Assembly (NCBI GenBank): GCA_036405895.1
Contig: DASWWS010000001.1
Coordinates: 310,468 to 363,743 of the forward strand
DNA from: Minisyncoccota bacterium
GTDB taxonomy: Bacteria > Patescibacteriota > Minisyncoccia > Phycocordibacterales > UBA9973
Length of the DNA: 53,276 nucleotides
Direction of reading: 5' to 3'
In this document: positions 1 to 53,276 of the stretch, piece by piece
Layout of the letters: every line of letters begins with the position of its first letter
Position numbering within the stretch: the first letter of the stretch is position 1
The notes under the pieces: model-generated
Databases searched by the model: none
Told to the model about the DNA's origin: nothing
What the model saw: only the letters and a program-made list of their open reading frames with translations
Translations under genes and position numbers: made by a program

Positions 1-1002
1 TTGCCCTTTTTCTACATAAGTATCCAAAAGCCCTGCATACGATGCATCCACTTGTTCAAATGCGCTCTTCACCAAAGATACGGCCGAGTCAAAATCAAAT
101 TTCTTTTTGATTGTACCTATCTTTACCGCTCGATCCGCCATAATGATTTTCTTTTCTCCCAAGAGCTTTGCGTGGAGCGAATAAAACCGCTGACTGAGCG
201 TAAAGTTTTTTGTCACCATTGCAATCAATGCTTCGACCTCCTTTTCTTCATTTTCGTACCCCAATACGGTGGCGCTGTACGGCTTTTTATATCCGCGTCG
301 CTCATCCATAATTTTTTTGTAGTTGTATATAGCGTTGATCTCAGCCTCTGCAACAGAACTTTGTGCTTCTAGTACTGCATTCACTGCATCGGAGAGCACG
401 TGCCTCTCCTTTTTTGGTAAATCACTGATAATAGAAAGGGCTTTGGGAAGAGGCAACTCCTCACCTTTATGCTTCACCATTTTTTGCGTAAGAATTCGAT
501 CCTGCGCATCCACCCACATGCCGAAAGCCGGCTGCGACAACAAATCAGCCAATTGCTCTTCTTGCTCGGTGAGCATATATTTTGCGCGCTTGAACAGTTT
601 CTCCAATTTATACCGAAACGGCTCAAGAATAGGATCTTCGAGAAAGATTTTTTGCTTTGATGACGAAACTTTTCCGATCACAAGCGAAAAGAACGTCAAC
701 TTGTTTGTTGCAAGACTCATGCGCTGCTCAATTCGCGTTGCGGCTGCGGAAACGCTGGAGTTCGCACTATCCAAATCACTCTTCAGTGCAAAGTAAGCCC
801 ATGATTTTCCGATAATTTTATCTGACAATACTTGATAGTCCTTAAGAGCAGAAAAAAGAGATTGCGCCGTTGCAGTAAAATCCTTATTCTTGTATTTTTT
901 TTCAAATGCAGTGCATGCCTGTTCAAGAACAATAATATCCTTCTCTATCTGCGGGTCCTTGTCGTTTTTATACAACAGTCCCAAATTCCACTCTGTTTTC
1001 AT
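1..1002 (-). CDS. pepF: Oligoendopeptidase F-like (M3B family), N-terminal part; the 3' end runs off the window
   Basis: This ORF is not in the supplied track. My translation of the minus strand from ATG (complement of cat at 1000-1002) gives MKTEWNLGLLYKNDKDPQIEKDIIVLEQ...KYMLTEQEEQLADLLSQPAFGMW... and stays open to base 1. The layout resembles the PepF N-terminal helical region. The catalytic HExxH would lie outside the window. Confidence 0.55.
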   Translation of the reverse strand, partial: MKTEWNLGLLYKNDKDPQIEKDIIVLEQACTAFEKKYKNKDFTATAQSLFSALKDYQVLSDKIIGKSWAYFALKSDLDSANSSVSAAATRIEQRMSLATNKLTFFSLVIGKVSSSKQKIFLEDPILEPFRYKLEKLFKRAKYMLTEQEEQLADLLSQPAFGMWVDAQDRILTQKMVKHKGEELPLPKALSIISDLPKKERHVLSDAVNAVLEAQSSVAEAEINAIYNYKKIMDERRGYKKPYSATVLGYENEEKEVEALIAMVTKNFTLSQRFYSLHAKLLGEKKIIMADRAVKIGTIKKKFDFDSAVSLVKSAFEQVDASYAGLLDTYVEKGQ

Positions 1003-1066
1003 ACACCCATAATAGCAGAAAGCAAAAAAGCTCCATAATGGAGCTTTCCAGAAATAACAGAGAAAT

Positions 1067-1525
1067 TTAAAGCGGCTTTTGTTCGCTATTGTGCGCAATA
1101 TCAAGCTTGCGGATGCGTGCTTCAATGAACCAGAGCACGATAAAGGTAAAGAGGGTAAGAATAGTGACAAGGATTGCGAGCGGGTACATTCCAAATCCGC
1201 ATGCCATACCGATGCCGGCTGCAACCCACATGCCTGAAGCGGTGGTTATGCCGCTTATACGGCCTTCTGTGTGGAATATTGCGCCCACACCCAGGAAACC
1301 AGCAGCTGCGACAATTTGCGCTGCCATGCGAAGCGGGTCGAACATTGCTGCGGCGGAGTAGCTTGCCGCAACTTCCTGCGAAATAATAACAAAAAGCGCA
1401 GAGCCCATAGAGATAAGGGTGTACGTGCGCATGCCGGCTGTCTTGTGCGCAATAAAGCGCTCAACGCCGAGCACCATACCAAGTCCCATAGCCAGTAAAA
1501 GGTGAATGTAAATATCTTGTATCAT
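1067..1525 (-). CDS. MgtC/SapB family membrane protein
   Basis: The 152-aa ORF has 4-5 hydrophobic helices. The N-terminal LLLAMGLGMVLGVERFIAHKTAGMRTYTLISMGSALF is typical of MgtC. Confidence 0.8.
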   Translation of the reverse strand: MIQDIYIHLLLAMGLGMVLGVERFIAHKTAGMRTYTLISMGSALFVIISQEVAASYSAAAMFDPLRMAAQIVAAAGFLGVGAIFHTEGRISGITTASGMWVAAGIGMACGFGMYPLAILVTILTLFTFIVLWFIEARIRKLDIAHNSEQKPL

Positions 1526-1553
1526 GCACGCAGTATAACGCAGTGTGGCAAAT

Positions 1554-1584
1554 AAAAAAGCATCAGTATGGTGATGCTTTTCTT
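1554..1584 (-). terminator. Intrinsic terminator hairpin after the 1600..2010 gene
   Basis: Stem agcatca/tgatgct with a 6-nt loop. An A-tract and a T-tract flank it, giving a U-tract on the minus strand. Confidence 0.6.
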
Positions 1585-1599
1585 AGTGCGACTGTTCAT

Positions 1600-2010
1600 C
1601 TAGAGACAGCCCCTGGTGATTTCTCTGAGGACTCGCCCCACAGTTGATTGCCCGTGCCTGCAGTTTCGATTGCCGCAGTAACTTCTTCCGCCGTAGAAGT
1701 AATTTCCATTGCGGTAATAGCGCTGATTGCGCGCGTCGTAGTATCTACTATCGACATATCGGTCGCGCAACCCCAGACCAACATCGATTGGAACTATAGA
1801 CTGCCTGCGTGTGGTGTTGCGATAGTATCTCTCATCGAGCAAATTATACCGCGACCTATTACTGACTCGTTCGTATAAGCCTAAACCCTCAGCGGGTTGA
1901 GTTACAAACTGAGGCCTGGTTTGTTCGCCCCAACTGCGTCGAGTTTGAGCAAATAACGCATCAGTGGCGCACAACAGCACCACAATGCACAACAATATTA
2001 TTTTTTTCAT
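1600..2010 (-). CDS. Secreted Arg/Tyr-rich hypothetical protein
   Basis: Signal peptide MKKIILLCIVVLLCATDALFAQ, followed by repeated RYY(R/D)N-type motifs (DERYYRN, DSRYYDARNQRYYRNGNYFYGGRSY). Confidence 0.55.
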   Translation of the reverse strand: MKKIILLCIVVLLCATDALFAQTRRSWGEQTRPQFVTQPAEGLGLYERVSNRSRYNLLDERYYRNTTRRQSIVPIDVGLGLRDRYVDSRYYDARNQRYYRNGNYFYGGRSYCGNRNCRHGQSTVGRVLREITRGCL

Positions 2011-2065
2011 GATCCGAGTGTTTGATTCTCTTCAAGACTATGTCAAACCCTTTAGGGTGTCAAGG

Positions 2066-3139
2066 TTATGCAAAAGACTCCACAATTCCCCCTCCAATCA
2101 CCTGCTCGCCATCATAGACAACCAGCGACTGGCCCAGCGGCAGTATTTCATCGGTCGAAATGCGCAAAGTACTCGTATCAATCACCGTTACATCAATCAG
2201 TGCACCGTGGTAGCGAATCTGTGCCTGATACGTTTTATCTTTTTCCGGCTGTATATGCCAATTAAACTCTCGGAGCACGGCAGTTAGTGTGCCCCCTTTT
2301 GTGGCATCGCTCTTTTCTTTCGTTGAAACAGTGAGCGTATTGGTATCGATGTTTTTTCCGACAACATAATACGCAGTTCGCTCGGTATTTTTTTCTGTAA
2401 TGCGAAAGCCATGTCGCTCGCCGATGGTGTAAAACCATACGCCATCGTGCTCGCCCACAACTACGCCTTCAGTGTTCACAACAGGGCCCTTCTTTTGCTC
2501 AATATAGTGCGAGAGGAATTCGCGCATATCCACATCCCCGAGGAAGCAGATTCCTTGGCTGTCTTTTTTAGTGGACGTAAAGAGGTTCGCCTTTTCTGCT
2601 ACCTTGCGCACCTCTGTTTTTGGTAAATGCCCCAAGGGGAACATAATGTGTGCAAGTTCGGCTTGCGTAATCATCCACAAAAAGTATGACTGGTCCTTGC
2701 TCGCATCGACTCCTTTCATCAAATGCACTCCATCAGTTTGTGCATAATGGCCCGTTGCGATGTTAGTAGCACCAAGGCTTTGTGCATATTCCCACAAGAC
2801 GCCGAACTTGATTACACGGTTGCACAATACGTCCGGGTTGGGTGTGCGCCCTGTTTTGTATTCACTAATCATATATTCTGCAACGCCCGCCTTGTACGCT
2901 TCTTCGGCATCCAAAAAATAAAATGGAATATCAAGCGCAGCACACACCCGCATTGCATCGCGCTTCTCGTCCACCCACGTGCACGGCAGCCACTCAGGCG
3001 ACCATGTCTTTACGAATATGCCAATAACGTCATACCCTTCTTGTTTGAGCAAATATGCGGCAACAGACGAGTCCACCCCGCCTGAAATCCCTACTGCTAT
3101 TTTCTCTTTTTTCTGCTCTTTTACCGCTTTGATTTCCAT
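2066..3139 (-). CDS. mnmA: tRNA 2-thiouridine(34) synthase
   Basis: PP-loop motif GISGGVDSSVAAYLL. Full-length (357 aa) MnmA-like layout with the catalytic Cys regions (NPDVLCN, QGICFLG). Confidence 0.9.
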   Translation of the reverse strand: MEIKAVKEQKKEKIAVGISGGVDSSVAAYLLKQEGYDVIGIFVKTWSPEWLPCTWVDEKRDAMRVCAALDIPFYFLDAEEAYKAGVAEYMISEYKTGRTPNPDVLCNRVIKFGVLWEYAQSLGATNIATGHYAQTDGVHLMKGVDASKDQSYFLWMITQAELAHIMFPLGHLPKTEVRKVAEKANLFTSTKKDSQGICFLGDVDMREFLSHYIEQKKGPVVNTEGVVVGEHDGVWFYTIGERHGFRITEKNTERTAYYVVGKNIDTNTLTVSTKEKSDATKGGTLTAVLREFNWHIQPEKDKTYQAQIRYHGALIDVTVIDTSTLRISTDEILPLGQSLVVYDGEQVIGGGIVESFA

Positions 3140-3167
3140 TATGAATTGATACTAGCACATGAAGCGC

Positions 3168-3707
3168 CTACTTCAGCTTCATCAATTTCTTGAACACTTC
3201 ATAGGTTGCATACGCGTCCGCAAAAGCGCTGTGTGCGCGCTTGTTTTCTATTTCAAATTTCTCGCACAGTGCTCGAAGAGAAAGTTTTCCAATATCATCA
3301 TTGGTGTGCAGGATGCCAAATGCGAGCGCGATAGTGTCGAGCTTATGGTAGTGCATTTTGTTTTCAGTCCCGGTTTTCTTGAATGCAGCGTTTACAAAGC
3401 CGTAGTCAAACGTGAGGTTGTGGGCGACAAAAATCGCCCCTTCTGTTTTCTCGGCGAATGTTTTCATCGCATCCTCAAGGGTTACCGCAAAAAGCCAGTC
3501 AGCCGGGTCGTAGCCGTTTACGCGCAATGCTGCAGGCTCGGCATTTTCAATGTTTTGCGGTTGTATCTTTATGTCCAACTCGTCCACCACTGTCAGCACA
3601 TCGTCTTTCATGCGCGCGAGCACAAGCCCGAGCTCGATGATCTCGTGCTTGTCATGGTCGAGCCCCGTGGTTTCGACGTCTATAAAAGCGAGCGGTTGTT
3701 GTAGCAT
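3168..3707 (-). CDS. DEDDh 3'-5' exonuclease (DnaQ/epsilon-like)
   Basis: Exo I motif FIDVETTGLD, Exo II motif VAHNLTFDYGF and Exo III motif HSAFADAYAT. Confidence 0.8.
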   Translation of the reverse strand: MLQQPLAFIDVETTGLDHDKHEIIELGLVLARMKDDVLTVVDELDIKIQPQNIENAEPAALRVNGYDPADWLFAVTLEDAMKTFAEKTEGAIFVAHNLTFDYGFVNAAFKKTGTENKMHYHKLDTIALAFGILHTNDDIGKLSLRALCEKFEIENKRAHSAFADAYATYEVFKKLMKLK

Positions 3708-3708
3708 G

Positions 3709-4674
3709 TTATTTTAGGTAGCGATTGATATTTGCCTGGTGCTGCTGATACGTAGAGGCATAGTGTATTCCGCCTTGGGAATCATGTAAATAGTATAAAT
3801 ACGGAGAACTCTGCGGAGCAATTGCCGCTTTGATTGATTCGAGCCCGGGATTGTTAATCGGCCCCGGCGGAAGACCTTTGTATTTGTAAGTGTTGTATGG
3901 GGAATCCATGGCGAGATCCTTCAATGTCAATTCGCTTGATTCTTTATTCAATAAAAAGAGAAACGGTGCATCAACCTGAAGCGGCATATCGATTGAAATG
4001 CGCTTCCATAAAATCCCTGAAATGATTGCACGGTCTTCAGGGCCGTTTGCTTCTTTTTCAATAATGGATGCCATAGTTATGGTGTCCTCCAGGCTTCGCC
4101 CGCTTTTTTCAATATCCTCTTCCAGCGGTGTGATCTTCTTATCAAAATTGCGCTTAAGCGTTGTCACCACTAAGTCTGGCGCCAAGGACGGGAAGAATCC
4201 GTACGTGTCGGGGAACAAATACCCTTGGTCATCTTTCGCAAGCTCTAAAAAGAGCTCCTTGTCGAAATTCGGAAATGTCGCAGATAAACGGTCTGCCATA
4301 TTGATAGTGGTAAACCCTTCAGGAAATGTAATGCGCTCGCGGTCTATGCCAAACTGCTTGCCCGAAATGCGCATCGCAACTCCAAGCGCTGTCATCGGCT
4401 CAGAAAAATAGTACTCCCCTTCGCTGATGCTTTTTTCATTTCCCAAGGAAAGCATGAATATTTCAAACACGCGCGGGGATCGGATAACATTGTCAGCGAG
4501 CAATTCGTTGGAAACAGAAAAGAGAGTCTGCCCCGGCTCAATTGTCAAATGATACGGGATTGGAAAATTGTCCGGTGCTGCAAAAAAACGGTTGTACCCT
4601 ACAGCAAAGAGGCTTGCGCCGATAAGCAGCGTGAGAAAAGTTTTAACGATAAATCCGCTTTGATGCTTCTGCAT
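3709..4674 (-). CDS. mltG: Endolytic murein transglycosylase (YceG-like)
   Basis: N-terminal TM helix. YceG signatures GYLFPDTYGF, MASIIEKEA and LQVDAP, with NTYKYKGLPPGPINNPG. Confidence 0.85.
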   Translation of the reverse strand: MQKHQSGFIVKTFLTLLIGASLFAVGYNRFFAAPDNFPIPYHLTIEPGQTLFSVSNELLADNVIRSPRVFEIFMLSLGNEKSISEGEYYFSEPMTALGVAMRISGKQFGIDRERITFPEGFTTINMADRLSATFPNFDKELFLELAKDDQGYLFPDTYGFFPSLAPDLVVTTLKRNFDKKITPLEEDIEKSGRSLEDTITMASIIEKEANGPEDRAIISGILWKRISIDMPLQVDAPFLFLLNKESSELTLKDLAMDSPYNTYKYKGLPPGPINNPGLESIKAAIAPQSSPYLYYLHDSQGGIHYASTYQQHQANINRYLK

Positions 4675-4677
4675 ATA

Positions 4678-5925
4678 TTAAATAGGAAGGTTGCCTGGAG
4701 CTTCGGCTTTTTTGCTTTCGATGCGCTCGAATGTCGGCGTCTCTGCCACGCGGCCCGGCAAGTGATACAGCGTTGCGAGCTCTTCTGTGGAGAGGATAAA
4801 TGGCTTTTTGCCGGAAGTATTCGGATGACTAAAGTAAGTCATAGGGTTGCTGAGATCAAAATCTCCATAAAAATACTTTCGTTTTTTATATTCTTCGAGA
4901 ATTTCTCCTTTTCGCTCAAGCGTTTTCTTGCCGAACATATCCTGCCATGGAAAGTCGTGCCCGCCGGTAATGCTTGGACCATCGGGCTTGAAGCCGTTAA
5001 AGTCAGCCGATCCATACTGTCGCAGCATGCCCATGATTCCTGGGATACGGTTTGCATCAAAGCGGTCGGGATTTGTCACGTACAACAATCGAATACCTGC
5101 ATCAAAGCCGTACTTGTTGGCATTGCGCTCGATTGCTTCAATAACAGCGAGCTCGCCTTTTGTCGCGCGACGTGATCCTATAATTTTTCCTTCTGCATCT
5201 TTTTCCTTTAGACCTTCGTTGAACTTTTTAATCACATCCTTTGCGGCATCAGTCCACTTCTTGCCTTCTTTTCCATCCACAGTAAAACGCGCCGTGTCCC
5301 CCCGAACAATAATCTGCATCCAAATATGCTCGCCTGCGCCAATAGAACCCATAAATTCAAGGGTAGGCGTGATTGGGTCAATGCGCTCTTCTTCAGCAAG
5401 AGAGCCGACTGCTCGGTCAAGGCCGAAATCAATATAGGTCTTAATCGGATACGGGTCTTCTTTTGTAAGTGCCAGGTTCAACCCCCATACGCCAATAGGC
5501 CCATCTTTTTTGAATTCGGGAATGCGGTTGGTATAGTCCTCAACTTCCATGACTTCCGCTTGCGGATACTGCGCATAAATCTGACTTTCGATGAGCTTCT
5601 TGAATTTCTCGGATGTTCGTATATAAAAATGAAGCGCGCCTTCTGTTGAAACGATTTCAAGCGAAAAGTAATTGCGGACATTGCCCTGCCAGTATTTCTG
5701 ATACCAGTTTCCTACTCCTCCTGTTTGATAGAGAGAGTTGAGCACCAGCTCCATTGCAAGCGGGCTCTTAAAGACTTCTTTAGGAGGCTTCACTTCCAAA
5801 AGCACCCATTTAATCTTTCCAAGAAAAATTGTCTGAAGATACGAAAGCCACAAGTTCCAGGCAAGCGTCACTAAAATGGGGAGAAGTATTATTAAAACAA
5901 TGAGGTTTGCAAATCCATTCTGCAT
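4678..5925 (-). CDS. Membrane-anchored hypothetical protein (conserved-looking, no nameable domain)
   Basis: 415-aa ORF with an N-terminal TM helix (LIVLIILLPILVTLAWNLW). There is a 3-nt gap to mltG downstream. Confidence 0.6.
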   Translation of the reverse strand: MQNGFANLIVLIILLPILVTLAWNLWLSYLQTIFLGKIKWVLLEVKPPKEVFKSPLAMELVLNSLYQTGGVGNWYQKYWQGNVRNYFSLEIVSTEGALHFYIRTSEKFKKLIESQIYAQYPQAEVMEVEDYTNRIPEFKKDGPIGVWGLNLALTKEDPYPIKTYIDFGLDRAVGSLAEEERIDPITPTLEFMGSIGAGEHIWMQIIVRGDTARFTVDGKEGKKWTDAAKDVIKKFNEGLKEKDAEGKIIGSRRATKGELAVIEAIERNANKYGFDAGIRLLYVTNPDRFDANRIPGIMGMLRQYGSADFNGFKPDGPSITGGHDFPWQDMFGKKTLERKGEILEEYKKRKYFYGDFDLSNPMTYFSHPNTSGKKPFILSTEELATLYHLPGRVAETPTFERIESKKAEAPGNLPI

Positions 5926-5951
5926 AAAGAATGCATTCAGTATAGCACCCC

Positions 5952-6476
5952 CTATTGATTCACAAAGCGAATCGGCAATCGAGCGCCGCCGTTGGGCACC
6001 TGTGCTCCGGTATTTCGAGTACGGGTCACCAATACATATCCATTACCCGGTCGCGGAGGTACATTGAACTGTATAAATGCATTAAAGGCCCAGGTGTCGC
6101 GTGTTGCGCTCACCGGCACTACAGCGGCAGGAGAAAGCGGCAATCCTTGGGCGTCCACTATCGTAACAGTGAAAGTGTCCGGTGCTACAAAAATAGTATT
6201 GCAGGTTGTAATAGTACCGGCGACAGCCACACCGGTTGAGGTGATTTTCACCTTCTCAAGCGGTTTTGGTGCAGTCATCAGCAGCTTTCCGCAGTTGTTA
6301 AATGACGGAGCAAGAGCGTTCTTGTCTCCTTTGTAGGTGGCAACATCAGGCACTGTTATCGGCTTAATGCCGCTGCCTGTGCCAAAGAGCTTTCCCAAAA
6401 GTGCAAGCACGAGAATAAGGACGATAATAATTTCCAGTGCACTCCAGCCTCCTCCCGATGATCCGCCGTCAGCCAT
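5952..6476 (-). CDS. Membrane-anchored Ig-like (Gmad2-like) domain protein
   Basis: Gly-rich N-terminus followed by a TM helix (LEIIIVLILVLALLGKLF). The beta-rich C-terminal part (VAVAGTITTCNTIFVAPDTFTVTIVDAQG...WAFNAFIQFNVP...GYVLV) resembles Gmad2-type Ig-like domains. The fold call is an inference. Confidence 0.5.
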   Translation of the reverse strand: MADGGSSGGGWSALEIIIVLILVLALLGKLFGTGSGIKPITVPDVATYKGDKNALAPSFNNCGKLLMTAPKPLEKVKITSTGVAVAGTITTCNTIFVAPDTFTVTIVDAQGLPLSPAAVVPVSATRDTWAFNAFIQFNVPPRPGNGYVLVTRTRNTGAQVPNGGARLPIRFVNQ

Positions 6477-6482
6477 AATAGT

Positions 6483-7511
6483 TTAGAGGTTCGTGTAGCG
6501 ACCGTCTTCTAGTTTTGCAAAATAGTTCGGATTCTGAAGGTTCACCAAAATGGTGTTCTTCTTGAGGAAGCGCTCTTTGAGTACGCGGTCCACCACTTCT
6601 TCCTTGGTAAGCGGTCCTTCCTTTTCAAGAATTTCAGCAATCACTTCTCGGACAACACCCGGCTTGTAGCCCCATTCTGAAAGCGCGTAGTATCCGCGGC
6701 CAACAAGAACGAATCGGCTGTCTTTAATAAGCTCGTTGTGGGTTGTCGCAATGTGCGTCTTTCGCCCAAAGGTATCCATGATAGCCTTTGCAACTTCACG
6801 GAAGTGCATCGGAGAACCGTGCTTTCGCATCATCAAAAATGCGTAGTCTTTAATACCGCGAGTCTTGATGTTCTGAGAATCGGCTGGTCCCCATTCGCCG
6901 AGCGGATTCTTGCCAATCTTTTTTGAGATGCTTAGCCATCGGCGAGCAACTTCTTCATTCTTGTACTGTGCCGCAACTTCCTTGAGCTCATCAAGAAAGC
7001 GCACTACGAGGTCGTCTTCTGAAAGAAGCTCCTTGTCGTCGAGTCCGCGATACACGCTCTGAAGCGCGTCATGCACTACTTCTGAGAGGTCTTCGTTTAC
7101 CGTCCATCGCTTTTCAAAGTGGTCGTCTTCTTTAATGTGTTTGAATTCGTCTCCGAGCACGAGATAAAACCGAATGTGGTTTTGGACTGCTTTGTCCTTA
7201 GAAATTTGAGTAAGAAAATCTTCTTCATGCACCATGGCACCCATCGCTTCAACAAGGGTTTTTAGTTCGGTGAATACTTTGTCTTCGGTCTTGAATGTCT
7301 CGCTCTTGCGAATGCTTGCAAGTGCTGCATTTTCGATTTGTCGAACACGCTCGCGCGTAATGCCGTATTTTTTACCGATTGCTTCGAGTGTTTTTGAGTC
7401 GGCGGTGTCGCCGAGGCCGTAGCGGTGGACAATAATGTCGTACGCTCGATCCTGAAGATTCGAGAGCAATCGTTTGGTAACTTGTTTAGGTTTGAAGCTG
7501 ATAACTGCCAT
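6483..7511 (-). CDS. Sigma-70 region-4-like HTH protein with a C-terminal HARE-HTH-like domain
   Basis: N-terminal LEAIGKKYGITRERVRQIENAALASIRK is a region 4.2-like HTH. C-terminal KDSRFVLVGRGYYALSEWGYKPG is HARE-HTH-like. Confidence 0.65.
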   Translation of the reverse strand: MAVISFKPKQVTKRLLSNLQDRAYDIIVHRYGLGDTADSKTLEAIGKKYGITRERVRQIENAALASIRKSETFKTEDKVFTELKTLVEAMGAMVHEEDFLTQISKDKAVQNHIRFYLVLGDEFKHIKEDDHFEKRWTVNEDLSEVVHDALQSVYRGLDDKELLSEDDLVVRFLDELKEVAAQYKNEEVARRWLSISKKIGKNPLGEWGPADSQNIKTRGIKDYAFLMMRKHGSPMHFREVAKAIMDTFGRKTHIATTHNELIKDSRFVLVGRGYYALSEWGYKPGVVREVIAEILEKEGPLTKEEVVDRVLKERFLKKNTILVNLQNPNYFAKLEDGRYTNL

Positions 7512-7602
7512 ATTTTTGCTGAATTATTCTATTGCTATGTCCTATACTCTATCATACATCTTGGAATGCGTCAACATCTTGTCAAGACTTGCGCCTGTGG
7601 TA

Positions 7603-8661
7603 CTACAGAAGACGACCTACGTCCCCTACCGTCAAAACAAGCATCAATATCAGAAGCAATGCGAAGCCGACAGCGTGTATTATGCCGATAACATTTGGTG
7701 GGAAACGCCTTCTAAAAAGCGCTTCGAGGAGTACAACAACCAGTCGTCCGCCGTCGAGCGCGGGAAACGGAAGGATATTGAGGACTGCCAAATTGACCGA
7801 TATTGCGGCAGTGAAAGCCAAGAGGTACGTAAACCCAATCAGGGCTGCACCTCCCACTTCGCGAGCAAGTCCCACTGGCCCCATAAGCCCGTCCGTGCCT
7901 CCGGCTCCAAATAATCCGGCAATAAGCGTGCCAAGCGTGGTGAAAATACCGACTGTGATATTACTAATCTGAAGCCATGCTGCATACATCGCTGTAAACA
8001 ATGGCAGCTTCACGATTGCAATTGGTTCAATCGCAACGCCTATCAGTCGGTCCGTCGAAGTTTCGGGGATAGTCATGTCGGCAACTTTTGTCTCCCCTTT
8101 TTGCGTGTAGGAAATACTAATTGATCCATCGCTCTGCGAAATTGCATCATGCAAATTCGCCGTAGTGAGCTCTGCCACCGGCTCGCCGTCAACAATCACG
8201 CTCTCTATGATGTCACCCACTTCTATGCCGGCCGAGTCCACTAGCCCACCCGCTGTTACTGATACAACAGTCGGCACTCCGTCGGGGGTCGTGCTTGGCA
8301 TCCCTACCGTGTAAGCAATAGTGAAAAGCACAAACGCAAGAAGAATATTCATTACAACACCCGCAACCAATACGATTGATTTTTTGTACCACGGCTTGGT
8401 ATCAAATTGTCGAGACGGCGGCACAGCGCCGGGCATGCCTTCTTCGAGGCCGTTTTCCCCGGCAATTTTTACAAAGCCTCCAATCGGAAGCGCATTAATC
8501 GAGTACACTGTCTCCCCCCTTTTCCATGAAAAAAGCCTTGGAGGAATGCCAAAGCCAAATTCCTCAACAGCCATGCCGCTTTTTTTTGCAGCATAGTAGT
8601 GCCCCCATTCGTGAGCAATGACCGTAACAAGGAGAACAAGAATAAATATGATGATAGTCAT
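7603..8661 (-). CDS. rseP: Site-2 (M50) intramembrane zinc metalloprotease
   Basis: HEWGHYYAAK (HExxH) sits in the first TM helix. There is a central PDZ-like segment, and the C-terminal NILPFPALDGG motif is present. Confidence 0.85.
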   Translation of the reverse strand: MTIIIFILVLLVTVIAHEWGHYYAAKKSGMAVEEFGFGIPPRLFSWKRGETVYSINALPIGGFVKIAGENGLEEGMPGAVPPSRQFDTKPWYKKSIVLVAGVVMNILLAFVLFTIAYTVGMPSTTPDGVPTVVSVTAGGLVDSAGIEVGDIIESVIVDGEPVAELTTANLHDAISQSDGSISISYTQKGETKVADMTIPETSTDRLIGVAIEPIAIVKLPLFTAMYAAWLQISNITVGIFTTLGTLIAGLFGAGGTDGLMGPVGLAREVGGAALIGFTYLLAFTAAISVNLAVLNILPFPALDGGRLVVVLLEALFRRRFPPNVIGIIHAVGFALLLILMLVLTVGDVGRLL

Positions 8662-9198
8662 TTAACTAAGAATATCAGTTTCCTTCTTCTTAAACAGCGC
8701 TTCGAGCGAGTTATTTGCCTTATCTACAAGCGTTTGCAAGTCGTCTTTTGCGCCGCGCATCATGTCTTCTGAAAGGCCTTGATCTTTCAATGCGTTGAGC
8801 ATTCCTTCGCGTGCTTTACGGATAGTAATGCGAGCATCTTCAAGTCGCTCCTTTGCAATTTTTACAAGATGATTACGGGTCTCAGTAGTTAGCGCCGGGA
8901 TAATAACGCGAATGCCCGAATCATCAACTGCAATAGAGAATCCAAGATTGGCTGCATGAAGAGAGCGTTCGATGTCTTTGATCTGCCCTTTGTCCCACGG
9001 AGACACGCGAAGCGTCTTTGCTTCTTCAATAGTGGTGGATGCAACATTTTTCAATGGCTGCAAAGAGCCATAGGCTTCTACCATTACTCCGTCAAGAAGT
9101 GCCGGTGCAGCGCGGCCGGTGTGGATCTGTGAATATTCTTTTGAAAGCCACGCTTCCGCATTGGCCGCTTCTGTTTTGAATGGGTTTAAGTCGTACAT
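8662..9198 (-). CDS. frr: Ribosome recycling factor
   Basis: IHTGRAAPALLDGVMVEAYGSLQPLKNVASTT and IIPALTTETRNHLVKIAKE match the RRF pattern. The track ORF starts at a GTG at 9219. ATG at 9198 (MYDLNPF) avoids overlap with the upstream gene. Confidence 0.9.
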   Translation of the reverse strand: MYDLNPFKTEAANAEAWLSKEYSQIHTGRAAPALLDGVMVEAYGSLQPLKNVASTTIEEAKTLRVSPWDKGQIKDIERSLHAANLGFSIAVDDSGIRVIIPALTTETRNHLVKIAKERLEDARITIRKAREGMLNALKDQGLSEDMMRGAKDDLQTLVDKANNSLEALFKKKETDILS

Positions 9199-9205
9199 AG
9201 CGCTA

Positions 9206-9820
9206 TTATAACACAACACTCACTGCATACTCGAGTACGTACTTTGTCGGAAGGTTTGCGGCAAAGAGCATTTTCTTTGCTTCATAAATAGTGCTCGCTT
9301 TCCCTGCGTCATTTTTTACAAAACTCTCCAGCGAATCCAGTAGTTCAACAGCGCGAGCACGGCGCGTTGCAGCGTCGTCGTCTGCATCTGTTGCAAATTC
9401 GGTCTTTATCATTGCAAACATGTCATCGCGCGAGGTTATGTCAAATGCGCTCTTTTCTTTTTCTTCACTGCTATGGATAAGCATTACGCGCGAGCGAATG
9501 GTCGCGGGCACAGTGTACGGATACGGCGTCATTAAAATAATGGTGGTATCAAGGTCGGGCTCTTCTAAGCTCTTGAGCAATACCTGTGCCGCATCCGGAG
9601 AAAAGACCGAAAAAAACACCATGTAGATGCGAGCCTCCCCCGTTCCTTCGGCAATAAACGAAGCAAGTGTTCGCGCATGCTCTGTGGTAAAGCGCGCAAC
9701 GGAAAGCGAATGAACAAACGCGTTATCGACAAGCATTTCTGCAACATGCCGGTCATAGGCACTTTCGGTGCTCTGTATTAAAAACGTTCGCTGTGGCGCG
9801 TAGTCGGCAACAAGTTTCAT
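9206..9820 (-). CDS. Short DNA polymerase III delta-prime-like protein
   Basis: LLKSLEEPDLDTTIILMT and ATIRSRV match the clamp-loader delta-prime signature. The protein is only 204 aa and has no Walker A. Confidence 0.6.
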   Translation of the reverse strand: MKLVADYAPQRTFLIQSTESAYDRHVAEMLVDNAFVHSLSVARFTTEHARTLASFIAEGTGEARIYMVFFSVFSPDAAQVLLKSLEEPDLDTTIILMTPYPYTVPATIRSRVMLIHSSEEKEKSAFDITSRDDMFAMIKTEFATDADDDAATRRARAVELLDSLESFVKNDAGKASTIYEAKKMLFAANLPTKYVLEYAVSVVL

Positions 9821-9845
9821 ACTCTCTGCAGTATAGCGCCTCCGA

Positions 9846-10865
9846 TTAGCGTTTGGCTAAAATAGAGCGCTTGTAATCGTCGACATGCCCCAAGAGAATG
9901 CCAGTACCCTTTACCACGCAATACAAAGGGTCATCAGCAAGGCGCACCTTTACACCGGTTTGCTGTTCGATGAGTGCTGGAAAGTGTGCAAGGGCGCTTG
10001 TGCCGCCGGTCATCACAATACCGTGGTCGATAATATCGCTTGCGAGCTCAGGCGGAGTGGATTCCAATACGGTCTTGATTGCCTTCACCACCTCCTTTAA
10101 TTCGTAGTCGATCGCTTTCACCAGCTCGTTGGTAGTAATAGGAAGCGTTTTTGGAAGGCCAGTTGCAACATCGCGCCCCTTTACTTCACCCGTCACGTCA
10201 GGCGTTACAGGAAGCGCAGCAGCCAATGTGCATTTCAATTCCTCCGCGCTCTGGTCGCCTATCACCACGCCGTATGTTCTTCGCACATGGTCAACAATAG
10301 CCGCATCAAACTTTGTTCCTCCCACTTTCACGGAAGTGGATGCAACAATGCCTCCAAGAGAAATAACAGCCACGTCCGTGGTCCCGCCCCCGATATCAAT
10401 CACCATTGCGCCGCGCGCTTCATTAATAGGCACTCCTGCACCAAGGGCTGCCAATACCGGCTCTTTTACGAGCATGGCGGTGCGCGCTCCTGCTTTCATT
10501 GTCGCTTCAATCACGGCGCGGCGTTCGGTGGAAGTGATGCCGACCGGGACCGAAACAAGCACGTCCGGCTTAAAAAGCGTGCTTCTGCCCAGCGCTTTGC
10601 CGATAAAGTGGCGAAGCATTGCGTAAGTCACGTAGTAGTCAGCAATGGCGCCGTCTTGCATCGGGCGGTAGACCACCACCGCTTCCGGGGTCTTTCCAAT
10701 CATTTCCTTTGCCTCAGAGCCTATTGCCTCAATTGTTTTGGTCGTTTGGTTCACGGCGACAACGGTCGGCTCGTTGACGACGATTCCTTTTCCGGCAACA
10801 AATACAAGGGTATTTGCCGTACCGAGATCAATTCCTATTTTTTTCGATCCAAAGAGTTTCCACAT
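9846..10865 (-). CDS. mreB: Rod shape-determining actin homologue
   Basis: IGIDLGTANTLV, VIDIGGGTTDVAVISLGG and IVMTGGTSAL are actin-fold phosphate and adenosine motifs in MreB order. Confidence 0.9.
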   Translation of the reverse strand: MWKLFGSKKIGIDLGTANTLVFVAGKGIVVNEPTVVAVNQTTKTIEAIGSEAKEMIGKTPEAVVVYRPMQDGAIADYYVTYAMLRHFIGKALGRSTLFKPDVLVSVPVGITSTERRAVIEATMKAGARTAMLVKEPVLAALGAGVPINEARGAMVIDIGGGTTDVAVISLGGIVASTSVKVGGTKFDAAIVDHVRRTYGVVIGDQSAEELKCTLAAALPVTPDVTGEVKGRDVATGLPKTLPITTNELVKAIDYELKEVVKAIKTVLESTPPELASDIIDHGIVMTGGTSALAHFPALIEQQTGVKVRLADDPLYCVVKGTGILLGHVDDYKRSILAKR

Positions 10866-10879
10866 GTGTCATACAATAG

Positions 10880-10885
10880 TATAGT
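10880..10885 (+). promoter_or_regulatory. -10 box (TATAGT) placed 6 nt upstream of the priA ATG; leaderless-type start
   Basis: Sequence reads tatagt gcgcat ATG. No Shine-Dalgarno sequence fits in the gap. Confidence 0.45.
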
Positions 10886-10891
10886 GCGCAT

Positions 10892-12760
10892 ATGTTTATC
10901 GCAACCGTTATCCCCATAGCCCGCGGCATTCCGTTTGATACGCTCACCTACTATGCCAATACTCTTTTGGAACCCGGCTCTCTGGTGACCATTCCCTTTG
11001 GCCGCCAAACAATCAATGGCATCGTCACTGAAACAATTCCCTTGGCTGAAGCAAAGAGTATGGTAAAGGCTGCAAACTTTACGCTCAAGAAAATAAAAAC
11101 CGTCATCGGCGTTGCGCCTTTCATGCGCGCAGCAGCGCTTGCGCTTACAGACACCTCCGGGCTCACACTCACCCCTATCGGCACGCTTGCCGGAAACGTC
11201 ATACCGAACACGCTCTTTGATTACGTTAATGGCGAAAAAGTTATTGCGGAAGAATTGCAAGAGAGTGCTGCAAATACCTTTGAAGAAACCGTGACGCTCG
11301 GAACAGAGAGCGAGCGTATCGACCACTACAAGCGCATTGTGCGAAGCGCATTTGCCGCAAAAAAAAGCGTCCTTGTCACCGCACCCACAATACGTAAGCT
11401 TGAGCGCCTGCAGGCACTGTTGGAAAAAGGGATTGGCAAGCATGTAGTCGCACTTCACAGCAAAACAACAAAGAAAAATCTCCGCAGTGCATTTGCTCTT
11501 TTGAAGTCCAGCGAACGCCCGCTCATTATTTTTGCAACACCAGGCTTTTTAGTGCTGCCACGCACTGACATCGGCATTGTGATCACTGAAGATGAAAGCA
11601 GCAGCCTCTACCACACTGCTGATCGCTACAAAAGCGATCTGCGCGTATTTATTCGCTGCTTTTCAGAACGCCTCGGGTGCAAGCTTGTTTGGGGCGATAC
11701 GCTGCCGCGCCTTGCAACACTCAAACGCCTTGGCTCCGACCATCTCCCTCGCACATACATCCCCGACAAGCTCACCGTTGTTCCGGTCGAGCCGTACCGA
11801 AGCGTGCTTCCCGGCGAAGTAATGGAAATTATCCGCCATGCGCATGTAAAAGGGCGCAGGCTCTATATCTATGCCTCTCGCAAAGGAGTGGCTCCGCTTT
11901 CTCGCTGCAGCGACTGCGGCACCATTACAACCTGCCCGACATGCGAGCTCCCCATGGTGTTGCGCAATACAGTAACAAGTGAAGGCATTCGCGTGCGGTC
12001 ATTTGTCTGCTCGCACTGCGCCACAACCCTTCCTCCAACCCACACGTGCACCTACTGCGGAAGCTGGAATATTACGCCTTCAGCAATCGGCACCGAAAGC
12101 ATTCGCGATGCAGTTATCGAGCTTGTAGGGCCCGAACATGTCGTTGTCGTCGACGACGACCTTACTCCCGACAGCGCTACAATCGAGTCGATCATCACCG
12201 AGACCGACCGAAAAAAATTTGTCATCATCATCGGCACAATCAAGGTATTGTCATACCTCAAGCATATTCACTATGCAGTTTTTCCGTTTTTCGATCGACT
12301 CCTTTCAACGCCGTCGTTGTACACCACAGAAAACATTCTACGTTTGGTGATGGAGTGCAACGAGCGCTCAACCGAAGGCGTGCTCGCATTTTCGCGCGAC
12401 CCCGAATTTCCGTTCACCCGGCAGCTCGAGACGCAAAAAATCAATGCGATCATTCACGACGAGCTCACCCTTCGAAGCGAGCTTGGCTATCCGCCGTTTG
12501 GGTCACTCATAAAAGTAAGCCTTACCGTACCGGAGGGCTATCGCAAGCGGGTAATTGAGGACGTGCAAGTGTATTTGTGCAATACGGAGGCAACAATGAT
12601 GCCGGCGCGCCGCATCAGCCCCGGAAGCATGAAGGTGCTCATGACCTGGGTCATCAAAGCGCCGCTGACCTATATAGAAGAAGAGGGTCCGGCCCTTGTC
12701 TCATTCCTTCAAACGCTTCGTTTCCCCTACCTCATCGAAGAAAACCCTGAGAGGCTCTGA
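10892..12760 (+). CDS. priA: Primosomal protein N' homologue with degenerate helicase motifs
   Basis: N-terminal 3'-DNA-binding-like region (VIPIARGIPFDTLTYY...GSLVTIPFGRQTINGIV). Cys-rich Zn insert (CSDCGTITTCPTCELPMV...CSHCATT...CTYCGS). The Walker A position reads GTESERI and the DEEH position reads TEDESS. Confidence 0.8.
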   Translation: MFIATVIPIARGIPFDTLTYYANTLLEPGSLVTIPFGRQTINGIVTETIPLAEAKSMVKAANFTLKKIKTVIGVAPFMRAAALALTDTSGLTLTPIGTLAGNVIPNTLFDYVNGEKVIAEELQESAANTFEETVTLGTESERIDHYKRIVRSAFAAKKSVLVTAPTIRKLERLQALLEKGIGKHVVALHSKTTKKNLRSAFALLKSSERPLIIFATPGFLVLPRTDIGIVITEDESSSLYHTADRYKSDLRVFIRCFSERLGCKLVWGDTLPRLATLKRLGSDHLPRTYIPDKLTVVPVEPYRSVLPGEVMEIIRHAHVKGRRLYIYASRKGVAPLSRCSDCGTITTCPTCELPMVLRNTVTSEGIRVRSFVCSHCATTLPPTHTCTYCGSWNITPSAIGTESIRDAVIELVGPEHVVVVDDDLTPDSATIESIITETDRKKFVIIIGTIKVLSYLKHIHYAVFPFFDRLLSTPSLYTTENILRLVMECNERSTEGVLAFSRDPEFPFTRQLETQKINAIIHDELTLRSELGYPPFGSLIKVSLTVPEGYRKRVIEDVQVYLCNTEATMMPARRISPGSMKVLMTWVIKAPLTYIEEEGPALVSFLQTLRFPYLIEENPERL

Positions 12761-12762
12761 TT

Positions 12763-12790
12763 TTGACATACACAGCTATCGTGTTACAAT
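12763..12790 (+). promoter_or_regulatory. Near-consensus sigma-70-type promoter
   Basis: TTGACA (12763-12768), a 16-nt spacer ending in TGt, then TACAAT (12785-12790). It begins 3 nt after the priA stop. Confidence 0.55.
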
Positions 12791-12820
12791 GTTAAAAATT
12801 CACAATTAAATACAAACGAA

Positions 12821-13060
12821 ATGAGAAAAAGCCGATACTTTTACCTAGTATTATTACGGAAAACAAGACTATTAACGACGCCGAACAATCTCGAGAACAT
12901 AAGCCTTATATTGGCTATGGCCCTCGTACTCTGCGTCTTTGCTCCTTATGGAACAACACCAAAAGACCAACGTATTATAATAGCCTCTCCATTTACTCTT
13001 CCCTGCTTAATCCTCTACTTCTACTCTCAAAAGAAGCGAAGATACAAGCTCATAGAATAG
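12821..13060 (+). CDS. Possible small two-TM membrane protein (alternatively a non-coding transcript)
   Basis: 79-aa ORF with basic ends and two hydrophobic segments (ISLILAMALVLCVFAP, IIIASPFTLPCLILYFY). It lies between a strong promoter and a strong terminator. It is AT-rich and has no SD. Confidence 0.3.
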   Translation: MRKSRYFYLVLLRKTRLLTTPNNLENISLILAMALVLCVFAPYGTTPKDQRIIIASPFTLPCLILYFYSQKKRRYKLIE

Positions 13061-13078
13061 AGTGCAATCATTCCATTA

Positions 13079-13101
13079 AGCCGCCCCAGGGCGGCTTTTT
13101 T
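13079..13101 (+). terminator. Intrinsic terminator
   Basis: agccgcc ccag ggcggct followed by tttttt. Confidence 0.75.
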
Positions 13102-13155
13102 CTATTGCAGCGATTGGGTTGCGCAAGTAAGTCACGCGTGGTACCATTAGCGCCT

Positions 13156-13380
13156 ATGTCAATGACCAATGTTGAACTCAAGCCAAATCCACACGAAAAC
13201 GCGATGAGCATCATCCGCCGTTTTTCACGCAAAATGATCGAAAGCGGAGTGATTCCAAAGGTAAAAGGAAAGCGCTATGCAGTGCGCCCGATGTCCAAGC
13301 TCGGACAGAAGAACCTTGCACTGAAGAAACTCGCTCGACGCGACGAAGTGGAGCACCTCAAAAAGCTCGGCAAAATGTAA
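13156..13380 (+). CDS. rpsU: 30S ribosomal protein S21
   Basis: The sequence NAMSIIRRFSRKMIESGVIPKVKGKRYAVRPMSKLGQKNLALKKLARR is a basic S21-like sequence. The track ORF starts at a TTG at 13105. ATG at 13156 is more plausible. Confidence 0.8.
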   Translation: MSMTNVELKPNPHENAMSIIRRFSRKMIESGVIPKVKGKRYAVRPMSKLGQKNLALKKLARRDEVEHLKKLGKM

Positions 13381-13393
13381 TCTAGCTCTAAGT

Positions 13394-13810
13394 ATGGTAG
13401 AGGAATATCCAAATCTCACTATATCCGGCAAAGGCACACTACCCCGTGTGCCTTTTTTGGCAATTAAGGAGACGGTGCTGGGGAAAAAATACGACCTCTC
13501 TATCCGCTTTGTTGATCCTGCTACAGCCCTTGCACTCAACATCACGCACCGCCAAAAAGACTACATTCCTAACACGCTCTCTTTTTCATTGAGCGACACA
13601 AGCGGAGAGATTGTCCTATGCCGCTCTGCAATTCGAAAAGAATACAAAAAATTCAATATGAGCTATGACACGTATCTCATGTTTTTAGTCATCCACAGCA
13701 GCCTGCATTTGGTGGGAATGACGCATGGGAGTACAATGGAGAGCAAGGAACTTTTTTTTCTAAAAAAATTCGCACCAGCAAATGAAACAATCACTCTCAG
13801 TCGGCATTGA
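13394..13810 (+). CDS. ybeY: rRNA maturation endoribonuclease YbeY
   Basis: H-x3-H-x5-H zinc motif in VIHSSLHLVGMTHG. The size (138 aa) and the position next to rpsU and ftsA fit YbeY. Confidence 0.8.
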   Translation: MVEEYPNLTISGKGTLPRVPFLAIKETVLGKKYDLSIRFVDPATALALNITHRQKDYIPNTLSFSLSDTSGEIVLCRSAIRKEYKKFNMSYDTYLMFLVIHSSLHLVGMTHGSTMESKELFFLKKFAPANETITLSRH

Positions 13811-14945
13811 TATCGGTTCGAGCATGACGCGCGTCGTCGTGACTGAATATGCGTCGCCTGATGGCGGACATCCCCGCATTGTTGCGCTCGGCACCGCTGA
13901 AACTCGCGGCGTTCGCCATGGCTATACCATCAACAAAGACGATGCGACAGCGAGCTTGATGATTGCCGTGCGCGAAGCAGAGCGCGAGCTCGGCAGCCGC
14001 ATTAAGACTGCTGCTATTTCTATCAGCGGCATCGGCCTTCAGAGCATGTATGCAAACGGCTCCACTGTTGCAAGCCGAGCCGACGGCATTATCAGCAAAC
14101 TCGACATTGAAAAGGCAATCCAGGATGCAGAAAGCCAGATTGATTTGAAAAACAAATCAATCCTCCACGCATTCCCTGTCCTCTTTAAAGTAGACGGCAA
14201 AGAGCTCCCAACTCGCCCTGATGGCATGCAAGGACTCAAGCTCGAAGTGAAGGTGCTTTTTATTACAGCATTCCAGCAGCATCTCGACGACATCCTCTCA
14301 GTCGTAACAGATGCCGGCATCAAGGTGACAAGCTTTACCGCAACCCCTATCGCTCCGCAAAAGCTTTTGCTCACCGATTTGCAGCGAAATTTTGGCTGCG
14401 CACTAATTGATATCGGGGCTGAGACTGTGTCTGTTTCTGTCTACGAAAACAATACGCTCACCACGCTTCATGTATTCGGTATTGGGTCGCTCGACATCAC
14501 CAAAGATATCGCGCTCGGGCTTCGCATCACCCCTGAAGAGGCAGAGAGCATCAAGCTTGGCACCGTAAGCTTTCAGACCGTTCCAAAAAAGAAGCTCGAC
14601 GAAATCATCGAAGCTCGCCTCTCGGACATTTTTGAACTCATCGACAAATACTTTAAGAAAATCGGGCGAAGCGGCCTGCTTCCAGCCGGCGCAATTATCA
14701 TCGGCGGCGGCTCTCTCGGGCCCATGATTGAGCCTGTTGCAAAAGCAATGCTCAAAATCCCTGTCCGCATGGGCCACGTTGATATTCCAAGCACCAAGGG
14801 CCCTATCAAAGACCCGCGCTACCTTCTTGCGTACGCAATAGCAACCAACAATACCGAACTCGGCAAGCACGCTCGGAGCAACAGCGGCGACAATGACGGT
14901 TTCCTCAGCGTCATCAAGGACTTCTTCAAGCAATTGATGCCGTAA
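13782..14945 (+). CDS. ftsA: Cell division protein FtsA
   Basis: VGIDIGSSMTRVVV, ALIDIGAETVSVSVY and IIIGGGSL are actin-fold motifs in FtsA order. The gene overlaps the ybeY 3' end by 29 nt. Confidence 0.85.
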   Translation: MKQSLSVGIDIGSSMTRVVVTEYASPDGGHPRIVALGTAETRGVRHGYTINKDDATASLMIAVREAERELGSRIKTAAISISGIGLQSMYANGSTVASRADGIISKLDIEKAIQDAESQIDLKNKSILHAFPVLFKVDGKELPTRPDGMQGLKLEVKVLFITAFQQHLDDILSVVTDAGIKVTSFTATPIAPQKLLLTDLQRNFGCALIDIGAETVSVSVYENNTLTTLHVFGIGSLDITKDIALGLRITPEEAESIKLGTVSFQTVPKKKLDEIIEARLSDIFELIDKYFKKIGRSGLLPAGAIIIGGGSLGPMIEPVAKAMLKIPVRMGHVDIPSTKGPIKDPRYLLAYAIATNNTELGKHARSNSGDNDGFLSVIKDFFKQLMP

Positions 14946-14971
14946 AATAGTTACCCTTTTGAAACATATAA

Positions 14972-14995
14972 AAACCCCACCTTTAGGTGGGGTTT
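14972..14995. terminator. Bidirectional terminator hairpin between ftsA and the convergent 15013 gene
   Basis: aaaccccacc ttta ggtggggttt with A/T flanks. Confidence 0.75.
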
Positions 14996-15012
14996 AAAGT
15001 ACAAGACCTTAT

Positions 15013-16050
15013 CTAATTTTGCTGTAACGGGAGCAAGTCTGCGCGCTTTGCATCAAAATGCTCTGCAATGTACTGCATCACCTTTTTTTCTCCTGCAAAG
15101 TCACCAAACTGATCAATAACAGCAACCATTCCATAGCTTTCATATGCAATGATAGGGTCTGTCGGATACTTTTGTTTTAAAATACCCAATGTTTCGTTAT
15201 CGAGCACAACGCTGAATGCCCTTCTGTCAGCAACTAAAAAAGTTTTAAGTCCAGCCCTATAGCACCGCAATAACTTTTCCTGAATCGATAGAGGGGGTGT
15301 GGGAAGAATTATTTTAAATAAATCTTCGCACTCATCAATATCTTTATCGTTATCCGTATACTTTGGCCAAAGATGTTTAGCTATATTTCTTTTTAGTGCG
15401 CTTTTATATGCATACCGAATCAAAGCGAACAGCGGTGCGGTGCAGAGGTAGCAAAATACTGCCCTCTCATACGTTTTCGCATTTTCAGGATTTTCGGAAT
15501 TTAGACCCCCTACCACTCCAATAATGAGCTGTAGAGCAGCGAAGGAAATAAAGTACAGATGATTCCCTATGCCAAGCAACGCTCCGAGAAAACAGAGACA
15601 CACAAGATGGGCAACAATAAGGAAGAGAGTCAAGACTACATTATTATTGCTGAAACTGTATTTCTCTTGAAATGCAGCCCCGTTTCCATATACCTCACCG
15701 GTGTCTTTCATTCTATAAAAAGAATACAGCTTGGCTTCGGTAATCAGGGTTCTAAATATCCCGCTCGGCAAAATTGCTATAGGAGCAATTCCAGCTGTTC
15801 GCAAGGTCTTGCGAACAATAGATGCATTTTCGATTTCTTGCAGCAACGAAAGTTTTAATGCTTCAGAACTTTCTTCATCAGAAAATGAAACTTCAAATCC
15901 TGATACATTCACGGTCTTTTTTAATCCCATGTCCTCATTTGAAAGCTCTTCAATAAGCATGTCTCTGTTTTTATCGTAGGCGATACTGGCACGAGTAAGC
16001 CATTGCTCTTTCTCCTGTGGAGACTGAACAGCTAGTTGATTTGTATTCAT
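15013..16050 (-). CDS. Hypothetical multi-pass membrane protein
   Basis: 345-aa ORF with central hydrophobic helices (VVLTLFLIVAHLVCLCFLGALLGIG, FISFAALQLIIGVVGG, AVFCYLCTAPLFALI). It is more AT-rich than its neighbours. No motif recognised. Confidence 0.6.
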   Translation of the reverse strand: MNTNQLAVQSPQEKEQWLTRASIAYDKNRDMLIEELSNEDMGLKKTVNVSGFEVSFSDEESSEALKLSLLQEIENASIVRKTLRTAGIAPIAILPSGIFRTLITEAKLYSFYRMKDTGEVYGNGAAFQEKYSFSNNNVVLTLFLIVAHLVCLCFLGALLGIGNHLYFISFAALQLIIGVVGGLNSENPENAKTYERAVFCYLCTAPLFALIRYAYKSALKRNIAKHLWPKYTDNDKDIDECEDLFKIILPTPPLSIQEKLLRCYRAGLKTFLVADRRAFSVVLDNETLGILKQKYPTDPIIAYESYGMVAVIDQFGDFAGEKKVMQYIAEHFDAKRADLLPLQQN

Positions 16051-16113
16051 TTGTTAAGTGGTTTTAGTTTTCTAAGTTATATCATTATATTTTCAATAGT
16101 CAATTCTAATAGC

Positions 16114-16146
16114 AATACCCCCAGACATGCACTGTCTGGGGGTATT
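16114..16146 (-). terminator. Terminator-like 13-bp hairpin after the 16170 gene
   Basis: aatacccccagac / gtctgggggtatt with a 7-nt loop. The U-tract is weak. Confidence 0.5.
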
Positions 16147-16169
16147 GAAGGTTTCAATTATTATTAAGA

Positions 16170-17387
16170 CTAGAGTTCATTAATTGCATCGTTTGCCGCA
16201 TCCTCGGCGTCATTTGCCAAGTCTTCTGCATCATCATAGTCCTCATCGTCATAGGCGTCTTCTGCTTCGTCGAGCAAGTCTTCAGCTTCTTCAAGCAGTT
16301 CTTCTGCATCATCAGTATCTTTATTACTGTCTGCGATTTCGTCTTCCGCATCTTCTATTGCATCTTTTGCGTCTTCAATGGCATCTTTTGCCTTCTCCTT
16401 GTCTTTCTTTGCATCGCCTCCGATTGCGTCAATGGCGTCGTCTACTGTATCAGATGCTTTCTTTACCAAATCTTCTGCCTCATCAGTATCTCCATCATCA
16501 AGCGCGTCTTCTGCTTTCTCTAAGAGTTCTTCAGCTTTTTCCAACAGCTCTTCAGATTCTTCAATGTCTTCTCCATCATCGTCCGCTTCCTCAACGTCTT
16601 TCCACGCTTCGTCTATTTCATCAAATACGCGGTCAATGTCGTCTTCGATTTCATCTTCCTGTGTTTCTCCGCCCGCATCACTGAATGCATCTTCGGCATT
16701 GTCGTGCGCCTTGGCAGCCGCTACGAGTGCGTCCGCAAAGTCTTCGTCAAAATAGGCATCTACCGCTTCTGCAAGGTCTTCTCGGGCGTCTTCAAGGTTT
16801 ATCTTTGCGTCTTCAACTGCTTCCCCTGCTTCAGCATCCTCGATTTCGTCTTCCGCATCATTAATCATATCGATTGCTTCCTTGATAGCCTCTTTTGCCT
16901 TCTTTGCTTCAGAAGAATTAGCGGTGTTGGCAGCTTTTGCCGCAGCAAGTTGTGAAGTAAGGGTTGCGATCTGTGCCTTATACGCCTCAATCGCTGCATC
17001 ATTGTTATTCGGAGCCGGTGTTGATGGAGTTGCCGGGGCTGGAGTCGTTACCCCTGCTGCAAGCTTTGCGTATGCTGCACGAGAAAGGGTTCCAAATGTT
17101 CCCACTGCAGGAAAAAGGCCGTTTGCAGCCTGCCAGCTTGCAACCGCTTCTTTTGTCTTTTGCCCATACTGTGTCGTTTCGCTTCCTGGGGCGCCGCCGC
17201 CTGTTGCAGCTATCACAAACCCTTCGCTATTAAGATACTTTTGAAGACAACGAACGTCTTCTCCTGTAACGCCGAGATCAAGCACGCGGGTGAAGGTGCA
17301 GATTGGTGCAGCAGAGGCAGGTGTTGTAAAAGTAAACAGTGCGAGCGTAAAGAATGCGTCAAAGAACAGTTGCGTGGAAATTTTCAT
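16170..17387 (-). CDS. Secreted peptidoglycan-binding-domain protein with a long hyper-acidic helical repeat region
   Basis: Signal peptide MKISTQLFFDAFFTLALFTFTTPASAA (ATG at 17387; the track ORF starts at 17444). PG_binding_1-like segment (GVTGEDVRCLQKYLNSEGF...YGQKTKEAVASWQAANGL). Ala/Pro linker, then about 230 aa of D/E/A-rich repeats (ELLEKAEELLEKAEDALDD..., ELLEEAEDLLDEAEDAYDD...). Confidence 0.7.
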   Translation of the reverse strand: MKISTQLFFDAFFTLALFTFTTPASAAPICTFTRVLDLGVTGEDVRCLQKYLNSEGFVIAATGGGAPGSETTQYGQKTKEAVASWQAANGLFPAVGTFGTLSRAAYAKLAAGVTTPAPATPSTPAPNNNDAAIEAYKAQIATLTSQLAAAKAANTANSSEAKKAKEAIKEAIDMINDAEDEIEDAEAGEAVEDAKINLEDAREDLAEAVDAYFDEDFADALVAAAKAHDNAEDAFSDAGGETQEDEIEDDIDRVFDEIDEAWKDVEEADDDGEDIEESEELLEKAEELLEKAEDALDDGDTDEAEDLVKKASDTVDDAIDAIGGDAKKDKEKAKDAIEDAKDAIEDAEDEIADSNKDTDDAEELLEEAEDLLDEAEDAYDDEDYDDAEDLANDAEDAANDAINEL

Positions 17388-17598
17388 AATGAGAATGAGG
17401 AATAGAAATTGATAAAGACGATTCGGAAAATCGTTATGATTCAATTATAAAATGGCAAACTTGATTCAACAAGGAATAACTCTTCAATTTATGTAACAGT
17501 ATATAAATTCGTCAACTTCATTGCCCTTTTCTGCCGTTCTGCTACTATTGTGCGTATAGCAATAACCCCGTGGAAAGGGAGCAAAAGAGAGGAGAAAT

Positions 17599-18786
17599 AT
17601 GGCAAAGATAACTACAGATATTGAAACGGCTGCCCGTATCAAAGTAATCGGTATCGGCGGATCCGGCGGAAACGCAATCAATCACATGATCAGCAATAAA
17701 GTTCGCACTGTTGAATTCATCGCGATGAATACTGACGTGCAGGACTTGCACAAGAGCCTGGCCGAGAAAAAAATCCACCTTGGAAAGAACTTGACCAAGG
17801 GTCTTGGCGCCGGAGGCAACCCGGACATGGGCATGCGCGCAGCAGAAGAAACAAAAGCTGAAATCCAAGACGCAATCAAAGGCGCGGACATGGTGTTCAT
17901 CGCGTGCGGAATGGGCGGCGGAACAGGAACAGGTGCAGCCCCTGTTGTAGCGCAAGCTGCAAAAGAAGCAGGCATCCTCACTGTTGGTGTTGTGACCAAG
18001 CCGTTCTTCTTTGAAGGAAACCAGCGCATGCGACTTGCTGAAAGCGGCATCGCCGAACTTGAAAAAGAAGTTGATGCAATCATTGTCATTCCTAACGACC
18101 GCCTCCTCGCGATTGCAGGAAAAGACACGACATTTAAAGACGCATTCGCAAAATGCGACGAAGTGCTTCTTCAGGCAGTTGAAGGCATTTCAGAGCTCAT
18201 TGCATCCCCTGGTATCATCAACGTCGACTTTGCCGACATGAAGAGCGTCCTTACCGATGCAGGAACAGCACTTATGGGTGTTGGATTCGCCGGCGGCGAA
18301 GACCGCGCTGAAAAAGCTGCTGTACAGGCTATCAACTCACCGCTGCTCGACATTTCCATCAACGGCGCAAAGGGTGTGCTCTTTGCCATCTCCTCAAACG
18401 ACGACCTCACTATGGCTGAATTCCAAGACGCCGCAAAAGTTATCACTGAGTCTATCGACAAAGACGCGCGCGTCATTATCGGTACTATTCTCGACGAGCG
18501 CATGAAGAAGGGTGAAATGAAGATTACTGTTATTGCAACAGGCTTCCCTAACGAATTGAACAAAAAGAACAACCTCTTCGGACAAAGCGCAAACCAAATC
18601 TTCTCTGCCCGCGGACAAAACGAAGCGAATGCAGCAGTAGCTCCACAACCAGAGCGCGATGTTGTGAAGCCGCTCGTTCAAAAGGCTGAGACTCGCCCGG
18701 AGGAAATGGGTGTTATGGAACCAGAAACAACTGACGAAGAAGACTGGGGTGCAATCCCCGCCTTTCTGCGAAGAAATAAGAAGTAA
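17599..18786 (+). CDS. ftsZ: Cell division GTPase FtsZ
   Basis: IKVIGIGGSGGNAINHM, the tubulin signature GMGGGTGTGAAPVVA, and NVDFADMKSVL. An SD-like gagaggag lies upstream of the ATG. Confidence 0.95.
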   Translation: MAKITTDIETAARIKVIGIGGSGGNAINHMISNKVRTVEFIAMNTDVQDLHKSLAEKKIHLGKNLTKGLGAGGNPDMGMRAAEETKAEIQDAIKGADMVFIACGMGGGTGTGAAPVVAQAAKEAGILTVGVVTKPFFFEGNQRMRLAESGIAELEKEVDAIIVIPNDRLLAIAGKDTTFKDAFAKCDEVLLQAVEGISELIASPGIINVDFADMKSVLTDAGTALMGVGFAGGEDRAEKAAVQAINSPLLDISINGAKGVLFAISSNDDLTMAEFQDAAKVITESIDKDARVIIGTILDERMKKGEMKITVIATGFPNELNKKNNLFGQSANQIFSARGQNEANAAVAPQPERDVVKPLVQKAETRPEEMGVMEPETTDEEDWGAIPAFLRRNKK

Positions 18787-18793
18787 TCTCTGC

Positions 18794-18821
18794 AAAAAAT
18801 CCTCCAATTGGAGGATTTTTT
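18794..18821 (+). terminator. Intrinsic terminator after ftsZ
   Basis: aaaaaatcctcc aatt ggaggatttttt. Confidence 0.8.
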
Positions 18822-18836
18822 AATGTATAACGATGA

Positions 18837-18938
18837 AAAATGAAAATAAGGTTTTTGGAGTGTCGCGCAGGCTGACTGAGCCGAGTACAGCAATTTTTCA
18901 GCAGAAAAATGCGGCTCCAAAAACCTTATTTTCATTTT
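18837..18938. repeat. Perfect 24-bp inverted repeat with a 54-nt spacer
   Basis: aaaatgaaaataaggtttttggag (18837-18860) is the exact reverse complement of ctccaaaaaccttattttcatttt (18915-18938). The right arm abuts the trxB promoter. Confidence 0.85.
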
Positions 18939-18952
18939 GAAGAAGTCTAGAT

Positions 18953-18958
18953 TATAAT
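18953..18958 (+). promoter_or_regulatory. -10 box (TATAAT) placed 6 nt upstream of the trxB ATG; leaderless-type start
   Basis: Sequence reads tataat ggctaa ATG. Confidence 0.5.
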
Positions 18959-18964
18959 GGCTAA

Positions 18965-19900
18965 ATGATTTACGACTTGGCGATTATTGGAGGCGGGCCT
19001 GCAGGTGCAGCGGCGGCGGTGTACGCAGCGCGAAAGCGCCTCACTACTATTATCATTGCCGAAGAATTCGGCGGGCAGTCTGCAGTGTCAGAAACCATTT
19101 ACAACTGGATCGGCACGCCCGCAATCGGCGGAAGCGAACTTGCGGCAAACCTGCAAAAGCATGTTGAAGAGTACACCACGCCCGGGCACACGCTCACCCT
19201 TACCCTAGGAAAGCGCGCAACAAAGATTGAAACAATCGATGGAGGATTCACTGTGACCGTAGGAGACGACAACACACTCACCACAAAAAGCGTCCTTATT
19301 GCCACTGGTTCACGCCACCGAAAACTTGAGGTAAAAGGCGCGAGCGACTTTGAGCACAAGGGCATCATGTACTGCGCAACCTGCGACGGCCCCTTGTTTA
19401 GCGGGATGCCGGTAGCGGTAGCCGGCGGCGGAAACGCAGCGCTTGAAGCGGTGCTTCAGCTTGCGCAATATGCGTCCCACGTTACCCTCATTCACCGAAG
19501 CGCGCACTTCAAAGCAGACCCAATCACTGTTGAAGAAGTTGCAAAGCTTCCTAACGTCACCCTTCTTACCAATACCGACATCACAGAAATAAAAGGCGAG
19601 ATGTTTGTCTCCGGCATTCAATATAAACATAAAGAGACTGAAGAAGTAACCGAGCTCCCGGTCAATGCAGTCTTTGTTGAAATCGGGCAAATCCCCAACA
19701 CCGACTATGCGCGCGGCATCATCGAACTGACTGATGCGGGCACCGTTGTTGTCGATCCGCGCAACCAGCGCACGAGCACTCCGGGCATTTGGGCGGCCGG
19801 CGACTGTACCGACGGCCTCTACCACCAAAACAACATTGCCGCGGGCGATGCGGTGAAAGCCATCGAGGACCTCTACGTCTGGATCAAAACCGGAAAGTAG
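18965..19900 (+). CDS. trxB: Thioredoxin-disulfide reductase
   Basis: FAD motif IIGGGPAGAAAAVYAAR, redox-active CATCDG, NADPH motif VAGGGNAALEA, and GIWAAGDC. Confidence 0.9.
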   Translation: MIYDLAIIGGGPAGAAAAVYAARKRLTTIIIAEEFGGQSAVSETIYNWIGTPAIGGSELAANLQKHVEEYTTPGHTLTLTLGKRATKIETIDGGFTVTVGDDNTLTTKSVLIATGSRHRKLEVKGASDFEHKGIMYCATCDGPLFSGMPVAVAGGGNAALEAVLQLAQYASHVTLIHRSAHFKADPITVEEVAKLPNVTLLTNTDITEIKGEMFVSGIQYKHKETEEVTELPVNAVFVEIGQIPNTDYARGIIELTDAGTVVVDPRNQRTSTPGIWAAGDCTDGLYHQNNIAAGDAVKAIEDLYVWIKTGK

Positions 19901-19903
19901 TAT

Positions 19904-19940
19904 AAAAAAATCCCCACTCATATACGTTGGGGATTTTTTA
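19904..19940. terminator. Bidirectional terminator hairpin after trxB
   Basis: aaaaaaa tcccca (11-nt loop) tgggga tttttt. Confidence 0.7.
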
Positions 19941-20204
19941 ATGAAGCGATTATACAGTCGCGAATAGAAAATAAAAAGTACTACAGTCAGTGTACCCGAG
20001 GGGTCTAAAAGCGGTGAAAACCACAAGAGAACCAGTGCTGCCGTACAGGCAGTAGGTACAATAATTAAACAGAGAAACAAATCTCCCAGAAACTGCACTA
20101 AGAGCAGTCGACTGAAGGTGCGGTACATGCGCGTCATCCGGACACTCACAGACCCGAAGTAATGAATTGGTAAAATCATAACTCGCTGGTTTTTATTTCC
20201 ACCA

Positions 20205-20232
20205 ACTATACTCCTCCTATTGTATGAGTCAA
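20205..20232 (-). promoter_or_regulatory. Near-consensus promoter on the minus strand, 4 nt after the SGNH stop codon
   Basis: On the minus strand: TTGACT (20232-20227), a 16-nt spacer, then TATAGT (20210-20205). Confidence 0.45.
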
Positions 20233-20235
20233 TAC

Positions 20236-20853
20236 CTATTTCAACACAGCCTGAAGTACTGGAAGAACCTTCTCGGCCACTCGTTTATACCCCTCGTCAT
20301 TAGGGTGAATGGCGTCTGCCATCAATGACTGATTCCCTATCAGTCCGCTTAATACGTTGGGTACATATGCCGTACCTCGGCGCTCTGCCAATGCCTCAAA
20401 TTGCGCAGCAAACGGGTCATTAAGCAGTCCTCCTTGAATTCCCAAGAGCACTACCACTGCCCCGTTTGCCTGCAGTTTCTCTACAATAGCGTCGAGGTTT
20501 TCAAATGTCTCATTCATTGGCACTCGGCGCAAAAAGTCATTTCCTCCGAGCAATACCACTACCACGCGCGGATTGAGCGCAAGCACTGTGTCTACGCGCG
20601 CAAGGCCGTCGGCAGTCGTATTCCCGTTTACTCCCATGTTTATAACGGGCTCCCCGATTTCATTCGAAAGCACGCTGACAAAATCATTCCCCCGAGTTGA
20701 TCCTGCTCCATAGACAAGGCTGTCGCCGAGCACAACAATAGGGCCGGTACGCGGCGGATAATTAGTAATTTCAGGCATGTCTTTTTTGAAAAGAAAAAAT
20801 GCGATCACTCCAACCGCAAGCACTCCAAGGATAATAAAAATTGTTTTATTCAT
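20236..20853 (-). CDS. SGNH/GDSL-family hydrolase, membrane-anchored or secreted
   Basis: MNKTIFIILGVLAVGVIAFFLF anchor. Block I IVVLGDSLVYGAGS, block III LLGGNDF, block V DAIHPN. The track ORF extends to 21021, but that part overlaps the ATPase start region, so ATG at 20853 is preferred. Confidence 0.8.
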   Translation of the reverse strand: MNKTIFIILGVLAVGVIAFFLFKKDMPEITNYPPRTGPIVVLGDSLVYGAGSTRGNDFVSVLSNEIGEPVINMGVNGNTTADGLARVDTVLALNPRVVVVLLGGNDFLRRVPMNETFENLDAIVEKLQANGAVVVLLGIQGGLLNDPFAAQFEALAERRGTAYVPNVLSGLIGNQSLMADAIHPNDEGYKRVAEKVLPVLQAVLK

Positions 20854-20890
20854 ACCATGACAGTATACAATATCAAGCCTTCGGGCGTGG

Positions 20891-20896
20891 TACACT
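20891..20896 (+). promoter_or_regulatory. -10-like box (TACACT) placed 6 nt upstream of the ATPase ATG
   Basis: Sequence reads tacact ttttcc ATG. Confidence 0.35.
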
Positions 20897-20902
20897 TTTT
20901 CC

Positions 20903-23467
20903 ATGCAACCTATTCCCCCAATGAACACTCCTTGGTCAGAAAATCCCGATGCAGTGCTTGCGCACTTTGGTGCAACGCCAGCCGGCCTTTCCCAAGAGGC
21001 AGCAGCGGAGCGCCTCAACACCTACGGCGCCAATACTGTCGGATCGCGCTCAAAAAGCAATATAGGAAGGCTCTTGTGGAATCAATGCAAAAATCCGCTG
21101 GTGCTTTTGCTGGTTGGGGCAAGCGCGCTGTCGTTTTTTCTCGGAAAGCTTCATGAAGGGTTTTTCGTGCTTGCCGCAATTGTCGTAAACGTGGGGCTCG
21201 GGTTTTGGCAGGAATACAAAGCGGACAATGCAGTGCAAAAGCTTGAGCATTATCTCACCCAGCTCGCACGCGTTATGCGTAGCGGGGCTGCAGAGTCCAT
21301 TGTTGCCCAAAACATTGTGCCGGGAGACTATATTCTTTTCCGCGCAGGCGATCGCATCGTAGCTGATGTGCGCATAGTTGCGCTCAACAACCTTGAAGTT
21401 GATGAATCCATTTTGACCGGCGAATCCCTTCCTGTTCGAAAATCCGCTGAAACTGTTGCGGGCGACACAACACTTGCCGACCGCACAAATATGCTCTGGG
21501 GCGGTACAGTCATTACTGACGGCACCGCCGAAGGCGTTGTGGTTGCCACCGGTGACAATACGGCCCTCGGCGCGATTGCAACATTGGTAGGCCGACAAGA
21601 AGACGAAAAAACGCCGCTTGAGCAGTCCGTGATGCAATTTACAAAAATCATCTCTGTCGTCTTGGTATTTGTCGGTATTCTTATTGCAGTGATCGGCATT
21701 TACAACGGCTACCCGCTTTCCGACATGCTGCTGACAAGCATTGCGGTCATTGTGTCCGCCGTACCTGAAAGCCTACCAATTGCGCTCTCTGTCGTCCTTG
21801 CGATTGGGGCTGAGACCTTGGCTCGCAAGCGCGCTGTGGTGCGCAAAATGGCCGCTACAGAGACGCTTGGCGCCACCACTATCATTCTCACAGATAAGAC
21901 CGGAACCCTCACTGAAGGCAAGCTCACGCTCGTCGCAATCGATGCCGAGGAGAGCGAGGTAGATATCGTACTGGTCGACGCAATGATGAACGCAGACGTC
22001 ACCACTCATGAAGGAGTATTCCAAGGTCGCCCGCTTGATATTGCACTTGCAAACACCATCGCTTCGCGCCCCGAACTTGCTCCCTTGACTGCCTCTCGAA
22101 CAATCCTCGAGCGCATGGCATTTACCTCTACTTTAAAATATTCAGGCGTTCGCTTTACCCACAACGGCACCGACCACATTACCCTTCTGGGCGCACCGGA
22201 TATTTTGCTTGAAAAGACAACGCTGAGTACAGAAGAAAAAGCAAAGCTCCATGAACGCATAAGCTCGCTGTCGCACTCAGGCGAGCGCGTGCTCGGGCTC
22301 ATTCGCATATTGGTGAAGAAGGGTGATACGATTGCTTCTGTTACAAGCGGAAACAACTTTGCCTTTGCCGGGCTGTTGCGTTTCCGCGACCCAATTCGCG
22401 AAAGCGTCCCTGAAGCGGTTGCCCGCATTGGCGTTAGCGGCGTGCGCACTATCATTGTCACGGGCGACCATCCAGGCACTGCCACCTGGGTTGCAAAAGA
22501 AATCGGATTGATTTCAGGCGAGACCAAGCCGCTTACCGGGAGCGACTTACTTGCAATGACCGATGAAGAATTGAGCTCAGCGCTGAAAACAACCACTGTC
22601 TTTGCACGTGTTACGCCCGAGCAAAAGCTTCGCCTGGTTGAGCTTCTTGAAAAAATGGGCGAAGTGGTTGCAGTCACCGGCGACGGCGTCAACGATGCAC
22701 CCGCTCTGAAAGCTGCAACAATAGGGGTTGCCATGGGAAGCGGCACCGATGTTGCGCGCGCATCCTCGGACATTGTGGTGTTGGACAACAACTACGGCTC
22801 TATTGTTGACGCAATATTTGAAGGCCGCGGTGTCTTGAAAAAAATCCGCACCATCATTACGTATTTGATGGCAGACTCGTTCGACGAACTGTTGCTGGTT
22901 GGCGGATCAATCATCATGGTTGTTGCTCTTCCTCTTACCGCAATCCAAATTCTCTTTGTGAAATTCTTTGCCGACATCTTCCCAACCCTTGCCTTCACCT
23001 TTGAAAAAATCGACAGCCATAGCGTTGCGCGCCTCGACAGAAAAGCGCGCTTGCTCGACCGCACAGTCGCACTCTTTACCTTCGGTCGCGGTATTGTTTC
23101 AAGCTCTCTCCTGTTTGGACTCTATCTGTACCTCTTGAAGGCAGGCCACAACCCAGAGCTTGTCCGCACCTTTATCTATGCTTCCTTTGCCTCCTATATG
23201 CTCTTCTTGGCATTCTCCATGCGCAATCTCGAAGAGAGTATTCTCACGTACAATCCGTTCTCCAACCACTACCTTACGGCAGGCGTAGCCCTGGGCTTTG
23301 CCATGATTGCAGGCTCGATTTACGTACCTTTCATGAGTGCATTTCTCGGTACAACAGTCCTTCCGTTAAAATGGTTCCTTGGCGTCATCGGCGTGGGTAT
23401 TGCAAACTTCATCCTCATCGAAGCGTTCAAATTTTTCTTGCGAAAAAAACCTGTACCTACTGCATAA
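20903..23467 (+). CDS. Cation-translocating P-type ATPase (P2-like)
   Basis: TGESLPV, AVPESLP, phosphorylation site DKTGTLT, TGDHPGTA, hinge GDGVNDAPALKAA, and about 10 TM helices. Confidence 0.9.
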   Translation: MQPIPPMNTPWSENPDAVLAHFGATPAGLSQEAAAERLNTYGANTVGSRSKSNIGRLLWNQCKNPLVLLLVGASALSFFLGKLHEGFFVLAAIVVNVGLGFWQEYKADNAVQKLEHYLTQLARVMRSGAAESIVAQNIVPGDYILFRAGDRIVADVRIVALNNLEVDESILTGESLPVRKSAETVAGDTTLADRTNMLWGGTVITDGTAEGVVVATGDNTALGAIATLVGRQEDEKTPLEQSVMQFTKIISVVLVFVGILIAVIGIYNGYPLSDMLLTSIAVIVSAVPESLPIALSVVLAIGAETLARKRAVVRKMAATETLGATTIILTDKTGTLTEGKLTLVAIDAEESEVDIVLVDAMMNADVTTHEGVFQGRPLDIALANTIASRPELAPLTASRTILERMAFTSTLKYSGVRFTHNGTDHITLLGAPDILLEKTTLSTEEKAKLHERISSLSHSGERVLGLIRILVKKGDTIASVTSGNNFAFAGLLRFRDPIRESVPEAVARIGVSGVRTIIVTGDHPGTATWVAKEIGLISGETKPLTGSDLLAMTDEELSSALKTTTVFARVTPEQKLRLVELLEKMGEVVAVTGDGVNDAPALKAATIGVAMGSGTDVARASSDIVVLDNNYGSIVDAIFEGRGVLKKIRTIITYLMADSFDELLLVGGSIIMVVALPLTAIQILFVKFFADIFPTLAFTFEKIDSHSVARLDRKARLLDRTVALFTFGRGIVSSSLLFGLYLYLLKAGHNPELVRTFIYASFASYMLFLAFSMRNLEESILTYNPFSNHYLTAGVALGFAMIAGSIYVPFMSAFLGTTVLPLKWFLGVIGVGIANFILIEAFKFFLRKKPVPTA

Positions 23468-23468
23468 T

Positions 23469-23497
23469 AAAAAACCCCGGATATCTCCGGGGTTTTT
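23469..23497. terminator. Bidirectional terminator between the ATPase gene and folD
   Basis: aaaaaccccgga tatc tccggggttttt. Confidence 0.8.
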
Positions 23498-23513
23498 GTA
23501 TACATAATAATTA

Positions 23514-24344
23514 TTACAAAAATATATTGCGCAAAAGCACTGCAACAGTGACAGGTCCTACTCCGCCGGGCACGGTGGTATACAGCGTCGCCTTGGAAAA
23601 GCATGCCGGGTCTACATCTCCCACCAGTACCCCGCCTTGTTCGCTTGTACCGGCATCAATCAGTATCACGCCATCTTTGACCATGTGTGGCTGTATGTGG
23701 CCGGCAACGCCAATACCAGAGATAACAATATCTGCATTCAAGAGCAATTCTTTCTGTTCCTCGGGAGGCGTTTCAAGGTCGAGGGCAGTGTAGGGCACAT
23801 TCATTCGGTCGAACAAAAGCGCAATCGGCGCGCCCACCAATCGCCCCTTCCCTACTATCACAATATTCTTCTCGGAAAGGTCTATCTGTGCATTTTTTAT
23901 AACAGCGTCCACCGCTCCTGCAACAGGCGGCATGCGCTCTGTCTGTCCGCGGGCAAATGCTTCAATAGCGCTCTTGCTCAATACATCAATATCGCGCTCG
24001 GGCGGAATCATGTTGAGAATAGTGTCAGTGTCTATGCCGTACGGCATTGGCAGCTGTACGACAATGCCGTCGTACTCGTGCGCAATTGCTTCTTCAAGCA
24101 CCGCAATTGCGGCCTCTGTCGTTGCAACAGCACTTTCGTGGATGATGTCAGACTGAATGCCAAGCCCGCTTGCCACACGCTCCTTGCGGGCGATAAATTG
24201 AGTGCTTGCAGCATCATCGCCAAACTGGATGAAGGCAACGCGCTTTTGCATCACAGGCGCCATAACGCCTACATCCCGAAGGATATCTTCGGCAATAGCT
24301 TTGCCGTCTACTTTCTTGGAGGGAGCGGAGTTCATTGCACCCAC
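23514..24344 (-). CDS. folD: Bifunctional methylenetetrahydrofolate dehydrogenase/cyclohydrolase
   Basis: VDGKAIAEDI, VVQLPMP, VIVGKGRLVGAPIALLF and PGGVGPVTVAVLLRN. Confidence 0.9.
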   Translation of the reverse strand: MGAMNSAPSKKVDGKAIAEDILRDVGVMAPVMQKRVAFIQFGDDAASTQFIARKERVASGLGIQSDIIHESAVATTEAAIAVLEEAIAHEYDGIVVQLPMPYGIDTDTILNMIPPERDIDVLSKSAIEAFARGQTERMPPVAGAVDAVIKNAQIDLSEKNIVIVGKGRLVGAPIALLFDRMNVPYTALDLETPPEEQKELLLNADIVISGIGVAGHIQPHMVKDGVILIDAGTSEQGGVLVGDVDPACFSKATLYTTVPGGVGPVTVAVLLRNIFL

Positions 24345-24391
24345 TATAGCAAAAACCGCCCCTAAAAACCACGCGCTGTAGCGGCAAAAAG

Positions 24392-24420
24392 AAAAAGCCG
24401 TTATTACACGGCTTTTTTTT
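24392..24420 (-). terminator. Terminator hairpin enclosing the stop codon of the ParB-like gene
   Basis: aaaaagccgt ... acggcttttttt. Confidence 0.6.
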
Positions 24421-25585
24421 GAATGTGCTCGATTACTGCACGGATTTCTTCCGAAGGTGCGGTATCAAGGTTGACTGACCGCAGCTTTTTCAGTTCCGCG
24501 GCGGGAAAGAGCGAGGGGGCAACTTGCATGAGATTTTTTGCAATCTTCACCAGCTGGTGGCTTGCGGACTTTTTGGAATACAATTTATCCATTCCAAACT
24601 CCTTTGCTTTTTCTACGGCAACAGCTTTTTTGGTAAACGAATCATAGAGTGTGAGCCCTTCTATCGCAGGGGCTTCAAACGCTTTTCTGATTGCCTTTTT
24701 TGTCATGGGCCCCGAAGAGAGCGCAAACAATTCTCCTTGATTGAGATTGCTCAGAATGGCATTGACCCGCTGAGAGTATTCCTTGTTGTTGATCCGCAGG
24801 CGGCTCATCAAGAATATCGCTTCGCGGTCAATGATTTCCCTCTTTCGCTTTTCCGGAATATCCAGACTGAGAATTTTTCGCAGCTCCAGAGCATTCGTTG
24901 CACTGATGTGCTTTTGCTTAACATAAAGCTGTATGTCTTTGGGCAGTTCGCAAAACCATAAGGCATTGCGCACGCGCTCCACGGACACGCCGACTTCTTT
25001 TGCAAAACCAGTGAAGGTCAGCTGTGAATTGCTCAAGCGCAAGTAGCGATAAAATTCTTCCCAGTCCTCGGCTTCTTCATGAATGGGCGGCTTTACATAA
25101 TTGTTCTCGCGTGACTGTATTGATTTTGCGGTTACCGCATCAACGTTGAGGCACGCGCGAACTTCTATGCTTTCGTCTCCGAAATGGGAACGGTAGCACG
25201 CTCCGGGCAAAAGTATGCGCTTGCGGGCAAGTGCATGTTTGTTGCAGTCGCTGCAGCCTTGCTCCCACAATAATTTGTGGGCGCGGTAGCGGCGCTCTCC
25301 GGCAATCAATACGTAAAAGTATCCGTTGTGCATCTGGGAAATATCGATCTCTCCGAGATCTTTGCCGGTAATTGTTTCAAATGTCTTCTTATAGAGGCCA
25401 TACGAAACAAGATCGAGCTTTCCTACGGTGCACGGATTGATTAAGCCATTGATGCTGATGTCTTCTGCAAGTTCAAGCAACGGGGCGATTTCAAATGTTT
25501 TTCGGACCTGAGGGAATACAATGATCCACTCAAGGGGTATGAACGTACCTGAGTACTTCATACGTGATCTTTTCGATGTACTCAT
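24404..25585 (-). CDS. ParB/Srx-domain (ParB-like nuclease N-terminal domain) HTH protein; no ParA partner
   Basis: ParB box VLIAGERRYRAHKLL. HTH region FAKEVGVSVERVRNALWFCELPKDIQ...ISATNALELRKI. The track ORF runs to 25648. ATG at 25585 (MSTSKRS) lies downstream of a TATAAT (minus strand, 25616-25611). Confidence 0.7.
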   Translation of the reverse strand: MSTSKRSRMKYSGTFIPLEWIIVFPQVRKTFEIAPLLELAEDISINGLINPCTVGKLDLVSYGLYKKTFETITGKDLGEIDISQMHNGYFYVLIAGERRYRAHKLLWEQGCSDCNKHALARKRILLPGACYRSHFGDESIEVRACLNVDAVTAKSIQSRENNYVKPPIHEEAEDWEEFYRYLRLSNSQLTFTGFAKEVGVSVERVRNALWFCELPKDIQLYVKQKHISATNALELRKILSLDIPEKRKREIIDREAIFLMSRLRINNKEYSQRVNAILSNLNQGELFALSSGPMTKKAIRKAFEAPAIEGLTLYDSFTKKAVAVEKAKEFGMDKLYSKKSASHQLVKIAKNLMQVAPSLFPAAELKKLRSVNLDTAPSEEIRAVIEHIQKKAV

Positions 25586-25684
25586 ATATAGGTGCGTTAG
25601 TTTTGCCCCGATTATAGCAACCCGGCCGTTTTCAATACATATTGCCAAAGCATAAATACGCGTTGTAATGCATTAAAAAAGCCC

Positions 25685-26893
25685 CTATTTAAAGGAGCTG
25701 ATTGAAAAGTACTTTCCGTTAAGAACGGGTGGATGATACTGCGAAGCAAAAAATCCGTTGTTGAGCCGCTTTTTGAGCAGGGGCCCAAATTGCGACGCAA
25801 GCGAAGTAGATGTTTCGCTTCGAATGCCTACCCAGCCCATGGCTGAAAGCTGCCTGGGCTCCACATCGGAAAGCCGGGCAACTTCGCACATGTACCAGTA
25901 AATGGCATCATAGAGCTTTGGAGTTGGCGCACTGCTTACCCATCGCTCTCTAAAGAGTCGCTTGCTGTCGCAGCAGAACATGCGGGTGATCCAAATGTCT
26001 ACCGGAATGGCGGTTTTTACGCCATGCATTGCTCGAGCAAAGTTTTTAATTTTTCTCGCTTCATTTTTCTGCAAGCTTGTCTCATCTACCGATTCGGCAA
26101 GCGAGGCTCCGTTCTTCACTTTATTAAGAATGATAACGGTTGCATCCAGAAAGCCTCTGAAGGTGCTTTCAATAACGACTACCTGGTCGCGCTGCTTAAT
26201 CTTCACCTGATACGTTTCTTCTGCATAAAATTGCTTCAGTGCAGAAAGAAATTTTTTTGTATTTGATTCGATTGATGCGCGGATCGAAGTCGCCGCAAGT
26301 ATGTCAAAGAGAACACGAGGTTCAAATCCGGGAAAAAATTCCAAGACCTCTTTGCTTACTTGTTCGTACCAACGCTTGTCGTGCAATCCGTTGAGGATAT
26401 AGCGAGGTATTGAATGGAACTTCAGTGTATGCACTCCGGAGTCCGGGATGTCTGCAACAAGCGCTGCATGAACTTCCGCAAGGGACTTCCCTTCCTGCAA
26501 ATACTGCAGCCAGGTTGCGCCATTGAGAAGGATATCCATGTATTCCAATGCTGTGTGCCTGTTGGTACGAGTGAGTTTTTTAGTTGAGTCTCGCTTGATG
26601 TAGGAGCATTCGCTCTCAACATACAGTACGATTTCCTCTAAAAATTCATTCGTGTCATAGCCCGGCCAACCGCATGCTTGGAGCAAGCGCTCTGTAATTT
26701 CATACTCTCCAATAAAGAAAACTTTATTGGAGTCATTCAAACCACGTTCATGGTTAAGAGGAATGTTGGTTTTGCCAAGGTAGGCAATAACCGGTATCAA
26801 TTGATATGAGAGAAGTTCCGTAATGGGACTACTGTCATACATTCCTTTCGAGGCCCGGGCCTGTACAGGTTCGAGGTCAAATAGTGTTACCAT
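25685..26893 (-). CDS. Hypothetical protein, possibly with a very divergent HhH-GPD-like segment
   Basis: The ORF is 416 aa from GTG at 26935, or 402 aa from ATG at 26893 (MVTLFDLEP). The segment EARKIKNFARAMHGVKTAIPVDIWITRMF resembles the HhH plus catalytic-Asp stretch of EndoIII-type glycosylases. This similarity is an inference only. Confidence 0.6.
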   Translation of the reverse strand: MVTLFDLEPVQARASKGMYDSSPITELLSYQLIPVIAYLGKTNIPLNHERGLNDSNKVFFIGEYEITERLLQACGWPGYDTNEFLEEIVLYVESECSYIKRDSTKKLTRTNRHTALEYMDILLNGATWLQYLQEGKSLAEVHAALVADIPDSGVHTLKFHSIPRYILNGLHDKRWYEQVSKEVLEFFPGFEPRVLFDILAATSIRASIESNTKKFLSALKQFYAEETYQVKIKQRDQVVVIESTFRGFLDATVIILNKVKNGASLAESVDETSLQKNEARKIKNFARAMHGVKTAIPVDIWITRMFCCDSKRLFRERWVSSAPTPKLYDAIYWYMCEVARLSDVEPRQLSAMGWVGIRSETSTSLASQFGPLLKKRLNNGFFASQYHPPVLNGKYFSISSFK

Positions 26894-27144
26894 ACGTTCT
26901 TTTTTTGTTAAGTTTGTTTGGGAGGATGCTACCACAAAGAAAAAGACCTGTCCAAAAATGGAGCAGGTCTCGGAGTAGTCAAACTAAACAATGAAAAATT
27001 ATATAGTGGATGCTGAAGTGTAAAACAAGTCAGCAGTGGAAAGAACGGGAAGAACAAAGGGTGATGGGAGAAGTAGTAAACTATTTCTCCTAAAACCTGA
27101 GTGTAGTGCTTTGTAAACAAAGAACTACACTAGTAGTATATACC

Positions 27145-28119
27145 TTATTGCGCCGCAGTCAATCCTTCAATGTACGCTTCTCGCTCTTCTTGCCGCTCCA
27201 TAATTGTGTCGAGGTACGAGTCCACAATGCCATCCATTTCGCTTTTTGTTATATCAGTTGCATCCGCGTCTTCAGGGAGCAATTTCCATGGAGCAGTCTT
27301 TCCAAATCCGTACTGCCCAAATATCACCACCGGCGTTCCGTGCGCATAGCGCGACTGCTCGTTCTCTGTCAGAATCCATTGGTCTGCCCAGTCGTAGAGC
27401 CACATAGCGTCGTCCATAAGCATGCGCACGCATGAGTGGCTTGCAGGATAGCCCGGCATTTCGTATTGGTGAAAGCCCACACCCTCTGTATTGTCGAGAT
27501 TAAAGTTGAATTTCAATATCCATTCGTCATCAAAACTACTCTTCACCTCCTTCCCCTTCCAGTTCGTTGAAAAAAGCTTGCTTGGAGTTTGTGTGGACTG
27601 TTTCCCTGTGCTCACCGGCCCCCATCGCACGAGCTTTCCAGACTCATACACGCCAAATGCCTGGACGCGCTGAGAGATGAGCAATAGTTTTTTCACTTCA
27701 GAGAGCTCTGGTACTTCGAGCGGAAACGGCGAACGCGTTGCACTGTCAAACGACACTGGTATCACGATCTTTGCCCCTGCCTTAATATGAGCTGCATCAA
27801 TGCGGTTTGTCTGAAGCACGGCAGTCACATTCTCCGCACCCACGAGCTTCTCTAATTCAGTCTGTGCATTCGCGCTCTTCATTGTATGGAAATAATATTC
27901 CTGACCCTCTGTCGGGCCTTCAGGAGCTTTTTCAGGCACCACCAAAGGCGCGCTTGGCGGCGTTGCAGGCTCCGGCACTGTGGGAGTCTCTTCGGCAGAC
28001 GGCGGAATGATTCCGACCTCTGTTTCTTTGGTCTTCATCCCAAACACGCTAAAGGCTACAATACCAACAGCAATAAGCGCTCCGGCCACTATTAGTATTG
28101 TTTTCTGCTTCTCTGTCAT
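27145..28119 (-). CDS. L,D-transpeptidase (YkuD family), membrane-anchored
   Basis: TM anchor ILIVAGALIAVGIVAFSVF, a Pro-rich linker, and the catalytic motif GFHQYEMPGYPASHSCVRM. Confidence 0.8.
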   Translation of the reverse strand: MTEKQKTILIVAGALIAVGIVAFSVFGMKTKETEVGIIPPSAEETPTVPEPATPPSAPLVVPEKAPEGPTEGQEYYFHTMKSANAQTELEKLVGAENVTAVLQTNRIDAAHIKAGAKIVIPVSFDSATRSPFPLEVPELSEVKKLLLISQRVQAFGVYESGKLVRWGPVSTGKQSTQTPSKLFSTNWKGKEVKSSFDDEWILKFNFNLDNTEGVGFHQYEMPGYPASHSCVRMLMDDAMWLYDWADQWILTENEQSRYAHGTPVVIFGQYGFGKTAPWKLLPEDADATDITKSEMDGIVDSYLDTIMERQEEREAYIEGLTAAQ

Positions 28120-28167
28120 AACTATAGTATATATGACGAACGAGAGTTTGGTTTGTTACGTTAAATT

Positions 28168-28197
28168 AAAAAACCACCCATACATGGGTGGTTTTAT
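28168..28197 (-). terminator. Terminator after the ATP-grasp gene
   Basis: aaaccaccca taca tgggtggttt with A/T flanks. Confidence 0.75.
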
Positions 28198-28211
28198 TGT
28201 TAGTGTGGATA

Positions 28212-29231
28212 TTATGCAATCCGCTGGGCAACTTCTTCAGCAATTTTATCCTGAATTCCGTAGTCCAACTGGCTGGTAAACCCAACACAGGAACAGTTCA
28301 TTTCACCCAAAACATAGGTGTCATTACCGTCAGCATCAGTATCAAGAATGAAGTCTGCAGTCCAGATAAGCGGAGTATCAAGTCCTCCAAGCTTTTCTCG
28401 CATCACAGGGATGCTCTTGTTGAACGCTTCCATGAGGGCTGGGTATGCATCAGGCTTCTGATAATCATACTTTGCACCTGATCCAAGTGTTGCAGAGAAC
28501 TCTCCTTCTTGTGGCTTTTTGTGAACCACGAAAATTGGCTCTTTTCCAACAAGAACAATACGCACCTCTCCTTCTGCAATGCGCGGAAGAAATGGCATAT
28601 CAACAAGCATCCCGTTTTCGCCAACAAGATATTGGTTGCAGAATGAAAGAAATTCTCCCAATGGATGCTCTTCTGTGTGGTTGTCTACTGCTTCAGTAGC
28701 TTCAATCACTGTATCCATAGTTACTTCAGCCCCAGGCTCTTTTACTTTTACAAGCCAGATACCGCTTCCTTGTGAACCGCGATTTTGCTTAAGAACACGA
28801 GGTTTGATTGCTAAAAGCTTTGGAAAGCTTTCTACCAACTCTTCCTGTGTGTAATACGCAACAGTGTCAGTTGGAACAATAGCTGTTCCTGCGAGTTTTG
28901 AAACCGCATCCTTTGCGCCATAGCTGAGCATCACCTTTGGACTTGCCAATACAACAACTCCTTTATCTTCAAGTGCCTGAAGAAAAGCAAAGTATTTCGC
29001 TTCGCCACCCGGAATGTTTCCAGGGTTTACACGAGAAATAACAGCTGCTGCATCGCTCAATTCAGCGATAAGAGTTTCAGCTTCTTCATTTGTATAGAAA
29101 CTAACGCTTGCTGAAAAGCCCTTAGCGGTGAGCGACTGTACGATCGGCATTGTATCTTTGCGATAACCTTCTGCGTCACGGAGTTTTTCATCTCCTGTTC
29201 TAACTTCAATAACTACAACTTTCTTGTTCAT
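28212..29231 (-). CDS. ATP-grasp-fold protein (Cj0069-like)
   Basis: 339-aa ORF. RVLKQNRGSQGSGIWLVK and EGEVRIVLVGKEPIFVVHKKP...YVLGEMNCSCVGF fit the ATP-grasp central and C-terminal pattern. The substrate is unknown. Confidence 0.55.
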   Translation of the reverse strand: MNKKVVVIEVRTGDEKLRDAEGYRKDTMPIVQSLTAKGFSASVSFYTNEEAETLIAELSDAAAVISRVNPGNIPGGEAKYFAFLQALEDKGVVVLASPKVMLSYGAKDAVSKLAGTAIVPTDTVAYYTQEELVESFPKLLAIKPRVLKQNRGSQGSGIWLVKVKEPGAEVTMDTVIEATEAVDNHTEEHPLGEFLSFCNQYLVGENGMLVDMPFLPRIAEGEVRIVLVGKEPIFVVHKKPQEGEFSATLGSGAKYDYQKPDAYPALMEAFNKSIPVMREKLGGLDTPLIWTADFILDTDADGNDTYVLGEMNCSCVGFTSQLDYGIQDKIAEEVAQRIA

Positions 29232-29435
29232 AGAATTTTTTTAAATGTGTACAATTAATTTTTGATAATCCTATAGATATATTGCTATTTGTCAAACAAT
29301 ACCAATCCTCTAGAACGACGATTATAGCATACTCAAAACTTCTTCTAAAAAGGACCCCGGGAGCGGTGTCCTCATTTACTTTACTTTTAAAGAAAAAGTG
29401 GTAAAGTGAGAAAAACGTTCATTAACCCGGCCCGT

Positions 29436-29894
29436 ATGAAAAAAATACTTTTTTTGGCGCTCATTGCGACAATCGCTGCTTCGGCGGCACACGCCCAACA
29501 AGATACGGTCGTTTCGTACAACCGCATCATATTTCCTGAAAATCCCAGAGACACCTCTGAGGTCATCGTGCGAGGCATAAGCCCTTCCTACGACAATAAG
29601 ACATTTCGCTGCTTGATTGAGTACAAAACAAAGTACGCATCCGAACAGCGCTTTGCGCACATCGTGTTCACCCTGGTCAACGCCGAGAACGAACTTATTC
29701 GAAGGCTTGTTATCAGAAGGTCCTTCAAGGGGCAAACGAGTGGATTTTGGGACATTTCTTTTAACTCCCCCATTCCCCCGCATGAAATTTTTCTCGGCGT
29801 GCAAGTTCGAGAAGGAGAAGATGCCCTTGCTTCAAAAAAAGAGGATCTTATCGGCCGCGCAATCAAGCTCTACAATCACAAGATTGCGCCCTAA
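29436..29894 (+). CDS. Secreted hypothetical protein
   Basis: Signal peptide MKKILFLALIATIAASAAHAQQ. The track ORF starts at a GTG at 29406. Confidence 0.55.
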   Translation: MKKILFLALIATIAASAAHAQQDTVVSYNRIIFPENPRDTSEVIVRGISPSYDNKTFRCLIEYKTKYASEQRFAHIVFTLVNAENELIRRLVIRRSFKGQTSGFWDISFNSPIPPHEIFLGVQVREGEDALASKKEDLIGRAIKLYNHKIAP

Positions 29895-29906
29895 CAAAAA
29901 AACATA

Positions 29907-29932
29907 AAAGCAGTTCATACGAACTGCTTTTT
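29907..29932. terminator. Bidirectional terminator
   Basis: aaaagcagttc ata cgaactgcttttt, sitting between convergent genes. Confidence 0.75.
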
Positions 29933-29933
29933 A

Positions 29934-30140
29934 TTATTCCGGGGGCCTGTACGGATAGTCATTGCAAAAGTGGCAATACAGACGATAGAGATCAACGAAA
30001 ACAAATACCAAGAGCGGGGTCAGCATGGACGTCACTATCAGCTGGGATTCATACCGTAGCGGGATGAATGCATGAAGAGTGTATACAGCAAGGAACACTG
30101 TCCAAGGGGTCACCCATACAGGAACGCGGTTCTTTTTCAT
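29934..30140 (-). CDS. Small two-TM hypothetical membrane protein
   Basis: 68 aa with WTVFLAVYTLHAFIPL and MLTPLLVFVFVDLY. It ends at the bidirectional terminator. Confidence 0.45.
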   Translation of the reverse strand: MKKNRVPVWVTPWTVFLAVYTLHAFIPLRYESQLIVTSMLTPLLVFVFVDLYRLYCHFCNDYPYRPPE

Positions 30141-30260
30141 ATCATGAGAGTTATTTAGTACAGTATCTTTGAAATACCTGGCGCTGTCAAAGCTTTATCT
30201 TTATTGACTTTTATAAAAAATAAGGCAATATCAAGAAAAACTTCATTTAAATTACTGAAC

Positions 30261-30968
30261 ATGACCTTAGACAATATGACCAAAGAGCTTCTTGACGATA
30301 TGTATAAGGAGCACGATGTACTGATGAAGAGCATTCAACAAATTTTGTGGGATGATAATCAAAAGGATAAGCACCCACTTTATTACAACAGCACCACTCA
30401 TCATTTTCTGTACGAACATGCCTGGGAAATACTCTTCCCTGTCCCCCAAGAAGAATGGTTTACGAATCTGCAAAACCTCGGACGATACAATGCCGAACTG
30501 CCGTGGCCGCAGTATGCCACCTATCAATATTGTATGGATGTGATACTCCCGCCGGAAATTCCAGCAAGCTCGCTGTGTTTCGGATATGCAGTTCTCGAAG
30601 ACGGCTCGGTCAAAAAAACCTCTTTCTTCGCCTGGATGCAAATGGTTAAGTATCAAGAAATGCCGCAAGGTATTGTCATGGACCCTCTCGCAAAGATCCA
30701 TTCTATTCCTGTGAAATATTACATAGGGGCTGAAATTGAGAGAGTGGACATCGAGCAATTCATTCTTAAGCGCGCGCCAGGCCATCCGCTTGAAAGCTAC
30801 GTGGAGCGCCGAAGCAAAAAAGAGCATGAAGAAAGATTGCACAACTCATACATGGAGTCTTATTGGCTTCAAATGCAGTATGAGCCGCACTATCTGCCGC
30901 GCGCATTGCAAGAATTTGCAAAAAAGGAAGGGCTTCCTTTTCCCGAAGACCAAAGGAGCACTGTCTAA
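30261..30968 (+). CDS. Hypothetical protein (orphan)
   Basis: 235 aa from ATG at 30261. The track start at 30204 is the TTG of a TTGACT -35 box. No motif recognised. Confidence 0.55.
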   Translation: MTLDNMTKELLDDMYKEHDVLMKSIQQILWDDNQKDKHPLYYNSTTHHFLYEHAWEILFPVPQEEWFTNLQNLGRYNAELPWPQYATYQYCMDVILPPEIPASSLCFGYAVLEDGSVKKTSFFAWMQMVKYQEMPQGIVMDPLAKIHSIPVKYYIGAEIERVDIEQFILKRAPGHPLESYVERRSKKEHEERLHNSYMESYWLQMQYEPHYLPRALQEFAKKEGLPFPEDQRSTV

Positions 30969-30975
30969 CATTCTG

Positions 30976-31001
30976 AACACCCGACTACTCGGGTGTTTTT
31001 T
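30976..31001 (+). terminator. Intrinsic terminator
   Basis: aacacccga ctac tcgggtgtt followed by tttt. Confidence 0.75.
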
Positions 31002-31015
31002 AATTCTTCCTTATA

Positions 31016-31044
31016 TTGACTTTTATAGATTTATGTGCTATTAT
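31016..31044 (+). promoter_or_regulatory. Sigma-70-type promoter with an extended -10
   Basis: TTGACT (31016-31021), a 17-nt spacer ending in TGc, then TATTAT (31039-31044). The 15-mer tattgacttttata is repeated at 30202-30215. Confidence 0.55.
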
Positions 31045-31069
31045 TAAGACTACTAAAGCCCTTTGCAAC

Positions 31070-31255
31070 ATGAAAGAAATAGAAATAACTATCGCACACA
31101 GCATACAAACTGTCGCATCAGTAATCCATTTTAGCGAAAAAGGATTCACCGATTTAGCTCGCGACCTGTCCAATGCCAATCTGAAACGTTTCGGCGCAGA
31201 AGTATTGAGCATTGAGATGTTGCCTGATGTTGTTCTTGTCGGACAAGAAAACTAA
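31070..31255 (+). CDS. Small hypothetical protein (61 aa)
   Basis: ATG at 31070 (MKEIEITIAH...) lies downstream of the promoter. The track start at 31016 is the -35 TTG. Confidence 0.4.
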   Translation: MKEIEITIAHSIQTVASVIHFSEKGFTDLARDLSNANLKRFGAEVLSIEMLPDVVLVGQEN

Positions 31256-31355
31256 AAGTGTACTTACTAAGGCTTCCCTATTATTTAGAGGAAGTCTTTT
31301 TTATCTGTGACCCTTTGTAGTGAGTTTTGGAATAGCTTATTATATAGAAATAGAA

Positions 31356-31895
31356 TTAGTTACTAAAAATTTTCTTTAAAGTGTAATCACTATAACCTGC
31401 ACCGAGTGTTTCAATAACTTCAAACCCATGTTTTCTAAAAAATCTTATTCTGTCTGATAACGGCTCACCCATTCTACTCTCTTGTAAGTTACCCACAATG
31501 TATTTCACATTATTTTCTCTAGCGATTTCATCGACAATTTTCATTAATTGTCCACCTATTCCCCGTCTACGATATTTCTCACTAACGCGAATATCCATAA
31601 TATCTAAGACAAGAAATGTATTATTTTGATAACTAGCTGAAGAAATCCAAATTGAAAGATTGTTATTAAATTTATCTGAAATAATTATATCCCTGTAGCC
31701 CAAATAAGTATCGACAGAAATGTCAAAAAGAGGCATCTTCTTAAAAAAATAATTGTCATCTTCTTGAGTGCATCGGAAATGAATATTAGAAAGGTATACA
31801 TTTGCTTCCATTGTTATTTTTCTGGAGAAAATATTAAAATACTTACTCTGAAATGACATAGGGTATCGTTTTTTTATAAAGATATCTTCTAACAT
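31356..31895 (-). CDS. GNAT-family N-acetyltransferase
   Basis: Acetyl-CoA motif A: VSEKYRRRGIGGQLMKIVDEIAREN. C-terminal FFRKHGFEV. AT-rich. Confidence 0.7.
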   Translation of the reverse strand: MLEDIFIKKRYPMSFQSKYFNIFSRKITMEANVYLSNIHFRCTQEDDNYFFKKMPLFDISVDTYLGYRDIIISDKFNNNLSIWISSASYQNNTFLVLDIMDIRVSEKYRRRGIGGQLMKIVDEIARENNVKYIVGNLQESRMGEPLSDRIRFFRKHGFEVIETLGAGYSDYTLKKIFSN

Positions 31896-31901
31896 ACATT
31901 A

Positions 31902-32687
31902 TTAAAAACGATCTGACTGAGAATATTTTTGAGCAAAAAATTTACCCTTATCAGTCAAAGATATAGTTTTACCATTACTTATTTTTATTAAGTTATTTGT
32001 ATCAGCAAAAACTAAAACGTCTTTATCAATCTCAAAATCATAGTTTCTAGAATAAGAAAGTGACATTGCTGATTCTACTCTTATTTTTCCTTCATGAATA
32101 TATATTGAATCTAAAATCTGAGTAAATTTACTAAAAATAGAACTGCTGATAAAATTTTTAAATTCTTCTTCCCATAAAATCTCAGGATTCTCATTTCCTG
32201 CTTTTTTATTCTGTTTAGCCTTTTCTGTTTTTTCTTTTATTAAGTTTGTTTGCTGCTTAATTAACTTTTCCTCTTCCTTTACTTTTTTTGTAGTCTCCTG
32301 TATCTCAATTACTTTTAATGCGATTTGATTTTTAAGGCTCTTTCTATAAAACTCTCTCGTAATATATGGAGAGATCCAAAAAAGTATTAAAGTTGATATA
32401 AAAGGAAAAATCCAAAAATGAAGCCAGTAGCTTACCTCATTAAGCTTTAAGAATAGTTCGTTAGATAAATACTCTATTCTCAGCAATCCAAATTTTTCAA
32501 ACACCTTTTCCTGATCAACGAAAAAAGCGGCGTATATTATTTTCCAGTTAATAACACACCAAGAAATTAAAAAGTATCCATAAAACGGAGAAGTTATTCT
32601 ATCTTTAAGTGCCATGTCGGCTGATACTACAATCTCATTAGTACCACCAAAAAAGTCTTTTAAGGTATCTGCGAATTTTGAAAACAT
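31902..32687 (-). CDS. Hypothetical membrane protein with a Lys/Glu coiled-coil and a C-terminal globular domain
   Basis: Two TM helices (FYGYFLISWCVINWKIIYAAFFV, WLHFWIFPFISTLILFWISPYI). K/E-rich helix (IQETTKKVKEEEKLIKQQTNLIKEKTEKAKQNKK). There is a 6-nt gap to the GNAT gene. Very AT-rich. Confidence 0.6.
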   Translation of the reverse strand: MFSKFADTLKDFFGGTNEIVVSADMALKDRITSPFYGYFLISWCVINWKIIYAAFFVDQEKVFEKFGLLRIEYLSNELFLKLNEVSYWLHFWIFPFISTLILFWISPYITREFYRKSLKNQIALKVIEIQETTKKVKEEEKLIKQQTNLIKEKTEKAKQNKKAGNENPEILWEEEFKNFISSSIFSKFTQILDSIYIHEGKIRVESAMSLSYSRNYDFEIDKDVLVFADTNNLIKISNGKTISLTDKGKFFAQKYSQSDRF

Positions 32688-32745
32688 GATACTTTTAGTT
32701 TATGTCAATTTTTTATAAAAGGCTATGTTTTTAGGGAATTTAGAG

Positions 32746-32751
32746 TAGAAT
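32746..32751 (+). promoter_or_regulatory. -10 box (TAGAAT) placed 6 nt upstream of the ATG of the 89-aa gene; leaderless-type start
   Basis: Sequence reads tagaat tctatt ATG. Confidence 0.4.
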
Positions 32752-32757
32752 TCTATT

Positions 32758-33027
32758 ATGGTATATCTAGTGACTTATGATTTAAATAAGCTCGGTAAAG
32801 ATTATACAAACCTTTACGCCGCCCTAAAGCGCTATGACTACATTAAAGACGTAGGCCTTGATTCGGTGTGGTTTGTCTCAACTACATGGACTGCTGCCCA
32901 GATTTATGAACATTTACGCCATTATATAGATGTGAATGATAGATTGGTTATAACTAAAATGAATAAAGGTGAACATCAAGGTTGGATGCACAAAGATATA
33001 TGGATATGGATAAATAGTAGAATTTAA
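32758..33027 (+). CDS. Small protein with a Cas2/VapD-like ferredoxin-fold pattern (predicted)
   Basis: 89 aa. VYLVTYDL (b1, terminal Asp), NLYAALKRY (a1), DSVWFV (b2/3), AAQIYEHLRHYI (a2), DRLVITKM (b4). The next gene starts 2 nt after its stop. Confidence 0.55.
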   Translation: MVYLVTYDLNKLGKDYTNLYAALKRYDYIKDVGLDSVWFVSTTWTAAQIYEHLRHYIDVNDRLVITKMNKGEHQGWMHKDIWIWINSRI

Positions 33028-33029
33028 TT

Positions 33030-33968
33030 ATGAAGAAAGATTTTCCTGAATACTATCCATTAACAAAATTGCAAAAAGAAAAACTATGGGATAGTGCTAT
33101 TTTTGTTTTTGACGCTAGTCTACTCTTAGACCTTTATTGCTATTCAGAAAATACTCGTAATGATTTTTTAGATATTTTAGAAAAAATGAGCTCTCAAATC
33201 TGGCTACCCCATCAATTTGCTTATGAGTATCAAAAGAACCGGTTAAAAATAATTCAACAACAAAAAAGAGCTTATGCAGATATTCGACAAAAGTTACAAT
33301 CTAATTTTGAATTTACATTAAAAAATATCAAAGATAGACACCCTTTTTTAAATATAGATAATATCATTAAAAAAATTAAGGCGGGTATTGATGATGCAAT
33401 TAAGGAAATAAACGACGCCGAAAAAAAACATCCTAACTGGTCTTCAAACGACACAGTGAGACGTCGACTTGATATAATTTTTAAAGATAAAATTGGAGAA
33501 CCTTGTAAGGATATAGAAGAGATGGAGCGACAAGGAGCTAAACGTAATTCTAGAGAAGTTCCACCAGGATTTGAGGACCAGAAAAAAGACCGTAATAAAT
33601 ATGGCGATTGGTTTGGATGGCATCAAATTATGGAGATGGCAGAAAAAAATAAGAAGTCTATAGTCCTTGTTACTAGTGAAAAAAAGAGAGATTGGTGGCT
33701 TAAAATTGAAGATGAAATAATTGAACCTCTCCCAGAATTACGGAAAGAAATTTCTATAAGGGGTGCACAATTTCATATGTATGACATGGAGACTTTTTTA
33801 CAGGCAGCTAAGGCAAAAAAATCTACTTTGAAAGAGATTCAGGAAATAAATAAGACTGTAAAAAATCTTGGTACTAGTGATACTGAAACAGATTCACAAT
33901 TAAATGATCATGCCATTACGCAAATGGGAATAGGGTCTATTGAAGCCGGTGAACAAACAGAAACATAA
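33030..33968 (+). CDS. PIN-like domain (DUF4935-type) predicted nuclease
   Basis: FVFDASLLLDLYCYS, IWLPHQFAYEYQKNR, VPPGFEDQKKDRNKYGDWFGWHQIMEMA and IVLVTSEKKRDWW match the PIN-like signature blocks as I recall them. Confidence 0.65.
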   Translation: MKKDFPEYYPLTKLQKEKLWDSAIFVFDASLLLDLYCYSENTRNDFLDILEKMSSQIWLPHQFAYEYQKNRLKIIQQQKRAYADIRQKLQSNFEFTLKNIKDRHPFLNIDNIIKKIKAGIDDAIKEINDAEKKHPNWSSNDTVRRRLDIIFKDKIGEPCKDIEEMERQGAKRNSREVPPGFEDQKKDRNKYGDWFGWHQIMEMAEKNKKSIVLVTSEKKRDWWLKIEDEIIEPLPELRKEISIRGAQFHMYDMETFLQAAKAKKSTLKEIQEINKTVKNLGTSDTETDSQLNDHAITQMGIGSIEAGEQTET

Positions 33969-34055
33969 AAACGATCCTTGTGGAGTGTTTTTATATATGG
34001 CCTCATGGGGATGTTAACCCTATACTCACTCTTTGGAAACCCAAAACATGATGGA

Positions 34056-34160
34056 ATCGGTCACGAGTTACTAAGTGTTCTCCTGTGCAAGGCACAGTGC
34101 GAGCACTAAGTACTCTCGACCCCGGCTCGGTTGCCTGTCGGCATACCTGCGCCTTTCGCT
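34056..34160 (-). repeat. GC-rich conserved element, copy A (downstream of tRNA-Glu, same orientation as the tRNA)
   Basis: 34103-34160 is the reverse complement of 35084-35141 with 2 mismatches in 58. 34056-34078 is the exact reverse complement of 35161-35183. The segments between differ but each can form a small hairpin. Confidence 0.85.
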
Positions 34161-34192
34161 TCCCCGCCGCGAGCAAAGCAGTTTGCTCGCTT

Positions 34193-34244
34193 GGGGTCAC
34201 ATGTAAAAAACGCCTCTTGCGAAGCGTTTTTTACATGTGACCCC
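34193..34244 (-). terminator. Perfect 21-bp hairpin with a 10-nt loop that incorporates the tRNA-Glu 3' acceptor strand
   Basis: ggggtcacatgtaaaaaacgc / gcgttttttacatgtgacccc. The inner aaaaaacgc...gcgtttttt part is terminator-like in both directions. Confidence 0.7.
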
Positions 34245-34309
34245 ACGGGGAATCGAACCCCGATTAACGGCTTGAAAAGCCGGCGTCCTAACCGTTAGAC
34301 GATGGGGCC
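34238..34309 (-). tRNA. tRNA-Glu (anticodon UUC)
   Basis: The reverse complement GGCCCCATCGTCTAACGGTTAGGACGCCGGCTTTTCAAGCCGTTAATCGGGGTTCGATTCCCCGTGGGGTCA folds as a cloverleaf. It has a 7-bp acceptor stem and a GGGG-TTCGATT-CCCC T arm. The anticodon loop is TTTTCAA. CCA is not encoded. Confidence 0.85.
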
Positions 34310-34370
34310 AGTAATGGCCATCCCTACCCTAAAGTAAGTGAGCACAGTATAACCCAAGTTATAAAAAAGT

Positions 34371-34396
34371 AAACCTCATCAATTGGGATGAGGTTT
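34371..34396 (-). terminator. Terminator hairpin enclosing the stop of the 34379 gene
   Basis: aaacctcatc / gatgaggttt with a 6-nt loop and a T-tract on the minus strand. Confidence 0.65.
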
Positions 34397-34876
34397 TTGT
34401 TGAGGGCTAATATTGAGCATACCCGGAGGAAGCATGTTGGAATAAATCTGCGAGAGAAATTCTCCGTCTTTTCTGAGGAAAATATAGTCGTGTGTCTTAT
34501 ATCGCTCCAACGGAGTCGAGGGTGCGCAAAACTCTCGAGATAAGCGTACATGCATTGAGTCGGGCACCAGCACCAAGGCCGGCTTCCTTCCCTCCTGAAT
34601 AGTGTTTAATACCGTTTCTTTTTGAATGTAGTAATACTCCTCGACTTCATACGGCAACAATCCTTCGATTTCATCTTCATGGATGGTGAAATATACAGCA
34701 CCCCGTAAAGGAAAATCTTTTGGTATTTGAGTCAGATAAATAGGAGTTTGATGGGTGTATCCGAAAAATTGCGGATACCGGCACGCATGCCATGGTGCCA
34801 GAAAAAACGAGTAATCGCGATAATTTCCCATAACAATGTTTTTTACTATTGTGCCCCTTCTCCTTTTCCCTGTCAA
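34379..34876 (-). CDS. Hypothetical protein between the two tRNA genes
   Basis: 165-aa ORF (alternative ATG at 34831) that ends inside its own terminator hairpin. No motif recognised. Confidence 0.5.
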   Translation of the reverse strand: MTGKRRRGTIVKNIVMGNYRDYSFFLAPWHACRYPQFFGYTHQTPIYLTQIPKDFPLRGAVYFTIHEDEIEGLLPYEVEEYYYIQKETVLNTIQEGRKPALVLVPDSMHVRLSREFCAPSTPLERYKTHDYIFLRKDGEFLSQIYSNMLPPGMLNISPQQKPHPN

Positions 34877-34925
34877 ACAAATTGCGGTTTTGGCGAAAAT
34901 CGGTATGATATCTACACAGCCGTTT

Positions 34926-34999
34926 GCGCGGTTAGCTCATATGGTTAGAGCGCTACATTGACATTGTAGAGGTGACAGGTTCGATCCCTGTATCGCGCA
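34926..34999 (+). tRNA. tRNA-Val (anticodon GAC)
   Basis: GCGCGGTTAGCTCATATGGTTAGAGCGCTACATTGACATTGTAGAGGTGACAGGTTCGATCCCTGTATCGCGCA. Canonical arms, with anticodon loop TTGACAT. CC follows the discriminator base. Confidence 0.9.
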
Positions 35000-35015
35000 C
35001 CCGTTTAAAAAAGTA

Positions 35016-35038
35016 GCCCACATAGGTGGGTCTTTTTT
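35016..35038 (+). terminator. Terminator after tRNA-Val
   Basis: gcccac atag gtgggt followed by cttttttat. Confidence 0.6.
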
Positions 35039-35083
35039 ATTGGGTGCGCGATAAGAAAATGAACTGCTTCACTTTCGTCAGGG

Positions 35084-35183
35084 AGCGAAAGGCGTAGGTA
35101 TGCCGACAGGCTACCGAGCCGGGGTCGAGAGTACTTAGTGCGCGCAACCTTCAGGTGAGCACACTTAGTAACTCGTGACCGAT
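35084..35183 (+). repeat. GC-rich conserved element, copy B (downstream of tRNA-Val, same orientation as the tRNA)
   Basis: See copy A. A third cacttagtaactcg box lies at 35237-35250 and is followed by the hairpin gcgattg agca caatcgc. Confidence 0.85.
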
Positions 35184-35304
35184 CCTTGTATCTCTCATGC
35201 GCATTCCGACCAACGGGAGGGGCGATCACTGTGGCACACTTAGTAACTCGCGATTGAGCACAATCGCCTACTGGGTGACCGACCCCCCTTACCGCGCACA
35301 ATAA

Positions 35305-35330
35305 AAGCCCTTGTATTTATACAAGGGCTT
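35305..35330 (-). terminator. 11-bp terminator hairpin enclosing the gmk stop codon
   Basis: aagcccttgta ttta tacaagggctt. Confidence 0.7.
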
Positions 35331-35955
35331 GTTTCATTTCTTTGAGCATATTTGCAATTTTGTTTGCAAATAACGAGGCGTCTACATTGTTGTAGTCTTG
35401 AACGAGATTGAAGAGTCCGGGATCTGTCACAAGCAATTCCTCAAGCTGCTGCCGTTCTTCTTTTGCATACTTGAGACGCCGCTCGATTTTGTCCTGAGAA
35501 TCTCTTCCCCGTTTTTCAAGACGCTTTCTCTGTTCTGTTTCGTTAACATCAAGATAGAGGCGAAAGGTTTTGTCTCGAGGAAAAACCTTATCCAATTGGA
35601 CCACGCCGTTAATATCAATATCAAGAGCAGGAACTTTTCCCAAAGAAAGAATTCTCTGAAACTCGGACCACGGAGTTCCGTACAGGCTGCCTTGCATATA
35701 GGGATTTGTTTCCGCAAATTCTCCGGCTTCCATTTTCTTTACGAATTCGCTCCGGCTGATGAAATAATAGTGCTTGCCGTGTTCTTCCTGCTCAAGATTG
35801 GGCTCTCGAGTTGTACAGGAAATAGCAAGAATGTACGTATCGAATATTTGATTGATGCATTGCACCAATGTCGACTTTCCGACACCGCTCGGACCGCAGA
35901 TTGCAAGAATAGGATATTCATATGCCTCCGGGTATTTTTTTTGTGAATGTTCCAT
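35317..35955 (-). CDS. gmk: Guanylate kinase
   Basis: P-loop ICGPSGVGKSTLV, TTREPNLEQEEHGKHYYFISRSEF and GSLYGTP. Confidence 0.8.
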   Translation of the reverse strand: MEHSQKKYPEAYEYPILAICGPSGVGKSTLVQCINQIFDTYILAISCTTREPNLEQEEHGKHYYFISRSEFVKKMEAGEFAETNPYMQGSLYGTPWSEFQRILSLGKVPALDIDINGVVQLDKVFPRDKTFRLYLDVNETEQRKRLEKRGRDSQDKIERRLKYAKEERQQLEELLVTDPGLFNLVQDYNNVDASLFANKIANMLKEMKQALV

Positions 35956-36011
35956 ACGTTCGGTTTGTTTTGACTACATTACCACATTTTTTGAAAATGG
36001 CAATAAAAGAA

Positions 36012-36029
36012 CCCCTCACGGATGAGGGG
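36012..36029 (-). terminator. Terminator after the 36035 ORF
   Basis: cccctca cgga tgagggg with a T-tract on the minus strand. Confidence 0.65.
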
Positions 36030-36034
36030 CGTTT

Positions 36035-36271
36035 TCAAGCGGAATCAGTAATAAGGAACGATCCGTGTTTCGGAAAATCAATGGTTCCGATGATGTTTTT
36101 CTCATGTTCCTCATGGGCGTGTCGCCGAATAAGGTATACTTTTCGATGGCCATCTCTGCCAATTTTTAATTTAGGCACGCGGTCAGCATTCATGACAGGA
36201 GCTAGTATCTCTGCTCGTTTTCTGAGCTTCCCTCTTAATTCATAGGGCGGATCCATTTTTATTACTACCAT
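36035..36271 (-). CDS. Small basic hypothetical protein (78 aa)
   Basis: The ORF is divergent from tsaD and is followed by a terminator. It contains the tetrapeptide DPPY but is far too short to be a methyltransferase. Confidence 0.4.
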   Translation of the reverse strand: MVVIKMDPPYELRGKLRKRAEILAPVMNADRVPKLKIGRDGHRKVYLIRRHAHEEHEKNIIGTIDFPKHGSFLITDSA

Positions 36272-36326
36272 ATTCTTTTATGTTTTTTACTATAGTAACA
36301 CAATTTCCAAAATAATCAATGTGGTG

Positions 36327-36332
36327 TATAGT
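36327..36332 (+). promoter_or_regulatory. -10 box (TATAGT) placed 6 nt upstream of the tsaD ATG; leaderless-type start
   Basis: Sequence reads tatagt actctc ATG (36339). Confidence 0.45.
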
Positions 36333-36338
36333 ACTCTC

Positions 36339-37580
36339 ATGAACATTCTCTCTATAGAAACGAGCTGCGACGAAACAGGTATTTCGGTTGTCCGCCAAGA
36401 AAATGACAGCCCTGAAATCGCCCTTTTAGGCAATGCGCTCGCAAGCCAAATCGAGCTCCATGCGCAGTACGGCGGCGTGTTCCCCGCTATGGCAAAGCGC
36501 GCACATGCGGAGAAAATAATCCCGCTCACTATCGAAGCACTCAAGCAGGCAGGACTTCTTATTGAAAGCACTAGCACGCTCGGAACTGATACGCGCGCAG
36601 AAATCGAAAGCTTGTGTGTCCGCGAAGCAGAAATGATTGAAGTGCTGGTCGAATTTTTCAATGTCTGGCAAAAACCGGATATCGACTACATTGCGGTCAC
36701 TGTCGGCCCCGGGCTTGAGCCGGCATTGTGGGTAGGCATCAACACCGCACGCGTATTGGGAAGCATCTGGAATATCCCGATTATCCCCATCAATCATATG
36801 GAAGGGCATGTGATAACAGCTGCACTAGAAGAAGTGCAAGAAGCAAGCACTCAGAAGGACCGTCCTTCTGAAAATTCCGAGAAGAGAGTGTACGTGCTAA
36901 AAGAATTACACTTCCCTGTTCTTTCCCTCTTGGTTTCCGGCGGGCACACGGAGCTTGTGCTTGCGCACGGCTTTGGGCAGTATGAAAAAATCGGGCAAAC
37001 ACGCGACGACGCAGTAGGCGAAGCGTTTGATAAAGTGGCGCGCATGCTCGGCCTTCCGTACCCCGGCGGCCCCGCTGTTTCTAAACTCGCTGCAAGCTTT
37101 CGCGCAAAGGAAATTGAAAACCCCTTCGTCCTTCCCCGCCCCATGCTTCACTCGGGCGACTATGACTTTTCGTATTCAGGTATCAAAACAGCTGCACTCT
37201 ATACTGTGCGCGACCTCACCGCACAAAATACTCGCGAACTGACAGAGGATGAAAAAATGGCAATCGCAGCCGCATTTGAAGACGCGGCCATAGAAGTGCT
37301 GGTTAAAAAAACGCTCCGTGCAGCAGAAGAATACGGCGTGCAAACCGTTATTGTTGGCGGCGGTGTTGCTGGCAATACCTACCTGCGCCAAGAACTCAGA
37401 AGGACCGTCCTTCTGAGTGCGCCCGGGACAGCGGTATTGTTCCCCGAAAGCTGGCTTGCGACCGACAATGCGGTCATGATCGCCATGGCAGCAGTTGCCC
37501 GCATCCAGGCCGGAAATATGACCACAGAACTTCCGGAACATCTCAAGGCACAGGGCAATCTCTCTATTGCAACACAGTAA
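36339..37580 (+). CDS. tsaD: tRNA N6-adenosine threonylcarbamoyltransferase, with two lineage-specific insertions
   Basis: ILSIETSCDETGISVV, VTVGPGLEPALWVG, NHMEGHV, LLVSGGHTELV, GGGVAGNTYLR and ATDNAVMIAMAA. The protein is 413 aa, against roughly 340 aa for typical TsaD. Confidence 0.9.
   Translation: MNILSIETSCDETGISVVRQENDSPEIALLGNALASQIELHAQYGGVFPAMAKRAHAEKIIPLTIEALKQAGLLIESTSTLGTDTRAEIESLCVREAEMIEVLVEFFNVWQKPDIDYIAVTVGPGLEPALWVGINTARVLGSIWNIPIIPINHMEGHVITAALEEVQEASTQKDRPSENSEKRVYVLKELHFPVLSLLVSGGHTELVLAHGFGQYEKIGQTRDDAVGEAFDKVARMLGLPYPGGPAVSKLAASFRAKEIENPFVLPRPMLHSGDYDFSYSGIKTAALYTVRDLTAQNTRELTEDEKMAIAAAFEDAAIEVLVKKTLRAAEEYGVQTVIVGGGVAGNTYLRQELRRTVLLSAPGTAVLFPESWLATDNAVMIAMAAVARIQAGNMTTELPEHLKAQGNLSIATQ
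36851..36871. repeat. Palindromic element copy 1 (tcagaaggaccgtccttctga) inside tsaD
   Basis: 9-bp arms around ccg. It encodes QKDRPSE within a tsaD insertion. Confidence 0.9.
37394..37418. repeat. Palindromic element copy 2 (actcagaaggaccgtccttctgagt) inside tsaD
   Basis: 11-bp arms around ccg. It is read in a different frame (LRRTVLLS). Confidence 0.9.
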
Positions 37581-37623
37581 TTTTTTATAATTCTCCTCCC
37601 TTCCAAAAACCCTTAAAAATTGG

Positions 37624-37629
37624 TATTAT
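37624..37629 (+). promoter_or_regulatory. Extended -10 box (TGgTATTAT) placed 6 nt upstream of the valS ATG; leaderless-type start
   Basis: Sequence reads tg g tattat tttttt ATG. Confidence 0.5.
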
Positions 37630-37635
37630 TTTTTT

Positions 37636-39813
37636 ATGAACCCCACCGATTCTGGCACCGTGCCGGAGAAACTTTTGAAGCCATATGATCCTGCAAGCGA
37701 AGAATCGCGTATCTATGAGAAATGGGAGAAAAGCGGATATTTCACTCCTGAAAATATGATTAAGGACGGCCTCACTGCACCCGAGGCGGAGGCCTTTACA
37801 ATCGTACTCCCTCCCCCAAATGTTACGGGCCACTTGCACATGGGACACGCAATGATGCTCACCGTGCAGGACATCATGATCCGCTACAAGCGCATGGCGG
37901 GCTTTCGCACGCTGTGGCTCCCTGGTACAGACCACGCTGCTATTGCAACGCAGTCAAAAGTTGAGAAAGAAATTCAAAAGTCTGAAGGCAAAAGCCGCCA
38001 CGACCTCGGGCGCGAAGAACTATTGAAGCGAGTCGAAGCGTTTGCACAAGCAAGCCACGACACAATCGTGAACCAAACAAAAGTGATGGGGGCAAGCTGC
38101 GACTGGACCCGCGAAGCATTCACACTCGATGAAGTCCGCACAAAGGCCGTGCGCACGGTATTTAAAAGCATGTACGAAGACGGCCTCATTTACCGCGGAA
38201 ACCGTATTGTGAACTGGGACCCAAAAGGCCAGACCACTATTTCCGATGACGAAATAGTGCACGAGAGCCGCAAGGCAACAATGTACACTTTTACCTACTC
38301 TAAAGACTTCCCTATTGCTATTTCTACTACCCGCCCTGAAACAAAGGTGGGCGATGTTGCGGTTGCTGTGCATCCTGATGACACGCGCTATAGCGAATTT
38401 GTAGGAAAAGAGTACGACGCAGTATTTTGCGGAGTGCCTATTCATATTAAAGTCATCGCGGATAAGGAAGTTGAAAAAGACTTCGGTACCGGCGCGCTTG
38501 GCGTAACACCTGCGCACTCTATGACAGACTGGGAAATGGCAGACCGCCACGACCTTCCCCGAGTGCAGGTCATCAACGAATACGCAAAAATGATGGTAGG
38601 CGGCGAGAACCTGATGGGCAAAAAAGTAACTGATGCGCGCGAGGCGATTGTTGCATGGCTTCGCGAAGAAGGATTGATGCAAAAAGAAGAAGCTATCGAC
38701 CAAAATGTTTCAACGGCCGAGCGCACCGGTGGAATTATCGAACCGCTTCCAAAGCTTCAGTGGTTTATTGACGTAAACAAGCCAATCGCCGAGCGTGGTG
38801 GCAAAACGCTTAAGGAATTAATGCGCGAACCTGTTGCCAATAGCGATATTTCTATCATCCCCGACTATTTTAATAAGACCTACTTCCACTGGATTGATAA
38901 CCTGCGCGACTGGTGCATCTCGCGCCAGATCTGGTACGGGCACCGCATTCCTGTCTGGTACAAAGGTGAAGAGATTTATACCGGTGTAGAAGCACCTGAG
39001 GGGAACGGCTGGGTGCAAGACGAAGACACGCTCGATACCTGGTTCTCTTCCGGCCTCTGGTCATTTTCAACACTCGGCTGGCCCGAGCAAACAGAAGACC
39101 TGAAAATCTATCACCCTACAACAGTGCTTGAAACAGGGCCAGACATCCTTTTCTTTTGGGTTGCCCGCATGATTTTGATGACACAATATGCGCTCGGTAC
39201 AGTGCCCTTTAAAACAATTTACCTTCACGGATTGGTGCGTGATGGAAAGGGACAAAAGATGTCCAAGTCTCTCGGCAACGCAATGGACCCGCTCGACATT
39301 GCTGCAAAGTACGGCGCAGATGCTGGGCGCATGGCCCTTATCATGGGAACAGCCCCTGGTACTGACTCGCGCATCTCCGAAGACAAAATCAAAGGGCAAA
39401 AGCACTTTGCAAACAAATTGTGGAACATCACCCGCTTTATCCTTACTGCAACGGCAGACATGCCGCACGACGCCGTGCTTTCTGAAGAGGACACTATTAT
39501 ATACGAAGCGTGGCGCACAGAGCTTGCCGGCATCACCGCCGACCTCGACAGCTACCGCCTCCACATCGCAAGCGACCGATTGTATCAATACATTTGGAAA
39601 ACATTAGCGGATGATATTTTGGAAAGCAGCAAACCGCTTCTCGCAAGCGATGACGCTTTGGTAAAAGCATCGCGCCAAAAACTCCTTACAGTATTATTGA
39701 AAGAAACTATCACTGCACTTCATCCGTTCATGCCATTTGTCACGGAGTCTCTATCGGAATTATTGGGCGAAGAAAAATTATTGATGGTAACACCATGGCC
39801 GACCTCTCGCTAA
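37636..39813 (+). CDS. valS: Valine--tRNA ligase (short form, no C-terminal coiled coil)
   Basis: HIGH motif PPPNVTGHLHMGHA, editing-domain TTRPETKVGDVAVAVHP, and KMSKS motif KMSKSLGN. The protein is 725 aa. Confidence 0.95.
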   Translation: MNPTDSGTVPEKLLKPYDPASEESRIYEKWEKSGYFTPENMIKDGLTAPEAEAFTIVLPPPNVTGHLHMGHAMMLTVQDIMIRYKRMAGFRTLWLPGTDHAAIATQSKVEKEIQKSEGKSRHDLGREELLKRVEAFAQASHDTIVNQTKVMGASCDWTREAFTLDEVRTKAVRTVFKSMYEDGLIYRGNRIVNWDPKGQTTISDDEIVHESRKATMYTFTYSKDFPIAISTTRPETKVGDVAVAVHPDDTRYSEFVGKEYDAVFCGVPIHIKVIADKEVEKDFGTGALGVTPAHSMTDWEMADRHDLPRVQVINEYAKMMVGGENLMGKKVTDAREAIVAWLREEGLMQKEEAIDQNVSTAERTGGIIEPLPKLQWFIDVNKPIAERGGKTLKELMREPVANSDISIIPDYFNKTYFHWIDNLRDWCISRQIWYGHRIPVWYKGEEIYTGVEAPEGNGWVQDEDTLDTWFSSGLWSFSTLGWPEQTEDLKIYHPTTVLETGPDILFFWVARMILMTQYALGTVPFKTIYLHGLVRDGKGQKMSKSLGNAMDPLDIAAKYGADAGRMALIMGTAPGTDSRISEDKIKGQKHFANKLWNITRFILTATADMPHDAVLSEEDTIIYEAWRTELAGITADLDSYRLHIASDRLYQYIWKTLADDILESSKPLLASDDALVKASRQKLLTVLLKETITALHPFMPFVTESLSELLGEEKLLMVTPWPTSR

Positions 39814-40520
39814 GCCCTACAATGCTCGGGCTCTTGTTCGGATTTACGCCCGCCATATTTTGGCTTTTCTTTTGGCTTCGCACTGACCGCAGTCGCCCCG
39901 AGCCGTTTGGACTTCTTATGCTGTGCTTTATTCTGGGCGGTGCATCCGTATACTTTGCCACTCTGTTTCAGCATGCCTCCACGGCCTTTGTCGCAAACAA
40001 AGAGGCTCAGGTGGTGGTGTGGGCCGGCATTGAAGAAGTACTCAAGTTTATTGCCTTTTATCTTGTGGCATTTCACAACCCGTATAACGACGAAGCAATC
40101 GATCCGGCAATTTATATGATCGCGGTGGCACTCGGCTTTGCAGCGCTTGAAAATATTTTTTATGTGCTTCAGCCAGGAATGAGTACTAACATCACTACTG
40201 CAATTCTCACCGGCAGCATGCGCTTCTTTGGCGCAACACTCTTGCACACTATTGCAAGCGCATTTGTCGGCATTGTTATCGGCCTGAGCTCCAAACAAAA
40301 CCGTTTTGGCGCGGTACTGCTCGGACTATTGGGGGCAACCGCCTTGCATGCAACGTTTAACTTTTTTATACTAAAGAACGACACTGCAAGTGCACTCCAA
40401 ATTTATGGATACTTGTGGATCGCCGCTATTATCAGTCACGTAACGCTTGAAAAGCTCCGACGCATTCCTGTTTCGGATTCAGTCACATCACCCCATTATG
40501 AAAAAACGATCATTCTTTGA
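39795..40520 (+). CDS. PrsW-family intramembrane protease
   Basis: 7-8 TM helices. GIEEVLKF (EExxK) and HTIASAF / LHATFNF motifs. The gene overlaps the valS end by 19 nt. Confidence 0.75.
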   Translation: MADLSLSPTMLGLLFGFTPAIFWLFFWLRTDRSRPEPFGLLMLCFILGGASVYFATLFQHASTAFVANKEAQVVVWAGIEEVLKFIAFYLVAFHNPYNDEAIDPAIYMIAVALGFAALENIFYVLQPGMSTNITTAILTGSMRFFGATLLHTIASAFVGIVIGLSSKQNRFGAVLLGLLGATALHATFNFFILKNDTASALQIYGYLWIAAIISHVTLEKLRRIPVSDSVTSPHYEKTIIL

Positions 40521-41076
40521 ACGCCTCGCTGGAAACCTTCGATTTAACGACAACGAAGAAGAACTAGACATGAACGATGTTGCGCCTGTGCGAGCGCATA
40601 AGCCGCTTCCCCCAAGCTCGCATTCGCATTCCTCCGTTACGGCACACCACGAAGCGCCTGCACGCCGAGAGCTTCCGTTGAACACTCCTCCAAAAGCGGC
40701 TGAAACAAAGTCCGAAGCACTGCACTTGCCCGACGAAGATGAAGAAGTAGGAGAACTTCCGGTGGACGTGTACGAAACACCAAATGAAATCATTATCCAA
40801 ACACTTATCGCGGGCGTTCTTCCTGAACACCTCTCTATCGGCATCACTCGCGATGTGGTGAGCATTTCGGGCAAGCGTGAAGCAAATAAGAGCGTCCCTA
40901 CTGACGCGTACCAGATCCGCGAACTGTACTGGGGCTCATTTGAGCGCACCGTAGAGCTTCCTGAAGAAGTGGAAATCGACGGAGCCGAAGCGATCGAGCG
41001 CCACGGCATGCTCCTCATCAAGCTTCCAAAACTCGACAAGAAGCGAAAGACAGTGCTCAAGATCAAGTCTATATAG
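40498..41076 (+). CDS. Hsp20/alpha-crystallin small heat-shock protein
   Basis: LPVDVYETPNEIIIQTLIAGV...GKRE...YWGSFERTVELPEEVEIDGAEAIERHGMLLIKLPK. The ATG at 40498 overlaps the PrsW-like gene by 23 nt. Confidence 0.85.
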   Translation: MKKRSFFERLAGNLRFNDNEEELDMNDVAPVRAHKPLPPSSHSHSSVTAHHEAPARRELPLNTPPKAAETKSEALHLPDEDEEVGELPVDVYETPNEIIIQTLIAGVLPEHLSIGITRDVVSISGKREANKSVPTDAYQIRELYWGSFERTVELPEEVEIDGAEAIERHGMLLIKLPKLDKKRKTVLKIKSI

Positions 41077-41083
41077 GGGAAAC

Positions 41084-41109
41084 AAAAAACACTCTAAGGA
41101 GTGTTTTTT
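41084..41109 (+). terminator. Terminator after hsp20
   Basis: aaaaaacactc taag gagtgtttttt. Confidence 0.8.
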
Positions 41110-41257
41110 GTTTATGAATTATTAAGGCAGGACCAGATCTTTCACTCCTTGGAAACCCTCGGTTTTCCAACGCTCGCAAGCTCGCTGCCTTCCTCCACAG
41201 GGAACTCCCGTTCCCCGACCCCCTCCCGCAGTTCTTCATCTAACCCCAAGTCTACAA

Positions 41258-41291
41258 ATAAAAAGAATCCGCACAAAGCGGATTCTTTTTA
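41258..41291. terminator. 12-bp bidirectional hairpin immediately 3' of tRNA-Phe
   Basis: aaaagaatccgc acaaa gcggattctttt. Confidence 0.75.
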
Positions 41292-41295
41292 TTTG

Positions 41296-41368
41296 TGCTC
41301 GGAGCCAGACTTGAACTGGCGACATCTCCCTCTTCAGGGGAGCGCTCTACCAACTGAGCTATCCGAGC
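41296..41368 (-). tRNA. tRNA-Phe (anticodon GAA)
   Basis: Reverse complement GCTCGGATAGCTCAGTTGGTAGAGCGCTCCCCTGAAGAGGGAGATGTCGCCAGTTCAAGTCTGGCTCCGAGCA. Anticodon loop CTGAAGA. Confidence 0.9.
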
Positions 41369-41412
41369 AGTTAGCCCTTATTTTATACACGAAAAAGTGC
41401 TTTCAGGCAACA

Positions 41413-41703
41413 CTATTGATTCGCCTGAAATTCCTGAAGCTGGTTCAAGAGTTCTCCATAATCCGTTCCGGAATTACTCTCTTCACCTGAGCCGCCAAGC
41501 AGGCCATAGGCGCCCTTGAGCTGCTCTAAGTACGGCTGTATGAGGTATAGAGACATAATCCCAAGTCCGATAATTACCAACCAATAGAGCCACTTCATCA
41601 CAGCTGCGGTTTTTTGCGCACGGCGCATTGCAGTGAGAAGTTTTGTTGTTTCATCGAGCTTGCTTTCTATTGCTTTAAGGCGTGCATCAAGTAGCGGATC
41701 CAT
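41413..41703 (-). CDS. Small single-TM hypothetical protein
   Basis: 96 aa with the TM helix WLYWLVIIGLGIMSLYLI. Confidence 0.5.
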   Translation of the reverse strand: MDPLLDARLKAIESKLDETTKLLTAMRRAQKTAAVMKWLYWLVIIGLGIMSLYLIQPYLEQLKGAYGLLGGSGEESNSGTDYGELLNQLQEFQANQ

Positions 41704-41729
41704 ACCGAGTATTGTATCATAGATACATA

Positions 41730-42230
41730 ATGACCAAACGATTCTCCCGCGGTTTTACCCTTATCGAACTGTTGGTTGTCATCGCCGTGATTGGCATTCT
41801 CGCCTCAGTGGTGATGGCTTCCCTCAACAGTGCTCGCATAAAAGCGCGCGACGCGCGAAAGATCGCGGACTTCAAAAATATCAGTACGGCACTGTACATG
41901 TACCAAGACACCTATGGCCGCATGCCGCCATCATATTTTACCTACGGCATCAACAACGAAGTTGAGGGTGGCGGTAACTATGAGCTTTCCATGCAGGATT
42001 TGGTAAACGCAGGGTTTCTTTCCGAAATTCCAAAAAGCCCGGGCGGGCCAAAATACCATTACTATAACTATGAAGGCTCTCCTACTATCGGCGCGATCCT
42101 TGTCACTCATTTGGAGGGCGGGCAAAACACTACCACTGGCATTCCTCCTTCCTGCAGGCCATTTACTGAAAACTGGTGCAGTCAAACACATGCGAGCAAA
42201 GCATACTGCCTGTGCCATCCGACCTATTAA
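41730..42230 (+). CDS. Type IV pilin-like protein (prepilin N-terminal methylation motif)
   Basis: MTKRFSRGFTLIELLVVIAVIGILASVVMASLNSARIKARDA is a class III signal peptide with G/F cleavage and Glu+5. The track ORF starts at 41682. Confidence 0.85.
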   Translation: MTKRFSRGFTLIELLVVIAVIGILASVVMASLNSARIKARDARKIADFKNISTALYMYQDTYGRMPPSYFTYGINNEVEGGGNYELSMQDLVNAGFLSEIPKSPGGPKYHYYNYEGSPTIGAILVTHLEGGQNTTTGIPPSCRPFTENWCSQTHASKAYCLCHPTY

Positions 42231-42234
42231 TTTG

Positions 42235-42284
42235 TGTCATCGATAGGAATCGAACCTATATAAAGCAACCGCTTTATACTAATG
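42235..42284 (-). pseudogene. tRNA 3'-half-like fragment (T arm plus acceptor 3' strand) abutting tRNA-Arg
   Basis: The reverse complement contains ATAGGTTCGATTCCTAT (a canonical T arm), then CGATGACA, preceded by the 8-bp hairpin tataaagc GGTT gctttata. No matching 5' acceptor strand or D arm is present. Confidence 0.4.
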
Positions 42285-42356
42285 TGCCCCCAGCACGAGT
42301 CGAACGCACATCAATCCCTTAGGACGGGACGGTTCTATCCATTAAACTATGAGGGC
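42285..42356 (-). tRNA. tRNA-Arg (anticodon CCU)
   Basis: Reverse complement GCCCTCATAGTTTAATGGATAGAACCGTCCCGTCCTAAGGGATTGATGTGCGTTCGACTCGTGCTGGGGGCA. The anticodon loop GTCCTAA has an unusual G32. Confidence 0.8.
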
Positions 42357-42365
42357 AATGTATTA

Positions 42366-42605
42366 CTATGCAGCAATACCGAGAATTTCAGCAACCTTCT
42401 GTTCCTGAAAACCGACGACGACAGTATCATCTATCCTGATTACTGGCACGCCGAGCTGGTGAGTAAGTTCCATCATTTCCTGGCGCTTTGCCATGTCCTC
42501 GCCGACATTGTGTTCGGTGTACTCTAAGTCATTGGCCTTAAAAAAATCCTTCGCAAGGTTGCAAAAATGGCAGTTGTTGGTGCTGTAAATCGTGATTTTC
42601 TTCAT
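42366..42605 (-). CDS. Glutaredoxin/NrdH-like redoxin
   Basis: 79 aa. KITIYSTNNCHFCNLAKDFF (CxxC) and LGVPVIRIDD. Confidence 0.8.
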   Translation of the reverse strand: MKKITIYSTNNCHFCNLAKDFFKANDLEYTEHNVGEDMAKRQEMMELTHQLGVPVIRIDDTVVVGFQEQKVAEILGIAA

Positions 42606-42642
42606 ATAGGATAATTATAGCATACGGTGAAATGGGTCCTTA

Positions 42643-43026
42643 CTAGTCTTTTTTGAAGCCAAGCCCCCGCAGTATTGCCTCCCACCAGTGCCCAATACGG
42701 CTTTGCTCTTTTACAGGAACCGGCTCTGGTACAACAGGTGCGGTGATAATAATCATCTCCTCTCCCGGCTTTACCACATTGAATTTCGCACGCAGCGACT
42801 GCTGCTGCCCGTCCGGCGTCTCCAAATAGCTGTTTTGCTCCATCAAGGCAAGCTCTTTTTCTTCAAGCTTTGCCTGCTTTGTTTTCAATTCGCGCGTTCG
42901 CCCCTTAATGGCAAAATACTTCTCTGCAAGGCCAATCACGGAGGTAAGGAGCATGAAAAAAGCAATCAGGGCGACCAGGGCTCCGAGGAGGCGCTTGTAT
43001 GAAATTTTTTGCTTTGAATGCGGCAT
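42643..43026 (-). CDS. Septum formation initiator (FtsB/DivIC-like)
   Basis: N-terminal TM helix, a coiled coil (RELKTKQAKLEEKELALMEQNSYLETP), then LRAKFNVVKPGEEMIII. Confidence 0.65.
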   Translation of the reverse strand: MPHSKQKISYKRLLGALVALIAFFMLLTSVIGLAEKYFAIKGRTRELKTKQAKLEEKELALMEQNSYLETPDGQQQSLRAKFNVVKPGEEMIIITAPVVPEPVPVKEQSRIGHWWEAILRGLGFKKD

Positions 43027-43069
43027 GAGACTTTTGGCGTTTTACGCTGTGGCGTGCTAGCATAGGGCT

Positions 43070-43177
43070 ATGCTATTCAATCATAACAGAAAAAGAGTGG
43101 AATTTGTGTGGAAGATCATCGGCGTACTGATGATTATCTGCATGCTTGCTTTCACTATTCTTCCTCTCTTCCAGTAA
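43070..43177 (+). CDS. Possible 35-aa membrane peptide
   Basis: MLFNHNRKRVEFVWKIIGVLMIICMLAFTILPLFQ. This is my own translation and it is below the track cut-off. It fills the gap between convergent genes. Confidence 0.25.
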   Translation: MLFNHNRKRVEFVWKIIGVLMIICMLAFTILPLFQ

Positions 43178-43189
43178 TTCTCTGTAGCT

Positions 43190-44980
43190 TTATTGCTGCT
43201 TCATCACCTTGATAAAGACATCGTGAGGGATGTTGATAGATGCGTGTTCGCGCATCTTCTTTTTCCCTTTCTTCTGCTTATCAAGGAGCTTGTTCTTGCG
43301 CGATACGTCCCCTCCATAGAGATGCCCGATCACGTCCTTTCGGAATGCTTTTAGCGTACGGCTCGCGATAATGCGGCCAAACACTTTTGCCTGAATTTTC
43401 ATTTCCACCTGCTGGCGCGGAAGCAAGCCTTCGAGCTTTTCAACAAACATATCCGCCTCTGCTTGTATGCGCCTGCGCGCAACAACACGGGTAAAGGCAT
43501 GCATCGGCTGGTCGCCCACAAGAATATCCATGCGTACCACGTCCGCGCTGCGCATTTCGTTTCCATCGTACGCAATCGATGCGTAGCCGCTCGTAATGCT
43601 TTTGAGTTCATCAAAAAATCCGCGCATCAATTCTCGAAGCGGAATGAGTGCGTTGATGCGACTTCTGTCGCCTCCAAACTGCTCAATCTCCCCCACTTCC
43701 GCTTCGTGTTCAAACAAAAACGGCATCAATGGGCCCACATAATCAAGGGGTGTAATAATTGCAATATTCACCCACGGCTCCTGCACGCTTACCACCGTAC
43801 CATCGTCTGGAAAGAGGTGCGGCGAATACACGGATATTGTTTTTTTGTCTTTGAGTGTCACCTCATACGTAATAGAAGGAAGGGTAACAATCAATTCCAA
43901 ATTAAACTCTCGGCGCAAGCGCTCGGTGATAATTTCGAGGTGAAGCATGCCAAGAAATCCGCAGCGGTATCCGCGCCCTAAAGATCCTGATACTTCTTCT
44001 TCGTATGAAAATGCGCTATCTGAAAGGCGCAGTCGTCCCAATGCCATGCGCAAATTGTCAAAATCGTCCTGGCTTTCAGGGTAAATCGATGCCCACACTA
44101 CTGGTCGCGGCTGCGTGTATCCAGGTAATCCTTGGGCCGGCTTCTTTGGGTCAATAATACTGTCTCCAACCGATGCAATCCCCGCGCTTTTGATACCTGT
44201 CACGATGTAGCCGATTTGTCCGTCTTGCAGAGCATCGGTCGCTGTTGCCTCCGGCATAAACACTCCCACTTCGAGCGCCTGAAATTGTTGTTTTGCCGCC
44301 GCAAACGAAAGCGTGTCGCCTTTTTTAATGCTTCCTGAGAATACTCGCACAAACACAATCACTCCTTTATGGTTTGAATAGCTGAAGTCGAAGACAAGCG
44401 CCTGAACATTTGTTGTCTCTGCTGGCTTTGGCGCAGGAATGTCCGAGATGATTCGTGACAAAAGCTCCGCCACCCCTTCTCCTGTTTTTCCGGACACTTC
44501 GCGCACATCTTCAGGCGCACAGCCCAAGAGCAAACAAATTTCTGCCTTAGTTTCCGCAATACGCGAAAGCGGAGAGTCGATTTTGGTTAAACACGGAATA
44601 ATCACGAGCCCGCTTTCGCGCGCCATTGCAAGAGTCGTCAGTGTTTGCGCCTGTACGCCCTGTGTTGAGTCCACCAAAAGAAGAGACCCTTCTACCGCTT
44701 TGAGTGCGCGCGACACTTCGTATGAGAAGTCGATGTGCCCCGGCGTATCGATAAGGTTGAGCATGTATTCCACGCCGTCTTTTTTGTGGAGCATGCGCAC
44801 CGGCTGCATCTTGATAGTGATTCCGCGCTCGCGCTCGAGCTCCATATTGTCGAGCACCTGGTCGCGCATTTTGCGCGCTTCAATCGTGCCTGTCACTTCA
44901 AGCATGCGGTCCGCAAGTGTGGACTTTCCGTGGTCGATATGAGCAATAATGCTGAAATTTCTAATGTTTTTGAGTTCCAT
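43190..44980 (-). CDS. lepA: Elongation factor 4
   Basis: IIAHIDHGKSTLADR, DTPGH, TKID, plus the LepA C-terminal domain (RRRIQAEADMFVEKL...YGGDVSRK). Confidence 0.95.
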   Translation of the reverse strand: MELKNIRNFSIIAHIDHGKSTLADRMLEVTGTIEARKMRDQVLDNMELERERGITIKMQPVRMLHKKDGVEYMLNLIDTPGHIDFSYEVSRALKAVEGSLLLVDSTQGVQAQTLTTLAMARESGLVIIPCLTKIDSPLSRIAETKAEICLLLGCAPEDVREVSGKTGEGVAELLSRIISDIPAPKPAETTNVQALVFDFSYSNHKGVIVFVRVFSGSIKKGDTLSFAAAKQQFQALEVGVFMPEATATDALQDGQIGYIVTGIKSAGIASVGDSIIDPKKPAQGLPGYTQPRPVVWASIYPESQDDFDNLRMALGRLRLSDSAFSYEEEVSGSLGRGYRCGFLGMLHLEIITERLRREFNLELIVTLPSITYEVTLKDKKTISVYSPHLFPDDGTVVSVQEPWVNIAIITPLDYVGPLMPFLFEHEAEVGEIEQFGGDRSRINALIPLRELMRGFFDELKSITSGYASIAYDGNEMRSADVVRMDILVGDQPMHAFTRVVARRRIQAEADMFVEKLEGLLPRQQVEMKIQAKVFGRIIASRTLKAFRKDVIGHLYGGDVSRKNKLLDKQKKGKKKMREHASINIPHDVFIKVMKQQ

Positions 44981-45031
44981 AAGTGGGGTGACTATACCAT
45001 ATAAGGCTTATTTCGTAAAAATGCTTCTCTT

Positions 45032-45589
45032 TTATTTGCAGACAAAATCTTCGTTTGCCCAGTTTGTTCCCCCACTTTGCTTGGCAACATATTCGCCTGT
45101 GCTTTCTTTTATATATCCCAAGTGAAGCCCGACCGAACCCCATACCGGAGTTATATAACAGTGGTATTTGTAAGCGTAGGTTCCGGACGGGGTCCAGTCC
45201 CCCGTCATGTTATTCACCGGGTCAACCGGCACGCTTGGCATAAAGCCAGCGGTGACAAGAAATTGCATAAAACCACCCCCTTGCGAACTGTAGTCCCAAG
45301 CCCCGGCATCATTTTCCGCATACGTACCTGTAGCCGGCCCACATGTTGTACCGCCGTAGTTGATTGGAAGACAGCCGTAGGTGTCATAGTACAAAAAGAG
45401 TGCCTTATAAATTTGGTCAATATCGCTTGCACGGCGGGCATCACGCGCTTTTACGCGCGCGCTATTTAATGACGCCATAATTACAGAAGCCAAAATACCG
45501 ATCACGGCGATGACAACCAATAGTTCGATAAGGGTAAAACCTTTTTGTGGGTTCTTTCTGTACATATATATAGTGTGGATGTTTTTCAT
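45032..45589 (-). CDS. Type IV pilin-like protein, last gene of the giant-protein operon
   Basis: KGFTLIELLVVIAVIGILASVIMASLNSARVKARDA. The start is ATG at 45589 or 45565. It begins 3-28 nt after the stop of the 1593-aa gene. Confidence 0.85.
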   Translation of the reverse strand: MKNIHTIYMYRKNPQKGFTLIELLVVIAVIGILASVIMASLNSARVKARDARRASDIDQIYKALFLYYDTYGCLPINYGGTTCGPATGTYAENDAGAWDYSSQGGGFMQFLVTAGFMPSVPVDPVNNMTGDWTPSGTYAYKYHCYITPVWGSVGLHLGYIKESTGEYVAKQSGGTNWANEDFVCK

Positions 45590-45592
45590 ATA

Positions 45593-48500
45593 TTACTCAA
45601 TGGCTGAAGGTTCGGGAGAGGGTTCTTCAGAAGGACCGTCCTCCTGTTGTTCTTGCGGTTCAGGCTCCGGAGTTGGCTCTGGTTCTGGAGTTGGTTCGGG
45701 TTGTGGTTCTGGTTCTGGAGCGGGTTCTTCAGAAGGACCGTCCTCCTCGCCCGGAGTTGGGTCGGGGTCAGGTGCAGGATCAGGGAGCGGGTCTGGAGCG
45801 GGATCCGGCTCCTCTGCAGGAGGAGTGTCTCCACCTCCATCTTCCGAGGAGCCTCCGTTATAATTACTGCCGCTATTGTTCATAATGCCTTCGAGCTCGC
45901 TCTTGGTGAGACAAATTTCTCCGTCATCATCTTCCACACACAATTCGCGCGTGCGCACCTTGCCGATATTCGCTATCCCTTCTGCAATACCTTCCAAGAA
46001 TTCCGCCACCTTCGCAGCCATACTTCCATCGTCTTCAAACTCTGGGAGTGCTTGTACTTTGATATCGAGCTCTTGAATAGCTTTGACAGCATAGGGGACA
46101 ATAGAGTCGCGACTGAACAACAGATAGCCGTCGCTGCCGTTGATTGTCACAACATTGGGCAACACATCATCAACATCCTGTGCGATAAATCCAGGGATGT
46201 CTTTTTCTCCTGTCAGTGCATCAAAGAGTGCGGGCTTCAGTTCGCGCAAGAGCTGCATTGCATCGATATTCTCGTCAAAATACCTGATGTTTTCTTTCAG
46301 TCGCTTGTCAGAACTACATGATCCTATATAGCCGCTGCTGTGACACATCGCAGTACCTCCTGGATATGCAGGCATACTAGCTGCTATAAGCTGGCCAGCA
46401 GATGCATAAATATTTCCAGCAACAGTGAGTTTTTCTGTGAGCGTTGCAGTGCCAATACCTACACTCCCAGCATCTCCGATACGCAAGCGCTCAGCGCCCG
46501 CAGAGTTACTAAAAACAAGATCGGGTGTGCCACTATTAGAGGCTGCCCCCATATAAAACACACCGCCGCCACTATTTGCCGCACCGAATGCATATTTATT
46601 GTTCGGGTTTGAAACAATTCGGTTGTCGGCAGAGCCGTCTCCCACCTGAAACGTGAACACGCTGGAGAGGAACGTGCTTGTTGCAACGCCTATTTGGCCA
46701 GCAGTGCTTATAGTCATTCGCGGAGTTCCTATAGCATTTGTGAAAAATGCTATAGGCGACCCGGTGCCTCCGTAAATGTTAAGTGCATTTGACCCTCCAT
46801 AAAATCCCGGCGAATTTTGGTTGTTGGTCCAAATATAGTTGTCCGCAGTTCCTGACTTTATTCTCATCTGCGCGTACGCACTTGCACTGACTCCGTCAGT
46901 GTTCTCAATGGTAAAAATATTTGATGTACCCACCACATGCAATTTAGCACTTGGTCCTGCCGTTCCAATACCGACGTTGCCGGCCCCAACAGTAACATTT
47001 CCTCCAAGGGGGTTGAGTTGGAGCGTTTGCCCAGTGGATGTACTAAATACCTGTATCCACCCCGTTCCGGCCGTAGAATTTTTACCCATTGTCATCGAGT
47101 TAAGATACACCCCAGCATTAGCGTCGTTGTTCGGTGTATCAGTAGCAATTATTCGACCTCCGGATGAATAAAGATATGTAGCGTTTGCCTGTCCAATCAC
47201 AGTGAGTGCGTCAGTAGGTGCCGAAGTTCCTATTCCAACCCTGCCCGTACTTGTTATCGCCAAGCGAGTGTCACCGCCATTGTATAACCCTAAAATACCG
47301 CTTCCAGCACTTGCTTCCAGCAACCCGACATAGGCTGCATTGCTTCCATTGGAATATTCTGTTGCTATATCACCTCCGACTCCTCCTGTTAGATTGATGT
47401 ATTGAGACCCCGTACCAATTACACTCAATTTTCTTAATGGACTCGTGGTCCCAATACCGACATTGCCGGATGAATTAATAAACATTCGACTTGCATAGCT
47501 GGTAGTATTGCTGAATATATCTAAGCCTCCATTAGAATCAACGCCGATACCAAATGATTTACCTGCATGGCTGCCCGTTAAAATAAGTGTAGGGAATGTT
47601 GCGCTAAGTTCAAGTTTTGGAATAAATCCCCCTAGCGCAGTGGGGGCAGTAGTTCCGATACCGACATTTCCCACAGCGTCTATTCTCATGCGCTCTCCTT
47701 GGCTTACTCCCGATTTATGAGTATTAAAGGTGAGATAGTCATCTGTTGTGGTACTGATAAATCCGATTGATCCATAAAGATTAGTAACATCGCTCGCTAC
47801 ACCTTGCGCTCTACCAATATAGCGAGAAGTGCTGTCGAGAGTATTCCCGACCTTAATGTTTCCCACTACTTCTAATTTTGATGCAGGTGTGGCACTGCCA
47901 ATACCGACATTTCCAGCCCCTACTATGAGGCCGTAATTATTGGTAGCTCCGGTAGCACTAAACCATCCACCATAATTTGTCGTTGAAGCTCCGGTAACAT
48001 CTGAAAATACGCCGTACGAATTGCCCGATACAGCCCCAGTCTTTTGAAGATAAATACCAACACTTCCTGAAACATTACTACTGTCAACAACTTCGAACTT
48101 TCCGGTAGGTGTAATGGTACCAATACCCACATTTCCATTTGCAAGGATTCGCATTTTTTCGGTCAGGCCGGTTGAGGTGCTGCGAGTCACCAGTGCAAGA
48201 TCCATGTTTGTATTGTCTCCTTGTGCAACACCAAGAATACTTGCCATATAGTTCTCTGCAGTGTTGCCGAAGATAATACCCATCTGATGATTGGCAGTGT
48301 TTACACTGTTTGTAATATTGATACCTCGCGCAAATCCAAGACCAGTATTTGTTGTCGTATCTGTAACATCAAGCCGTGCAAAGGGCGCTGTGGTACCGAT
48401 ACCGACATTGCCACCAGACGTTATTCTCATTTTTTCTGAAAATCCGGTTGCATCTTTTGCGGTTGCAATACCGAACTTCAAGCCTTCATTTGAAAAAATA

Positions 48501-50374
48501 GAGGAAGGGTCTCCTACAGTTGCAGAGGAGTATACAGTTACAAAGTTTCCTCCATTGTTTCCTTCTAGTACAAGCGATGAACCAGTGCTTCCTCCATTAT
48601 AAAGGTTGAGCGTTTTTCCAATACCAGAAGGCCCCACCGTCCCCACACCCACATTCCCGCTCGCATCAATCGAAAGATGATTTGCTGTTCCTCCTCCTGA
48701 ACTCATACCGAATACTCCAGAGGTGTCTGAACCGATGGAACCTGAATATGCGGAGTTGCGTTTGTAGAAGGTGCGGGAGTAGCCGGTTGAAGTGTTTGAG
48801 ACTGTTGTGTAGATACCGGTTGCGGAACTGTTGCGGACTTCGAACGAACCATCTGGTGAAGTGGTGCCCATACCAATTGCGCCGTCGCCGCGGATATAGA
48901 AGCGGGAGTTTGAACCGTTGTCGAGGAAGTTTGCGAGGGTGGTGGAAGAAGTGCCGTCACTTCCGTATACAAGAAGACCGGTGGTTGTTGTGGCAGTGGT
49001 GCCGACTTGGAGCTTGGCGTTGGGGTTCGCTGTTTCAATACCAACATTGCCTCCGGTGAAGAGGGCCGAGTATGTTGCGTTGGAGAAGGTGGTGGTGCCG
49101 GTGAAGGTGTTGGCAGAGGTGCCAGACTGCGTGTATGCGCCGGAGGTCACGATGCCGGTGGAGGCAGTGATTGCGCCTGCACCTGATACTTGAAAGGCAT
49201 CCCCAGATCCAACCGTGAAGAGTGCTGCGGGAGTGGCGTCGCCAATACCAATGTTGCCGTCTGCAAGAATGCGCATGCGCTCAGTGTTGTTGGTCTCAAA
49301 CGAAAGCGCATTGCTGTCATTCGTGCCAAGCGTTGCAAGTGCGCTGAAGCTGTTTCCGTTTTGTGCGAAGTATGTGGCAGAGCCAAAGGTGGTGTCGAGA
49401 GAGATGATACCGGTGCCGGAGTCATAGTCGATGCCGGTGCCTTCAGAGAGTGCGCTTCGGGCACGGCTGTCGAGGAAGTACAGGTTTGTTCCTTCAGGCA
49501 GGTCTGTTGTGGTTGCGTCTGAACTTAAGAGCCCAGCTGCGGAACTTCGCACAACCCCCGCCCCCAATGTAGTAACAGCGATGTTTTGATCAAACTCAAA
49601 CCTGTCCTCTGTGGAGTTCCAGGTGAAGAGCGCATTGGGTTGCAGTCCTCGATCAAAGATCAGCGTGATGTCTTCAGCATCATTGGAGAGGTTGTCTGAG
49701 TTGAAGGTGAAGTTTCCTGAGATGGTGCCGGAGATGTCAGAGTTTCCGGCTGAGATAGAGTTTGCAGTGATGGTGTCGACATAGATGTTGCGAAGGAGGA
49801 AGGAGGGTGAACCGATGTCGAAGGTTTGGTTTTCTGAGAGGAGAAGAGATGATGCCAAAGTTGCATTGAAGATGAGGGTGTCGGTGGAGTCGTTTCCGAT
49901 GGTGACGTCTCCATTGAAGAAGGCGTCGCTATTCACTGTCAGTGTGCCATCGATGACTGAGTTGCCTCCGATTGTGAGGGAGTCAGTGCTGTCGTCGAAG
50001 GTGAGACCGGTGCTTTCTGAGAGAACACCATCTGTACCGATGAATGGAATTGAAGAAGGCGTGAAGGAAGAGAAGGTTGGAGCGTTGGAGAAAGAGGCAC
50101 TGGTGAGGGTGATGTCTGAGAGGGTGTCGGTCCAGCTGGTTTGATTGCCATCGGTGGTGAGGAGCTTGCCTGCATTGCCTGTTTGTTCTGAGAGGATCTG
50201 GACGGAACAGTTGGTGTCTCCTGGAGCACAAGAGGGATCAAGTGTTTCTCCGGGAGCGTATTTGGTGGAGGGAGGGACGGCTAAAGAAATAGAGAAAGAA
50301 TAGAGAAATACGAAAAGAACACACAGCAACGTGCGCTTATGCTTTTGCCAGATTGTCGAGGGATTGATCATCAT
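45593..50374 (-). CDS. Giant (1593 aa) secreted tail-fibre-like repeat protein with a C-terminal S74-type intramolecular chaperone module
   Basis: N-terminal signal/anchor (LLCVLFVFLYSFSISLAVP). About 13 modules carrying ERMRI...GNVGIGT(T/A)xP. SSDKRLKENI...IVPYAVKAIQELDIKVQAL is S74-like. A conserved extension and a Pro/Glu/Asp tail follow. Confidence 0.85.
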   Translation of the reverse strand: MMINPSTIWQKHKRTLLCVLFVFLYSFSISLAVPPSTKYAPGETLDPSCAPGDTNCSVQILSEQTGNAGKLLTTDGNQTSWTDTLSDITLTSASFSNAPTFSSFTPSSIPFIGTDGVLSESTGLTFDDSTDSLTIGGNSVIDGTLTVNSDAFFNGDVTIGNDSTDTLIFNATLASSLLLSENQTFDIGSPSFLLRNIYVDTITANSISAGNSDISGTISGNFTFNSDNLSNDAEDITLIFDRGLQPNALFTWNSTEDRFEFDQNIAVTTLGAGVVRSSAAGLLSSDATTTDLPEGTNLYFLDSRARSALSEGTGIDYDSGTGIISLDTTFGSATYFAQNGNSFSALATLGTNDSNALSFETNNTERMRILADGNIGIGDATPAALFTVGSGDAFQVSGAGAITASTGIVTSGAYTQSGTSANTFTGTTTFSNATYSALFTGGNVGIETANPNAKLQVGTTATTTTGLLVYGSDGTSSTTLANFLDNGSNSRFYIRGDGAIGMGTTSPDGSFEVRNSSATGIYTTVSNTSTGYSRTFYKRNSAYSGSIGSDTSGVFGMSSGGGTANHLSIDASGNVGVGTVGPSGIGKTLNLYNGGSTGSSLVLEGNNGGNFVTVYSSATVGDPSSIFSNEGLKFGIATAKDATGFSEKMRITSGGNVGIGTTAPFARLDVTDTTTNTGLGFARGINITNSVNTANHQMGIIFGNTAENYMASILGVAQGDNTNMDLALVTRSTSTGLTEKMRILANGNVGIGTITPTGKFEVVDSSNVSGSVGIYLQKTGAVSGNSYGVFSDVTGASTTNYGGWFSATGATNNYGLIVGAGNVGIGSATPASKLEVVGNIKVGNTLDSTSRYIGRAQGVASDVTNLYGSIGFISTTTDDYLTFNTHKSGVSQGERMRIDAVGNVGIGTTAPTALGGFIPKLELSATFPTLILTGSHAGKSFGIGVDSNGGLDIFSNTTSYASRMFINSSGNVGIGTTSPLRKLSVIGTGSQYINLTGGVGGDIATEYSNGSNAAYVGLLEASAGSGILGLYNGGDTRLAITSTGRVGIGTSAPTDALTVIGQANATYLYSSGGRIIATDTPNNDANAGVYLNSMTMGKNSTAGTGWIQVFSTSTGQTLQLNPLGGNVTVGAGNVGIGTAGPSAKLHVVGTSNIFTIENTDGVSASAYAQMRIKSGTADNYIWTNNQNSPGFYGGSNALNIYGGTGSPIAFFTNAIGTPRMTISTAGQIGVATSTFLSSVFTFQVGDGSADNRIVSNPNNKYAFGAANSGGGVFYMGAASNSGTPDLVFSNSAGAERLRIGDAGSVGIGTATLTEKLTVAGNIYASAGQLIAASMPAYPGGTAMCHSSGYIGSCSSDKRLKENIRYFDENIDAMQLLRELKPALFDALTGEKDIPGFIAQDVDDVLPNVVTINGSDGYLLFSRDSIVPYAVKAIQELDIKVQALPEFEDDGSMAAKVAEFLEGIAEGIANIGKVRTRELCVEDDDGEICLTKSELEGIMNNSGSNYNGGSSEDGGGDTPPAEEPDPAPDPLPDPAPDPDPTPGEEDGPSEEPAPEPEPQPEPTPEPEPTPEPEPQEQQEDGPSEEPSPEPSAIE
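45596..45829 (-). repeat. Low-complexity Pro/Glu/Asp-coding tandem repeat (C-terminal tail of the 1593-aa protein)
   Basis: PAEEPDPAPDPLPDPAPDPDPTPGEEDGPSEEPAPEPEPQPEPTPEPEPTPEPEPQEQQEDGPSEEPSPEP. It contains two copies of ggttcttcagaaggaccgtcctcct (45621-45645 and 45723-45747). Confidence 0.9.
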
Positions 50375-53276
50375 GGCGTTGCTTCTGTTACCGGTTCAGA
50401 AGCTGGCGCTTCTGGTTCTGGAGTTGGTTCAGGCTCCGGTTGAGGTTCTGGAGTTGGGTCTGGTGTTGGTTCCGGTTCGGGTGTTGGTTCTTCAGAAGGA
50501 CCGTCCTCCTGTGGAGTTGGTTCCGGTTCTGGTTCAGGGTCTGGTTGTGGCTCTGGAGTTGGATCGGGGGTGTTGGTGGTGTTGTTGTATGAGCCGTTTG
50601 CACTATCAAGAAGCTCCTGCAGCTGGCTTTCGGTCACACATGTCTGCCCCACACAAAGCTTGTCGGTATTCACCCGCCCAATATTCGCTATCCCCTCTGC
50701 AATGCCTTCCAAGAATGCTGCGACTTTTGCCGCCATCGAGCCATCGTCTTCGAATTCTGGAAGGGCTTGGACTTTGATATCGAGATCTTTCACTCCCGCT
50801 ACAAGCAACGGTATTATGTCTGTATAGCTCACCCCCATGTAGCCCTGCGCATTTTCTGTTACCGCCTCTGGGAGCACGCGCCTTACATCTTGCGCTATCA
50901 AGAACGAGCGACTCACGGATAGGGGATCCGTTAAATATCTCGATGTTCCGGCTCGCAGAGAACTTATCTTACCTAAAGCATCAGTAAACGGCTGGAATGC
51001 CTCCATATCTTTCAGCCGTTCATCCGAAGAGGCGGTCCATGAAGTGCCTCCAGCCGCCAAATACACGCCACCCGATCCGTTTGCTCGAATATTTAATTGA
51101 GTGCTTGGTCCGGTGACACCTCCCATGAACATGTCAGCATTTGCCCCACTTCGCTTCCATGATTGCAAGTTTCCTGCTGCATCGGCTTCTATGGTTAAGC
51201 GAACGTCCGGACTGGTAGTCCCAATACCGACGTTGCCGTTTTCTAAGATAGTCACCCCTTCATTCGCATACTGCCCGGTGTCTGCAGAAATATGAATCGG
51301 GGCTCCTGTAATATTACTGATAGCAAATGCACCATCGACAGAGTTTGTCAGAAGTTGCCCCACTCCTCCGTTGAGCCCAATATTCGCATTACCTTGAAGG
51401 TTGGTGAACTGGAGATACGCATTGTCCGTACCCCCTGTTGAGCGGATGCGAACAGCAAGCGATGCGGCGTGCTCAATGTTGAGCTTGTATCCTGAAGTGG
51501 TTGCAGTACCAATACCCACTTCTCCGTTATTGGCAAGGAATATGCCGTTTGTCACCCCAGAAGTACCAAAGAGCATTTCACTTCCCAATACTCTCAAAGA
51601 GGTGTACTGAGCAGTGTTTCGGTTATAAGAAAGAATATCCGATGATGTTCCCCCCGTTCCCCCGTTCACCGGATTGAATTCAAGGCCGTTTGCCCCTCCA
51701 TTTGATACGACTAATTTTGCGAGAGGACTCGCTGTTCCAATACCAACATACCCACTCCCTGCCAAAATAGAAAGTCGCTCCACTTCATGGGCTGTGTTTT
51801 CCGCAGTTCCTCCGAGAGTAAAGAATCCCATTCGAGCATTTAACACTCCTGGTGTTGACGCAGTGTTAATGCTTTTTATTGCATTACTGTAGTAGAGCGT
51901 ACTTCCGGAGACAAATCCTCCAATATTGAGAGTACCAGTCACATCTCCTGCTACATTACCCTCATTTGTAATAAGTGCTGCTCCAGCAACATGCAATTTG
52001 GTATAAGGATTTGTTGTGCCAATACCGACTCTACCGTCTCCTCGAACCATAAACAACGGATTATTATTTCCCGTAACAACGTTAAGCGCGTAGTGAGTAC
52101 TGTCGAGTGCTGCTTGAATCCCCAACCCGTTCCCGCTTGCATGCGGGTTGTAAATATATTGGCCGTAGGCAGCAGCATTCGTTTCAACATAGAGACGTAT
52201 TGTTGATGGATTCGTTGTCCCGATACCGACGTTCCCATTCGTCTCAATACGCATGCGCTCTGCAATTGATCCTGCAGTCGGCTTTGTAAAGAATTTCAAG
52301 AGACCAGAATCAGCATTAACACTATCTGTCGTTGCTGAAATGATATTCGTCAATGTACCACCATTATGAAATGTGATTTGCCCTATAGTGCCATTGGCAA
52401 CACCTGTTGTTGTTGCAAGCTCCAAAGATCCGCGATTAGTGCTGGATCCTTGTATGGTAAGAGTAGTAGAGACGTTGCCATTTATGTTCGGAGTTGTTGT
52501 CCCAATACCCACATTTCCCTCACTGGTAACACGCATGCGCTCAAGAGGGTCTGAATTTGCTCGGGTAAGAATTGCAAAATAACCGGCTACATTGTTTAGA
52601 GTTGAATTTTCTTTTCTTCCCACTATTGTGGCAAAGTTAGTATACGAGGTACTGACTGCATTGTATTTGCCACCCAATCCCAGTGAGCCTCCCAAGTCTG
52701 CCGCATACGCATCAGAAGTAAAAATGTTTACGTTGGGCCTTCCACCATCGGTCACTAGCTTGCTCGCACCCACTACCTCTAAACTACTATTTGGTGTTGC
52801 TGTCCCAATACCAACGTTGCCTCCATTTGCCTGCAAGATCAAAGAAGATACAGCATTGTTAAAGTATGAATAGATATACGATGTTCCAGTAACCGTATCG
52901 TACCGAGTGGATAAGAAATTTTCATTGTCCTTTCCAATATCCAAACGAACGGTTCCTGTCGTACCGATGATTCGTGTATCGAGAATAGGCCGCGTTGCAG
53001 AGCCAATCATCAACTGATTAGCTGCAGTATTAGTTGCACTGCCGCCAAGTGCAATCGAGTTTGAGAATCCGCCGGTTGAAGTGGACTTCCCGATGAGGAT
53101 GGAGAAGTCGTCAGGGTCCGCAGTGTTGTCTACACTATCTCCACCCCCGGCTCCTTGTCCAATGAAGATTGAATTGCTGGCAGATACCGCGGTGTTTCCT
53201 GCATTATAGCCAATGAAGTTTGAGTAAGAGGCATCGGTTGCAAAGAGGCCAGCATAGGTCCCAATAAAGTTTGAAT
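50371..53276 (-). CDS. Second giant tail-fibre-like repeat protein (paralogue); N-terminus lies beyond the window edge
   Basis: The track gives 880 aa from TTG at 53013, but the frame is open with no stop up to base 53276 (my translation: SNFIGTYAGLFATDASYSNFIGYNAGNTAVSASNSIFIGQGAGG...). There are seven GNVGIGT-type modules and SSDERLKDM... is S74-like. It carries the same conserved extension and Pro/Glu tail as the 1593-aa gene. Its TGA overlaps the downstream ATG (ATGA at 50371-50374). Confidence 0.85.
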   Translation of the reverse strand, partial: SNFIGTYAGLFATDASYSNFIGYNAGNTAVSASNSIFIGQGAGGGDSVDNTADPDDFSILIGKSTSTGGFSNSIALGGSATNTAANQLMIGSATRPILDTRIIGTTGTVRLDIGKDNENFLSTRYDTVTGTSYIYSYFNNAVSSLILQANGGNVGIGTATPNSSLEVVGASKLVTDGGRPNVNIFTSDAYAADLGGSLGLGGKYNAVSTSYTNFATIVGRKENSTLNNVAGYFAILTRANSDPLERMRVTSEGNVGIGTTTPNINGNVSTTLTIQGSSTNRGSLELATTTGVANGTIGQITFHNGGTLTNIISATTDSVNADSGLLKFFTKPTAGSIAERMRIETNGNVGIGTTNPSTIRLYVETNAAAYGQYIYNPHASGNGLGIQAALDSTHYALNVVTGNNNPLFMVRGDGRVGIGTTNPYTKLHVAGAALITNEGNVAGDVTGTLNIGGFVSGSTLYYSNAIKSINTASTPGVLNARMGFFTLGGTAENTAHEVERLSILAGSGYVGIGTASPLAKLVVSNGGANGLEFNPVNGGTGGTSSDILSYNRNTAQYTSLRVLGSEMLFGTSGVTNGIFLANNGEVGIGTATTSGYKLNIEHAASLAVRIRSTGGTDNAYLQFTNLQGNANIGLNGGVGQLLTNSVDGAFAISNITGAPIHISADTGQYANEGVTILENGNVGIGTTSPDVRLTIEADAAGNLQSWKRSGANADMFMGGVTGPSTQLNIRANGSGGVYLAAGGTSWTASSDERLKDMEAFQPFTDALGKISSLRAGTSRYLTDPLSVSRSFLIAQDVRRVLPEAVTENAQGYMGVSYTDIIPLLVAGVKDLDIKVQALPEFEDDGSMAAKVAAFLEGIAEGIANIGRVNTDKLCVGQTCVTESQLQELLDSANGSYNNTTNTPDPTPEPQPDPEPEPEPTPQEDGPSEEPTPEPEPTPDPTPEPQPEPEPTPEPEAPASEPVTEATP
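50374..50571 (-). repeat. Low-complexity Pro/Glu-coding tandem repeat (C-terminal tail of the upstream giant protein)
   Basis: TPDPTPEPQPDPEPEPEPTPQEDGPSEEPTPEPEPTPDPTPEPQPEPEPTPEPE. It contains ggttcttcagaaggaccgtcctcct at 50486-50510. Confidence 0.9.

Follow-up and report, generated by a model that had tools for sequence, protein, structure and literature searches.

Known Cas2-fold proteins and PIN nucleases outside CRISPR

Cas2 is universal in CRISPR systems, and outside CRISPR it is known mainly through the VapD toxins. A catalytic pair of Asp and Ser has been reported for VapD; proteins homologous to it are toxic and trigger the SOS response, and about half of them have no fixed partner (PMC11980593). 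VapW, a protein of the Cas2/VapD fold that serves as an antitoxin, has lost the catalytic Asp/Ser (PMC11980593). A further non-CRISPR member comes from Burkholderia pseudomallei: BPSL1038 (PDB 7VXR) has been demonstrated to act as a DNase and has an active-site motif of Asp plus Ser/Thr, in a genome without CRISPR (PMC10491678).

Among PIN-domain nucleases the PIN_8 family was placed in the VapC structural group and listed as "function unknown", and the related DUF4935 genes were reported to be mostly monocistronic (PMC5499597). The Menshen defence system consists of NsnA (ParB-DUF262), NsnB (ABC ATPase with DUF3696) and NsnC, which carries a catalytically dead PIN-like domain (PMC12065111).

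Here a locus is described in which a Cas2-like gene is coupled to a PIN_8 gene. The models of the PADLOC collection other than Cas models gave no match to either protein, the Nsn models included, and no publication was found that pairs a Cas2-like protein with PIN_8. This agrees with the first-pass annotation, made from the DNA alone, which knew of no described system of this kind, and the two-gene system is probably undescribed.

The locus and its AT-rich islet

The window, that is the whole stretch of 53,276 nucleotides analysed, contains the two plus-strand ORFs at the positions and with the lengths that the first-pass annotation had given (Table 1), separated by 2 nt as claimed (TAA at 33025–33027, ATG at 33030), and all peptide blocks cited there are present in the translations. 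Because the second product matches PIN_8 with E=2.8e-55 and the first has 3131 homologous protein clusters, both ORFs are by homology real genes, and chance ORFs are excluded.

Table 1. Coordinates of the features of the locus (positions in the window).
Feature	Position	Strand	Basis and remarks
AT-rich islet	31200..33990	.	Composition profiles; GC about 0.24–0.38, against ~0.48 in the surrounding housekeeping region
-10 box TAGAAT (candidate)	32746..32751	+	Read from sequence; 6 nt upstream of the gene 1 ATG, without Shine-Dalgarno
Gene 1, 89-aa Cas2-superfamily protein, not CRISPR-associated	32758..33027	+	ORF, model, Foldseek, family conservation, Pfam
Gene 2, 312-aa PIN_8 nuclease	33030..33968	+	Pfam PIN_8, homologue alignment, model, PDB matches
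tRNA-Glu gene	34237..34309	-	ARAGORN and Rfam; 3' end faces the islet

The markedly AT-rich surroundings noticed at first reading are also real: the composition profile gives a GC content of 0.30–0.32 across 31–34 kb (about 31% for the islet of the pair) against about 0.48 around it, and a finer profile sets the bounds at about 31.2–34.0 kb. The islet holds the Cas2-like/PIN_8 pair and a divergent pair of GNAT and membrane-protein genes, and is flanked by genes of FolD, YkuD, guanylate kinase and TsaD. The GNAT and 261-aa genes of the islet were considered as parts of the module and rejected, being without counterparts beside the pair in the related loci L108 and L001. The tRNA-Glu gene belongs to the context outside the module and is a possible insertion landmark; a tRNA-like sequence also precedes the pair in L001. 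A search for an integration scar at the bounds of the islet gave no direct repeat of the 3' end of tRNA-Glu, and the Rfam scan of the window returned tRNAs only.

The 89-aa Cas2-like protein

The predicted structure of the small protein (pLDDT 90.7) was compared with the PDB by Foldseek, and the top matches were all Cas2 proteins (4qr0, 2i0x, 1zpw, and 3exc; probability 1.0, TM 0.54–0.63), VapD appearing at rank 19 and no unrelated family of known role among the best matches. According to this model the fold can be assigned to Cas2 with confidence. A fold search of BFVD returned uncharacterised viral proteins only. In sequence searches the protein itself matched Pfam Cas2 (PF09827) below threshold (E=0.035, 14.7 bits versus the 23.8 cut-off), and 26 of 139 family representatives matched the same profile at E<=0.01 (best 1.6e-8), with no other family recurring; these matches support homology at the superfamily level only. 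Together with the Foldseek result they bear out the Cas2/VapD fold predicted earlier. Profile A1 of the family found no match among PDB sequences at E<=10, and the Cas2 matches of the broader profile A2 were non-significant (E=0.27 and 1.1). A profile built from the product and its 25 closest homologues collected 3131 protein clusters at 50% identity (E<=1e-3), by which the protein is a member of a large unannotated Cas2-related family with entries called "hypothetical protein".

The conserved residues of the family include D8, S36, D58, D61, G75, W76, W82, and W84. The Asp that was said to close strand 1 is indeed there: D8 is invariant in 26 close homologues, is kept in 86% of the 139 representatives and aligns with the YDI motif of Cas2. 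S36 is kept in 89% of the representatives, and with both residues retained the protein looks catalytically competent. What is common to it and Cas2 is the fold and the N-terminal Y-D-[IL] motif with Asp ending strand 1, while it differs in having a PIN nuclease as partner instead of Cas1, no cas1 or array nearby, an additional C-terminal Trp-rich helix and its own invariants (S36, D58, D61, G75-W76, W82, W84).

As was noticed at first reading, the window holds no CRISPR-like array, and Pfam detected no cas gene on the source contigs up to 10 kb to either side, which argues against descent by decay from a CRISPR adaptation module. Cas2 homology is the sole support for such an origin, whereas the protein belongs to a distinct, well-conserved clade with invariant residues of its own, and in 96 non-redundant loci of the Cas2-like family the recurrent annotated neighbour clusters are repressors, integrases and defence genes and not Cas proteins; this origin is thus extremely improbable.

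VapD and the 89-aa protein represent non-CRISPR branches of the Cas2 superfamily which often stand alone and occur on mobile elements, and both have catalytic Asp and Ser, D8 and S36 being putatively equivalent to the VapD residues by topology. The shared fold and the retained Asp and Ser, together with the toxicity and SOS induction of VapD homologues (PMC11980593), speak for a VapD-type toxin that would be restrained by PIN_8 or by an unseen RNA. However, the 89-aa gene is the first of the operon and is followed by a large nuclease. No VapX, VapY or VapW-like small gene adjoins it, because the promoter abuts the ATG and no ORF lies between the box and this codon, where an SH3-like VapX/VapY or a VapW antitoxin was looked for; its sole conserved neighbour in close relatives is the 312-aa PIN_8, and a 312-aa PIN nuclease with intact acidic residues would be an odd antitoxin. 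In addition, relatives that stand alone on multicopy ColE1 plasmids and on many chromosomes are not strongly toxic by themselves, as their very presence there implies, and Cas2 outranks VapD by fold as well as by sequence, no profile or sequence match to VapD being seen for the protein. A toxin of this type is therefore very unlikely.

BPSL1038 resembles the protein in its non-CRISPR setting and in an active site with Asp plus Ser/Thr, but differs in having no described partner nuclease. A sequence link to BPSL1038 was sought and rejected, since profiles A1 and A2 gave no match at E<=10 and it was absent among the top 50 Foldseek matches.

The 312-aa PIN_8 nuclease

The second product matches Pfam PIN_8 (PF18476) over the whole profile (positions 1–227 of 227; 188.1 bits versus the cut-off of 26.1). 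The domain occupies residues 24–237 and is followed by a helix (264–294) and a disordered acidic tail (282–312). The model has a pLDDT of 84.6, and its best PDB matches are to the PIN protein PAE2754. From the first reading as a PIN-like nuclease of DUF4935 type the nuclease part stands, but the type does not, as the match to PIN_12 (formerly DUF4935) reaches 32.0 bits, exactly the cut-off of that family, against 188 bits for PIN_8. In an alignment of 17 homologues D28, E66, D193, and D221 are invariant; they presumably form the four acidic catalytic positions of PIN nucleases, and the protein looks catalytically competent.

PIN_8 is found mostly by itself, in archaea, in Bacillus prophages and in other settings. 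The paired ones are short (273–331 aa), whereas most solo homologues have 343–510 aa with extra C-terminal domains, consistent with a partner that comes as a protein of its own. One short PIN_8 (P0189, 318 aa), however, stands solo, which weakens the idea of a partner standing in for an absent domain.

The order of a small gene before a PIN nuclease invites comparison with VapB-VapC, and this analogy is the weaker of the two readings offered by the first-pass annotation, toxin-antitoxin or defence pair. The nuclease, whose family falls in the structural group of VapC (PMC5499597), closely follows a small gene (a gap of 2 nt or an overlap of 4 nt), the cassette is found in mobile contexts, and VapW provides a precedent for an antitoxin of the Cas2/VapD fold (PMC11980593), so that a type II system with PIN_8 as the toxin and the Cas2-like protein as a new kind of silencing antitoxin may be proposed. 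But VapW lost its catalytic Asp/Ser and the 89-aa protein keeps D8 and S36; the upstream protein is of Cas2 fold, and Pfam finds in it none of the DNA-binding domains of antitoxins (AbrB, RHH, Phd, or HTH); and the PIN protein, with 312 aa and long helical inserts, belongs to a usually solo family, in contrast to the compact VapC type of ~130–150 aa that depends on its antitoxin. PIN_8 genes, being mostly solo, need no antidote, and the related DUF4935 genes are reported to be mostly monocistronic. Moreover, the small protein is more conserved than the nuclease, the reverse of the usual antitoxin pattern, and genes for ATPases, cyclases and membrane effectors also follow members of this small-protein family, which would not be expected of a dedicated PIN antitoxin. 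Taken together, these data make a toxin-antitoxin system unlikely.

Promoter box and operon layout

The leaderless-type -10 box described at first reading is present in the window, and equivalent boxes (TAGAAT, TATAAT, TACAAT) lie 6–7 nt upstream of the ATG in L108, L001, and L123, the other three of the four pair loci with DNA that were compared. The box of the window is a candidate promoter of a leaderless transcript; for want of a good -35 it is missing from the output of the generic promoter scan. Upstream of gene 2 neither a conserved promoter nor a Shine-Dalgarno sequence was found in the four loci. A second TAGAAT, 6 nt upstream of the PIN_8 ATG of the window, was considered as a separate leaderless promoter and rejected: it falls inside the gene 1 codons for the C-terminal NSRI and the stop codon and has no conserved counterpart in L108 and L001. 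A simple scan detected no terminator 3' of PIN_8. By the conserved pairing, the changing flanks and the position of the first box, the two genes behave as a single mobile operon, which is probably leaderless.

Conservation and mobility of the pair

The survey of neighbourhoods for co-occurrence had been set beforehand as the refuting test of the coupling. In its early form, based on jackhmmer, PIN_8 was beside the Cas2-like gene in just 2 of 96 loci, and the pairing was considered incidental. This view was overturned by targeted look-ups of the closest homologues, the word-indexed homologue search having missed two partner PIN_8 proteins: a PIN_8 gene adjoins the small gene in all five close relatives that could be examined, with gaps of 2 nt in the window, -4 in L108, 6 in L001, 2 in the P0007 contig and 21 in L123. 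The co-occurrence test thus fails to refute the coupling. The five loci have nothing else in common, each having its own set of surrounding genes. Among the neighbours are type I restriction HsdR, SNase and a Cas4-like PDDEXK protein in L001, AbiEii in the P0007 contig, and Viral_Rep and a serine recombinase in L108. Identities among the pairs are 70–75% for the Cas2-like protein and 49–71% for PIN_8; by this comparison the two proteins diverged together. The cassette has passed from genome to genome as a single unit. The five loci belong to one clade and so may represent few independent events despite their differing flanks. In the other ~90 non-redundant Cas2-like loci tblastn found no PIN_8. 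The pairing is confined to a single small clade, and the far larger Cas2-like family to which this clade belongs mostly lacks PIN_8.

These observations also bear on the possibility that the genes are two autonomous single-gene cargos, co-located in a compact defence or mobile-element hotspot and functionally uncoupled. Each family is widespread without the other, and the Cas2-like gene abuts varied neighbours, for example at 1–7 nt after hicA-hicB, so that tight spacing is not specific to PIN_8. Against this, exactly this pair is found in five of five members of the closest clade with all flanks different, its genes overlap or are 2–21 nt apart, and the promoter-like box is conserved before gene 1 only. 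Independent cargos are accordingly a doubtful explanation, with a rather low probability.

Genomic contexts of the wider Cas2-like family

In six loci distant relatives of the 89-aa gene occupy the first position before bona fide Menshen NsnB and NsnC with no DUF262 NsnA nearby; in one further locus NsnB without NsnC follows the Cas2-like gene, and another ends at the contig end. This layout, with a small gene at the head and nuclease effectors behind it, is similar to that of the pair. However, the window has neither NsnB nor NsnC, NsnA is not Cas2-like, and the PIN_8 protein keeps its acidic residues. In other loci the Cas2-like gene likewise comes first before further defence genes, namely CBASS cyclases, DUF4917/PDC-S21, DUF6119, and a PycTM-like protein.

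Other members lie 3' of prophage repressors, S24 LexA-like in nine loci and M78/ImmA in ten. In phiFL2B the Cas2-like gene is transcribed in the lysogeny direction, and in a P2-like phage of Klebsiella it is inside the gpA-gpQ interval, a validated P2 defence hotspot (PMC9122126). Relatives are carried by Klebsiella and Enterococcus prophages, and many Cas2-like genes are solo, including those on 4.9-kb (4863-bp) ColE1 (ColRNAI) plasmids and on chromosomes.

HicB was considered as the antitoxin in L104 and L098, where hicB ends 1–7 nt before the Cas2-like gene, and was rejected: hicB is itself preceded by hicA, intact or frameshifted, and these loci thus have a complete hicAB module and then the Cas2-like gene. 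In the sister-clade loci L006, L043, and L044 a convergent gene of 184–227 aa lies beside the Cas2-like gene, and its product is weakly PIN-like (Pfam E=0.0056; PDB VapC protein E=0.42).

Proposed function

The leading explanation, which is held tentatively and at somewhat less than even probability, is a horizontally mobile two-gene operon of two predicted nucleases serving most likely as an anti-phage or anti-plasmid defence cassette. The argument for defence is one of association: the neighbours in L001, the P0007 contig and L108 are defence or mobile-element genes, and the copy of the window lies in an AT-rich islet beside a tRNA. The fact that both families are usually found apart, PIN_8 being solo and ~90 loci being without PIN_8, means that each could work alone, which counts against coupling.

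In such a defence cassette transcription would start from the -10 box directly upstream of the first ATG to give a leaderless mRNA, and gene 2 would be translated by coupling to gene 1. The Cas2-like protein would homodimerise, as Cas2 and VapD do, and the dimer could bind or nick nucleic acid by means of the conserved Asp8/Ser36 pair. It may contact PIN_8 and act as its sensing or controlling partner, PIN_8 being the putative metal-dependent executor that would cut RNA or DNA of the invader or of the host.

More broadly, the large unnamed non-CRISPR branch of Cas2 to which the 89-aa protein may belong might be a portable nucleic-acid-sensing or adaptor subunit that plugs into interchangeable defence effectors: PIN_8 here, NsnB-NsnC in Bacteroidales, where it would replace the DUF262 sensor NsnA, and CBASS cyclases and others elsewhere. 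Such a branch could be the pool from which CRISPR recruited Cas2, and a Cas2-like dimer might, by analogy with Cas1-Cas2, bridge two PIN_8 molecules on a duplex. This broader proposal is possible, though it has a good deal less than an even chance.

In summary, the finding points to more than 3000 sequence clusters annotated as "hypothetical protein", with members in the lysogeny modules of prophages, in defence hotspots and on small plasmids, and to one clade of this Cas2-like family that is locked to a PIN nuclease. The presence of relatives on 4.9-kb ColE1 plasmids and on prophages of Klebsiella and Enterococcus makes experiments easy to set up. Should the pair prove to be a defence system, it would represent a new two-nuclease design and provide the first functional context for PIN_8. 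If the wider pattern of Cas2-like genes before NsnBC, CBASS cyclases and others holds, it would suggest a reusable sensor or adaptor module, which, if true, bears on the proposal that CRISPR adaptation genes derived from toxin-like or defence genes.

The gene pair and its surroundings

The two open reading frames of the first-pass annotation, their 2-nt spacing and all the peptide blocks quoted for them were found in the translations, and the AT-rich patch described around them is borne out by the GC profile, which falls to 0.30–0.32 across 31–34 kb of the window versus about 0.48 on both sides; a finer profile bounds this islet at about 31.2–34.0 kb. The genes around the islet on the source contigs have housekeeping roles (FolD, YkuD, guanylate kinase, TsaD, and a tRNA synthetase). 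The reported lack of CRISPR context is likewise supported, as no CRISPR-like array was found in the window and no cas gene within 10 kb of the pair on the source contigs, and the pair is almost certainly not a CRISPR remnant.

The islet also holds a divergent pair encoding a 179-aa GNAT acetyltransferase and a 261-aa protein without significant Pfam match, which by eye looks membrane-spanning and partly coiled-coil. Since neither gene accompanies the Cas2-like/PIN_8 pair in the related loci L108 or L001, they may be separate cargo. Nearby, a GC-rich inverted repeat of about 108 nt, 94–96% complementary and without Rfam match, encloses a 0.9-kb segment with tRNA-Glu, a 165-aa ORF (no Pfam match), and tRNA-Val; the structure is perhaps an element of invertible or MITE-like type. 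Two near-perfect 21–25-nt hairpins take in the 3′ ends of these tRNAs. Two TTG-start ORFs have at their 5′ ends an exact 14-nt repeat, TATTGACTTTTATA, a possible common promoter motif, and a related sequence lies inverted ahead of the Cas2-like gene. Imperfect short tandem repeats with periods of 21 and 30 nt, multiples of three, are not CRISPR-like.

Coordinates of features in the window and in loci with relatives of the 89-aa gene
Feature	Sequence	Position	Strand	Remark
89-aa Cas2-like ORF	window	32758-33027	+	TAA at 33025-33027
312-aa PIN_8 ORF	window	33030-33968	+	ATG two bases past the TAA
GNAT acetyltransferase	window	31356-31895	-	
261-aa protein	window	31902-32687	-	
tRNA-Glu	window	34237-34309	-	3′ end towards islet
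tRNA-Val	window	34925-35002		next after tRNA-Glu
Inverted repeat	window	34056-34163, 35081-35183		
Hairpin	window	34192-34245		tRNA-Glu 3′ end
Hairpin	window	34991-35053		tRNA-Val 3′ end
14-nt repeat	window	30202-30215, 31014-31027		
Related sequence	window	32708-32726		inverted
Tandem repeats	window	16185-16613, 50410-50491		
184-227-aa gene	L006	6283-6966	-	
184-227-aa gene	L043	6267-6944	-	
184-227-aa gene	L044	6278-6832	-	
Cas2-like gene	L091	350-616		triad
NsnB	L091	631-1830		triad
NsnC	L091	1834-2763		triad
hicA-hicB-Cas2-like	L098	2739-3772		
hicA-hicB-Cas2-like	L104	3974-4999		hicA apparently frameshifted
Cas2-like gene	L124 (NZ_KU302807.1)	2135-2422	-	ColRNAI plasmid
Cas2-like gene	L125	3995-4264		Klebsiella phage
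Cas2-like gene (gp05)	L127	3495-3773		Enterococcus phage

The 89-aa protein

The 89-aa protein gives a sub-threshold match to Pfam Cas2 (E=0.035, 14.7 bits, cut-off 23.8) that covers nearly the whole profile. A first search returned 25 homologues with 54–76% identity, all of about 89 aa and all unannotated, and the alignment contains 25 invariant positions, including D8, D31, D35-S36, W38, D58, D61, G75-W76, W82, and W84. The AlphaFold model built on the homologue alignment (pLDDT 90.7, pTM 0.83) has a β1-α1-β2-β3-α2-β4 layout with a C-terminal helix, and the Cas2-type fold proposed earlier was recovered by Foldseek against PDB, where Cas2 proteins (4qr0, 2i0x, 1zpw, 3exc, 5h1o, 8d3l, and 4es1; probability about 1.0, TM-score 0.5–0.63) came on top and VapD of H. 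influenzae ranked 19th.

The family profile searched against 1.84 billion representative proteins yielded 3131 clusters at E<=1e-3, of which 542 reach E<=1e-10; in public annotations the family's members are nearly always “hypothetical protein.” Pfam Cas2 is matched by 26 of 139 representatives (best E 1.6e-8) and no second family recurs, while in PADLOC the representatives match Cas2 models only. Across the family D8 is retained in 86%, S36 in 89%, D58 in 89%, and D61 in 99%. The strand-1 Asp, put forward as the metal-binding position of Cas2, corresponds to D8, and the broad family profile pairs the N-terminal “YDL” with Cas2 “YDI” in a match that is itself non-significant (E=0.27).

VapD nucleases use a catalytic Asp and Ser (PMC11980593), and the solo Cas2-like DNase BPSL1038 has a D(X20)SST motif and the same topology as the 89-aa protein, including the extra helix (PMC10491678). 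The 89-aa protein is therefore a member of the Cas2 superfamily, not a CRISPR Cas2, and judging by its residues it is probably catalytically competent. No sequence relationship to BPSL1038 or VapD was detectable in profile searches.

The 312-aa protein

The 312-aa protein has a full-length PIN_8 domain (PF18476; E=2.8e-55, 188 bits, profile positions 1–227 of 227) versus a marginal 32.0 bits for PIN_12 (formerly DUF4935), so that the PIN part of its first assignment stands, with PIN_8 in place of DUF4935 as the family. D28, E66, D193, and D221 are invariant in 17 PIN_8 homologues, together with R172, P178-P179-G180, D183, W197, and K219. The model (pLDDT 84.6) contains a long helical insert and a disordered acidic tail (282–312), and its best PDB matches are to the PIN protein PAE2754, with E-values weak because of the inserts. 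PADLOC has no model for this protein. In the reference classification (PMC5499597), PIN_8 falls in the VapC structural group, has 4-5 conserved acidic residues, and carries the label “function unknown”; the related DUF4935 genes are reported there to be mostly monocistronic.

The paired PIN_8 proteins are short (273–331 aa), and most solo ones have 343–510 aa with varied C-terminal domains, the exception being one short solo PIN_8. The pattern is consistent with a sensing or regulatory function that other PIN_8 proteins have as a fused domain and that comes here from the Cas2-like protein as its own subunit.

Pairing across loci

In a first survey of 96 non-redundant loci with relatives of the 89-aa gene, taken from genome and metagenome collections, PIN_8 was downstream only in the window and L001, which argued against a fixed pair. 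Within the window's clade, PIN_8 adjoins the Cas2-like gene in 5/5 members with enough flanking sequence, in agreement with the coupling first proposed, and nothing else is common to the loci. The Cas2-like protein is 75% identical in L108 (4-nt overlap with PIN_8; adjoining a Viral_Rep gene and a serine recombinase), 70% in L001 (6-nt gap; downstream of a tRNA-like sequence, with type I restriction HsdR, SNase, and a Cas4-like PDDEXK protein as neighbours), 75% on contig P0007 (2-nt gap; AbiEii adjoining), and 74% in L123 (21-nt gap). Identity among the four pairs compared is 70–75% for the Cas2-like protein and 49–71% for PIN_8. In tblastn with four PIN_8 queries no PIN_8 trace was found in the remaining Cas2-like loci; the pairing is thus real, yet limited to one clade, in whose part of the tree the relatives come mainly from Patescibacteria genomes. 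In the sister clade (L006, L043, L044) a conserved 184-227-aa gene, weakly PIN-like (Pfam E=0.0056; PDB VapC E=0.42), converges on the Cas2-like 3′ end with a 4-nt overlap to 9-nt gap.

The leaderless-type -10 box of the first-pass annotation is TAGAAT in the window, and equivalent hexamers (TAGAAT, TATAAT, and TACAAT) end likewise 6-7 nt before the first ATG, completing 4/4 loci with DNA. In these loci no Shine-Dalgarno precedes this ATG and no comparable conserved hexamer precedes the PIN_8 start, which supports a single leaderless bicistronic transcript with putative translational coupling, from an inferred start site. Gene order and coupling would also suit a VapBC-like toxin-antitoxin pair, but the 89-aa protein keeps its catalytic residues, lacks a DNA-binding antitoxin domain, and is better conserved than the nuclease, and PIN_8 genes occur solo, so that such a pair is unlikely. 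That two autonomous genes travel together is improbable too, given the 5/5 co-occurrence and the single candidate promoter.

The wider Cas2-like family

The Cas2-like family is the most informative context for the window pair. In 8 loci an NsnB-like ATPase (AAA_15 + DUF3696; PADLOC NsnB E down to 1e-94) lies 1–17 nt downstream of the Cas2-like gene, and in 6 of the 7 complete loci (L032, L069, L082, L091, L093, and L095, not L022) NsnC directly follows (PADLOC E 1e-26 to 1e-88); L035 ends at the contig edge. The triads, mostly on Bacteroidales or Prevotella-type contigs, have Cas2-like proteins from deep, diverged branches of the tree, and the genes past several of them look by eye ordinarily cellular. 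In canonical Menshen the presumed sensor is NsnA, a ParB-DUF262 protein (PMC12065111); no DUF262-type protein was found nearby in 6/7 complete NsnB loci. The triad looks like an undescribed Menshen variant with the Cas2-like protein in NsnA's place, which the published survey, seeded on DUF262 and making no mention of Cas2 (PMC12065111), would have missed.

Other same-strand downstream partners are a SMODS/AGS-C cyclase (6-nt gap, L071), a DncV-like CD-NTase (122-nt gap, L031), DUF4917 (PADLOC candidate PDC-S21), DUF6119, and PycTM-like membrane proteins, while those upstream in the same orientation comprise S24 LexA-like repressors (9 loci) and M78/ImmA peptidases (10 loci), along with a caspase, an SDH-type protease, and complete hicAB modules. 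In L098 and L104 the Cas2-like gene follows hicA-hicB after 1-7 nt. Integrases and ArdC also occur nearby. Many copies are solo: in Bradyrhizobium one is found at a distance of 1.2 kb from a type III CBASS island, in Mesorhizobium one is within a prophage, and a Rhizobium copy has ordinary chromosomal surroundings.

By tblastn, 27 phage records and 71 plasmid records contain relatives. The copy in Enterococcus phage phiFL2B runs with the CI repressor, ImmA, and integrase in the lysogeny direction, and the labels that depositors give temperate-phage homologues include “hypothetical,” “SinR,” and “CRISPR-associated endoribonuclease.” In Klebsiella P2-like phage ST512-KPC3phi13.6 it lies within the gpA-gpQ interval with the portal gene as its direct neighbour; this interval is the P2 anti-phage hotspot shown by Rousset et al. 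(PMC9122126). The family behaves like mobile-element cargo, expressed with prophage repressors or heading defence operons. Such positions are classic for exclusion or defence genes.

A solo Cas2-like gene (41% identity in L124) is also carried by 4863-bp ColRNAI plasmids of Klebsiella, Enterobacter, Citrobacter, and E. coli, where an “ATP-binding protein” and then a 145-aa gene are encoded as well. That the gene occurs solo on multicopy plasmids speaks against a strong toxicity of its own, and it is very unlikely that the 89-aa protein is a VapD-like toxin.

Proposed function

Non-CRISPR Cas2 relatives (VapD, BPSL1038) and two-gene nuclease defence or toxin-antitoxin modules exist as precedents. 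Neither a Cas2-family protein paired with PIN_8, as the first reading had supposed, nor a Cas2-like gene replacing NsnA was found described in the literature, PADLOC-DB v2, or the PIN and VapD surveys (PMC5499597, PMC11980593). The separate-subunit reading, the cargo behaviour of the family, and its lock to PIN_8 in this clade favour, tentatively and with slightly less than even confidence, a two-nuclease defence cassette. In this cassette the Cas2-like dimer would be the sensing or controlling partner, and the PIN_8 nuclease, predicted to be active, would be the executing one.

Follow-up and report, generated by a model that had tools for sequence, protein, structure and literature searches.

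Fibres of the mosaic adhesive trimer (MAT) type are used by the predator Bdellovibrio for gripping its prey. MATs are defined by a signal peptide and trimeric beta-helix fibres, 13 of 21 members have an S74 end with the motif SDxxxK, and fibre structures were solved for Bd2133 (PDB 8OND), Bd3182 (8OJN), Bd2439 (8OL4) and Bd1334 (8OML) (Caulton et al., 2024; PMC10769870). The same study describes Bd3182 as similar to the P22 tailspike and raises a possible interplay of MATs with type IV pili. In Saccharibacteria, type IV pili serve host attachment (PMC11623550 and related work); our literature search found no paper on tail-fibre-like partners of these pili.

Here we analysed a stretch of 53,276 nucleotides (the window) with two giant fibre genes, ORF-A and ORF-B, followed by a pilin gene. 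The original prediction knew of no description of such a system. However, cellular trimeric fibre adhesins with signal peptide and S74 end are known as the Bdellovibrio MAT superfamily (PMC10769870), which is matched by both ORFs. We consider it probable that ORF-A and ORF-B belong to a large, chromosomal, multi-copy family of exported fibres of Paceibacteria type (Patescibacteria/CPR), which is homologous to phage tail fibres and Bdellovibrio MATs and would act by the mechanism proposed below.

Gene organization of the locus

The predicted layout, tandem giant ORFs on the minus strand with an ATGA overlap and a pilin gene behind them, was confirmed by the sequence (Table 1). The frame of ORF-A (50371..53274, minus strand) comprises 967 stop-free residues and is open at the window edge; an identical database protein (P0121) is located on a contig of 363,743 nt. 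The ATGA overlap points to translational coupling of ORF-A and ORF-B, and overlapping tandem fibre pairs are also present in the related loci L055 and L084. The ORF of pilin 1, directly after ORF-B, reads KGFTLIELLVVIAVIGILA. The 3-nt gap claimed between ORF-B and this gene applies if translation starts with the ATG at 45589, which results in a 17-aa leader; with the ATG at 45565 the gap is 27 nt and the leader has 9 aa (MYRKNPQKG/F), as in the 79%-identical orthologue P0381 and most homologues. Based on this orthologue and the leader-length distribution among the homologues, 45565 is likely the true start of pilin 1, which would thus comprise 177 aa. The second pilin gene, expected at 41730, is real as well.

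Table 1. Features of the fibre-pilin locus and their positions in the window.
Feature	Position	Strand	Remarks
ORF-A, giant fibre protein, C-terminal part	50371..53276	minus	N-terminus past window/contig end
ORF-A SNFIG/YadA-head-like repeat module, residues 1-118	52921..53274	minus	ends in NQLMIGSATRPI
ORF-A repeat region	51175..52842	minus	7 motif copies; aligns with Bd2133 and Bd1334 structures
ORF-A S74 intramolecular chaperone/autoprotease domain	50770..51027	minus	PF13884 residues 750-806 and SDERLK
ORF-A Pro/Glu-rich C-terminal tail	50374-50592	minus	counterpart of ORF-B tail
ATGA overlap, ORF-A TGA and first ATG of ORF-B	50371-50374	minus	sequence read
ORF-B, complete fibre protein, 1593 aa	45593..50374	minus	
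ORF-B signal peptide or N-terminal anchor, residues 1-32	50279..50374	minus	KHKRT and LLCVLFVFLYSFSISLA
ORF-B leader module, residues 33-82	50129..50278	minus	VPPxxKYxPGxTLDPxCAPGDTNCxV...QTGNxGKxLTTDGxxxxW; invariant alignment columns
ORF-B repeat region	46415..49282	minus	10 GNVGIGT-type motifs
ORF-B S74 intramolecular chaperone/autoprotease domain	46055..46312	minus	PF13884
ORF-B post-S74 extension	45860..46054	minus	IKVQALPEFEDDGSMAAKVAEFLEGIAEGIANIG...LCVxxxxxxxCLT
ORF-B Pro/Glu-rich low-complexity C-terminal tail	45596..45859	minus	
Pilin 1, type IV prepilin gene	45032..45589	minus	N_methyl E 4.7e-10; TIGR02532
Pilin 2, type IV prepilin	41730..42230	plus	divergent; between tRNA-Phe and tRNA-Arg

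Domains and repeats of the fibre proteins

The tail-fibre hallmarks ascribed to both giants, GNVGIGT repeats and an S74 chaperone, were borne out, and both proteins match PHROG tail-fibre families (ORF-B E 8e-43, ORF-A E 1e-27). The motif G-x-[VI]-G-[IV]-[GN] occurs seven times in ORF-A and ten times in ORF-B, compared with 0.04 and 0.09 copies expected from 2000 shuffles. In ORF-A the repeat units span about 70-100 aa, each with a terminal (E)RMRIxxxGNVGIGTxxP, and the SNFIG/YadA-head-like module shares 70% identity with its counterpart in many Patescibacteria fibres, e.g., P0123. The Pfam profile Peptidase_S74 (PF13884) matches ORF-B above the cutoff of 22 bits (34.1 bits, E 3.4e-8) and ORF-A slightly below it (21.5 bits, E 3e-4), the motif SDERLK being present in the latter. 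The predicted catalytic dyads are Ser1355 and Lys1360 (SDKRLK) in ORF-B and Ser750 and Lys755 (SDERLK) in ORF-A. Modelling, which was confined to monomers, confirmed the S74 fold of the C-terminal domain of ORF-B (AF2 pLDDT 76-92), with the ICA domain of the myelin regulatory factor MyRF (7DC3, E 1.5e-4) as best Foldseek match, followed by 3GW6. The post-S74 extension is almost the same in ORF-A and ORF-B, and the last 75 aa of ORF-B include 28 Pro and 19 Glu residues.

If low-complexity matches due to the Pro/Glu-rich tails are disregarded, the four MAT structures mentioned above were the only PDB entries matched by sequence. All four are matched by ORF-B, whose residues 1036-1154 align with the beta-helix of Bd3182 and residues 629-684 with Bd2133; the match to Bd2133 has an E-value of 3.5e-6 and, for ORF-A, of 4.5e-8. 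At the N-terminus of ORF-B the Sec-type signal region, conserved among homologues, was modelled as a helix (residues 13-31, pLDDT about 95). The conserved N-terminal beta-rich domain by which Bdellovibrio MATs are defined, of about 130 aa, was not recognised in ORF-B, the AF2 model of residues 1-125 being a helix and one hairpin, so that anchoring may differ from that of MATs.

Chromosomal context and distribution

The window has a housekeeping character throughout and, as had been claimed, no phage gene was found among its annotated genes. Downstream, lepA and the glutaredoxin gene were verified, whereas the "ftsB-like" assignment is backed by no more than a DivIC match below the threshold (E 0.033). 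Related fibre genes are set in similar surroundings: 79 loci (GTDB), several per genome, contained 87 fibre ORFs, and 68 of these loci are labelled Patescibacteria. Recurrent neighbours are gyrB, addB/uvrD-like genes, rpsL, rpsG, fusA, M50, M48 and rpmB, and the relatives P0002, P0004 and P0014 are located among pheT, secA, gyrB and similar genes. From the signal peptide and this housekeeping context, here and in the 79 loci, we conclude that the giants are cell proteins encoded on the chromosome, probably exported, and, as originally proposed for ORF-B, no virion parts. The suggested small-genome lineage also agrees with the data, as the organism belongs to the Patescibacteria and a paralogue (P0001), apparently on the same contig, is labelled "Candidatus Paceibacterota" by NCBI.

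It could be argued that the giants are virion receptor-binding proteins of a prophage or phage remnant whose structural genes are located past the contig end. Their homology to phage tail fibres is genuine (PHROG 9942 and 18345; tblastn matches to pelagiphage and cyanophage tail fibres with 25-31% identity), and the visible sequence stops at 53276, which puts the upstream side of ORF-A out of view. However, the sequence that can be seen, downstream of the giants, comprises about 45 kb of housekeeping genes, and the 79 related loci have no recurrent phage-like neighbour. Moreover, the contig breaks at both ends within paralogous fibre genes, which indicates assembly breaks at repeats and not a phage junction. 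The ends of the proteins differ as well. The leader module of ORF-B, found in 1004 representative clusters (E<=1e-3), occurs in 47 of the 75 genome-derived S74 ORFs that are complete, but in none of the seven viral ones with a complete 5' end. Viral matches end at the S74 domain: the Cys pair of the post-S74 extension occurs in 73 of 89 genome-derived relatives vs. two of 13 viral ones, and the Pro-rich tail in 43 of 89 vs. none of 13. A prophage or phage-remnant module is therefore exceedingly improbable.

The fibre family is abundant and multi-copy across Patescibacteria genomes, and its members are mosaic. P0001 and ORF-B have blocks in common that are 82-87% identical, within an alignment whose overall identity is about 34%, and between the strains of L084 and L110 the fibre centre is swapped.

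Association with type IV pilin genes

The original prediction put forward a pilin-linked fibre adhesin as a plausible host-contact apparatus. In this reading, fibres and pilin form one dedicated apparatus, and a single operon would make a type IV pilus on which the trimeric fibres are carried or docked, or with which they cooperate. The 3-27 nt between ORF-B and pilin 1 are consistent with such an operon: no terminator was found, and promoter-like matches were at chance level. Furthermore, a fibre gene followed by a pilin gene was detected in three related lineages which have the C-terminal module in common, namely in the window, in L084/L110 (a fibre pair, then two to three pilins, with a 4-nt gap) and in L111 (a fibre C-terminus, then the 79%-identical orthologue of pilin 1), while the gene beyond the pilin varies (lepA in the window, FKBP in L111). 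The interplay of MATs and type IV pili raised in PMC10769870 would fit as well.

Conserved fibre-pilin synteny, whose absence had been set beforehand as a refuting check, was thus found within a narrow subclade of three lineages, but it is absent at about 92 other related fibre genes and does not define the family. Neither a regular expression nor an HMM search, with the pilins of the window as positive controls, detected a prepilin gene within 10 kb on either side of the 87 fibre ORFs (79 GTDB loci, 1.2 Mb), and the five near relatives P0002, P0004, P0012, P0033 and P0014 have no adjoining pilin. The fibre and the pilin of L111 have a hairpin and an AT-rich stretch between them. The pilin paralogue next to the fibres differs by lineage; pilin 2, for instance, shares 59% full-length identity with the pilin directly behind the fibre pair of L084. 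With 134 homologues of 50-60% identity across Paceibacteria, pilin 1 belongs to a widely conserved pilin group; it is a core pilin and not a fibre-specific partner. Genes for pilB, pilC and pilD are not present in the window. Taken together, a joint fibre-pilus apparatus seems rather unlikely.

Proposed mechanism and function

For the exported fibre family favoured here, the following mechanism is proposed. ORF-A and ORF-B would be co-transcribed, with translation coupled via the ATGA overlap, and each giant would be exported by the Sec pathway via its N-terminal signal peptide. The conserved Cys-containing leader module probably holds the fibre at the envelope. Once the signal peptide has been removed, as predicted, neither a membrane anchor nor a wall anchor can be recognised, and the fibres could therefore also be released instead of displayed. 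Outside the cell, the C-terminal S74 chaperone may nucleate trimerisation of the repeat region and then cleave itself off at Ser1355 (ORF-B) or Ser750 (ORF-A). The freed chaperone would take with it the Cys-containing extension, which is specific to the family, and the Pro/Glu-rich tail. At the surface, the mature trimeric fibres would act as adhesins that bind the host cell, and the exchange of sequence blocks among at least three paralogues may diversify their specificity. The downstream pilin is a type IV pilin of an ordinary, widely conserved kind. Its co-transcription is probable in this lineage, but it is no general partner of the fibres.

Cellular fibres could also have a non-adhesive role, for example as a structural surface layer or spike coat or as tailspike-like glycan depolymerases which open the host envelope. 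Enzymatic tailspikes are likewise matured by S74 (e.g., endosialidase, chaperone PDB 3GW6), Bd3182 resembles the P22 tailspike (PMC10769870), and the abundance and multi-copy state of the family would suit this role too. Yet no catalytic domain was detected in searches of Pfam, NCBIfam and PDB, the repeat architecture is that of the fibre shafts of MAT adhesins, and cassette swapping at strain level better suits recognition. We judge a non-adhesive role quite improbable.

Comparison with known systems

With phage fibres and tailspikes (K1F endosialidase 3GW6, T5 pb1 4UW8; PHROG 9942 and 18345) the giants share homologous repeats and the S74 fold with its catalytic Ser-Lys motif; chaperone-driven trimerisation followed by self-cleavage is expected as well. 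Unlike phage fibres, they have a signal peptide and leader and no virion gene context, no deposited phage exceeds 31% identity to them or 56% coverage of the length, and the protein continues for 214-239 aa past the catalytic Ser, compared with typically about 100 aa in the viral contigs examined. MyRF, the best structural match, has the auto-processing trimerisation device in common, but it is a eukaryotic membrane-bound transcription factor and shares the S74/ICA domain alone.

Relatives are already named "tail fiber domain-containing protein" by NCBI, and P0002 and P0004 are trimeric autotransporter adhesins according to JGI. The YadA-head-like SNxIG repeats and the logic of a trimeric fibre indeed resemble such adhesins, whereas the C-terminus consists of S74 and a Pro/Glu-rich tail instead of a beta-barrel anchor; an outer membrane is improbable in this organism. 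As in the case of the Saccharibacteria pili, the setting is that of a Patescibacteria episymbiont, and the pilins carry the canonical class III signal G/FTLIELL, but here the pilin is a mere neighbour in a narrow subclade.

The closest resemblance is to the S74 subgroup of MATs, e.g., Bd3182. ORF-A and ORF-B are likewise chromosomal and about 1000 aa or longer, ORF-B with an N-terminal signal peptide; they have repeats of the type ERMRIxxxGNVGIGTxxPxxxLxV, directly alignable to solved MAT fibres, a C-terminal S74 chaperone with SDxxxK and numerous paralogues with mosaic exchange, and, like Bdellovibrio, the organism lives attached to other bacteria. They differ from MATs in their bearer, a Patescibacteria lineage and not a proteobacterial predator, in the conserved N-terminus (a leader with Cys residues, about 50 aa long, vs. 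a beta-rich domain of about 130 aa), in the roughly 115 aa beyond S74, composed of a helix, a Cys hairpin and the Pro/Glu-rich tail, and, in one subclade only, in their position directly 5' of type IV pilin genes. The likeness to the prey-gripping fibres of Bdellovibrio makes both proteins good candidates for host recognition; a function as trimeric host adhesins is predicted. New here is a Patescibacteria branch of these fibres with its own N-terminal leader and post-S74 extension.

Gene Organization and Export Signal

Both giant fibre ORFs and the prepilin gene behind them were confirmed as originally predicted, including the ATGA overlap of ORF-A and its 1593-aa paralogue ORF-B; all coordinates are compiled in the table below. 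The tight spacing between ORF-B and the following prepilin gene (pilin 1) was also confirmed; the gap of 3 nt itself presupposes a start at ATG 45589. A start at ATG 45565 gives the leader MYRKNPQKG/FTLIEL. Since this leader agrees with the 79%-identical orthologue P0381 and with the usual leaders of 5-10 residues in over 100 homologues, a gap of 27 nt is preferred and is probably the true one.

Features of the window and their coordinates
Feature	Position	Strand	Remarks
ORF-A	53274 down to 50371	-	967 codons open, runs off the window
ORF-A/ORF-B overlap	50371-50374	-	ATGA; TGA of ORF-A over first ATG of ORF-B
ORF-B	50374 down to 45593	-	1593 codons, stop at 45593-45595, prepilin ORF next
ACTATATATAT stretch	45566-45576		Directly before the probable pilin 1 start
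Pilin 1	45032-45589	-	Probable start at ATG 45565
ftsB-like gene	42643-43026		Transmembrane segment and coiled coil
Pilin 2	41730-42230	+	Flanked by tRNA-Phe and tRNA-Arg
tRNA-Glu	34237-34309		Beside the end of the low-GC island
Low-GC island	30000-34300		GC 0.31-0.37 vs ~0.48 elsewhere
PIN_8 protein	33030-33968		Within the island
GNAT acetyltransferase	31356-31895		Within the island
ParB-like and DUF7178 genes	24404-26935		Two adjoining genes of ~415 aa each

The signal or anchor sequence ascribed to the 1593-aa protein was recovered in residues 1-32 of ORF-B, where a positively charged n-region, a 16-residue hydrophobic core and an SLA/VPP site are conserved in the homologues. In an AF2 model of residues 1-125, helix 13-31 reached a pLDDT of ~95 and the remainder formed one hairpin of modest confidence and no globular domain. 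The conserved N-terminus of the family is composed of a signal peptide with basic n-region, hydrophobic core and small-x-Ala site, followed by the leader A-(V/T)-P-P-x-x-x-Y-x-P-G-x-T-L-D-P-x-C-A-P-G-D-T-N-C-x-V ... Q-T-G-N-x-G-K-x-L-T-T-D-G-x-x-x-x-W. With the first 110 residues as query, a full scan over 1.84 billion representative proteins returned 1004 clusters at E<=1e-3, 139 of them at E<=1e-10. Among these matches, the database protein P0240 represents a second N-terminus of this kind, with its own signal peptide and thereafter a sequence identical to ORF-B; another paralogue, or one of a close strain, would therefore also be exported.

Fibre Repeats, S74 Domain and C-terminus

The predicted fibre hallmarks, GNVGIGT modules and an S74-type C-terminal chaperone, were recovered well beyond chance expectation. 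GNVGIGT-type motifs occur seven times in ORF-A and ten times in ORF-B, against <0.1 in shuffled sequences. The S74 model PF13884 (Peptidase_S74) matches ORF-B with 34.1 bits (cutoff 22, E 3.4e-8) and ORF-A with 21.5 bits, marginally under the cutoff, and ORF-A is homologous to ORF-B across the whole domain. PHROG tail-fibre families were matched as well (9942 with E 8e-43 for ORF-B, 18345 with E 4e-34; ORF-A with E 1e-27), and no NCBIfam model matches the giant proteins. The catalytic Ser-Lys dyad of the S-D-x-x-x-K motif (S1355-DKRL-K1360 in ORF-B, S750-DERL-K755 in ORF-A) is invariant in the family alignments A2 and A4. An AF2 model of ORF-B residues 1280-1519 gave pLDDT values of 76-92 for the S74 part; its top Foldseek matches were the ICA domain of MyRF (7DC3, E 1.5e-4, prob 1.0) and, weakly, the endosialidase chaperone 3GW6. 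C-terminal to the S74 domain lie a helix, a hairpin of the Cys-x(n)-Cys type and a tail rich in Pro and Glu.

Identity as a trimeric autotransporter adhesin was rejected: the C-terminus consists of S74 and the Pro/Glu-rich tail, and no Pfam match to a YadA-type beta-barrel anchor was found in the giants. The YadA_head matches seen in relatives were only faint.

Chromosomal Context and Distinction from Phage Tail Fibres

Apart from the fibre and pilin genes the window is ordinary chromosome, with mnmA, yceG, a sigma-70 factor gene, rseP, frr, mreB, priA, ybeY, ftsA, ftsZ, trxB, a P-type ATPase gene, folD, an L,D-transpeptidase gene, gmk, tsaD, an aminoacyl-tRNA synthetase gene, prsW, hsp20, a glutaredoxin gene and lepA. 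Of the downstream genes named beforehand, lepA and the glutaredoxin-like gene stand; the name ftsB-like is plausible but unproven, its full-length DivIC match (E 0.033, 14.4 bits) lying under the cutoff of 28.9. Over the 45 kb downstream of the fibres, and in agreement with the predicted absence of flanking phage genes, no gene for phage structure, lysis or integration is annotated.

For related loci, one genome per species was scanned with the C-terminal alignment A2 as query. This retrieved 79 loci, 68 of them labelled as Patescibacteria groups and often several in one genome. The commonest fibre neighbour is a CarboxypepD_reg protein of ~1000 aa (e.g., L013:10970-14200), present at 24 of the 79 loci and immediately downstream in 17; it is better conserved beside the fibres than any pilin. 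Further recurrent neighbours are gyrB (13 loci), an addB/uvrD-like helicase-nuclease (8 loci), rpsL, rpsG, fusA, M50 and M48 peptidases, rpmB and a histidine kinase, and clustering of the neighbours revealed no recurrent phage family at these loci.

The giants share true sequence homology with annotated phage tail fibres, as seen in the PHROG families and by tblastn, and they could accordingly be read as virion tail fibres of a prophage module. Among 128 phage records found by tblastn, however, all were below 60% identity and the best reached 25-31%; the viral-contig scan gave generic S74 matches only, covering approximately query residues 1-114. S74 ORFs from viral contigs also differ from the genome-derived ones in leader, length behind the catalytic serine, Cys pair and Pro-rich tail, as compiled in the table below. 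Because of these differences and the low identity to phage proteins a prophage origin is very unlikely, and with the housekeeping context of the 45 kb downstream, the recurrent cellular neighbours and the absence of the leader from the seven viral ORFs with complete 5' end it was rejected in favor of cellular fibre genes.

S74 ORFs from genomes and from viral contigs
Property	Genome-derived	Viral contigs
Signal peptide and Cys leader (only ORFs whose 5' end is complete)	47/75	0/7
Length behind catalytic Ser (median, residues)	214	99
Cys pair after S74	73/89	2/13
Pro-rich tail	43/89	0/13

The low-GC island of the window, which contains the PIN_8 and GNAT genes and ORFs without family match, looks like an integrated foreign element. 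The ParB-like gene (weak ParB_N/HTH_ParB matches) and its DUF7178 neighbour may represent a mobile-element or partition-like pair. The loci of fibres P0012 and P0033, near relatives of ORF-B, are variable, defence-island-like regions and not housekeeping ones (L107, L108); they carry an AAA_13 ATPase, a ThiF/E2/BubE ubiquitin-like conjugation set, a serine recombinase and a DNA methyltransferase.

Pilin Genes and Their Association with the Fibre Genes

Both pilins of the window have a class III signal with a short basic leader, G/F-T-L-I-E with Glu at +5, and a hydrophobic helix. PF07963 matches pilin 1 with E 4.7e-10 and pilin 2 with E 1.3e-8, and TIGR02532 scores above its cutoff, which bears out the second pilin expected at 41730. 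The genes pilB, pilC, pilD and pilM were not detected within the window; weak PilM_2 matches correspond to FtsA and MreB. On the Logan contig L001 (5848-6135, equivalent to window 41682-42230), the automatic gene calls put a 95-aa gene on the other strand and overlook pilin 2; pilin counts taken from such calls will be underestimates.

The original prediction had proposed fibres and pilin as one undescribed host-contact apparatus, with synteny across relatives as a check. Using a prepilin regex and an HMM, which both recover the window pilins, no prepilin gene was found within +-10 kb of any of the 87 fibre ORFs at the 79 loci (1.2 Mb), and the near relatives P0002, P0004, P0012, P0033 and P0014 likewise have no adjacent prepilin gene. 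The closest relatives of the window proteins do show the fibre-then-pilin order. In locus L084 (fibre P0122, 43% identical to ORF-A), two overlapping fibre genes are separated by 4 nt from three pilins, the first of which is an orthologue of window pilin 2 (59%); L110, a strain variant of L084, carries the identical pilin. Contig L111 opens inside the C-terminus of a fibre of the same 'EDDGSMA...LCVxxxC' type, and 51 nt on it encodes the 79% orthologue of pilin 1, followed by FKBP, SIMPL, nusG and rplK; the same neighbourhood lies 3' of fibre P0002 in L003, where it is pilin-free. Adjacency of fibre and pilin is thus conserved within a single subclade, in three related lineages that have different genes behind the pilin, and is absent from the fibre loci examined outside it. 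When metagenomes were scanned for the 'ALPEFEDDGSMA' module specific to the subclade, a single distant locus came up.

The 51 nt between fibre stop and pilin start on L111 (296-349) contain an imperfect 9-bp hairpin (TCGTAGATG...CGTCTACGA) and then the AT-rich stretch ACTATATATAT, which recurs in the window as a possible conserved element of promoter or leader type.

Scans for promoters and terminators gave numbers at chance level (14 found vs 14.8 expected; 9 vs 12.5) and are uninformative on co-transcription. Owing to the short gap and since no terminator was found in these scans, uninformative as they are, co-transcription of fibres and pilin in this genome is considered likely. A dedicated fibre-pilus apparatus would be consistent with this short gap and with the recurrence of the adjacency in three related lineages. 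It is set against the absence of prepilin genes around the 87 fibre ORFs and the nature of pilin 1, whose globular domain has 134 homologues of 50-60% identity across Paceibacteria, Minisyncoccia and Kaiserbacteria, as expected of a core pilus subunit and not of a fibre-specific adaptor. With the adjacency confined to one subclade, the apparatus was not borne out as proposed; we regard it as possible, albeit improbable.

Paralogy, Mosaicism and Distribution of the Fibre Family

ORF-A is identical to the database protein P0121, whose record places it on a contig of 363,743 nt. The best homologue of ORF-B is the N-terminally truncated P0001, named 'tail fiber domain-containing protein, partial [Candidatus Paceibacterota bacterium]' by NCBI, which opens with a block ~82-85% identical to ORF-B residues 187-382 and shares a second common block at 87%; the contig recorded for P0001 has exactly the length of that of P0121. 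At least three paralogues (ORF-A, ORF-B and apparently P0001) are present in the genome, with blocks of 82-87% identity inside alignments of ~30-34%. The simplest reading is that the window is one contig end, that the third paralogue lies at the opposite end and that the assembly broke at both inside repeated fibre sequence. Logan contigs with the same pilin (L001, L002) likewise end inside ORF-B, and fibre repeats would be a systematic cause of assembly breaks.

Homologue searches yielded ~2,200 proteins (211 with ORF-B and 2023 with ORF-A as query), many of them on contigs of 100 kb-1 Mb; among the source names are Paceibacterota, Pacebacteria, Patescibacteria, Moranbacteria, WWE3 and Microgenomates. 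L084 and L110 derive from the same metagenome assembly (GCA_040384025.1, contigs JAWVHG010014102 and JAWVHG010027592). The two agree at 91-100% identity in the flanks and the first pilin, but the middle of the fibre has been exchanged (57% identity overall) and L110 lacks one pilin gene; this swap is a cassette-like diversification.

Four family members of 1366-2115 aa (P0095, P0101, P0061, P0091) have MerR-type HTH domains or HTH names; two of them are also S74-ended, and one sits on a 1.13-Mb Microgenomates contig. The combination recalls MyRF, in which a DNA-binding domain is joined to a self-cleaving S74 domain.

Proposed Function and Comparison with Known Fibres

By analogy with S74 proteins and with the mosaic adhesive trimer (MAT) fibres of Bdellovibrio bacteriovorus, the fibre proteins would be exported by Sec and trimerize extracellularly, with the C-terminal chaperone as the nucleating part. 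Self-cleavage before Ser1355 in ORF-B and Ser750 in ORF-A would release chaperone, Cys module and Pro/Glu-rich tail, and the mature fibre, displayed via its N-terminal leader or an uncleaved anchor, may bind host-surface molecules. Block exchange among paralogues and strains would provide for diversification.

To our knowledge, type IV pili are largely the only known means by which ultrasmall Patescibacteria find and hold their hosts. The nearest characterized relatives of the fibre family are the prey-recognition fibres of Bdellovibrio, and the family is therefore a concrete, testable candidate for CPR host-range determinants. It would represent a second, independent instance in which a cell-attached lifestyle draws on the phage receptor-binding toolkit. 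A farther-reaching reading holds that in the Paceibacteria subclade fibres and pilin are co-expressed and act as one host-contact module, the pilus positioning or carrying the fibres, and that the multi-copy family, leader-anchored and with a novel pro-domain behind S74, is the main host-specificity determinant of CPR episymbionts. We consider this doubtful; if true, the cassette-swapping fibres would be the cellular counterpart of phage receptor-binding proteins. For genome annotation, 'tail fiber domain-containing protein' labels in CPR genomes are by themselves no prophage signal.

That such a system is undescribed, as had been supposed, did not hold for the fibres themselves, since both giants match MAT structures by sequence and cellular tail-fibre adhesins of this kind are described. 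In phmmer searches of the PDB, ORF-B matched 8OND (3.5e-6), 8OJN (1e-5), 8OL4 (4e-4) and 8OML, and ORF-A matched 8OND (4.5e-8), 8OML and 8OJN; the sole other matches were low-complexity ones of the Pro/Glu-rich tails. These entries represent Bd2133 (8OND), Bd3182 (8OJN/8ONB/8ONC), Bd2439 (8OL4) and Bd1334 (8OML), the structures by which the MAT superfamily was defined (PMC10769870). It comprises 21 paralogues of ~1000 aa, each with a signal peptide, a conserved N-terminal domain and an intertwined trimeric beta-helix or prism, and 13 of the 21 end in an S74 chaperone/protease with SDxxxK; self-cleavage was demonstrated for Bd3182 at S782 (PMC10769870). MATs were localized on the predator surface, glycan binding was shown for one member, and possible interplay with type IV pili is mentioned (PMC10769870). 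The supplementary list of MAT-like proteins from further predators and symbionts includes Omnitrophica, Micavibrio and Uabimicrobium and is without Patescibacteria (PMC10769870). Our literature searches likewise brought up no account of S74, tail-fibre or MAT proteins from Patescibacteria.

The giants resemble MATs in their homologous shaft repeats, the signal peptide of ORF-B, the S74 end and a mosaic repertoire of multiple paralogues. Their leader is a different, shorter module, PPxxxYxPGxTLDPxCAPGDTNC...LTTDG...W, and the ~130-aa beta-rich N-domain of MATs, compared here by its description, was not recognized; the Patescibacteria branch is further set apart by an extension of ~115 aa behind S74 and by conserved chromosomal positions. 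The pilin neighbourhood of the locus is lineage-restricted, and on the strength of these sequence comparisons its giants are MAT-like S74 fibres of a Patescibacteria bacterium.
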